A program made the translations under genes and the position numbers. Below are positions 1 through 64,000 of a stretch of 64,000 nt of DNA, piece after piece (position 1 is the stretch's first letter; each line of letters starts with the position of its first letter). This DNA is from Macrostomum lignano (taxonomy: Eukaryota). The stretch spans positions 1-64,000 of the forward strand of contig NIVC01000218.1 in NCBI GenBank assembly GCA_002269645.1. The letters run 5' to 3'. The notes beneath the pieces are model-generated. The model did no database searches. It was given only the letters and a program-made list of their open reading frames with translations, and was not told where the DNA came from.

Positions 1-2741
1 GGCGTCTTCGGCGGTGACGCGCGGTCAGACTGTTGCGACGGAGCATGTTCTGCGTGGCATAGACGGCCTGCACGCGCTCGCAACTTTCCTGGCATCACGG
101 CTTCGGATAATGGGGCCAAGCTGGTCGTACAGTTCGAACAGGCCGCAGTTCTTGGCTACCTTCAAGGCCAGGTCGCGTCCAGCATCGGTGCGTCTTAGAC
201 CGGCGGTCACTTCGGCGATGAACTCGCGGCGGAACTCTTCCGAGCTAGCGGCATGGATCCGTCGGGCCTCCCAGGGGGCGGCAGCGTCGCTCAGCGGCTG
301 CAGGTAGGGCTCGATACCGGCCTGCCGGCCATAGTACACGTTCACCATGGCGCCGAGGCTTAGCCAGGCAGCGGAGTAGATCGGCATCCGCTCGCGGTCA
401 TCAGCTTGGAGTGGAATTCGCTATCCTTCACCGTGTCGAGCACAACTCGTAGAGTGCGCAGCTGCACTTGCTGGTCATGCTGAGTTGGCAAAGATTGCCG
501 GGATGTGTTCGATGGACACGCCAGCCATCTGGCGATGTTAGTTGCGCTGGGCTGGCTGCTGGTCCTTCACCAGAGCCCTCACGATGCGCATCAGGAATTC
601 GTTGAGCCATGGTTGGCCACCTGCGGGCAGATGTCCATGATATAAAGTCGCGCAGGACAGGAGCTCCCTGAGAGCTGATTTGCTGGCAACGGCTTCAATG
701 TCTTCAACGCGCTTGAGGTGCAACCGCAGGATTCGAACGATTTGCTCCAGTGAGGGCATGTCAACCTCGCTACGGCGGTCGGTCATCCACAGTTTGCGGA
801 ACTGGCGAACGACCTGGTTGAGCATGGCTCTCGGTCGATGTTCCTGGCCTCCTGGGGGTAGAAAGACGGAGTCCCTCCGGCTGTTCTGTCAGGGACTCCA
901 GGGCTTCAACGTCAGAGGCGGAGATGTCGTCGCTGCCGATGAGTTTCAGCTTCTGCCTGCAAGGTGGGACGTGACGGCGAGTTTAGGGCGTGTCAAATGC
1001 TCGTCCGGTTGCATTCAGAAACTTCCTGGCATCATATGAAATTCAATCTTCAGGCGAATATTTACGGTAGCAGAGTGCACATTACAGTACTTACACGGAG
1101 AAGATCTTCTCAGTGCCGTGCTGGGAGTCGCTGCTCGGAGACAGGTGTGTGCACGGTGCGGGCCCAGCCCTTCCTAATCAGCGGGCTGGCTCGGTCGCCG
1201 CCCATTTCAACCAGGTACTGAGCCAGGTTGCTGACGCTAACTAGGTCGGAGCTGCGGCCCTTCTGGCTAGCTGACCGGAGGCTCTCGTGGTGCCGCAGGC
1301 CGTTCCACATGGCGGCCAGGCCGCGGCTGCCGTCCATGGGGTTGCGGCAGTTGTTGAAGTCGATGGACTTGGCGACACGGTAGACTGGCGAGTCGGACTC
1401 GTGTATTCGATCTGGTCGGCGGTGTAGAATGTCCGGCAGACTGCGGCGGTTGTCATCTGAAATTTCGGATTGTCGATTGATTTATCAAAGCTTAAGATTG
1501 ACTTCGTCTATATTTATCTGTATCTCTTCCTAGTATTATCCAATCAGTACCCATTTTAACTATAGAACTGTTCCTCCATAGCTAGAAGCTAATTATGAAT
1601 ATCATTGTACTTGAATTTTCTCTTCACTAAACCAAGTTACGGTTGCTGCTAAACTACTGCGACTATCTAAATTCGAGTCATTGACAACAAGCGAGCTTCT
1701 TCACCTCGTCCTGCTCCTTTGTCCACTGGCCGTTCTCCATTTGGGCGCTAGGGATTTTCGGGACGAAGTCTACCTGCAGCATGCTCAGGAAGCCCTTCTT
1801 GATGTTGACGCTCCAGAATGGCTCGGCCTCGTTGAACAGCACCTTGGCAACCTTCTGCTCCCGAGAGCGCAGCAGGACAGCGAACGGCTGCTTGAGAGCC
1901 CGCTCCACCTGCGCCCACATCAGGGGGTCCTCCAGGTTGCGGAACTCGGCCATTGGCAGCATCGTCTTCGGCAGCTGCTCCGTGGCGTTGATCCTCTGTC
2001 GGAGGTTCACCTCGGTGAAGGTCACCGTCCATTTCTCGGCGCCGGCGACTGCGGAAGCCGCGCCGTCAGTGCGCATCTGGACGCGGAAGCGCATGCGGAC
2101 AGTGCTGAACTGGCCACTGACCTCCTCGATGCCGCTGCCAATCTGGGCATCGTACTGGTACTCCAGCTGCCTGGGCGTGCCGGCCCGCAGCTGCCCGGCT
2201 GGCGGAGACTTGCCGAGGCTGTAAAAGTAAAAAACCAACTAAGAGAATTTTTCCTGCCTTACACTTGCTTTTCTACTTGCAGTAAGCTATTCGGACAGGA
2301 CGGATAGGACTTAAGTTAAACAAAATGCAACGGTTTTTCTTAAAGCAAGGGACTGTATACACCTTGGCGCACTTCAAGCGACAATTTTACAACCGGCGAG
2401 AGGCATTGCTGCCCATTCCGCCGACTCCCCTGAGCAGGCACACAAGCTCGCGATACGTACGCAGTCAAACGCACAGGCACACACTCACACAGGAGTGTAC
2501 AGCGGCCCTAACTTTATTTATCGTTAGCATGTACACTGCACTATGCCTTGGGGGTTGGCCATCAAAGGCGTTAATTGCACGAGCAGAGCCAAGCCGAGAT
2601 TCCAATTCAGCCAAATTAATGTGACTGCACTTGGAATCGAGCCTGGTCGCTGGCACATCAGAGCGCCGCGCTAGACACTGAGCAGAAGCAACAAAACTTA
2701 CCGGCAAGGCCTACGCAGGCCAATAGAAACAGCAGCTTCAT
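1..2741 (-). pseudogene. Large lipid transfer protein (vitellogenin/apolipophorin-like, Vitellogenin_N domain), 5' part; frameshifted. Exons 2741-2702, 2218-1705, 1456-1095, 956-<1
   Basis: Exon 1 encodes a signal peptide MKLLFLLACVGLA followed by GTAAGT. Later segments match LLTP motifs from memory: QLEYQYDAQI, WSVNIKKGFLSMLQV, E|MTTAAVCRTFY, VAKSIDFNNC, FSV|QKLKLIG, AAWLSLGAMVN, LALKVAKNCG. All introns are GT-AG. At least six frame changes are needed to join the motifs, so it is a pseudogene or contains consensus errors. Confidence 0.8.
2359..2685 (-). mobile_element. tRNA-derived SINE, family S1, in intron 1 of the LLTP gene
   Basis: Reverse-complement match to the copies at 25846, 38872 and 58719; degenerate tRNA-like head with a GGCTCGATTCC B box. 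Confidence 0.75.
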
Positions 2742-3263
2742 GGCTGAGTTGTTGTCAAGCTGAGTTATATTTGTCGTCCTGTCTCAGTTAACCAATGATT
2801 TATATTGATTGCCACCAATCTGGGGCTTTGTTGAGTCTGATAGCTGAAAATCTGGCTCACTTTTATAGACTTCAGCCTGCAGTCATATCTGGGGGGGGTG
2901 GCTTTGGGGTCGAAATTTTCGATTGGTTTTTTTCAATTACAAAATCTTGTCAGCATTTTTTGCGCGAAAATCAGCAACCGGGCTTGGCCTGAAGTGTGCT
3001 GCATCAGCAGAAATGATTCAGCCCCCCCCCGCTCATGATCTTTCAGCATTAGCCAGTCAAGTTCACAATCTTTCTAGACTGTAGTGCATTTGAACTCTTT
3101 CTCTGGCAGACGTTAGATAAGCTGCTTTGCCAACTGCTCATAGTTCACGTGTGAACTGAAACTTTGCTGTCTAACAAAATACAGATTTCAATGCTGCAGT
3201 GTTTCCCAACTGCCTAAAATTCCACTTTCGTTTGCATTGGTAAAAACATGACAGGAAAATGGG

Positions 3264-3770
3264 CTCTCCTTCCGTGCTTCCCTCTCTCCTTCCGTGCTTC
3301 CATCTCTCCTTCCATGCCCTCTCTCCTTCCGTGCTTCCCTCTCTCCTTCCGTGCTCCTCTCTCCTTCCGTGCTTCCTCTCTCCTTCCGTGCTTCCATCTC
3401 TCCTTCCATGCTTCCCTCTCTTCCGTGCTTCTCCTCTTTTCCCTCTCTCCTTCCGTGCTTCCCTCTCTCCTTCCGTGCTCCCTCTCTCCTCTCTCTGCTT
3501 CCCTCTCTCCTTCCCTCTTCCTTCTTCCGTGTTCCCTTCTCCTTCCGTGCTTCCTCCTCCTTCCTTCCTTCGCGTGCTTCCCTCCTCTTCCGTGCTTCCA
3601 TCTCTCCTTCCGTGCTTCCATTTCTCCTTCCGTGCTTCCATTTCTCCTTCCGTGCTTCCCTATCTCCTCCCTGCTTCCCTATCTGCTCCCCTGCTTCCCT
3701 CTCTCCTTCCGTGCTTTCCTATCTCCTCCCCTGCTTCCCTCTCTCCTTCCGTGCTTCCCTCTCTCCTCCC
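3264..3770. repeat. Pyrimidine-rich minisatellite, about 21-bp unit CTTCCGTGCTTCCCTCTCTC
   Basis: Visible tandem array; the overlapping ORFs are low-complexity artefacts. Confidence 0.9.
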
Positions 3771-3834
3771 TACTTCTTTCTTCTTTTAGCTACCATTATT
3801 ATCGTTGTTCTTTCATTTTTCTCTTCTCTTCCCG

Positions 3835-5060
3835 ATCCTCCTTCCCTGCTCTCCCTGCTCTTCTTATTCTTCTCGCCCTGATCCTCTTCCCATTCTCTCT
3901 GATCCTCTTCTCCTTCCCACCCCTGATCCTCTTCCCCTTCTGTCACCTGATCCCCCTGATCCTCTTCCCTTCTGTCACCTGATCCCCTGATCCTCTTCCC
4001 CTTCTCTCACCTGATCCCCCTGATCCTCTCCCCTTCTCCCACCTGATCTCCTGATCCTCTCCCCTTCTCTCACCTGATCCCCTGATCCTCTCCCCTTCTC
4101 TCACCTGATCCCCCTGATCCTCTCCCATTCTCCCACCTGATCCCCTGATCCTCTTCCCCTTCTCTCACCTGATCCTCTTCCCCTTCTGTCACCTGATCCC
4201 CCTGATCCTCTTCCCCTTCTGTCACCTGATCCCCCTGATCCTCTTCCCTTCTGTCACCTGATCCCCCTGATCCTCTTCCCCTTCTGTCACCTGATCCCCC
4301 TGATCCTCTTCCCCTTCTCACCTGATCCCCTGATCCTCTCCCCTTCTCTCACCTGATCCCCCTGATCCTCTTCCCCTTCTCTCACCTGATCCCCTGATCC
4401 TCTCCCCTTCTCCCACCTGATCCCCTGATCCTCTCCCCTTCTCCCACCTGATCCCCTGATCCTCTCCCCTTCTCTCACCTGATCCCCTGATCCTCTCCCC
4501 TTCTCTCACCTGATCCCCCTGATCCTCTCCCATTCTCCCACCTGATCCCCCTGATCTTCTTCCCCTTCCCACCCTAATCCTCTTCCCCTTCTGTCACCTG
4601 ATCCCCCTGATCCTCTTCCCTTCTGTCACCTGATCCCCCTGATCCTCTTCCCCTTCTGTCACCTGATCCCCCTGATCCTCTTCCCCTTCTCCCACCTGAT
4701 CCCCTGATCCTCTCCCCTTCTCTCACCTGATCCCCTGATCCTCTCCCCTTCTCTCACCTGATCCCCTGATCCTCTCCCCTTCTCTCACCTGATCCCCCTG
4801 ATCCTCTTCCCCTTCTCTCACCTGATCCCCTGATCCTCTTTCCCTTCTCTCACCTGATCCCCCTGATCCTCTCCCCTTCTCCCACCTGATCCCCTGATCC
4901 TCTCCCCTTCTCTCACCTGATCCCCTGATCCTCTCCCCTTCTCTCACCTGATCCCCCTGATCCCCCTGATCCTCTTCCCCTTCTCTCACCTGATCCCCTG
5001 ATCCTCTTCTCCTTCTCTCACCTGATCCCCTGATCCTCTTCTCCTTCTCTTCCTTCCTTT
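3835..5060. repeat. Minisatellite, about 32-bp unit CCTGATCCTCTCCCCTTCTCTCACCTGATCCC
   Basis: Visible tandem array. Confidence 0.9.
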
Positions 5061-5879
5061 CCCGCACTCTTCCCCTTCCCCTCATCTTGAGCTCCATCTG
5101 GCAAGAAAAGCGCAGAGTCAATTAAGAAGTTATTAAAAGTTGAAATTCGGTTGAAGTGCATGGACTTCAACGCGCGGACTAAATAGTGCATCTGAACTAA
5201 TAATTAATCTCTTAAGTTTTCAGTGCAAGCAAACAACTAGCTGACAGATAGCAGAGAAGTTGTTGTTTTTCCAAGAGTCTCTGCTGTCTTAGCAGAGCCA
5301 GAGCACTGTCTCACATGAGCTGAGCACAGTGCTCCGGCGACCCCCGCCACAGATCGAAGCCTTGACCCATGGCTACACGAACAGACACGGAAAGACATGG
5401 CTGATAACATCCAGGCTGCTAAGGTCCGTTGGGAGCTGATCTGCCGCGTGGAAGAGGAAAACATGCGATGGAACTTGAAGCCAAAAAGAGGATCTATAAG
5501 TGCTTCGTTTGACAATGCCAGGAGGTCAGCTGCGCTGCTGGGGACACAAAGTGCTCGGCATGGGTTGGGCATCAATTATGAATGCGCGCTTTTTTATCGG
5601 AGCTTGAGCTCCAATTTAGGATTTGGAATCAAAAAGTCTGCTCCCTTAATTCAATGATGCATAGTAAAAGTTTCAATTTCAATTCAATTTTGATTGATTA
5701 GTAGGAAAAGCTTTTGTAGCAAATAACGCATTTTTAAATAATCGCTGGAAATGAAAAATTCATGAAATTCATGTCAATATTTAAGCAATTTTTGTCTGGA
5801 AATGTCTGCCTAAATTTATCGGGGCATTAAATCCGCTATAATTGATGGACACAGAGGAGCCAGAGAAAGGAAAACTGAG

Positions 5880-6720
5880 GGGAGATTGAGGGGGGAAACA
5901 GAGAGGAGGAGACAGAGAGGGGGAGACAGAGAGGGGGAGACAGAGGGGGAGACAGAGAGGGGGACAGAGAGGGGGGGACAGAGAGGGGAGACAGAGAGGG
6001 GGAGACAGAGAGGGGGAGACAGAGAGGGGGAGAAAGAGAGGAGGAGACAGAGAGGGGAGACAGAGAGGGGGAGACAGAGAGAGGGAGACAGAGAGGGGGA
6101 GACAGAGAGGGGGAGACAGAGAGGGGGAGAAAGAGAGGGGGAGAAAGAGAGGGGGAGAAAGAGAGGAGGAGACAGAGAGGGGAGACAGAGAGGGGGAGAC
6201 AGAGAGGGGGAGACAGAGAGGGGGAGACAGAGAGGGGGAGACAGAGAGGGGGAGACAGAGAGGGAGAGAGGGGGAGACAGAGAGGGGGAGACAGAGAGGG
6301 GGAGACAGAGAGGGGAGACAGAGAGGGGGAGACAGAGAGGGGGAGACAGAGAGGGGGAGACAGAGAGGAGGAGACAGAGAGGGGGAGAAAGAGAGGGGGA
6401 GACAGAGAGGGGGAGACAGAGAGGGGAGAAAGAGAGGAGGAGAAAGAGAGGAGGAGACAGAGAGGGGGAGACAGAGAGGAGGAGACAGAGAGGAGGAGAC
6501 AGAGAGGGGGAGACAGAGAGGGGGAGAAAGAGAGGGGGAGACAGAGAGGGGGAGAAAGAGAGGAGGAGACAGAGAGGAGGAGACAGAGAGGGGGAGACAG
6601 AGAGGGGGAGACAGAGAGGGGGAGAAAGAGAGGAGGAGACAGAGGAGGAGACAGAGGGGGGAAACAGAAAGGGAGGAACTGGGAACTGAGAGGGGAGACA
6701 GGAAAGATGAAGAGGCAAAA
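5880..6720. repeat. GA-rich minisatellite (GAGGGGGAGACAGA-type, 14-16 bp)
   Basis: Visible tandem array. Confidence 0.9.
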
Positions 6721-7315
6721 GCATATGGGGAGAGTGGAAGAGAGATTAACAGGGGTAGGCAAAGAGAGACAGGAGAGCAATGCAAGCTGTATTTTATGTG
6801 TTTATAAGAAAATGAGATCTCATACACAGACAGATAACCAGTTAAAATAATGACTATGATCAAACGCAAACTCTGTACACAGACACGACACTTCAGCTTT
6901 TCAAATGATTAGGTCGCCTCAATTGTGCCTTGTTGTAGATTGACATTGCTTTGTTATTTTTCTAGGAAAATATGCTCTGCAGCCGGATGCTACATGTAGG
7001 TGCTGAACAATGCAAATTGAGATTGGGGGTGCATAAAAGCTAGATTTAATTCGGAACCAAGAAGCTGCAAACCTCTACGGCAGCTTCCGATCGTCTAAAG
7101 ACGATTTGGTGAGGATTGAAGAAATTATTTGCAACGAAGCATTAACAAAAAGCAAAAGGTTCGAGCCGTGGTAATGGAAATGGTGAGCGATCAGAGATTA
7201 TTTGCGATTTCACCGCTGATAGGGGCGCCAATGTGTCGGGTGTGAAATAGATGCACAGCTACGAGTATGGTGATCAACTGCAAAATCAACAACTGGAATC
7301 AAACCAATGCAACCG

Positions 7316-7810
7316 GAGTCACGTGATCAATGCTGAGACAGCAGTTCAGTCCAGAGTCACGTGATCAATGCTGAGACAGCAGTTCAGTCCAGAGTCACGT
7401 GATCAATGCTGAGACAGCAGTTCAGTCCAGAGTCACGTGATCAATGCTGAGACAGCAGTTCAGTCCAGAGTCACGTGATCAATGCTGAGACAGCAGTTCA
7501 GTCCAGAGTCACGTGATCAATGCTGAGACAGCAGTTCAGTCCAGAGTCACGTGATCAATGCTGAGACAGCAGTTCAGTCCAGAGTCACGTGATCAATGCT
7601 GAGACAGCAGTTCAGTCCAGAGTCACGTGATCAATGCTGAGACAGCAGTTCAGTCCAGAGTCACGTGATCAATGCTGAGACAGCAGTTCAGTCCAGAGTC
7701 ACGTGATCAATGCTGAGACAGCAGTTCAGTCCAGAGTCACGTGATCAATGCTGAGACAGCAGTTCAGTCCAGAGTCACGTGATCAATGCTGAGACAGCAG
7801 TTCAGTCCAG
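7316..7810. repeat. Near-perfect 38-bp tandem repeat, about 13 copies, just downstream of the eag stop codon
   Basis: Unit AGAGTCACGTGATCAATGCTGAGACAGCAGTTCAGTCC; period 38 (7321 to 7359); no spacers. Confidence 0.95.
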
Positions 7811-7829
7811 TGAAGACTGGCGAGGCCAA

Positions 7830-23755
<15,926 letters not shown>

Positions 23756-25264
23756 ATCTAAGCCAATTCAGTCTCTAACGTGATAAATAACAATGGAGGG
23801 CGATCAGTTTCCAAGCGGAACGGACAGTCGAACAGGCGGTCTTGTCGGCGACATCGAACGGCAGTTGCGGCATTGTTCCAGCGGCAGAACACCGGACCAA
23901 TTAGAGCTCGGGCGCTAAAGGAAACGCCAGCAGCTCGTTCACTTCCACTATATGTAAGCAGCGATTCCTTTTATAGAGAGTAAAGAAGGTTATAAAGTGC
24001 AGTGCAGCGAACGGCGGAAGGCGATTCCTTTATTATTCCGTCCAATAGGGAGTAGCAGTCTTTAACTTGAAAAGATTTTCGCTTTGTATAAAAATCGATA
24101 AATTCCCAGCTATAGAATAATGGATAGTGCTAGACTTGGACAGGTGAATAAACAATAAACAGGGAATACACAATTGAAGAAGAGAGAATTGAGAGGCTTT
24201 TTCAGGCGTTTGGCACCTGCCGAGCCTCTGCGCTAAAATTGGTCGGGAAGGGGACGGAGTTGAGCAGACACGTCAGTAAAACTGAGCCATTTTGAGCTGC
24301 TGCTGCTGTATTTAAGGCCTTGGCTATGCGGCACTGGGACTGGCCCGGCCATGCACTGCTCCCGCGGGTCTCACCAGTTGGGACCAATTGGGACCCGACC
24401 TCCCAAGCCTCTGCCAGCCAGCCAGACTGTTCCGCGCTCCATGGTCCCGCAATTAGCAATTGAAAATTGGCGACTCAATTTTGCTCGGATAAATCAAAGG
24501 GGGCAGGCGAGCTCGGGGGCTGGCGCGCGTAGGGCTTTGAGCATTCTCATGCTCGAACTCTATGATGCACGATTGCACTGGCACTGCCAGTAGATGAACT
24601 TGAAACGGACCAGTTCAAGAGCATCAAATATGGCTATATATTTAACTTTTATATCAATACGAAAGTTACGGAAATCAGCCTGCGCTGATGGCCAGCCGTC
24701 ATCATGCCATCAAGGACCACTGTAGTAGAAGGACTCTGCACTGCTGCTTTGTCTTCACCTGAAATATTTAATTGCCTACTGAGAGCTCCGAATGCATCAC
24801 AGAAGAAAGCAACGGGCAGAAAAGTGAGCAGTTGTGACACAAACTTATACACTTATACAAAAAACATTAAGCCGCGAGTGCAGACTCGTACTACAGTGGT
24901 CCATGCGTGCCCGCAGCAACTTCCACCCCGAAACCAGTACTTTTCTCAGGTCTTAGCTCCAAGTGACGCAATTCACGTGTCTCAACAGCTTAGGCTGGTG
25001 AGGATCCAGAGTGGAAAGTCAAGGCTTCAGTTGGATTAAAACTGCCACTTGTTGACCACTGGCTGGTTTCAAAGTGGAAACTTTAGCATGTCGCTGATCT
25101 ATTAAAAAAACTACATCCAATCGCGTCAGATCGCAAACTTGGGTTACAAAGTACTCATGTAGGAATTTATTCATGTAGAATTCTTGGCTTTGTCCCCCCA
25201 CCATCAGACTGCATGCCAAGCCTGCTGATCAAGGCTCTGCTGGTTAAAAGACAATCAAGTAGAG

Positions 25265-25520
25265 CAGGGGTCGGCAAACTCTGGATTGCGCGGGCCACTG
25301 CGGCTCGCGAAGCCTCTCTATCCGGCCCTCGGTCCTTTGAAACCTCACAATAGCAATTCGGCCCGCTGAAGGTTTGTCTCTTCTCAGCTCTCTTAATTAG
25401 CCCCTCGCCTCTCCTTTCTCCTATCTCTCTTCTCTATTCACTCTCCTCTCTCTCCTCTGGCCCGCAGTAATGCGTTAGGTTCTCTACCTGGCCATTGAGG
25501 TAAAAGTTTTCCGATCTCTG
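25265..25520. mobile_element. hAT-type MITE, 256 bp
   Basis: Termini CAGGGGTCGGCAAACT...AGTTTTCCGATCTCTG; 8-bp TSD AAGTAGAG at 25257-25264 and 25521-25528. Confidence 0.85.
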
Positions 25521-25845
25521 AAGTAGAGGATTTCAAAGCAGGTTTACTCAACAACATTAAAAAGTCGCCACCTTTGACAGTGCGCAGTAAATTCCAGCTT
25601 AGTATTGACTTTTGAGTGACGCAACTTGCGCCACGCGACGCAGAGCTGGGCTGGGTGAGGAGGGATTGGGAAGAGCAGAGGGCGAAGACTGGATAGATTG
25701 AAGCTTCCGCCCGGTTTTCATTGTTTTTTTCTAGAATTTTTAAAAATCAAAATGGTTGGCCAGGTGATAAACACTGGTTGCAAAACATTGCTCACTGGGG
25801 CAAAGACTGCGACTTTTCAATGTTGCTGAGTATATTCTGACCGCA

Positions 25846-26215
25846 GGGGCGCCGTAATCTAGCGGTCTAGCGCGGCGCTCTGATGTGCCACGGTCGAGGT
25901 TCGATTCCAAGTGCAGTCACATTAATTCGGGGCTAAATTGGAATCTCGGCTTGGCTCTGCTTGTGCAATTAACCGCTCAGCTTGAGGGCCAACCCGTAAG
26001 TCACAGTGAAGTGTACATGCCTAACGATAAATAAAGTTAGGGCCGTTGTACACTCCTGTGTGAGTGTGTGCCTGTGCGTATGACTGCGTACGTATCCGCG
26101 AGCTTGTGTGCCTGCTCAGGGGAGTCGGCGGAATGGGCAGCAATGCCTCTCGCCAGTTGTGTGACAATGTCGCTTAAAGTGCGCCAGGGTGCACACAGCG
26201 CCCTGCCTCTGATGA
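25846..26215 (+). mobile_element. tRNA-derived SINE, family S1
   Basis: Head GGGGCGCCGTAATCTAGCGGTCTAGCGCGG...GGTTCGATTCC; four copies in the window. Confidence 0.8.
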
Positions 26216-27083
26216 AAATTTTTTTGACCGCAGAACTTCATTTCTACATTTGGTGCTGATTTTAAAAGAAATTATTAATTTATTATCCACTGCGATTGCC
26301 TTTACTAGCTATCGTCGAATGCAGTTCTATAGCAGTGGATGGGGGCTCTAGACTAGACTAAAAAGTTCCCTTAACGAATTTATGCTCATCTGAGTTTCAA
26401 ATTAGCCGCATGTCGTGTACCAATTTTAATTGACCCTTAATACGAGTACTAACCGCCAAAGTACAGTCAAAGCCGTGCTCAGACACATAAATCAATAATT
26501 AATAAATAAGCAACCAAATAGTTTACAATTATGTATAAAACACGCGATAAGCTGATTGCGAACAATAACGAATGCTGTTTTTATTAGAGTTGCAACTTAT
26601 GAAATGTTTAGCAATAAAAAGCTGACAGGAAGTCATGCCTAAGCACCAGTTGAAAAGTACAGTCACACACAATAGACAGCGGGCCACAGCATATTAGCTA
26701 AATGTGATGATATTTTAGATACAATAACAAAATAGATTGAAAAACTGGAAATGCTAGCTTGTTAAAAAAGTATTGAAATAATTACTTTATCATTGCTGCT
26801 AAATGCAAGCACAGCAAATAATGCGACACACCAATAAAACGAAGGTAACATTGTTTTACAAAAATAGAATGAATATATAAGAGAGACCAAATCGAGAACA
26901 ATGATTGCACAAACACAGGAGAAATGGCATTATTTAGCTAGCTAATAAAAATGTAGGACAAAAAAGTCCCGACAACACTCAAAAGCTACTATAAGTAGAC
27001 AAGTAGCAGTTTACACGATATACTGATTAAAAATACAAAAATAAGTGATTGGTGAAGATCAGTGACCAGCGATCGGATTCCAC

Positions 27084-29346
27084 TCACTCCTGACCAGCCA
27101 CCGGCGAGGTGCCGCGACCTCCGCAGTGCGGGCAGGTGCCGCTGCCGTCTTCAGCGACGGCGTAGGCAGCGGACTCGGCAATAGCAGCGGCGGCGGCGTC
27201 GGCGTCGTTAATCATGGCAGCCAGCAGGTCGGTCAGCTGCCGATTCTCCTCGGCCAGTTTGGCATTCTCTTCCAACGATTCGGACAGAGCCTGTCGGCGA
27301 CTCTCGGCCAGTCTGGCCAGATATTCAGGCGAGTCCGGCTGCTCCTCGGCCGTCAGCCAGGCCAGCTCGGCGTCCGGCACACCGGTCTGGACGTTGGCAT
27401 CAGTCAAAGCTGGCGGCAGCTCCGTCTGGGTGGCGGCTTCGCCGACGCGACGCCGATTCGAACGGCTGCTGAGAAATGGGAGATTGAGTAGTTAGCCTAC
27501 AGTGACTGGGTGCTAAGAATGGGAGATTGAGTAGTTAGCCTACAGTGACTGGGTGCTAAGAATGGGAGATTGAGTAGTTAGCCTACAGTGACTGGGTGCT
27601 AAGAAATGGGAGATTGGGTAGTTAGCCTACAGTGACTGGGTGCTAAGAAATGGGAGATTGAGTAGTTAGCCTACAGTGACTGGATGCTAAGAATGGGAGA
27701 TTGAGTAGTTAGCCTACAGTGACTGGGTGCTAAGAAATGGGAGATTGGGTAGTTAGCCTACAGTGACTGGGTGCTAAGAATATGAGATTGAGTAGTTAGC
27801 CTACAGTGACTGGGTGCTAAGAATGGGAGATTGGGTAGTTAGCCTACAGTGACTGGGTGCTAAGAATGGGAGATTGGGTAGTTAGCCTACAGTGACTGGG
27901 TGCTAAGAAATGGGAGATTGGGTAGTTAGCCTACAGTGACTGGGTGCTAAGAATGGGAGATTGGGTAGTTAGCCTACAGTGACTGGGTGCTAAGAATGGG
28001 AGATTGGGTAGTTAGCCTACAGTGACTGGGTGCTAAGAAATGGGAGATTGAGTAGTTAGCCTACAGTGACTGGATGCTAAGAATGGGAGATTGAGTAGTT
28101 AGCCTACAGTGACTGGGTGCTAAGAAATGGGAGATTGGGTAGTTAGCCTACAGTGACTGGGTGCTAAGAAATGGGAGATTGAGTAGTTAGCCTACAGTGA
28201 CTGGGTGCTAAGAAATGGGAGATTGGGTAGTTAGCCTACAGTGACTGGGTGCTAAGAATGGGAGATTGGGTAGTTAGCCTACAGTGACTGGGTGCTAAGA
28301 ATGGGAGATTGGGTAGTTAGCCTACAGTGACTGGGTGCTAAGAAATGGGAGATTGAGTAGTTAGCCTACAGTGACTGGATGCTAAGAATGGGAGATTGAG
28401 TAGTTAGCCTACAGTGACTGGGTGCTAAGAAATGGGAGATTGGGTAGTTAGCCTACAGTGACTGGGTGCTAAGAATATGAGATTGAGTAGTTAGCCTACA
28501 GTGACTGGGTGCTAAGAATGGGAGATTGAGTAGTTAGCCTACAGTGACTGGGTGCTAAGAAATGGGAGATTGGGTAGTTAGCCTACAGTGACTGGGTGCT
28601 AAGAATATGAGATTGAGTAGTTAGCCTACAGTGACTGGGTGCTAAGAATGGGAGATTGGGTAGTTAGCCTACAGTGACTGGGTGCTAAGAATGGGAGATT
28701 GGGTAGTTAGCCTACAGTGACTGGGTGCTAAGAAATGGGAGATTGGGTAGTTAGCCTACAGTGACTGGGTGCTAAGAATGGGAGATTGGGTAGTTAGCCT
28801 ACAGTGACTGGGTGCTAAGAAATGGGAGATTGAGTAGTTAGCCTACAGTGACTGGCCGCTCTCAGACTACGTCTAACCTGAGCCAAGAAGTTCTATAAAT
28901 GTTCAGATTTTCTAGAGTAGAAAAGTTAAGCAAAAATAGCCATAGTTAGCACCCAGGCAATAAGGGATCTTTTATATGGTATTTTATTGATCATAAATCG
29001 AGGATAGTCGTTAGAGTTTGCACAGTGGTATCTTTAACTTTCAAACCATCAGACACTGCACATTTTTTCATACATAGGGATGGACCTAAAGACAGATTCT
29101 AGTACCAAGCAAAGATCCCAAGGATACCCGATTTCTAATCTCTAATTGACAAAACCAAGCACCAATAATCCCATTGATATTGTATTTGAATTCATAAATC
29201 TGCATAGACACAGACCTGCTAATAGTTGATTTAGCATCAGCAAATGGCTTGAATGCTGTCTTCTTCCGCAGCACAGTTGGCTTCAGCGCTTCCATTCTCA
29301 GACTGTGAGCAATATTTTCTTGGCCCAGATCAAACTTGGATGCCAT
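27084..29346 (-). CDS. GMNN: Geminin-family protein, copy A. Exons 29346-29216, 27468-27084
   Basis: Exon 2 carries the geminin coiled-coil motif (QPDSPEYLARLAESRRQALSESLEENAKL). Exon 1 (MASKFDLGQENI...) ends AG|GTCTGT, and its phase 2 fits the acceptor TTTCTCAG|C. Confidence 0.8.
27473..28853. repeat. 42/43-bp minisatellite in the geminin A intron, about 32 copies
   Basis: Unit GGGAGATTGAGTAGTTAGCCTACAGTGACTGGGTGCTAAGAAAT. Confidence 0.95.
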
Positions 29347-31196
29347 TTGAATTTATTGGATCTGATAATCTGCAATGATTATTGGTTCATTAGGGGTAGA
29401 TAATGGCAAGTTCATTTTACCAATTGAATGCATGATTATATTATCATAAATAGGTAATAGTTATAGCAACATTTTCAGTTAAAATCAAGCTGCCAAAATC
29501 AACTAGTAGGGGCCTAGCTTTAAAGATTGCACATGAATGACTTCAATTATTAAAATAATAGAAAACACAAAGTAAAAAGTTCTAATCCAATAAAAAATAT
29601 TAAAATGACTAATGACTAAGAACATGTTTAATGTGAAAAAAACATTTGAATGTTTTTAATACTAAGTGGGGGTAAAAAACTACCTAGATTAAATTTTAAA
29701 TTTAATGGCTTACCATAGCTTGTTCCTACTATAACAATAACAATTAGACTTTTACTAATCCTTTTTCTTCTAAAAGTCAAACCCTATTAGATGGCAGATA
29801 AACTAGTTTTCTAGGCTTATTTTGCTTCTATTTTATTTATATAACAGGTTCACAAATATCTTAACATTTCCTAAATTTTCTAACAGTTTTTTTAGATTTG
29901 ATAGGCCTTCTATATTGGCAAAATTTGTTTTAGAATAGTTTTTTTTTAATAAGTTATATATTATTGAAATAGGTACTAGCTAATAGAAAAAAGCTTATAA
30001 TATAATAGAATAAATATATATGTTTATTTGCTAAAATTTTCTACCATACACATGGGTAGCGGGAACTTATAGCACTGGGGGCATGTACCCCCAGAAAATG
30101 AATCAATGTGGTAATTTTTAATGCTTTTTCTGATTTTAGGCCCTAATTAACAGCTTATAAAGGTATATATACCCCCTTGCCCTGTGCCCGATGCTCCCCC
30201 CCTCCTTAAAATATTAGGCTCTACCACCCCTGAGCATACAGGCCACTTTCTTGATTATAATAGTAGAGAATTGAAGTACACTATTTCAACAAATGTGTAT
30301 AATGTATTAGTAACCTAGGCCTTTGAAATAAATATATAAAAAGAGTTAAGAATCTTTTGAATTATCGAACAACCATTAGTAATGCCATAGGCCTATAGGA
30401 TTTGTAATTGATAATTAGGCCCCCTAACAATGTTTGCCACTTGAGCACTGAAACTATTAGGTATAAATTATATTGACAATTATATTAAGTTTAGTTAGTT
30501 TTACTTGGTAAATAGTTTAACAATAAAAAAAGAGATAATATAAAGAAGCAAAAGGATAATATTTTAGATAATAAAAAGCAGCTATTTTTTAGGGTTTTTA
30601 GATATGACATCAGAATTAGATTAATATTTACTATGAATGATATTGATAAATCTTTATTAAAGTCTAAAAAGTTATTATTTAATAGCTTCATTTACTTTAA
30701 ATAAGATACAATTTCATTTTACATTAAAGCCAGAAAAGGGGCTAAAAAGTGTATAGATAAAGCTAGGGCAGGGCCTATAGGCTATGCCTATGCCTATATT
30801 TTGCATAGTCTATTTGGCTATATAAGCCTACTACATTATATCAGCCACATGTAGAAAGAAAAATATAATGTTCCATCTATATTACAATGGCACTGCCAGA
30901 TCTATAGCCGTTAGAAAATGGGTTCTGGTGCCCCGGAACTCTAGCCATTGCCTATTCTACTATTGAATACTTCAATACTGTGAGCCGGCAATTGTCAAGT
31001 TCCATTTGTTAAATTTTTTGACTCAAGAAAAGTAATCTACAAACTATTTTAAGTAGGCCTACAAATAAATACTTTTAAGAGACATAAATAATTATGTCTC
31101 TTAAGCACTAAGCACTAATTCTAATCTAAAGTTGTCTTGTACTCTGTTTTTTAACTTGTGTCGATCGCGTGTGCTACATCCCAAAAATTCAGGTAG

Positions 31197-31458
31197 GAGG
31201 CTTTTCATATTACCAGTTCCAGAATCAGAATCGGATCGGATCTTCCAAGAAAAACAGCAGTAAAACTATTTAATTCTGTTGAATGTTTGACTGCCTTAAC
31301 AACCTCACTTAGCACAATTTTTCACTTTCTTCTTGGCGATTGTCATTCAATAATAAAAACTTTATAGCACGTATCTCCCTCTACTTATGGAGACAAAAAG
31401 TTATACTTCACATATTGGTTCTGGTTCTGGAACCAGAACAAGTAATATGAAAAGGCCT
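31197..31458. mobile_element. PIF/Harbinger(Tourist)-like MITE, 262 bp, present only in copy A
   Basis: TIR GAGGCTTTTCATATT...AATATGAAAAGGCCT; TSD TAG; empty site at about 43194 in copy B. Confidence 0.8.
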
Positions 31459-33659
31459 TAGGTTTTCAACCAACCTATTATACCGGCCGAGATCGATCTT
31501 GACGTGCGACAGTTAACATAATTTGAATTCGTCCCTCAATGCGTGTATGATTTGAATGTATCGCAAATGCAATTCTGATATTGTAATATAATCTTATTTT
31601 TATTTTACAGTCAAATTTCATGTGCTTATATACATGCTATATTTTGATTCTTCCTAAATTTAGGATGACAGAAAATACATGTATGTCCATTTGAACTCAC
31701 CGGCTTTGTAGAGCCCTCAATTAAGATTTAAGTATCAAGTAGAACTTAGCAGTGCTACGAAAACATTACTGATAAATAATATTACTGTACCTCGTGAGCT
31801 TTTTGCTTTTTGCAAAATACATGATGGATGGACTTTCATATGCATAAATGTATACTTATAAAGGTAGTACATGTATGACGTTGCATTCCTGCACGATAGC
31901 TCAAATGCATGTACAGCACGCACTAACTTTTGTTGCAATTTCCAATTAATTACACATGGTTGATGGCTGTGAATATACAATTCTACTTTTTACTGTTAAG
32001 AGTGCATCTAAATTAATTTTTAATTAGAGTAATTAATTCACAAATTTGTGCCGCGTGCGTTCATTTTTTTACAATAGTAACATGTACATGCATGCCGAGC
32101 TTTGAATTAAAATAATAGGAAAATCGCGACTTGTGCAATAATCTATAGGCCATACAATAATAACACACGAACAGTTAAAATGAAAAGAAAAGTGTGTACG
32201 AACTTTGTTCACTTTAGTCACAAACAACGAATAAAATTGCGCTATACACTGCGCACATAATACTGAACTGATGCGTGCTAGCATATATTTATATTTAAAA
32301 TTCATTTTATAAAGAACAGGCAATAGAGAGTAAAGGGCTTTGATATATAATTTGAGATTGGGTCAGATAAGCACCCGTGGATTTAGGAAGATAAAATTGG
32401 CGACACATGCTTGGAAAACACAGTAAGCGGAGCAAAAGCTGCTGGTAATAAGTTTTAATAAATATTTAAACGAAAAAACACCCAGACAAACTAACTCAAT
32501 GAGTACAATAGCTATTATTTTAACAATGAGAGGTATGAAGGGTGAGTTGAATTGATGCAGCAATCAGACAGCTAATCCTGTAACTCTTTGAATGAGAACG
32601 GGTAAAAATTGACAAGACGAAATAAAACAAAATCTGACGGAGAGGCGTGCAGCTGTTGCTAACAAGTCCGCGGCTGTTTGAAACCAAAACGGCAAGGGTT
32701 AAGTAAAACACGGGGGAGATTTTACAGAAAACAGGGCATTCCGTGGACTGAGAGCGATACGATAACAAACTACTACCAGCTATAAGGAACAGTAGAGCTG
32801 CTTAACAAGAATGGAATGCAAAAATGTACAGAATATAAAATGAGATTAACGGCATATAAAATATGCATATTGGGAAGTAATAAAAATGAGAACACTAAAA
32901 TGGTGTACCAATATGACGAGGCAAGCAAGGAGAAGCGCACCGAACACACAAGTCTAATGAGAAATCACAATTGAAACAATGACAAAAATAGTTGGAGCAC
33001 AAAAACCTAATAAAAACTGGAATGTTGCCATCGAAGCTGTGGGGTTTGGAGAATTTTGGGTGAGCAAAACAGCCAAATAGGTGTGGACAAAATAACCGGT
33101 AATATATATATAGCTCACAGGCTTGCTTGGTCTTCTCTCTATTAGAAGCAGCAACAGCAATTCGATACTAACAAGGCCAATTATTCTCTTTCAGCCAGTC
33201 CACCGGAAACTAAGAAAACATCAACTCTGATAAGAGTTATCAACACAGCGCCCACCAGAGGCAAACTCAAACACCAGGAAAAATGAGATTACACATTAAT
33301 TTGATGGGACTCGGCAAAAAACTATGAGATTAAGACGAATTTTTGATGAGGACTTTGCGACTAGATGGAAATTTGCTCTGTTAGAGCAAAAACATTTGTT
33401 GGAATACATGTAGCCACAGATACTTAAATAGCTAGACATATCACTGAAATAAAAAATCTAATAAACTTTAATTGATTCAACGTTATTAAGCTGCAACAAC
33501 CGCCGCTGGCTTTCTACAAGCAGACCCAATAAATTAGCAACTTAATTCTGTTTGATTGTCCTGTGTGCATAGCGAGCAAGAGGGAAAAGGGCCCCAAGTC
33601 CCAGCCAGACCGATACACAGTTAGGTTTTCCTCCCTTTTGTCCGCTTGTCTGAATTTGA

Positions 33660-33875
33660 TCTCTTTACTTTCTGCTCTCTCATTGGCTGAGCTAGATTTC
33701 CCTGCCCCCCTTAGCCTGAGTTTCGTCCGTCTAACTTTGACTTCTCTCTCCTTACTGCTCTCTCATTGGCTCAGCTAGATTTCCCTGCCCCCCCCTTAGG
33801 CTGAGTTTCGTCCGTCTAACTTTGACTCCTCTCTCCTTACTGCTCTCTCATTGGCTGAGCTAGATTGGGCCAGAC
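33660..33875. repeat. Local tandem duplication, about 84 bp and 2.5 copies (paralogue at about 45675-45880)
   Basis: CTCTCTCATTGGCTGAGCTAGAT occurs three times. Confidence 0.8.
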
Positions 33876-34567
33876 TGAGTTTCGTCCGTCTTGCGTTCAA
33901 TTGTTTATCAAGTTAAATGCTTTCTCTTTATTCTTAACCCTATATGCTCCTGGGGCCTCAACCCTGAGGAAGGAAAGAAAATTTAGCTGCTACATTAAAT
34001 TTAAGTAGCATGCGCAGACATATTACTGAAAAAAGAGTAGACGCTCTGCTTTTCATAACTTCAATTTCTAGTGGCATAGGAAGCTATTCTAGTATCTGTG
34101 TATGTAGCTAGGCTTTTCTCAGACAGATTCGATTGTTTCTTTAGACATCTCTTAATAAAGCGGCTAATGTATTGAGAAAGACTAAAAACTGACTTAAAAA
34201 GTTGACAAAAATGTAACAATTAAAGGAGCAAATAATAAAGGAGATCGCGCGTGTTTTTTAGTTAATTGTTTAGAAACATTCTGACAATCATTAAAGCAGA
34301 TCAGTTGAGACAAAATAAATTAAATTGGATGATTTTATTGCTAAGTTGAAAGGCAATATTTAGGAAAGCTTATTAATTGCAGTTCATAAAAAAGGTATAG
34401 AGCGATTTTTTGAGTTGTTTAAGGGGCGTTTCTTGGAATAGCTTAAGGCCTAAGGGCTACTTTTACAGTAGTTTAAGGAGTCTCTTGGAATAGCTTAATG
34501 ACGATTCTTATACTTACTGAACAAGGAGAATTTTTAGTTAGGCAACCTGTGGGCTGATTTTTGGAGC

Positions 34568-35270
34568 TCACAGCGTCGACTTTGCCGACTCTTTGTTACC
34601 GCCGCCGCGTCGGCCGGCGCTTTCGCTGCGCGCCTTCCGCCGACGGAACAGCCAAGATCCGGACAGCCGCTTCCGCCAGCTTTGCTGACCGGACTTGCCA
34701 GCTGCTTGCATCTGGTGAAGACCGCCGCCAGTCACGGAGCGAACGCTGCCAGTGACGGAGCCGCCGCCAGCATTGGCGGATTCGTCCTGCTGTTGTTGCG
34801 GAGGCCGCGGCGTCTCCAGCGGGCTGACAACCCACAGACGGAGTGCCGATCTGCTCTCCCGGATTAGACGGCTCAGGTGCTCGTGCGATGCCCATTTCAC
34901 ATCCTGGTCGCCGACTCCGATGACTACATCACGCGGCTCCAGGCCGTTCGCCTTCGCCTGGCCGCTGTCGTCTACTGAGGCCACGGTCACTGGAGCCTCG
35001 CCGGCCAGGCTGAACCCGAAGCTGCCGCTGCCGCCGCCGTCGCCTTCGCCGCGATGTAGCCGAATTTCCCGCGGCTGCGACCAGGCGTTGCGCGAATTGA
35101 AAAACCCGATTGGGCCCAGCGCGGTGAACAGGTCCTGCACCGGGTGGCGGTGGAAGTTCGGCTCATCTGGCGACAGGGCGCGGCCGATGCGGGCCCGGAT
35201 GCCGCTGGAGTAGAATGAGACCAGCTGGGCGCTGGGCTCCAGCTCGATGTCCATGTGCAGCGTGCGGGCT
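34568..35270 (-). pseudogene. Orphan duplicate of the rhophilin terminal (PDZ) exon; reading frame intact
   Basis: Near-identical to 46569-47271 and keeps its acceptor. No upstream rhophilin exons in copy A. In-frame ATG at 35254 would give 228 aa. Confidence 0.8.
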
Positions 35271-35339
35271 CTGGCGGGCAGGGGTAGGTGAAACAAGTGT
35301 TTATAATAATAATAAATATTCGCAAGAGAGCTGCAAGCA

Positions 35340-35548
35340 TCCTGGAGCAATGCCTTCGACGACATCGTCCCACAACCAGCGCTGAGGCAATTCTGCCCAT
35401 TTCGCTGACTCCTGAGCACGTGCCAGCGCGCCAGTACTGTACGCAGGCACGCACTCACACACACGCTCACACAGGGTGTACAGCGGCCCTGACTTTCTAA
35501 TCGTCACGCATGTACACTCTCTGTGCCCGCTAAGCTGCTCTGCCCCCT
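35340..35548 (-). mobile_element. Internally deleted SINE S2 copy (paralogue at 47340-47549)
   Basis: Head GGGGGCAGAGCAGCTTAGCGG joined directly to the shared core. Confidence 0.65.
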
Positions 35549-35779
35549 GAAAGGATGCCTTCTGCAAACACGAAAGTTTGAAGCTCGAAACCTCACAAGC
35601 ATGAAACATCACATCGTCGAAAACAAAAAATTGAAGCTTGTAGTTTTACAAAACTGCTTGGAAGTTTCGTGCTTGTAGAAATGATTGACAAGACTTTTCG
35701 ACGATAGGAAATTTGGAGCATGCGAAAGTGACTCGGCGAAATAATTTTATTGATGAGCAGTTGAGGATCTGGGAGGGTG

Positions 35780-36972
35780 CAGGCGGTGGCCTGGCAACTG
35801 AGGATCTGGGAGGCTGGCTCAGCAACTGAGGATCTGAGAGGCTGGCTCAGCACCTGAGGATCTGAGAGGCTGGCTCAGCACCTGAGGATCTGAGAGGCTG
35901 GCTCAGCACCTGAGGATCTGGGAGGCTGGCTCAGCAACTGAGGATCTGAGAGGCTGGCTCAGCACCTGAGGATCTGGGAGGCTGGCTCAGCAACTGAGGA
36001 TCTGAGAGGCTGGCTCAGCACCTGAGGATCTGGGAGGCTGGCCCAGCAACTGAGGATCTGAGAGGCTGGCTCAGCAACTGAGGATCTGAGATGCTGGCTC
36101 AGCAACTGAGGATCTGGGAAGCTGGCTCAGCAACTGAGGATCTGTGTGGCTGGCCAGGAACTGAGGATCTGAGAGCCTGGCTCAGCATCTGAGGATCTGA
36201 GAGCCTGGCTCAGCACCTGAGGATCTGAGAGCCTGGCTCAGCATCTGAGGATCTGAGAGCCTGGCTCAGCAACTGAGGATCTGAGAGCCTGGCTCAGCAA
36301 CTGAGGATCTGAGAGCCTGGCTCAGCAACTGAGGATCTGAGAGCCTGGCTCAGCAACAGAGGATCTGAGAGCCTGGCTCAGCAACTGAGGATCTGAGAGC
36401 CTGGCTCAGCATCTGAGGATCTGAGAGCCTGGCTCAGCAACTGAGGATCTGAGATGCTGGCTCAGCAACTGAGGATCTGGGAAGCTGGCTCAGCAACTGA
36501 GGATCTGTGTGGCTGGCCAGGAACTGAGGATCTGAGAGCCTGGCTCAGCATCTGAGGATCTGAGAGCCTGGCTCAGCACCTGAGGATCTGAGAGCCTGGC
36601 TCAGCATCTGAGGATCTGGGAGGCTGGCTCAGCAACTGAGGATCTGAGAGCCTGGCTCAGCAACTGAGGATCTGAGAGCCTGGCTCAGCAACTGAGGATC
36701 TGAGAGCCTGGCTCAGCAACTGAGGATCTGAGAGCCTGGCTCAGCAACTGAGGATCTGAGAGCCTGGCTCAGCATCTGAGGATCTGAGAGCCTGGCTCAG
36801 CACCTGAGGATCTGAGATGCTGGCTCAGCAACTGAGGATCTGGGAGGCTGGCTCAGCAACTGAGGATCTGGGAGGCTGGCTCAGCAACAGAGGATCTGAG
36901 AGCCTGGCTCAGCAACAGAGGATCTGAGAGCCTGGCTCAGCATCTGAGGATCTGAGAGCCTGGCTCAGCAAC
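35780..36972. repeat. 28-bp minisatellite CTGAGGATCTGAGAGCCTGGCTCAGCAA, about 42 copies
   Basis: Visible array ending at the duplication junction. Confidence 0.95.
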
Positions 36973-38871
36973 ATTAGGGAGTAATATATAGTATATATAT
37001 AGTATATAGTATATAGTATATAGTATATACTAATATATAGTATATATAGGGAGTAAAGAAGGTTATAAAGTGCAGTGCAGCGAACGGCGGAAGGCGATTC
37101 TTTTATTATTCCGTCCAATAGGGAGTAGCAGTCTTTAACTTGAAAAGATTTTCGCTTTGTATAAAAATCGATAAATTCCCAGCTATAGAATACTGGATAG
37201 CGCTAGACTTGGACATGTGAATAAACAATAAACAACAATTGAAAAAGAGAGAATTGAGAGGCTTTTTCAGGCGTTTGGCACCTGCCGAGCCTCTGCGCTA
37301 AAATTGGTCGGGAAGGGGACGGAGTTGAGCAGACACGTCAGTAAAACTGAGCCATTTTGAGCTGCTGCTGCTGTATTTAAGTAAGGCCTTGGCTATGCGG
37401 CACTGGGACTGGCCCGGCCATGCACTGCTCCCGCGGGTCTCACCAGTTGGGACCAATTGGGACCCGACCTCCCAAGCCCCTGCCAGCCAGCCAGACTGTT
37501 CCGCGCTCCATGGTCCCGCAATTAGCAATTGAAAATTGGCGACTCAATTTTGCTCGGATAAATCAAAGGGGGCAGGCGAGCTCGGGGGCTGGCGCGCGTA
37601 GGGCTTTGAGCATTCTCATGCTCGAACTCTATGATGCACGATTGCACTGGCACTGCCAGTAGATGAACTTGAAACGGACCAGTTCAAGAGCATCAAATAT
37701 GGCTATATATTTAACTTTTATATCAATACGAAAGTTACGGAAATCAGCCTGTGCTGATGGCCAGCCGTCATCATGCCATCAAGGACCACTGTAGTAGAAG
37801 GACTCTGCACTGCTGCTTTGTCTTCACCTGAAATATTTAATGTAATTGCCTACTGAGAACTCCAAACGCATCACAGAAGAAAGCAACGGGCAGAAAATTG
37901 AGCAGTTGTGACACAAACTTATACACTATACAAAAAACATTAGCCGCGAGTGCAGACTCCTACTACAGTGGTCCATGCATATCCGCAGCAACTTCCACCC
38001 CGAAACCAGTACTTTTCTCAGGTCTCAGCTCAAAGTGACGCAATTCACGTGTCTCAACAGTGGGTGATGTAATTTGCGTCACAGAGGCCCCAGCTTAGGC
38101 TGGTGAGGATCCAGAGTGGAAAGTCATGGCTTCAGTTGGATTAAAACTGCCACTTGTTGTCCACTGGCTGGTTTCAGGGTGGAAACTTTACCATGTCGCT
38201 GATCTATTTAAAAAAACTACATCCAATCGCGTCAGATCGCAAACTTGGGTTACAAAGTACTCATGTAGGAATTTATTCATGCAGAATTCTTGGCTTTGTC
38301 CCCCCACCATCAGACTGCATGCCAAGCCTGCTCTTCTTTGTCTCTTTTCAGCTTCAGGTTTGTCTCTTCTCAGCTCTCTTAATTAGCTCCTCTTTTCTCC
38401 CCTCTCCTCTCTTCTCCTTTATTCCCTCCCCTCTCCTTTCTCCTATCTCTCTTCTCTATTCACTCTCCTCTCTCCCCTCTGGCCCGCAGTAATGCGTTAG
38501 GTTCTCTACCTGGCCATTGAGGTAAAAGTTTTCCGATCTCTGAAGTAGAGGATTTCAAAGCAGGTTTACTCAACAACATTAAAAAGTCGCCACCTTTGAC
38601 AGTGCGCAGTAAATTCCAGCTCAGTATTGACTTTTGAGTGACGCAACTTGCGCCACGCGACGCAGAGCTGGGCTGGGTGAGGAGGGATTGGGAAGAGCGG
38701 AGGGCGAAGACTGGATAGATTGAAGCTTCCGCCCGGTTTTCATTGTTTTTTTTCTAGCATTTTTAAAAATCAAAATGGTTGGCCAGGTGATAAACACTGG
38801 TTGCAAAAAACATTGCTCACTGGGGCAAAGACTGCGACTTTTCAATGTTGCTGAGTATATTCTGACCACAG

Positions 38872-39245
38872 GGGCGCCGTAATCTAGCGGTCTAGCGCGG
38901 CGCTCTGATGTCAGATGTGACATGGTCGAGGCTCGATTCCAAGTGCAGTCACATTAATTCGGGGCTAAATTGGAATCTCGGATTGGCTCTGCTTGTGCAA
39001 TTAACCGCTCAGCTTGAGGGCCAACCCCCAAGGCACAGTGAAGTGTACATGCCTAACGATAAATAAAGTTAGGGCCGCTGTACACTCCTGTGTGTGTGTG
39101 CCTGTGCGTATGACTGCGTACGTATCCGCGCGCTTGTGTGCCTGCTTAGGGGAGTCAGCGGAATGGGCAGCAATGCCTCTCGTCGGTTGTGTGAAAATGT
39201 CGCTTAAAGTGCGCCATCTGGGTGCACACAGCCCCTGCCTCTGAT
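38872..39245 (+). mobile_element. tRNA-derived SINE, family S1 (paralogue of 25846)
   Basis: Same head and body as 25846-26215. Confidence 0.8.
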
Positions 39246-40110
39246 GAAAAATTTTTGACCGCAGAACTTCATTTCTACACTTGGTGCTGATTTTTAAAGA
39301 AATTATTATCCACTGCGATTGCCTTTACTAGCTATCGTCGAATGCAGTTCTATAGCTAGTGGATGGGGGCTCTAGACTAGACTAAAAGGTTCCCTTAACG
39401 AATTTATGCTCATCTGAGTTTCAAATTAGCCGCATGTCGTGTACCAATTTTAATTGACCCTTAATACGAGTACTAACCGCCAAAATACATGTACAGTCAA
39501 AGCCGTGCTCAGACATATAAATCAATAATAAAAAATAAGCTACCAAATAGTTTACAATTATGTATAAAACACGCGATAAGCTGATTGCGAACAATAACGA
39601 ATGCTGTTTTTATTAGAGTTGCAACTTATGAAATGTTTAGCAATAAAAAGCTGACAGGAAGTCATGCCTAAGCACCAGTTGAAAAGTACAGTCACACACA
39701 ATAGACAGCGGGCCACAGCATATTAGCTAAATGTGATGATATTTTAGATACAATAACAAAATAGATTGAAAAACTGGAAATGCTAGCTTGTTAAAAAAGT
39801 ATTGAAATAATTACTTTATCATTGCTGCTAAATGCAAGCACAGCAAATAATGCGACACACCAATAAAACGAAGGTAACATTGTTTTACAAAAATAGAATG
39901 AATATATAAGAGACCAAATCGAGAACAATGATTGCACAAACACAGGAGAAATGGCATTATTTAGCTAGCTAATAAAAATGTAGGACAAAAAAGTCGCGAC
40001 AACACTCAAAAGCTACTATAAGTAGACAAGTAGCAGTTTACACGATATACTGATTAAAAATACAAAAATAAGTGATTGGTGAAGATCAGTGACCAGCGAT
40101 CGGATTCCAC

Positions 40111-41512
40111 TCACTCCTGACCAGCCACCGGCGAGGTGCCGCGACCTCCGCAGTGCGGGCAGGTGCCGCTGCCGTCTTTAGCGGCGGCGTAGGCAGCGGA
40201 CTCGGCAATAGCAGCGGCGGCGGCGTCGGCGTCGTTAATCATGGCGGCCAGCAGGTCGGTCAGCTGCCGATTCTCCTCGGCCAGTTTGGCATTCTCTTCC
40301 AACGATTCGGACAGAGCCTGTCGGCGACTCTCGGCCAGTCTGGCCAGATATTCAGGCGAGTCCGGCTGCTCCTCGGCCGTCAGCCAGGCCAGCTCGGCGT
40401 CCGGCACACCGGTCTGGACGTTGGCATCAGTCAAAGCTGGCGGCAGCTCCGTCTGGGTGGCGGCTTCGCCGACGCGACGCCGATTCGAACGGCTGCTGAG
40501 AAATGGGAGATTGGATAGTTAGCCTACAGTGACTGGGTGCTAAGAAATGGGAGATTGGGTAGTTAGCCTACAGTGACTGGGTGCTAAGAAATGGGAGATT
40601 GGGTAGTTAGCCTACAGTGACTGGGTGCTAAGAAATGGGAGATTGGGTAGTTAGCCTACAGTGACTGGGTGCTAAGAAATGGGAGATTGGGTAGTTAGCC
40701 TACAGTGACTGGGTGCTAAGAAATGGGAGATTGGGTAGTTAGTCTACAGTGACTGGGTGCTAAGAAATGGGAGATTGGGTAGTTAGCCTACAGTGACTGG
40801 GTGCTAAGAAATGGGAGATTGGGTAGTTAGCCTACAGTGACTGGGTGCTAAGAAATGGGAGATTGGGTAGTTAGCCTACAGTGACTGGGTGCTAAGAAAT
40901 GGGAGATTGGGTAGTTAGCCTACAGTGACTGGGTGCTAAGAAATGGGAGATTGGGTAGTTAGCCTACAGTGACTGGCCGCTGAGAAATGGGAGATTGGGT
41001 AGTTAGCCTACAGTGACTGGCCGCTCTCCAACTACGTCTAACCTGAGCCAAGAAGTTCTATAAATGTTCAGATTTTCTAGAGTAGAAAAGTTAAGCAAAA
41101 ATAGCCATAGTTAGCACCCAGGCAATAAGGGATCTTTTATATGGTATTTTATTGATCATAAATCGAGGATAGTCGTTAGAGTTTGCACAGTGGTATCCTT
41201 AACTTTCAAACCTTCAGACACTGCACATTTTTTCATACATAGGGATTGACCTAAAGAAAGATTCTAGTTCCCAAGCAAAGATCCCAAGGATACCCGATTT
41301 CTAATCTCTAATTGACAAAACCAAGCACCAATAATCCCATTGATATTGTATTTGAATTCATAAATCTGCATAGACACAGACCTGCTAATAGTTGATTTAG
41401 CATCAGCAAATGGCTTGAATGCTGTCTTCTTCCGCAGCACAGTTGGCTTCAGCGCTTCCATTCTCAGACTGTGAGCAATATTTTCTTGGCCCAGATCAAA
41501 CTTGGATGCCAT
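40111..41512 (-). CDS. GMNN: Geminin-family protein, copy B. Exons 41512-41382, 40495-40111
   Basis: Same two-exon structure, both ORFs intact; AYAAAKDG here versus AYAVAEDG in copy A. Confidence 0.8.
40500..41022. repeat. 43-bp minisatellite in the geminin B intron, about 12 copies
   Basis: Same unit as 27473-28853, more homogeneous. Confidence 0.95.
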
Positions 41513-44500
41513 TTGAATTTATTGGATCTGATAATCATGAATGATTATTGGTTCATTAGGGGTAGATAATGGCAAGTTCATTTTACCAATTGAATGCATG
41601 ATTATATTATCATAAATAGGTAATAGTTATAGCAACATTTTCAGTCAAAATCAAGCTGCCAAAATCAACTAGTAGGGGCCTAGCTTTAAAGATTGCACAT
41701 GAATGACTTCAATTATTAAAATAATTGAAAACCCAATTAAAAAGTTCTAATCCAATAAAAAATATTAAAATGACTAATGACTAAGAACATGTTTAATGTG
41801 AAAAAACATTTGAATGTTTTTAATACTAAGTGGGGGTAAAAAACTACCCAGATTAAATTTTAAATTTAATGGCTTACCATAGCTTGCTCCCACTATAACA
41901 ATAACAATTAGTCTTTTACTAACCCTTTTTTCTTCTAAAAGTCAAACCCTATCAGCTGGCAAATAAACTAGTTTTCTAGGCTTATTTTGTTTCTATTTTA
42001 TTTATATAATAGGTTTACAAATATCTCAACATTTCCTAAATTTTATTTTCTATAACAGTTTTTTTAGATTTGATAGGTTCCCTATATTGGCAAAATTTGT
42101 TTTAGTATAGGCCCTAGTTTTTATTATTATTAAGTTATATATTATTGAAATAGGTTTTGGCCAATAGGAAAATGCTTATAATATAATGGAATAAATATAT
42201 TTGTTTATTTGCTAGAATTTTCTAGCATGCGCATGGATGGCAGGAGCTTGTGGCACTGGGGGCATGTGCCCCCCAGAAATTGAATCAATGTAGTAATTTT
42301 AGTGCTTTTTCTGATTTTAGGCCCTAATTAGCAGCTTATAAAGGTACCTGTGCCCCCCTTGCCTTGTGCCCGATGCCCTCCCCATCCCCTAAAATATTAG
42401 CCATTAGGCTCTACCACCCCTGAGCATGCAGGCCACTTTCTTGATTAGGCCTATAATAGTTAATAGTAGAGAATTGAAGTACACTATTTCAACAAATGTG
42501 TAATGTATTAGTAGCCTAGGCCTTGGAAATAAATATATAAAAAGAGTTAAGAATCTTTTGAATTATTAAACAACCATTAGTAATGCCATAGGCCTTAAGC
42601 AGCGCAGCACTGCATTTGAGAATAGGCCTATGGCTATATAGGTATAAGAGCAGTGGACAATGTGCATGATGTAGTGATTCTTCAACAATCAGTGGTAAAT
42701 AAAATATTAGGCCTAGCTAGGCTAATTAAGATTTTGAACATAATAATGTATGAGCATATCTAAATGTTTTAGCATGCACATTTTATAAAAAAAACTTGGC
42801 AAAAAGGCAACAACGCCAACAAGCTTAATGAAATATAATGTCCACTCCATCACGCTTAGGCAATGCCACTCCTATTCTGCTATTGAATACTTCAATACTG
42901 TGAGCCGGCAATTGTCAAGTTCCATTCGTTAAATTATTTTGACTCAAGAAAAGTAATTTACAAACTATTTTAAGTACAAATAAATACTTTTAAGAGACAT
43001 AAATAATTAGGCCCTATGACATAGTCAGGAATGACTATGCCCTATGACATAGCCTATGTCTCTTAAAATAGTTATTTAAGAGACATAAATAATTATGTCT
43101 CTTAAGCACTAAGCACTAATTCTAATCTCAAGTTGTCTTGTACTCTGTTTTTAACTTGTGTCGATCGCGTGTGCTACGTCCCAAAAATTCAGGTAGGTTG
43201 TTAAGTCCAACCAACCTATATACGGCCGAGTGAGAGAGATCGATCTGACGTGCGACATTTAACATAATTTGAATTCGTCCCTCAATGCGTGTATGATTTG
43301 AATGCATCGCAAATGCAATTCTGATATTGTAATATAATCTTATTTTACAGTCAAATTTTATGTGCTTATACTAGTATACATGCTATATTTTGATTCTTCC
43401 TAAATTTAGGATGACAGAAAATACATGTATGTCCATTTGAACTCACCGGCTTTGTAGAGCCCTCAATTAAGATTTAAGTATCAAGTAGAACTTAGCAGTG
43501 CTACGAAAACATTACTGATAAATAATATTACTGTACCTTGAGCTTTTTGCAAAATACATGATGGATGGAGCTTTCGTATACATAAATGTTTACTTATAGA
43601 AGGTAGTACATGTATGACGTTGCATTCCTGCACGATAGCTCAAATGCATGTACAGCACGCACTAACTTTTGTTGCAGTTTCCAATTAATAACACATGGTT
43701 GCTTGCTGTGAATATACAATTCTACTTTTTACTGTTAAGAGTGCATCTAAATTAATTTTTAATTAGTGTAATTAATTCACAAATTTGTGCCGCGTGCGTT
43801 CATTTTTTACAATAGTAACATGTACATGCATGCCGGGCATTGGCTTAAAATAATAGGAAAATCGCGACTTGTGCAATAATCTATAGGCCATACAATAATA
43901 ACACACGAACAGTTAAAATGAAAAGAAAAGTGTGTACGAACTTTGTTCTTTTTAGTCACAAACAACGAATAAAATTGCGCTATACACTGCGCACATAATA
44001 CTGAACTGATGCGTGCTAGCATATATTTATATTTAAAATTCATTTTATAAAGAACAGGCAATAGAGTAAAGGGCTTTGATATATAATTTGAGATTGGGTC
44101 AGATAAGCACCCGTGGATTTAGGAAGATAAAATTGGCGACACATGCTTGGAAAACACAGTAAGCGAAGCAAAAGCCGTTGGTAATAAGTTTTAATAAATA
44201 TTTAAACAAAAAAACACCCAGACAAACTAACTCAATGAGTACAATAGCTATTATTTTAACAACGAGAGGTATGAAGGGTGAGTTGGATTGATGCAGCAAG
44301 CAGACAGCTAATCCGGTAACTCTGAATGAGAACGGGTAAAAATTGACAAGACGAAATAAAACAAAATCTGACGGAGATGCGTGCAGGTGTTGCTAACAAG
44401 TCCGCGGCTGTTTGAAACCAAAACGGCAAGGGTTAAGTAAAACACGGGGGAGATTTTACAGAAAACAGGGCATTCCGTGGACTGAGAGCGATACGATAAC

Positions 44501-45352
44501 AAACTACTACCAGCTATAAGGAACAGTAGAGCTGCTTAACAAGAATGGAATGCAAAAATGTACAGAATATAAATTGAGATTAACGGCATATAAAATATGC
44601 ACATTGGGAAGTAATAAAAATGAGAACACCAAACTGGTGTACCAATATGACGAGGCAAGCAAGGAGAAGCGCACCGAACACACAAGTCTAATGAGAAATC
44701 ACAATTGAAACAATGACAAAAATAGTTGGAGCACAAAAAACCTAATAAAAACTGGAATGTTGCCATCGAAGCTGTGGGGTTTGGAGAATTTTTGGTGAGC
44801 AAAACAGCCAAATAGGTGTGGACAAAATAACCGGTAATATATATATATATAGCTCACAGGCTTGCTTGGTCTTCTCTCTATTAGAAGCAGCAACAGCAAT
44901 TCGATACTAAAAAGGCCAATTATTCTCTTTCAGCCAGTCCACCGGAAACTAAGAAAACATCAACTCTGATAAGAGTTATCAACACAGCGCCCACCAGAGG
45001 CAAACTCAAACACCAGGAAAAATGAGATTACACATTAAATTGATGGGACTCGGCAAAAAACTATGAGATTAAGACGAATTTTTGATGAGGACTTTGCGAC
45101 TAGATGGAAATTTGCTCTGTTAGAGCAAAAACATTTGTTGGAATACATGTAGCCACAGATACTTAAATAGCTAGACATGTCACTGAAATAAAAAATCTAA
45201 TAAACTTTAATTGATTCAACGTTTTTAAGCTGCAACAACCGCCGCTGGCTTTCTACAAGCAGACCCAATAAATTAGCAACTTAATTCTGTTTGATTGTCC
45301 TGTGTGCATAGCGAGCAAGAGGGAAAAGGGCCCCAAGTCCCAGCCAGACCGA

Positions 45353-45614
45353 GAGGCTCTTCACGGCAATCGATTCCAGAACCAGAATCGGTTCGGATTT
45401 CCAAGAAAAAAAGCAGTATAACTTTTTAACTTTGTTGAATGTTTGACTGCCTTAACAGCCTCACTTTGCACAATTTTTCACTTTCTTCTTGGCTATTGCC
45501 ATCCAATAATCAAAATTTTAAAGCACTAATATCTCTCTAGTTTAGGAGACAAAAAGTTATACTTTACAAATTGGTTCTGGTTCTAGAACCAGAACAAGCA
45601 ATATGAAGAGCCTC
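45353..45614. mobile_element. PIF/Harbinger-like MITE, 262 bp, present only in copy B
   Basis: TIR GAGGCTCTTCA...TGAAGAGCCTC; 3-bp TSD CGA; empty site at about 33610 in copy A; same family as 31197-31458. Confidence 0.82.
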
Positions 45615-46568
45615 CGATACACAGTTAGGTTTTCCTCCCTTTTGTCCGCTTGTCTGAATTTGATCTCTTTACTTTCTGCTCTCTCATTGGCTGAGCTAGA
45701 TTTCCCTGCCCCCCTTAGGCTGAGTTTCGTCCGTCTAACTTTGACTTCTCTCTCCTTACTGCTCTCTCATTGGCTGAGCTAGATTTTCCTGCCCCCCTTA
45801 GGCTGAGTTTCGTCCGTCTAACTTTGACTTCTCTCTCCTTACTGCTCTCTCATTGGCTGAGCTAGATTGGGCCAGACTGAGTTTCGTCCGTCTTGCGTTC
45901 ACTTGTATATCAAGTTAAATGCTTTCTCTTCATTCTTAACCCTATATGCTCCTGGGGCCACAACCCCGAGGAAGGAAAGAAAATTTAGCTGCTACATTAA
46001 ATTTAAGTAGCATGCGCAGACATATTACTGAAAAAAGAGTAGACGCTCTGCTTTTCATAACTTCAATTTCTAGTGGCATAGGAAGCTATTCTAGTATCTG
46101 TGTATGTAGCTAGGCTTTTCTCAGACAGATTCGATTGTTTCTTTAGACATCTCTTAATAAAGCGGCTAATGTATTGAGAAAGACTAAACACTGACTTAAA
46201 AAGTTGACATAAATGTAACAATTAAAGGAGCAAATAATAAAGGAGATCGCGCGCGTTTTTTAGTTAATTGTTTAGAAACATTATGACAATCATTAAAACA
46301 GTTAAGTTGAAACAAAATAAACTAAATTGGATGATTTTATTGCTAAGTTGAAAGGCAATATTTAGGAAAGCTTATTAATTGCAGTCAATAAAAAAGGTAT
46401 AGAGCGATTTTTGAGTTGTTTAAGGGGCGTTTCTTGGAATAGCTTAAGGCCTAAGGGCTACTTTTACAGTAGTTTAAGGAGTCTCTTGGAATAGCTTAAT
46501 GACGATTCTTATACTTACTGAACAAGGAGAATTTTTATTTAGGCAACCTGTGGGCTGATTTTTGGAGC

Positions 46569-48670
46569 TCACAGCGTCGACTTTGCCGACTCTTTGTTAC
46601 CGCCGCCGCGTCGGCCGGCGCTTTCGCTGCGCGCCTTCCGCCGACGGAACAGCCAAGATCCGGACAGCCGCTTCCGCCAGCTTTGCTGACCGGACTTGCC
46701 AGCTGCTTGCATCTGGTGAAGGCCGCCGCCAGTCACGGAGCGAACGCTGCCAGTGACGGAGCCGCCGCCAGCATTGGCGGATTCGTCCTGCTGCTGTTGC
46801 GGAGGCCGCGGCGTCTCCAGCGGGCTGACAACCCACAGACGGAGTGCCGATCTGCTCTCCCGGATTAGACGGCTCAGGTGCTCGTGCGATGCCCATTTCA
46901 CATCCTGGTCGCCGACTCCGATGACTACATCACGCGGCTCCAGGCCGTTCGCCTTCGCCTGGCCGCTGTCGTCTACTGAGGCCACGGTCACTGGAGCCTC
47001 GCCGGCCAGGCTGAACCCGAAGCTGCCGCTGCCGCCGCCGTCGCCTTCGCCGCGATGTAGCCGAATTTCCCGCGGCTGCGACCAGGCGTTGCGCGAATTG
47101 AAAAACCCGATTGGGCCCAGCGCGGTGAACAGGTCCTGCACCGGGTGGCGGTGGAAGTTCGGCTCATCTGGCGACAGGGCGCGGCCGATGCGGGCCCGGA
47201 TGCCGCTGGAGTAGAATGAGACCAGCTGGGCGCTGGGCTCCAGCTCGATGTCCATGTGCAGCGTGCGGGCTCTGGCGGGCAGGGGTAGGTGAAACAAGTG
47301 TTTATAATAATAATAAATATTCCCAAGAGAGCTGCAAGCATCCTGGAGCAATGCCTTCGACGACATCGTCCCACAACCAGCGCTGAGGCAATTCTGCCCA
47401 TTCCGCTGACTCCTGAGCACATGCCAGCGCGCCAGTACTGTACGCAGGCACGCACTCATACACACGCTCACACAGGGTGTACAGCGGCCCTGACTTTCTA
47501 ATCGTCAGGCATGTGCACCCTTGGTGCCCGCTAAGCTGCTCTGCCCCCTGAAAGGATGCCTTCTGCAAACACGAAAGTTTGAAGCTCGAAACCTCACAAG
47601 CATGAAACATCACATCTTCGAAAAAAAATTGAAGCTTGGAAGTTTCGTGCTTGTAGAAATGATTGACAAGACTTTTCGACGATAGGAAATTTGGAGCATG
47701 CGAAAGTGACTCGGCGAAATGATTTTATTGATGAGCAGCTGAGGATCTGGGAGGGTGCAGGCGGTGGCCTGGCAACTGAGGATCTGGGAGGCTGGCTCAG
47801 CACCTGAGGATCTGGGAGGCTGGCTCAGCACCTGAGGATCTGAGAGGCTGGCTCAGCAACTAAGGATCTGAGAGGCTGGCTCAGCAACTGAGGATCTGGG
47901 AGGCTGGCTCAGCACCTGAGGATCTGGGAGGCTGGCTCAGCAACTGAGGATCTGGGAGGCTGGCTCAGCATCTGAGGATCTGGGAGGCTGGCTCAGCACA
48001 TGAGGATCTGGGAGGCTGGCTCAGCAACTGAGGATCTGGGAGGCTGGCTCAGCAACTGAGGATCTGAGAGGCTGGCTCAGCAACTGAGGATCTGGGAGGC
48101 TGGCTCAGCAACTGAGGATCTGGGAGGCTGGCTCAGCAACTGAGGATCTGGGAGGCTGGCTCAGCAACTGATGATTTGAGCAACAATGGCAAAAACTACT
48201 ATCAGTAGCTTCAACTCAAATGAGTTAGTCCTTCAACGAGTTAAAAGTTAGTATCCCACTATAAACACTTGATGTCAAGAAATATTTTCAAAACAGAGAG
48301 CTAAACAGACAGTTGAACACTATTTCAATGCAAAAATCGTTTCGGTTAAAGACAGGATTCTCATACTGAGCAGTTCTATTTTTAGTGCTGCAGGTACAGA
48401 TCGTACCGGCTAATTCCGCTAAGTAAAGAATCTTTTAAAACCAATTCATTAGAACTTACTTAGAGTGCAGCCGATTTAGCGTGTTGCTGCACACTGCCAG
48501 GTCACTCAGCTTCTTGTTAAGCGACATCAACCGGATGGCCTCCTCGAAGCACGACATGGCCTCGGCTGCGTACAGTCGGGCTGAGGGATTCCGTGTGAGA
48601 GTTGAGTGAGCCGAATAGAATACTAGATTTTTAATGCTATCATGCAGTCACGGATTGAGAGGGGCAGACA

Positions 48671-48727
<57 letters not shown>

Positions 48728-48782
48728 CACACACACACACACAGACAGATAGACATACAGACAGACAGACGGGCAGACAGAC

Positions 48783-48869
<87 letters not shown>

Positions 48870-48872
48870 GGC

Positions 48873-48905
<33 letters not shown>

Positions 48906-51900
48906 GTAGCAGGTAACTAACCAAAGGCCCGCAGCTCGCCGGAGGTGGTGGGTTTCCTAGAATTCCTGGCCAGCAGGACTTCGGTCAGCCTGGTGACAAC
49001 CTCGGCCACTGGAACGGCCGTCCCGGACAAGGCCAGGGCGTCCACCATGAAGTTGGCCAAGGCGAGTCGGGCCAGTCCTTTGAAATAGTTGGTTTTGAGC
49101 TGCACCAGAGTCAGCCAGGTGTCCGGTATGAAGTCCGAGTAGCGCAGAATGTCGCCGGACAGTCGAGTGTCGACATTGTTGAATACGTCGCTGATAAACT
49201 CGGCGGCCTGAGCCCGGACCAGGTAGAACTCGGCCAGGCCCTGGATTGAATTCGGCTTTGACTGCGGCTGCTGGGCTGTAGGTTAATGCAGGTAAATTAT
49301 TTGGGGTCATTTGAGGTCACTAGTTGGAGCAACTGAGTTGCTGAGATGCCATGGCTCAGTGGGGAGTTGCTGAGATGCCATGGCTCAATGGGGAGTTGCT
49401 GAGATGCCATGGCTCAATGGGGAGTTGCTGAGATGCCATGGCTCAATGGGGAGTTGCTGAGATGCCATGGCTCAATGGGGAGTTGCTGAGATGCCATGGC
49501 TCGATTGGTGAGTTGCTGAGATGCCATGGCTCAATGGGGAGTTGCTGAGATGCCATGGCTCGATTGGTGAGTTGCTGAGATGCCATGGCTCGATTGGTGA
49601 GTTGCTGAGATGCCATGGCTCAATGGGGAGTTGCTGAGATGCCATGGCTCGATTGGTGAGTTGCTGAGATGCCATGGCTCAATGGGGAGTTGCTGAGATA
49701 CCATGGCTCGATTGGTGAGTTGCTGAGATGCCATGGCTCAATGGGGAGTTGCTGAGATGCCATGGCTCAATGGGGAGTTGCTGAGATGCCATGGCTCGAT
49801 TGGTGAGTTGCTGAGATGCCATGGCTCAATGGGGAGTTGCTGAGATACCATGGCTCGATTGGTGAGTTGCTGAGATGCCATGGCTCAATGGGGAGTTGCT
49901 GAGATGCCATGGCTCAATGGGGAGTTGCTGAGATGCCATGGCTCGATTGGTGAGTTGCTGAGATGCCATGGCTCAATGGGGAGTTGCTGAGATGCCATGG
50001 CTCGATTGGTGAGTTGCTGAGATGCCATGGCTCGATTGGTGAGTTGCTGAGATGCCATGGCTCAATGGGGAGTTGCTGAGATGCCATGGCTCGATTGGTG
50101 AGTTGCTGAGATGCCATGGCTCAATGGGGAGTTGCTGAGATACCATGGCTCGATTGTTGAGTTGCTGAGATGCCATGGCTCGATTGGTGAGTTGCTGAGA
50201 TGCCATGGCTCGATTGGTGAGTTGCTGAGATGCCATGGCTCAATGGGGAGTTGCTGAGATGCCATGGCTCAATGGGGAGTTGCTGAGATACCATGGCTCG
50301 ATTGGTGAGTTGCTGAGATGCCATGGCTCGATTGGTGAGTTGCTGAGATGCCATTGCTCAATGGGGAGTTGCTGAGATACCATGGCTCGATTGGTGAGTT
50401 GCTGAGATGCCATTGCTCAATGGGGAGTTGCTGAGATGCCATGGCTCGATTGGTGAGTTGCTGAGATGCCATGGCTCAATGGGGAGTTGCTGAGATGCCA
50501 TGGCTCAATGGGGAGTTGCTGAGATACCATGGCTCGATTGGTGAGTTGCTGAGATGCCATGGCTCGATTGGTGAGTTGCTGAGATGCCATTGCTCAATGG
50601 GGAGTTGCTGAGATACCATGGCTCGATTGGTGAGTTTCTTAGATGCCATGGCTCAATGGGGAGTTGCTGAGATGCCATGGCTCAATGGGGAGTTGCTGAG
50701 ATGCCATGGCTCAATGGGGAGTTGCTGAGATACCATTTGGGGAGTAATAAAAAGGTGGGGTGATAAAAATGCATTTCTAAGAAAACGACTTATTCAAGCA
50801 CTCACAAGGCTGCTGCTGCTGATAGTCCAATTGATATTGACACTCGTAGGCTTGCGCTCTCAACAGGTTTGCAGTCATCTCCAGTACGGCCGACTTCATA
50901 TCCATACTGGGCGCATTTGTGTAGTTCTCCGCCACGAACAGGATTGCGCCCCAGCTGCGCAGCAGCCATTTTAGCGCCGCCTCCGGCTGCTGACGGGCCG
51001 ACGAGAGCGCCAGCTGGCTGCATACGGCCGCCAAATTGTAGGCCATGCAGGCCTTCTCGAATGCCAAGCTGCGCTGGGTGAAGGCCACACCGGTGAACGA
51101 GTCGAACCAGTGGAAGAATAGGCTGTGCGAGCGCCACGGGGCGAAGAACCTGCGGTCCAGGTACCTGGGTGAGAGAGCCAGTTAGCGACTGATTCAATGA
51201 GCGAGTGAATTCCTAACTGAGTTCACAAGTTTACGAGTTCAGGAGTTTATGAGTGAGTTCAAGGTTCAAGGTTCGTCCACCATCCTGCGCCGGCGGCGAC
51301 TTCAACTGGCGGGCCACGTGATCCGGGCCGAGGGCTACTGCCCCCAACCTGTTCAGGACGTCCTGCTGCTCACCTTGCAGGGTCCGTTCAGGCAGGGTCG
51401 GGCCCGAACCCGTCGATACGTGGACGACACTGCCAACGAAGCGGACTTTGTTCGCTCCCAGGCTCTGCGGCGCGCCATCTGACGCGCCCTGCTCTAACTG
51501 TGACTGTGCATGCGGGGTCGCGTATTTTGTTGTTGTTGTTGTTGTTGTTGTCAAGGTTGAGTTCATGAGTTCATGAGTGAGTTCATGAGTGGGTTTATGA
51601 CCAAGTTCAAGGTTGAGTTCATGAGTTCATGAGTGAGTTCAGGAGTGGGTTTATGACCAAGTTCAAGGTTGAGTAAATGAGTTCATGAGTTCATAAGCGA
51701 GTTCATGAGCGAATTTATGAGTGAGCTCATGGGTGAGCTCATGAGTTTATGAGTGAGTTCATGAGTGAGGTTATGAGTTAATGAGTTTACAAATGATTAA
51801 TTCATGAGCGAGTTAATCAGCTACAAGCAGTCAGCTGAAGCGGCCAACTTACCACAGGTGATTCAAGTAGACAAAGATGTCCGCCACGCCCTGCTCGGAG

Positions 51901-52808
51901 CGCAGCGGCCTGCGCGCGGCCTCTCGCAGGCGGTTGAGCTCAACAAAGCAGTGCCGATAGTCGTCCCGCCTGGCGCTGTAGTGCTCCTCGATGAAGTCGG
52001 CCAGCGCAGGCTCATAGTCCAGCGGCCGAGTCTCCTTCAAGCCCAGCGGGATCATAGGCAAACAGGCGCTGGTGTCCTGGTACACCTCCAGCGCCTCGTT
52101 GATGTCGGCGAGTTCCCGCTGAAGCAGGTCCAGATTAGAATAGGCGTATTTCAATTCAACAGAAATTTGCGCCTTGGCCTGTTTGTCTCGCGTCACCCTC
52201 AGCATGTTCTCAGCGCCTTTGGTCAGCTGCAGCTCGCGGTGAATTTTCTCGTTCACCTCGCAGCGCTTCACCTGAAGGCGGGACCGGCCGGTCTGGCGGA
52301 CAGCCTGGCCTCGTTGTGGCTGACCGGGCAATTCTGATTGCCGCTCTTCCTGCTGCTGCTGTTGCTGTTGTTGCTGCTCTTGACGCTTGCGCAGATGCTC
52401 TAAATATTGTTGCTGCAAAAGCAGCTTCTGCTCTTCTAATTGTTGCTTTTTTTGCTGCGATAATTGCAGCGAAGCGGCGCCATTGCTGGTGGCGACGTGT
52501 GTCGGCGTAGCTGACGGCCGAGGCGGAGTCGGCGGCGGCTGAGGCTGCGGCTGCTGAGGCGAAGTTGGCGCTGATTGGCGGGGCGGAGGCCGCGGCGCCG
52601 GCGGCTTGTTGGAGCGAGGCGCCCGGCCAGCCGACTGGCCCGGCTGCTGCTGACGGTGCAGCCCCAGGCCGTTGCTCACTGCAGCTCCGCCGGAACTGGT
52701 ACCGTTTTGCTGCTGTTGCTGCTGTTGCTGCTGCTGCTGCCGCTGCTGCTGCCCGTTGCGAGGCAACTCTTCAGCGGTAGCCGACTTGCGGTATCCCACT
52801 GCTGTCGC
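46569..52808 (-). CDS. RHPN: Rhophilin (HR1 + Bro1 + PDZ). Exons 52808-51853, 51164-50806, 49275-48922, 48580-48460, 47271-46569; no genomic ATG found
   Basis: HR1 (QTGRSRLQ...[10 protein letters not shown]), MIPLGLKET, Bro1 (FHWFDSFTG...[15 protein letters not shown]), [12 protein letters not shown] and PDZ ([13 protein letters not shown]). All four introns are GT-AG with matching phases. Confidence 0.92.
47770..48172. repeat. 28-bp minisatellite, about 14 copies, last rhophilin intron
   Basis: Same family as 35780-36972. Confidence 0.93.
48668..48906. repeat. (CAGA)n microsatellite
   Basis: Directly visible. Confidence 0.95.
49333..50737. repeat. 29-30-bp minisatellite GAGTTGCTGAGATGCCATGGCTCAATGGG / ...CGATTGGT, about 48 copies
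   Basis: Visible array with two interspersed variants. Confidence 0.95.
51274..51550 (+). mobile_element. 5'-truncated non-LTR retrotransposon (LINE) 3' end
   Basis: Encodes [13 protein letters not shown], a typical C-terminal motif of RT ORFs; (GTT)n tail; TSD TCAAGGTT at 51266-51273 and 51551-51558. Confidence 0.78.
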
Positions 52809-53904
52809 CTGAAAATGGGCACGCGGAAGAGGCAGAGGTGTAGAATAGTTAGTATGTTTCAAATGTTCTCACAAATCAGTATAAACATGCGCTTACAGTT
52901 CACAGATGCAAAGTGAAAGGAAGAAGAGGGTGAGAGGTGAGTGGGAGGTAGAGAAAGAGGGCAGAAGGGGAAGGAGGATAAGAAGAGGTGAAGAGGGAGA
53001 AGCTGTGGTGGAGATGGAGAGGGAGAGAGTCAGAGTGAAGATGGGGAGAGGTAAAGGTAGATAAGAGAGGGAGAGAGATAGAGGTAGAGAAGAGGGAGAG
53101 AATAGAGCAAGTGAAAGCAGACAATAGATTTCGGCTATTGAAACAATTTTCTAATGCCTACTAGATAAAAAAGAAATAAATAAGCAATTGAAATATCTTT
53201 AAACAAGTTTTCGGCAGAAAAAAATGAGCAAAAAAGTAAAACTCCTAAAAATTGATTTATCTGCTTAGTTTGTGCTTCAGTCAGTGTAGCGCATGGAGTT
53301 CAGTTTTAGGCTTTGGGCTTTGTGTATACTAGTAAAGCCTGATGCTTAAAGTCGGTTAAAGTCGCAGAAATGGATAGCAGTAGGACTGAGCGCGCATTAA
53401 GTAGTATACAACCAATTTAATTAGTAAATTACTTAGAAAAGGTTTGAAAAAAGCAATAAATTTTAATTTAAAACAAACACACGCTTGGCTTAATTAAAAG
53501 TACTCTAATGCCTAATAAAGGCAATCTAAAGGCTGTTTATGGAGTATACGAGTAATAAACCAGTCAAGAGACCACGGTAGCTTAAAAATTTTTAAATCCT
53601 TTAAAAACCTTATTAAAGTACAGCAGTATACTCGTATTGTCATAATTGCATGGTCTTTTGACTGGTTAACGTTGCCTATACTACAGATTATAAAAGTCCA
53701 TTTTAATAGACTCCTGTTCGTGCTCTGATTAATAATAGTTGGGAGTACGCACCAGGGCCAGAGGTTGGCTCTCCTTTTAAAGCAACTTCTGCCAACATTT
53801 TCAAGGGCTACAGAACAGGAGTCAATTAAATTATCAATTAAAAGAGAAACTTAGCCAAAACAAAAACAGTAGTCCATCCAGTATTAATATCGCTAGCCAG
53901 AAGC

Positions 53905-56900
53905 TTAAACAATCGCCCTAGCTGCATTGTACTGCAGGCTGGCTTTGAACTGGTGCAGGTCTCCAGTCCAGACGATGCACTCTTCTTCGTCGCCGTCCTT
54001 GGTTTGGCTGTCGACAGTGTCTGTTGAGTAGCAAAGCGGCATGGCGAATGGCTTCTTGCCAGCCCGGCCGGACACTTTCTTGGTCGCGCCTTCCGCCTTG
54101 AACAGTGTGGGGGATGAATAGTGATTATTGCAGGAGGGCTGCCAGCGCAACGCCTTCGGCGATATCGGCTCACAACCGGCGCTGAGGCCATTCTGCCCAT
54201 TCCACTGACTCCTGAACACATACAAGCGCGCCAATACTGTACGCAGGCACGCAGTCATGCACACGCTCACGTGGAGTGAATAGCGGCCCTGACTGTCTAA
54301 TCGTTCACACAAGCCCCAAGTGAATGAATGTGCCTGCACACGGAATCCAACCAGGGGTCGTGGCACGAGAGTCAGAACCGTTTAATAAAGTGAGCTACTC
54401 TGCCCCTGTGTGTGACAGGAGGCTTAGAGACAGTTACGAGTATATTAACAGTAGGAATACAAAGCCATTTTTCCGCCCGTCGAACTACCAAGAGGGGGGG
54501 GAAAAATTTCCCCCCCCCCTGACAATTTTTTTTGCTGCGCCGGAACGGAGCAACGCAGGCACACGAAATTCAAGAACACGGGCTAACTTTTTGTTGCGCA
54601 CCTTCTCAAACAAGAATCAAGTCGCCAGCCCTTCGGACCGTCGAGATATTCGACGATTCTGCCAGAAGGTCGGATTTTTCCCATAAGCGCTAGTGTATTC
54701 AGTACACCCCTGTGCGCCAAATAGCACTGCGCCTCAGTGCAGCCTTGCCAAGTCTCCAAATTTCATCAGCACGTCGACCAAATGTGTCTGCATCAGTTCT
54801 GACTTCGTTGGTTACTGGCCTTCCCCGAGACGGAGCTTCTAGACCTTCAACAGGTGGCACCAGGTGACTATGAACACCTTGATGCGAATTTCTCTAGTTT
54901 CACCGATCAAGCCTCGACAGTAGGCAAGCCTCAACTGCCAGACACCCTCAGCTAGTCTCCTGAGCATTCCTTCATCATCCCGACACCGTCGGCACCTTCA
55001 ACAGGTGGCATCAGGTGACTATGGACGTCCTATTGCAAATATGTCAGGTCTTTCTTATCAAGCTTCAATAATGGGCAAACCTCAACCAACGGACATTGTC
55101 AGCTAGTCTCTCAAGCATTCCGTCATCATCCCGACGCCGTCGGCTCCTTCAACAGATTACACCAGGTGACTATGGACAGCCTGTTGCAAATATGTCAGGT
55201 TTTTCTTATCAAGCTTCAATAATGAGCAAACCTCAACTGCTGGACATCCTCAGCTAGTCAGTCGAGCATTCAGCCATCACCCCGACGCCGTCGGCACCTT
55301 CAACAGGTGGCACCAGGGGACTATGGACAGCCTGATAAGAATTTCTCTAGTTTCGCCGATCAAGCCTGGATAGTGGGCAAAAATCAACTGCTGGACATCC
55401 TCAGCTAGTCAGTCAAGCATTCAGCCATCACCCCGACGCCGTCGGCACCTTCAACAGGTGGCACCAGGGGAGTAAGGACAACTGAGCGTGATTTTTCATC
55501 ATGCTCTTAACATTTCTGAATCATTAAAAAATGAAAAAACGGATTGAATTTACTGGCTTCTGTAGGGCGTAGGCCGTGCGCTGCACTCTCTGCCCCACAT
55601 TATTATTCATGACTCATTTTCTCGCCTAAACTTGTTTACCAATTCTCGACCAATCGCGCATCGCTGCACCCCACCCCACAATATTGACTAATAAATATAT
55701 TGAGTAAACAGAGCCATACAGAGGCCACCTTTTCGGCACGCAAACCCAGACTTCACAGCTTCTTAGAAGCATAACCCTTTCTGCATAAAAATTGGGTTCA
55801 ATATTATAGTTGAATAAACTAAACAGCTTTTCGAATAAAATATGTATGTAGCTCCTATGTATAAAAGTATGTGTAATAATAATAATAAATATACAGCAAC
55901 ATGAGTTCAAGCTTAACTATAGCAATTTCCGTGCTTTGAAAATTTTGAGAGCTTCAGAAATGTTAAGAGCATGATGAAAAATCACGCTCAGGTGTCCTTA
56001 CTCCCCTGGTGCCACCTGTTGAAGGTGCCGACGGCGTCAGGGTGATGGCTGAATGCTTGACTGACTAGCTGAGGATGTCCAGCAGTTGATTTTTGCCCAC
56101 TATCGAGGCTTGATCGGCGAAACTAGAGAAATTCTTATCAGGATGTCCATAGTCAGCTGGTGTAATCTGTTGAAGGTGCCGACGGCGTCGGGGTGATGGC
56201 TGAATGCTCGACTGACTAGCTGAGGATGTCCAGCAGTTGAGGTTTGCTCATTATTGAAGCTTGATAAGAAAAACCTGACATATTTGCAACAGGCTGTCCA
56301 TAGTCACCTGGTGTAATCTGTTGAAGGAGCCGACGGCGTCGGGATGATGACGGAATGCTTGAGAGACTAGCTGACAATGTCCGTTGGTTGAGGTTTGCCC
56401 ATTATTGAAGCTTGATAAGAAAGACCTGACATATTTGCAATAGGACGTCCATAGTCACCTGATGCCACCTGTTGAAGGTGCCGACGGTGTCGGGATGATG
56501 AAGGAATGCTCAGGAGACTAGCTGAGGGTGTCTGGCAGTTGAGGCTTGCCTACTGTCGAGGCTTGATCGGTGAAACTAGAGAAATTCGCATCAAGGTGTT
56601 CATAGTCACCTGGTGCCACCTGTTGAAGGTCTAGAAGCTCCGTCTCGGGGAAGGCCAGTAACCAACGAAGTCAGAACTGATGCAGACACATTTGGTCGAC
56701 GTGCTGATGAAATTTGGAGACTTGGCAAGGCTGCACTGAGGCGCAGTGCTATTTGGCGCACAGGGGTGTACTGAATACACTAGCGCTTATGGGAAAAATC
56801 CGACCTTCTGGCAGAATCGTCGAATATCTCGACGGTCCGAAGGGCTGGCAACTTGATTCTTGTTTGAGAAGGTGCGCAACAAAAAGTTAGCCCGTGTTCT

Positions 56901-59900
56901 TGAATTTCGTGTGCCTGCGTTGCTCCGTTCCGGCGCAGCAAAAAAAATTGTCAGGGGGGGGGAAATTTTCCCCCCCCCCCCTCTTGGTAGTTCTACTGTT
57001 AAATAGCCACCTGGCAGCAGGTCGGTAATAAGTATATATTCTAATAAAAATGAGTCAGGTTTACGGGCACGAGCTTATAGCAGATGTCACCCAGTATATT
57101 AGATACAAAGTATTAGGCAGAAACCGCAGCTGGAAAATTAAAGATCAAAGGTGCTAAGCTATTAACAACACCGACTGCTTGCATCGCACCTTCCAGTGAC
57201 GAATTGTTTCTGCAAACTTCGTGCCATTGAATTATTAGCATTGAAAGCCAGTCTAGACACCTTTAAACTTGAGCTGACCCGCTCTACTGAACTCGAACCT
57301 ATTCTCTACTCTGCCGAATCTACTCAGACACCCATTCTACTCTTACTTCACAAAAAAATCTACCCATTTCCACTCTACCCTACTAAAGCCTACTCAGATA
57401 CACTCTACTCTACCAAAACCTATCAACATTCAATCTACTCTACCAAAACCTATCAACATTCAATCTACTCTACCAAAACCTATCAACATTCAATCTACTC
57501 TACCAAAACCTATCAACATTCAATCTACTCTACCAAAATATATCCAGATTCAGTCTACCAAACCTACCAAGACGCACTCTACTCTACCAAATTCCACCAA
57601 GACTCACTCTACTCTACCAAAATCTACCAAGACTCACTCTACTCTATCAAGACTCACTCTACTCTACCAAGACTCACTCTACTCTACCAAGACTCGCTCT
57701 ACTCTACCAAGAGTCAATTTACTCTAACAAAATCTACCAATACTCACTACTCTAGCAAAATCTACCAAAACTCAGTCTACTCTACCAAACAAGACTCACT
57801 CTAATGTATCAAAATCTACACAGACTCATTCTGCCAAAACCTACCAACATCCAATCTACTCTACCAAACCTACCAAGACCCACTCTACTCTATTACGAGC
57901 TATAATCTACAAAATCTACTCTACTATATAAAAAACGATGAAGCCTCTCTACCATAATCTATCCCCGATTTTACTATACTCTACCAAAACACCCAGACGC
58001 ACTCTACTCTACCATGTACCAAAATCGACTCCACTCCACCAAAAGCTACAAAGATCTAAACCATGACCCAACTCACCTGAAAGGTGAATGACCGCCTGCC
58101 AGTGGAGCGCAGAGCCCGCTGATAGAACTCGATGGCCTCAGCCTTAGTAACCGAGTGCAGCAGCATCTCAGCCTCGGTGTAGTGCAGTCCAAAAGCGGCA
58201 GGCGGACAGGCCGGGCCATTGTCCAGTATCGCGCACCAGTACCGATCAGCCTGCTGAGTCATGCCGACATCCTCAACCAGCAGCAGGTCGACAAGAGATC
58301 TGGCGTAATTCGAGAACGCCTCGTCCGACATGCCGGTCAATAGCTTGAGAAAGCGGCCGCCAGTGAACTTGTCCACCCTGGCCTGCAGCTGGGCCATGCT
58401 GAACTGGTCCGCCTGGCTGTTCACCTGCACCATGAACCCGATGGCGCCGTTAGTCTGCCGACTGTCGCAGTACACTTGGTAGCCTAGCTGGTGCTTGGTG
58501 CGCAGATAGTCGTAGCACGGCTCGGACATCATGTGCTGAAACCAGTCGGCAGGTTGGAACTTGTTTGTTTGACTACTTACAGTAGCAAAAAACTACACAG
58601 GTATGTCTAATCAGAAAGTGAGCATTCGAAAATGCTTCCTATATAAAAACTATTGCTATTTTTGTGCCGAAAAAACAATGAAAAAGTTTATATCCCCGTG
58701 TAGTGTATTTTTCTGTTTAGGGGTGGCCGTACCGGCCCTCTCATGTGCCAGCGACCCAGGCTCAATTCCAAGTGCAGTCACATTAATTTGGGACTGAATT
58801 GGAACCTCGGCTTGGCTCTGCTCGTGCAATTAACGGCCTTGAGAGCCAACCCCCCCAAAGGCGCAGTGAAGTGTACATGCCTAACGATAAATAAAGTTAG
58901 GGCCGCTGTACACTCCTGTGTGAGTGTGTGCCTGTGCGTATGACTGCGTACGTATCCGCGCGCTTGTGTGACAATGTCGCTTAAAGTGCGCCAGGGTCAT
59001 ACATGCGCAACCTCCAAAATTCGGTCGGCCATGCGACTTAGTTTTAACAAAAATGCGACGTAGTTTTTGGCCAAAAATGCGACTTACACATCAAAAAACT
59101 CTAAAGCAAAATAAACGCAACTTTGGGTAAACGGCAGGAGTAACTATAACTGTCTTATTAAGCCAAAATGCCTCGTCAGCTACTTAGTACTACTACTTAG
59201 GTAAATTTTTGGGTGGGTATTTTTGCGACTTCCTTGGTTGGCCGCCAAATCGGTCGGCCGAATCGGCCGACTCGGCCGACTGTTGCGCATGTATGGCCAG
59301 GGTGCACACAACCCTCCTGCCTTATAAAAAGTCCATTTGTCTGGTAAAGTCAGTCTTCAAATATTTTCTAAGAAAGCAGTTTTTCCTTGCCTAGTACTTG
59401 AAATTTGTAATGGCTAGAGAATCTAAACCTGTAATGTTGCTTTAACTAATGCTTTTCTAATATAGAAATTAATAGAAGAAATGTGGCAGGTGTGGCAGCC
59501 AACCTTTATTAATTTGCCACCCTCCGGTCTGCTCTGCTTAACTTGCAGCGCTGGCGGTGGGGTTTCTTAGAATATGGCATATTCTATGAATAACTTTTCG
59601 GTAAATCCTTTTACAAATACATGTACAGTCACAGTACTATGCACACTAGCAGTGCGACAGTTCCGGGATAGATTGAAAGCACACAAACTAGGCTAGCATG
59701 GCATATCATTGCCGGCGATTCGTGCATAATTTGCGACAGAATGAAACCTGAAACCGGGGCTAGTAATAGGATCTTCCACTGAATCGCAGCAGTAACAAAA
59801 AGGGATATAAAAAGGTTCTTAATCTTAATACGGATACGGAATGGAATTGAGAGGGAGTCAGCTGACTGATACTGACTGATTAAGATGATTAAACCCGGAT

Positions 59901-60551
59901 CCCGACCGAACTCGAGGGTAATATGTATAATGTGTTAAGCGGCGGAGCAATCAGCAGGGAAACCGTACATTTGACTAAAAGGAGGAAATTAAAGTACATT
60001 TAGACATTTTCGGAAGTACTGAGGTGAGGTGTCGCTGGGGGTACTCTAGTGAGGTACCACTGAAGGTAATCTAGTTAGGTATCTCTGGGGGTCCTTTAGT
60101 AAGGTATCTCTGGGGGAGGGATCTCTGGGGGTACTCTAGTGAGGTACAGTTGAAGGTACTCTAGTTAGGTATCTCTGGGGGTACTCTAGTGAGGTACAGT
60201 TGAAGGTACTCTAGTTAGGTATCTCTGGGGGTACTCTAGTGAGGTACAGTTGAAGGTACTCTAGTTAGGTATCTCTGGGTGTACTCTAATGAGGTATCTG
60301 TGGGGTTCTATAGGGAGACCTAAAAACTAAAACACCTGCCATCCAAGTTCCCATAAAAAGTAAACTTAAAAGCAATTAAGAAACGTAAAGGCTATTGCAC
60401 AAACCAGCAGCAGATTCGAGATCACGTAGTCGCGTAGAGTTGGCGGGAATTCGAACTGAAAATACTCCAACAATGCGCTATTCACGTCGCCAGATTTGAG
60501 ATTCTCAACGCAGACGCCGCAGCGGCCCGGCGGCAGAGTGGCGCACGTGTT
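53905..60551 (-). CDS. NRDC: Nardilysin/insulysin-like M16A metallopeptidase, 3' part. Exons 60551-60405, 58535-58077, 54096-53905; upstream exons not found in the window
   Basis: NLKSGDVNSALLEYFQ, MMSEPCYDYLRTKHQLGYQV, TFQ|AEG and terminal GDLHQFKASLQY resemble nardilysin/IDE C-terminal motifs; splice phases are 0/0. Confidence 0.85.
54140..54406 (-). mobile_element. tRNA-derived SINE, family S2
   Basis: Head GGGGCAGAGTAGCTCA...GGTTGGATTCC; shared core. Confidence 0.72.
54449..56998. mobile_element. Foldback-type non-autonomous DNA element: about 1.05-kb inverted arms (54449-55520, 55953-56998) and an about 430-bp spacer
   Basis: Arms are reverse complements with about 150-bp internal subrepeats; CAGTAG...CTACTG ends flanked by TTAA on both sides. 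Confidence 0.85.
57380..58050. repeat. Degenerate CTACTCTACCAA-based tandem repeat
   Basis: Visible array next to a nardilysin donor site. Confidence 0.85.
58719..59320 (+). mobile_element. SINE S1 copy interrupted by a hAT MITE
   Basis: S1 body 58719-58997; the tail resumes after 59295. Confidence 0.75.
58998..59295. mobile_element. hAT-type MITE, 298 bp
   Basis: TIR CATACATGCGCAAC...GTTGCGCATGTATG; 8-bp TSD GCCAGGGT; empty site in the SINE copy at about 26183. Confidence 0.87.
60028..60300. repeat. About 49-bp tandem repeat, 4-5 copies
   Basis: GGTATCTCTGGGGGTACTCTAGTGAGGTACAGTTGAAGGTACTCTAGTTA recurs. Confidence 0.85.
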
Positions 60552-60685
60552 CTGCGGGAAAGGCGGGGATATCATGGAGTACACGATAGGTATTGATAGC
60601 TGTTAATCAAAAAGGAGTGGTTCATGGAGATCTGTCTAGAAATCTGGCGTTGAAAACCACTTTTTATTTAGCAAAAAACTTCCAA

Positions 60686-61340
60686 AAGTCTTCCTTCATA
60701 GCCAAATGTCTTCCATTATAGCCAAATGTCTTCCCCCATAGCCAAATGTCTTCCATCATAGCCAAAAGTATTCCTTCATAGCCGATGTCTCTCTTCATAG
60801 CCATATGTCTTCCATCATAGCCAAATGTCTTCCTTCATAGCCAAATGTCTTCTTTCATAGCCAAATGTCTTCCTTCATAGCCAAATGTCTTCCTTCATAG
60901 CCAAATGTCTTCCTTCATAGCCAAATGCCTTCCTTCGTAGCCAAATGTCTTCCTTCATAGCCAAATGCCTTCCTTCGTAGCCAAATGTCTTCCTTCATAG
61001 CCAAATGCCTTCCTTCATAGCCAAATGTCTTCCATCATAGCCAAATGTCTTCCTTCATAGCCAAATGTCTTCTTTCATAGCCATATGTCTTCTTTCATAG
61101 CCATATGTCTTCCATTATAGCCAAATGTCTTCCATCATAGCCAAATGTCTTCCATCATAGCCAAATGTCTTCCTTCATAGCCAAATGTCTTCCTTCATAG
61201 CCAAATGTCTTCTTTCATAGCCATATGTCTTCTTTCATAGCCATATGTCTTCCATTATAGCCAAATGTCTTCCATCATAGCCAAAATTATTCCTTTATAG
61301 CCGATGTCTCTCTCCATAGCCAAATGTCTTCCTTCGTAGC
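60686..61340. repeat. 20-bp minisatellite CCAAATGTCTTCCTTCATAG, about 33 copies
   Basis: Visible array. Confidence 0.93.
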
Positions 61341-61890
61341 AAATTTACTGCTTTTTACGAGCTATTAAATAGTATAAAACAACTAGCAACCGTTTATTGC
61401 AAAGAAATGAGACTCAAGATAGAATCCGCTACTCCAGATTTTATATTAGGAGTTCCTTGGTTCTGGGCGCATATTTACGTAGCTAATCAATCACGGAGAG
61501 AGAAATAAAATTTGGCAATCCAGCAAAAGTGATAGCTAGTGGACTCATCAATCTGAAAATAGCGCAAAAAGAGAAGAGATGCCTAATTTCAATCTTCTCT
61601 CAGCTTCTTCTAGAATTTTAAAAAAGCTCATTTTTCAACGATAGTTTAACTCTCCGCATAGGAGTTCCTGAAAATCCAGAGTCCAGACCGAGGATAACTC
61701 TGCACAATTGGACAACAGATCCGTTAGCCAATAGAACTCCTTGCTAACTCGCTAGATAGCTAGCTAGTGAGTTAGTCTGAATATACATGGATACTGCAGT
61801 AACCATTATACAGCGTTGTAGTTAATTTCAACCGAAAAAATCTTTCATAATCAAAACGACACAGCACAAACAGTGCAACAGCAAACAGTC

Positions 61891-62080
61891 ATGCCGTTTG
61901 TACCCCCAACAAGAAAGATGCAGACCAACATGAGCACAGTAGGAGGCGACGGACGCGAGGAGAAAGTGCTATCGGACAAGCGGAAGCTGATAGGCAGCGC
62001 TATTGGCGTGCTAATGCACGGCGCCATGGCTGCCACGGCCGATGTGGTTTTCGCTGCCAATTCATGCAGCAGCGTCACGG
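61891..62080 (+). CDS. Possible first coding exon of an unidentified plus-strand gene
   Basis: GC-rich ORF from ATG 61891 ending at a strong donor G|GTGAGT; no recognised homology. Confidence 0.3.
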
Positions 62081-62261
62081 GTGAGTGACGGACAGCGATT
62101 GGTTCGAATTGAGAACACATTCTTGTACGATTTAATAGAAAAATCTGTTTTAAGAAACAATTCTACAAAATGCCCTTGATTTTTCGTCCTACAAAATTAC
62201 TAAGATGGACCAGGTTTAAGGGACATTCGAGAACCTTTAAAATTACTTCATTCAAGGCCAG

Positions 62262-62778
62262 GTGTCTTCCTTCGTAGCCAAATGCTTTCCTTCATAGCCA
62301 AATGTCTTCCTTTATAGCCAAATGCTTTCCTTCATAGCCAAATGTCTTCCTTCATAGCCAAATGCTTTCCTTCATAGCCAAATGTCTTCCTTCATAGCCA
62401 AATGCCTTCCCTCATAGCCAAATGTCTTCCATTATAGCCAAATGTCTTCCATTATAGCCAAATGTCTTCCATTATAGCCAAATGCCTTCCCTCATAGCCA
62501 AATGTCTTCCTTCATAGCCAAATGTCTTCCTTCATAGCCAAAGTCTTTCTTCATAGCCAAATGTCTTCCATCATAGCCAAATGTCTTCCATCATAGCCAA
62601 ATGTCTTCCTTCATAGCCAAATGTCTTCCTTCATAGCCAAATGTCTTCCATCATAGCCAAATACCTTCCTTCATAGCCAAATTTCTTCCTTCGTAGCAAA
62701 ATGCCTTCCTCTGTAGCCAAATGCCTTCCTTCATAGCCAAATGCCTTCCTTCGTAGCCAAATGCCTTCCTTCGTAGCC
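62262..62778. repeat. Second array of the same 20-bp minisatellite, about 26 copies
   Basis: Same unit and orientation as 60686-61340. Confidence 0.93.
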
Positions 62779-64000
62779 ATTAAATGAAGTCCAACAGAAG
62801 ACCTTGAGCTCATTAAAATGGAGCCCTGGTTAACCAAATATGTTGACAAGCAAGCATCCATCAAGCATATTTCGCATTCTATAGCAAAATATCTAATACA
62901 GCCTTCAATATTTTCGCCCCCAGCAAGCCATTAGCCATTAGCGGTGCTCATATTTGGCTACAATTTTCGGATATTGTATTCGTGAGAAAACGAATATTGA
63001 TACTAATTATCTATACTCGTAGCTATGTTCAAGGAGACACGCAAATATCATTTGATAATATATAGTAGTATATGCCAAGCTATACTCGCCTGCCCAAAAT
63101 TTACATCAGGAGTTAAAGCGAATCCCAAGCGCTATGAAAAAATGGTTGGTTGGTAGCAACTAGTTGCGACCACACTGCTAATGTGGGCCCAAATCGCATT
63201 ACACTGTAGAAAGGAAATAAAGAATGGGAAATATTTAAGAATTCTGCTCCATTCCCCGATCCGACGTTGATTTAATATTCATAATTAATAGATCCAACCA
63301 ACTTATACGCACTAGAAAGTATATTTGCATTAGATGAGGACTGGGAACCCCACGGTAAGTAATCGAACCGATTAACTAGATTTCAGCAATTGAGACTCGC
63401 TAATCATTTCAACTAGAACCACCGCCTTTGAAGTCTAAAAAAACTCTACTCTCTACTTTAGCACAATATTGCGCAGCAGCCCCCACACCACCTATTAGTT
63501 AGAATCGATTGAGAACTGAGAATCTGGTCTCGGTTTGTCTCTATGCAAGCAGCAAGCATCCTATAGGAATCCGTAAAGATAGAAACGAAAGCTGCAAAGG
63601 AGAGCCAGACAGCAGTTGCAGTTAGTAAGATAAATAGCCCCTACGAGCGCACACTTCGTCAAGCAATGCTTTCTTATATGAGAGATGGCAGGGGAAGAAG
63701 AGCAGGCCGAGCATGTCCGGTTCGAGTAGATTGGCTAATATACTAAATTGAGTAGCCTAGCCTAGCATTCACAGCCGGTCAGCCGTGAGGCAACGGACAG
63801 CATCCAGGCAGCATACAAAACTTGCTTTGTCTGACCAACGGCTGATGAGAGCAATGCACTCTTAATCTGTAGGCGTCTTTACTTTTGTTAACTAATCGGT
63901 CTGATGTCGTTCGTTTTGAATAGGAAATAGTTGTGACAAACTGAAAGATCTGGGGAGTATCAGTGACCCAGTGAATGATCCGGATAGTATCAGTGACCCA

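What the first reader, a model, noticed from the sequence alone, without database searches (positions are those of the whole stretch)
52808..53905. Rhophilin has no ATG: candidate nardilysin-rhophilin operon with the start codon donated by a spliced leader
Seen: the rhophilin frame begins at a textbook 3' splice site (TACTAAC branch point, pyrimidine tract, TTTCAG|GCG at 52808, phase 0). The first in-frame Met lies inside HR1. The ORF-track start at 52862 is TTG, not ATG. I found no ATG-plus-donor exon in the 1.1 kb up to the co-oriented nardilysin stop (53905); that gap has ATTAAA (about 53705) and long U/pyrimidine-rich tracts on the coding strand. Established: flatworm spliced leaders end in AUG, which can act as the initiator Met, and SL trans-splicing resolves polycistronic transcripts. 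Inference: SL-AUG|GCG ACA GCA is in frame, so rhophilin may depend on trans-splicing for its start codon. This rests on the host being a flatworm.
Basis: partly seen in the sequence, partly recalled or inferred. Interest (0 to 1): 0.72.

Follow-up and report, generated by a model that had tools for sequence, protein, structure and literature searches.

The report
Rhophilin start codon from spliced leader
In the flatworm Macrostomum lignano the rhophilin gene has no start codon of its own and very probably gets its AUG from the trans-spliced leader RNA, a mechanism already known in flatworms, so this is an ordinary if tidy example and mainly an annotation fix.

Summary
On the minus strand a strong 3' splice site (TACTAAC, pyrimidine tract, TTTCAG|GCG at 52808, phase 0) opens the rhophilin reading frame. 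The first in-frame Met (52205) lies about 30 residues inside the region conserved with other rhophilins. The 1096-nt gap back to the upstream M16 peptidase stop has no ATG exon with a usable donor.

The window is Macrostomum lignano assembly Mlig_3_7, scaffold NIVC01000218.1, bases 1-64000. The published spliced leader (SL) of this species ends in ATG.

The public transcript-based annotation calls rhophilin a 5'-partial protein with no Met (PAA87724.1, Mlig016776g2). In the two homeologous loci the annotated coding sequence starts exactly at the first base after the same TTTCAG. In this locus it starts 6 nt later.

The upstream peptidase fragment is Mlig016776g1. Two unrelated proteins sharing that prefix means one assembled transcriptional unit was cut in two by the authors' trans-splicing/poly(A) pipeline.

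So an SL-donated AUG is well supported (about 0.8), and co-transcription is likely (about 0.6) despite unusually long spacing. I saw no SL reads directly. The mechanism is known (Cheng et al. 2006), so this is a new member of a known kind and interest is low.

The parts
52809..52814 (-). 3' splice acceptor TTTCAG. It matches the M. lignano SL trans-splice acceptor motif [T/C]TNCAG.
   Evidence: Sequence. Motif from PMC8629364. Best acceptor in 52900-52330. Unique in the window by combined criteria. Identical in all 3 homeologous loci.
52848..52854 (-). Branch-point-like TACTAAC. Its branch A lies 40 nt upstream of the AG, and a pyrimidine tract follows at 52815-52847.
   Evidence: A CTAAC-type motif is also seen upstream of the rhophilin exon 2 acceptor.
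51853..52808 (-). Rhophilin exon 1. It has no ATG in frame until 52205 and encodes the N-terminal Q/P-rich extension, the HR1 domain and the start of BRO1. Its donor is CCTGTG|GTAAGT.
   Evidence: The annotated 5'-partial CDS of PAA87724.1 starts at 52802.
52299..52808 (-). Low-complexity N-terminal extension of about 170 codons upstream of the conserved RQTGRSRLQ...HR1 region. With the SL AUG it would read [16 protein letters not shown]...
   Evidence: The frame is open (chance about 0.10 by dinucleotide shuffles). GC is 61-76%, like coding exons, against 22-43% in the gap. The only indel among the 3 copies is 9 nt, which preserves the frame.
52203..52205 (-). First in-frame genomic ATG (Met202 of the exon), inside HR1.
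52447..52483 (-). Out-of-frame ATG at 52483-52481 (frame +1, context gcaATGg). Its 15-codon ORF runs through an A7 run at 52453-52447. One extra A would bring this ATG into frame.
   Evidence: A7 is present in all three separately assembled loci.
52809..53904 (-). 1096-nt spacer between the M16 stop codon and the rhophilin acceptor. It is either an outron or an intercistronic region. It is AT-rich and contains a 200-nt pyrimidine tract at 52905-53104.
52868..52896 (-). The only two GT[AG]AG donor-like motifs in the spacer: GTAAGC at 52896 and GTGAGA at 52872, which lie 88 and 64 nt upstream of the acceptor. Neither gives an in-frame ATG, because in-frame TGA codons lie at 52902-52900 and 52878-52876.
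53702..53707 (-). First ATTAAA after the M16 stop, a candidate poly(A) signal. Others are at 53467 and 53421.
53905..54096 (-). Last exon of the M16A peptidase gene (Mlig016776g1), including the TAA stop at 53907-53905.
   Evidence: The exact 212-aa product equals PAA87725.1.
58077..58535 (-). Penultimate M16 exon (PqqF-like_C_4 and Peptidase_M16_C matches). Its donor CAG|GTGAGT is in phase 0. The annotated partial CDS starts at 58523.
50806..51164 (-). Rhophilin exon 2 (BRO1).
   Evidence: Exact spliced mapping of PAA87724.1.
48922..49275 (-). Rhophilin exon 3 (BRO1).
48460..48580 (-). Rhophilin exon 4.
46569..47271 (-). Rhophilin exon 5 (PDZ), including the stop codon.

Best explanation
The rhophilin pre-mRNA of Macrostomum lignano is SL trans-spliced at the TTTCAG| acceptor, with first exon base 52808. 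The 35-nt spliced leader ends in AUG. The junction ...UUGCAUG|GCG ACA GCA... puts that AUG in frame with an ORF that has no genomic start codon. The mature mRNA therefore encodes M-ATAVGYRK... followed by a Q/P-rich extension of about 170 residues, then HR1, BRO1 and PDZ. The public 'partial' protein records are in fact complete apart from the SL-encoded Met.

Shown here: the gene anatomy; the absence of any genomic start codon; the host and its SL sequence; and that the transcript-based gene models begin at the acceptor.

Inferred: that the 5' end is an SL junction, and that the SL AUG is the one translated.

The pre-mRNA is probably co-transcribed with the upstream M16A peptidase gene as one transcriptional unit (Mlig016776, g1 and g2). 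That part is less secure, at about 0.6.
For: Host and locus. The window is identical to NIVC01000218.1 of GCA_002269645.1. The EAG channel exons match M. lignano UniProt entries.

The leader. The SL is CGGTCTCTTACTGCGAAGACTCAATTTATTGCATG. About 30% of genes are trans-spliced, and the acceptor motif is [T/C]TNCAG (PMC8629364).

No genomic start. The acceptor is in phase 0 with no stop after it, and the first in-frame Met lies inside HR1. No ATG with a consensus donor exists in the 1096-nt gap.

The acceptor is real. It is the only site in the window that meets all the acceptor criteria.

Public gene models. PAA87724.1 (Mlig016776g2, partial) starts AVGYRKS at 52802. In homeologous loci L002 and L003 the annotated gene starts at 13144 and 13061. 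Those positions are exactly the first base after TTTCAG. The product lengths of 833 and 834 aa fit a CDS that begins ATAVGY.

One transcriptional unit. The g1 and g2 products are unrelated proteins that share one transcriptional-unit prefix. [quoted passage not shown]

Precedent. In Schistosoma mansoni the SL AUG acts as initiator Met (Cheng et al. 2006, as summarised in PMC9851317).

Comparator. The neighbouring EAG gene has an ordinary genomic ATG at 23755.
Against: I saw no SL-containing read or cDNA. The SL junction is inferred from where the public gene models begin.

In this locus the model starts 6 nt downstream of the acceptor, not at it.

Two consensus-type donors lie 64 and 88 nt upstream of the acceptor. 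[quoted passage not shown] In parasitic flatworms such cis-splicing is rare at operon-resolving SL sites (PMC12582326).

The spacing is long for a flatworm operon. It is at least about 600 nt from the nearest ATTAAA and 1096 nt from the stop. The mode in M. lignano is about 100 nt and the median in S. mansoni is 99 nt.

Codon-usage scoring of the low-complexity extension did not single out the rhophilin frame.

The low divergence of the extension among the three copies is shared with intron 1, so it does not prove coding constraint.
Confidence: 0.8

Rival explanations
1. Rhophilin is SL trans-spliced and uses the SL AUG, but it is monocistronic. It has its own promoter in the 1.1-kb spacer, and the upstream sequence is an outron rather than an intercistronic region. 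The shared transcriptional unit would then be a read-through or assembly merge.
For: The spacer is far longer than the roughly 100-nt mode for M. lignano operons and the 99-nt median in S. mansoni.

Two GT[AG]AG donors lie 64 and 88 nt upstream of the acceptor. That fits the 'Upstream Mono' architecture, in which cis- and trans-splicing share an acceptor. Cis-splicing is strongly prevented at operon-resolving sites (PMC12582326).

Only about 40% of trans-spliced M. lignano genes are assigned to operons.
Against: The public annotation puts the M16 fragment and rhophilin in one transcriptional unit, as g1 and g2 of Mlig016776. The adjacency, with a spacer of similar length, is kept in all three homeologous loci. 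The published M. lignano operon criterion (at most 1 kb after removing repeats) is probably met once the 3'UTR and the 200-nt pyrimidine repeat are subtracted.
Confidence: 0.3
2. The true start is the genomic ATG at 52483. It is hidden because the A7 run at 52453-52447 is really A8, through an assembly error or a frameshift in this copy. The acceptor at 52808 would then end a short 5'UTR intron that starts at 52896 or 52872.
For: It is the only ATG between the acceptor and Met202. Its context is good (gcaATGg). One extra A gives [19 protein letters not shown]..., with an N-terminus of about 60 residues like other rhophilins. Consensus donors lie just upstream of the acceptor. The chance of the rhophilin frame being open upstream of this ATG is only modestly low, about 0.10.
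Against: A7 is present in all three separately assembled homeologous loci. The acceptor is in phase 0. GC content jumps to coding-like values right at the acceptor. The public models treat the whole exon as CDS from the acceptor onward. An SL AUG spliced at 52808 would then open a long upstream ORF overlapping the real start.
Confidence: 0.03
3. An unannotated cis-spliced 5' exon supplies the ATG. It would either have a non-consensus donor or lie upstream within or beyond the M16 gene. This includes an in-frame M16-rhophilin fusion made by skipping the M16 last exon.
For: In flatworms SL acceptors are often shared with cis-splicing.

The M16 penultimate-exon donor (CAG|GTGAGT, exon ends at 58077) is in phase 0, so joining it to 52808 would stay in frame.

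One formal combination exists: ATG at 52888, donor at 52872, and weak acceptors at 52801 or 52678.
Against: No ATG with a consensus donor in phase 0 lies in the gap. The formal combination bypasses the much stronger acceptor at 52808 and would frameshift if it used that acceptor. RNA-seq-based gene models in three loci show no upstream exon.
Confidence: 0.05
4. There is no upstream AUG at all. Translation starts at Met202 or at a non-AUG codon and gives an HR1-truncated protein, or this gene copy is not translated.
For: No genomic ATG exists upstream of Met202. M. lignano carries redundant homeologous copies.
Against: Met202 lies about 30 residues inside the conserved HR1 region. All five exons are intact, and all three copies keep the frame with only 3n indels in exons. 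The SL AUG would be the first AUG on the mRNA and is in frame.
Confidence: 0.04

Closest known systems
Schistosoma mansoni mRNAs that use the flatworm SL 3'-terminal AUG as initiator methionine (Cheng, Cohen, Ndegwa & Davis 2006, J Biol Chem; summarised in PMC9851317 and PMC5832876)
   Same: The SL ends in AUG. The acceptor is in frame with an ORF that lacks its own start codon. The SL supplies the Met.
   Different: The species is a different, free-living macrostomid, and the gene is rhophilin. Translation from the SL AUG is not shown here. The resulting N-terminus is a long low-complexity extension.
M. lignano multi-gene transcriptional units and operons (Wudarski et al. 2017, PMC5730564; Ustyantsev & Berezikov 2021, PMC8629364)
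   Same: Co-oriented neighbouring genes sit in one assembled transcriptional unit, which is split at a trans-splice site. The acceptor fits [T/C]TNCAG.
   Different: The spacer of about 0.6-1.1 kb sits at the long end of the published distance distribution, whose mode is about 100 nt. The upstream member is annotated only as a 212-aa 3' fragment.
'Upstream Mono' SL acceptor sites shared with cis-splicing in parasitic flatworms (Calvelo et al. 2025, PMC12582326)
   Same: Consensus donors lie just upstream of an SL acceptor at the 5' end of a gene.
   Different: Cis-splicing here is only a sequence-based possibility. If it happened, it would give an mRNA without a start codon.
slORFs, meaning ORFs created by SL-borne start codons (Song et al. 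2023, PMC9851317)
   Same: The start codon is contributed by the leader.
   Different: Here the SL AUG would start the main conserved ORF, not an alternative or overlapping one.

Membership tests
mRNA initiated at the flatworm SL 3'-terminal AUG | The host has an SL RNA whose leader ends in AUG | tested here: met
   The window is M. lignano NIVC01000218.1. The published SL ends ...TTGCATG (PMC8629364; PMC10468722).
mRNA initiated at the flatworm SL 3'-terminal AUG | The acceptor is in phase 0 with the ORF and no stop follows it | tested here: met
   TTTCAG|GCG ACA GCA..., open through HR1, BRO1 and PDZ.
mRNA initiated at the flatworm SL 3'-terminal AUG | No genomic in-frame AUG upstream of the conserved protein region | tested here: met
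   The first in-frame Met is residue 202, inside HR1. No ATG exon lies in the gap. The A7 run that keeps ATG 52483 out of frame is present in 3 loci.
mRNA initiated at the flatworm SL 3'-terminal AUG | SL sequence joined to this acceptor in transcripts | not testable with these tools
   The evidence is indirect only. RNA-seq-based gene models start exactly at the acceptor in 2 homeologous loci and 6 nt downstream of it here, with no upstream exon.
mRNA initiated at the flatworm SL 3'-terminal AUG | Translation starts at the SL AUG | not testable with these tools
   This needs Ribo-seq, N-terminal proteomics or a reporter assay.
Flatworm operon (polycistronic unit resolved by SL trans-splicing) | Same-strand adjacent genes in one primary transcript | tested here: inconclusive
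   Same strand. The public names Mlig016776g1 and g2 for unrelated proteins imply one assembled transcriptional unit. I saw no reads.
Flatworm operon (polycistronic unit resolved by SL trans-splicing) | Short intercistronic distance: at most 300 bp (Calvelo 2025) or at most 1 kb after repeat adjustment (Ustyantsev & Berezikov 2021) | tested here: inconclusive
   The stop-to-acceptor distance is 1096 nt. The nearest ATTAAA lies 613 nt from the acceptor. 200 nt of the spacer is simple pyrimidine repeat. The 300-bp rule is not met. The 1-kb rule is probably met.
Flatworm operon (polycistronic unit resolved by SL trans-splicing) | No cis-splicing into the resolving acceptor | tested here: inconclusive
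   Two GT[AG]AG motifs lie 64 and 88 nt upstream. Whether they are used is unknown.
Rhophilin (HR1-BRO1-PDZ Rho-binding scaffold) | HR1, BRO1 and PDZ domains in that order | tested here: met
   Pfam HR1 (39 bits, above cut-off), the start of BRO1, and PDZ. Identity to arthropod and vertebrate rhophilins is 40-44%, with E down to 4e-61. Precomputed Pfam hits for the 828-aa product are HR1, BRO1 and PDZ.
M16A metallopeptidase (nardilysin / insulin-degrading enzyme family) | C-terminal inactive M16 domains. The nardilysin-specific features lie in the N-terminal half. | tested here: inconclusive
   PqqF-like_C_4 and Peptidase_M16_C matches. The best solved relatives are insulin-degrading enzyme, E=2e-9. 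Family membership is met. Nardilysin versus IDE is not resolved from the two exons annotated here.

The most novel reading that the evidence does not exclude
The same acceptor may be used in two ways. Cis-splicing from the donor-like motifs at 52896 or 52872 would give an mRNA with no start codon. SL trans-splicing would give the only translatable form. The choice between cis- and trans-splicing would then act as an on/off switch for rhophilin translation. A related point: many M. lignano proteins deposited as 'partial' may be complete SL-AUG-initiated proteins.
Probability: 0.08. Interest if true: 0.55.

Novelty: new member of a known kind. Interest (0 to 1): 0.22.

Why it matters
The biology is not new. 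Flatworm leaders ending in AUG are known to supply initiator methionines, and M. lignano is known to trans-splice about 30% of its genes.

The value is practical. GenBank and UniProt list this rhophilin (PAA87724.1, A0A1I8HTJ7) as partial or as fragments, while the evidence says it is complete once the leader's AUG is added.

The same signature could be used to count SL-AUG-dependent genes across the M. lignano genome. The signature is a 5'-partial CDS that begins exactly at a [T/C]TNCAG acceptor in phase 0. I found no published count of this kind for M. lignano in the library searched.

Tried and rejected
Searches that found nothing useful:
- The first two protein searches missed every Macrostomum rhophilin. 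The first was swamped by poly-Q words. The second returned nothing closer than 44% arthropod hits. The exhaustive representative search later found it.
- Rfam found nothing in the window.
- No SL-like sequence is encoded in the window.
- The raw 337-aa ORF is not on record.
- Supplement searches for RHPN, rhophilin or NRDC in four papers found nothing. The Wasik 2015 genome paper is not held.
- Exact look-up of my reconstructed 833- and 834-aa homeolog proteins found nothing.

Analyses that did not discriminate:
- Codon-usage log-odds trained on 894 codons from the window did not pick out the rhophilin frame in the low-complexity extension.
- The lack of ATGs in 52808-52484 is not significant.
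- Divergence among the three copies is low in the extension (0.2% against 1.3% in the gap). Intron 1 is equally invariant, so I do not count this as coding constraint.

Explanations considered and largely rejected:
- An assembly homopolymer error hiding the ATG at 52483. A7 is present in all 3 loci.
- An ATG exon in the gap.
- An alternative in-frame acceptor. All the others lack a pyrimidine tract.
- The g1/g2 suffixes meaning gene copies rather than cistrons. They can denote copies, but here the two products are unrelated proteins, so the shared prefix must come from one transcriptional unit.

Full report
**What is in the sequence.** Everything relevant lies on the minus strand. The sequence reads catACTAACtattctacacctctgcctcttccgcgtgcccattttcag|GCG ACA GCA GTG GGA TAC.
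- TACTAAC is at 52854-52848, the AG at 52810-52809, and the first exon base at 52808.
- The frame opens after an in-frame TGA at 52871-52869 and runs 337 codons. The ORF tool's nominal start at 52862 is TTG.
- The exon carries a Pfam HR1 match (residues 182-238, 39 bits) and the first 70 positions of BRO1. A PDZ exon lies at 46569-47271.
- Aligned with eight arthropod, tardigrade and vertebrate rhophilins, homology starts at RQTGRSRLQ. The first in-frame Met (52205, residue 202) replaces a Leu in the invariant GAEN[L/M] motif, about 30 residues into the conserved region.
- The upstream co-oriented gene ends with TAA at 53907-53905. Its two visible exons match PqqF-like_C_4 and Peptidase_M16_C, and insulin-degrading enzyme among solved structures. 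It is therefore an M16A peptidase. 'Nardilysin' specifically was not tested.

**Is the acceptor more than chance?** Yes.
- Among the 56 frame-compatible AGs between 52900 and 52330, only 52808 combines at least 75% pyrimidine upstream with the YTNCAG motif.
- Over both strands of the whole window only 10 sites meet those two criteria. Only this one also has a CTRAY motif 12-55 nt upstream.
- Other introns in the window use GT[AG]AG donors. At least one has a CTAAC branch-like motif.

**Is there another source of a start codon?** I found none that is credible.
- The 1096-nt gap holds 8 ATGs.
- Only three ATG...GT phase-0 combinations exist. Their donors are GTTGCT, GTATAC and GTCTAT.
- None has the species' GT[AG]AG donor.
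- The gap's only two GT[AG]AG motifs are at 52896 and 52872. Joined to 52808, both meet an in-frame TGA immediately.
- Between the acceptor and Met202 there is one ATG, at 52483. It is in frame +1 and opens a 15-codon ORF.

**Host and leader.**
- EAG potassium-channel exons in the window are essentially identical to M. lignano UniProt entries.
- The window proved identical, coordinate for coordinate, to NIVC01000218.1 of assembly GCA_002269645.1, which is Mlig_3_7.
- The M. lignano spliced leader is CGGTCTCTTACTGCGAAGACTCAATTTATTGCATG.
- About 30% of genes are trans-spliced and 15% sit in operons.
- The motif enriched at trans-splice acceptors is [T/C]TNCAG, and cis donors are GT[G/A]AG (PMC8629364).
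- A later paper on two congeners notes that the leader probably includes the final ATG as a start codon (PMC10468722).
- Use of the leader's AUG as initiator Met is established in Schistosoma mansoni. [quoted passage not shown] 2006, as summarised in PMC9851317).

**The public annotation, which decided the matter.**
- The exhaustive representative search found a 636-aa M. lignano fragment identical to the window's exons.
- Its 90% cluster contains GenBank PAA87724.1, 'BOX15_Mlig016776g2, partial'. That protein is 828 aa and starts [13 protein letters not shown] with no Met.
- It maps as five exons: 52802-51853, 51164-50806, 49275-48922, 48580-48460 and 47271-46572, then the stop.
- This annotation comes from RNA-seq. 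Assembled 'transcriptional units' are cut into genes by a pipeline that uses trans-splice-site and poly(A)-site signals (PMC5730564; PMC5816591).
- The upstream 212-aa gene (CDS 58523-53905) is PAA87725.1, 'BOX15_Mlig016776g1, partial'.
- The suffixes g1 and g2 can denote duplicate loci. Here the two products are unrelated proteins lying side by side, so the shared prefix can only mean they were cut from one transcriptional unit.

**Homeologous loci.**
- The same gene pair occurs on two other scaffolds. In L002 (NIVC01001942.1) the M16 fragment is followed after 1153 nt by an 833-aa gene. In L003 (NIVC01000562.1) it is followed after 1096 nt by an 834-aa gene.
- In both loci the annotated gene starts, to the nucleotide, at the first base after TTTTCAG (13144 and 13061).
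- Applying the window's exon structure gives open CDSs of exactly 833 and 834 codons that begin ATAVGYRK.
- A transcription start site would not fall exactly on a splice acceptor in two loci. A cis-spliced 5' exon would have been part of the model.
- The simplest reading is that these 5' ends are the mapped trans-splice sites.
- In the window's own locus the model starts 6 nt further in. I cannot explain that offset.

**Rivals.**
- *Frameshift-hidden start.* This was the most interesting rival. One more A in the A7 run at 52453-52447 would bring the well-contexted ATG at 52483 into frame and give a normal-length N-terminus.
  - All three separately assembled loci have A7.
  - The frame upstream of that ATG is open, with a chance of about 0.10.
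  - The acceptor is in phase 0.
  - GC content jumps from 22-43% in the gap to 61-76% right at the acceptor.
  - I put this rival at about 3%.
- *An upstream cis exon or an M16-rhophilin fusion.* The M16 donor at 58077 is in phase 0, but no gene model shows such a join. About 5%.
- *Initiation at Met202 or at a non-AUG codon.* This would truncate a conserved HR1 domain. About 4%.

**The operon question.**
- *For co-transcription:* the shared transcriptional unit, and the conserved adjacency in three loci.
- *Against:* the spacing.
  - The nearest ATTAAA is 613 nt from the acceptor, and the stop is 1096 nt away.
  - The mode in M. lignano is about 100 nt, and the median in S. mansoni is 99 nt.
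  - Two consensus-type donors lie just upstream of the acceptor. In parasitic flatworms that goes with monocistronic 'shared' acceptors, not operon-resolving ones.
- The published M. lignano criterion (at most 1 kb after removing repeats) is probably met.
- I put co-transcription at about 0.6. A monocistronic gene with its own promoter and outron is at about 0.3. Under that reading the leader would still supply the AUG.

**Comparison and novelty.**
- This locus works like the S. mansoni mRNAs of Cheng et al. 2006.
- It passes every membership feature I could test: a leader ending in AUG, a phase-0 acceptor, and no genomic AUG.
- The two features that need transcripts or protein could not be tested.
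- The phenomenon is known, and the trans-splice site is implicit in a public annotation.
- What is new is only the gene-level conclusion that the deposited 'partial' rhophilin is complete once the leader's Met is added. Interest is low.

**Limits.**
- I saw no reads.
- Translation from the SL AUG is inferred from the scanning model and from the schistosome precedent.
- Codon-usage statistics and divergence among the copies were not informative for the low-complexity extension.
- The names of the two homeologous rhophilin models could not be retrieved.

Noticed in passing
window 23972-36201 and 37045-48180: Tandem segmental duplication with a period of about 12-13 kb and 93-97% identity. It includes a second, orphan copy of the rhophilin PDZ last exon at 34568-35470, downstream of the annotated gene's last exon at 46569-47271. 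It may be real or an assembly artefact of this highly duplicated genome.
   Followed up: partly
window 54482-55520 and 55953-56993 (M16 last intron): Inverted duplication of about 1 kb at 98.6% identity inside the last intron of the M16 gene. It is probably a transposable element or a large palindrome.
   Followed up: no
window 54147-54304, 47348-47505, 35308-35504, 19394-19505, 39067-39191, 26035-26173, 2389-2513: A dispersed repeat of about 130-200 bp with 75-87% identity, present in both orientations. Two copies sit just upstream of the last exons of the M16 gene and of rhophilin.
   Followed up: partly
window 53702-53830 (minus strand): An 18-nt inverted repeat, 94% complementary, flanks a 93-nt loop in the M16 3' region. 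The first ATTAAA lies in its 3' arm. The RNA fold has a z-score of -3.3. It could be a MITE-like insertion or a 3'UTR hairpin.
   Followed up: partly
window 58523-58535: The annotated M16 gene model (PAA87725.1) is only a 212-aa 3' fragment. It begins 12 nt inside the penultimate exon, just after a TTTCAG acceptor and past two in-frame ATGs (CAC ATG ATG TCC|GAG). The homeologous M16 fragment (P0326, loci L002 and L003) is also 212 aa. The rest of the M16 gene upstream is not annotated in the 10 kb examined.
   Followed up: partly
window 23755 (minus strand): The EAG potassium-channel gene downstream has an ordinary genomic ATG ([15 protein letters not shown]...). A TTAG sits 2 nt upstream of it and upstream ATGs lie further 5', so it may also be trans-spliced, but with its own start codon.
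   Followed up: no
window 49334-50736, 8847-11469, 27464-28855, 35787-36972, 60682-61344, 62240-62780: Long minisatellite arrays with periods of about 20-45 nt fill several introns, including rhophilin intron 2. That intron is 1530 nt here but 818 nt in both homeologs.
   Followed up: partly
window 52802 versus 52808: The GenBank CDS of this locus starts 6 nt (two codons) downstream of the acceptor. The two homeologous loci start exactly at it. The reason for the offset is unexplained.
   Followed up: partly
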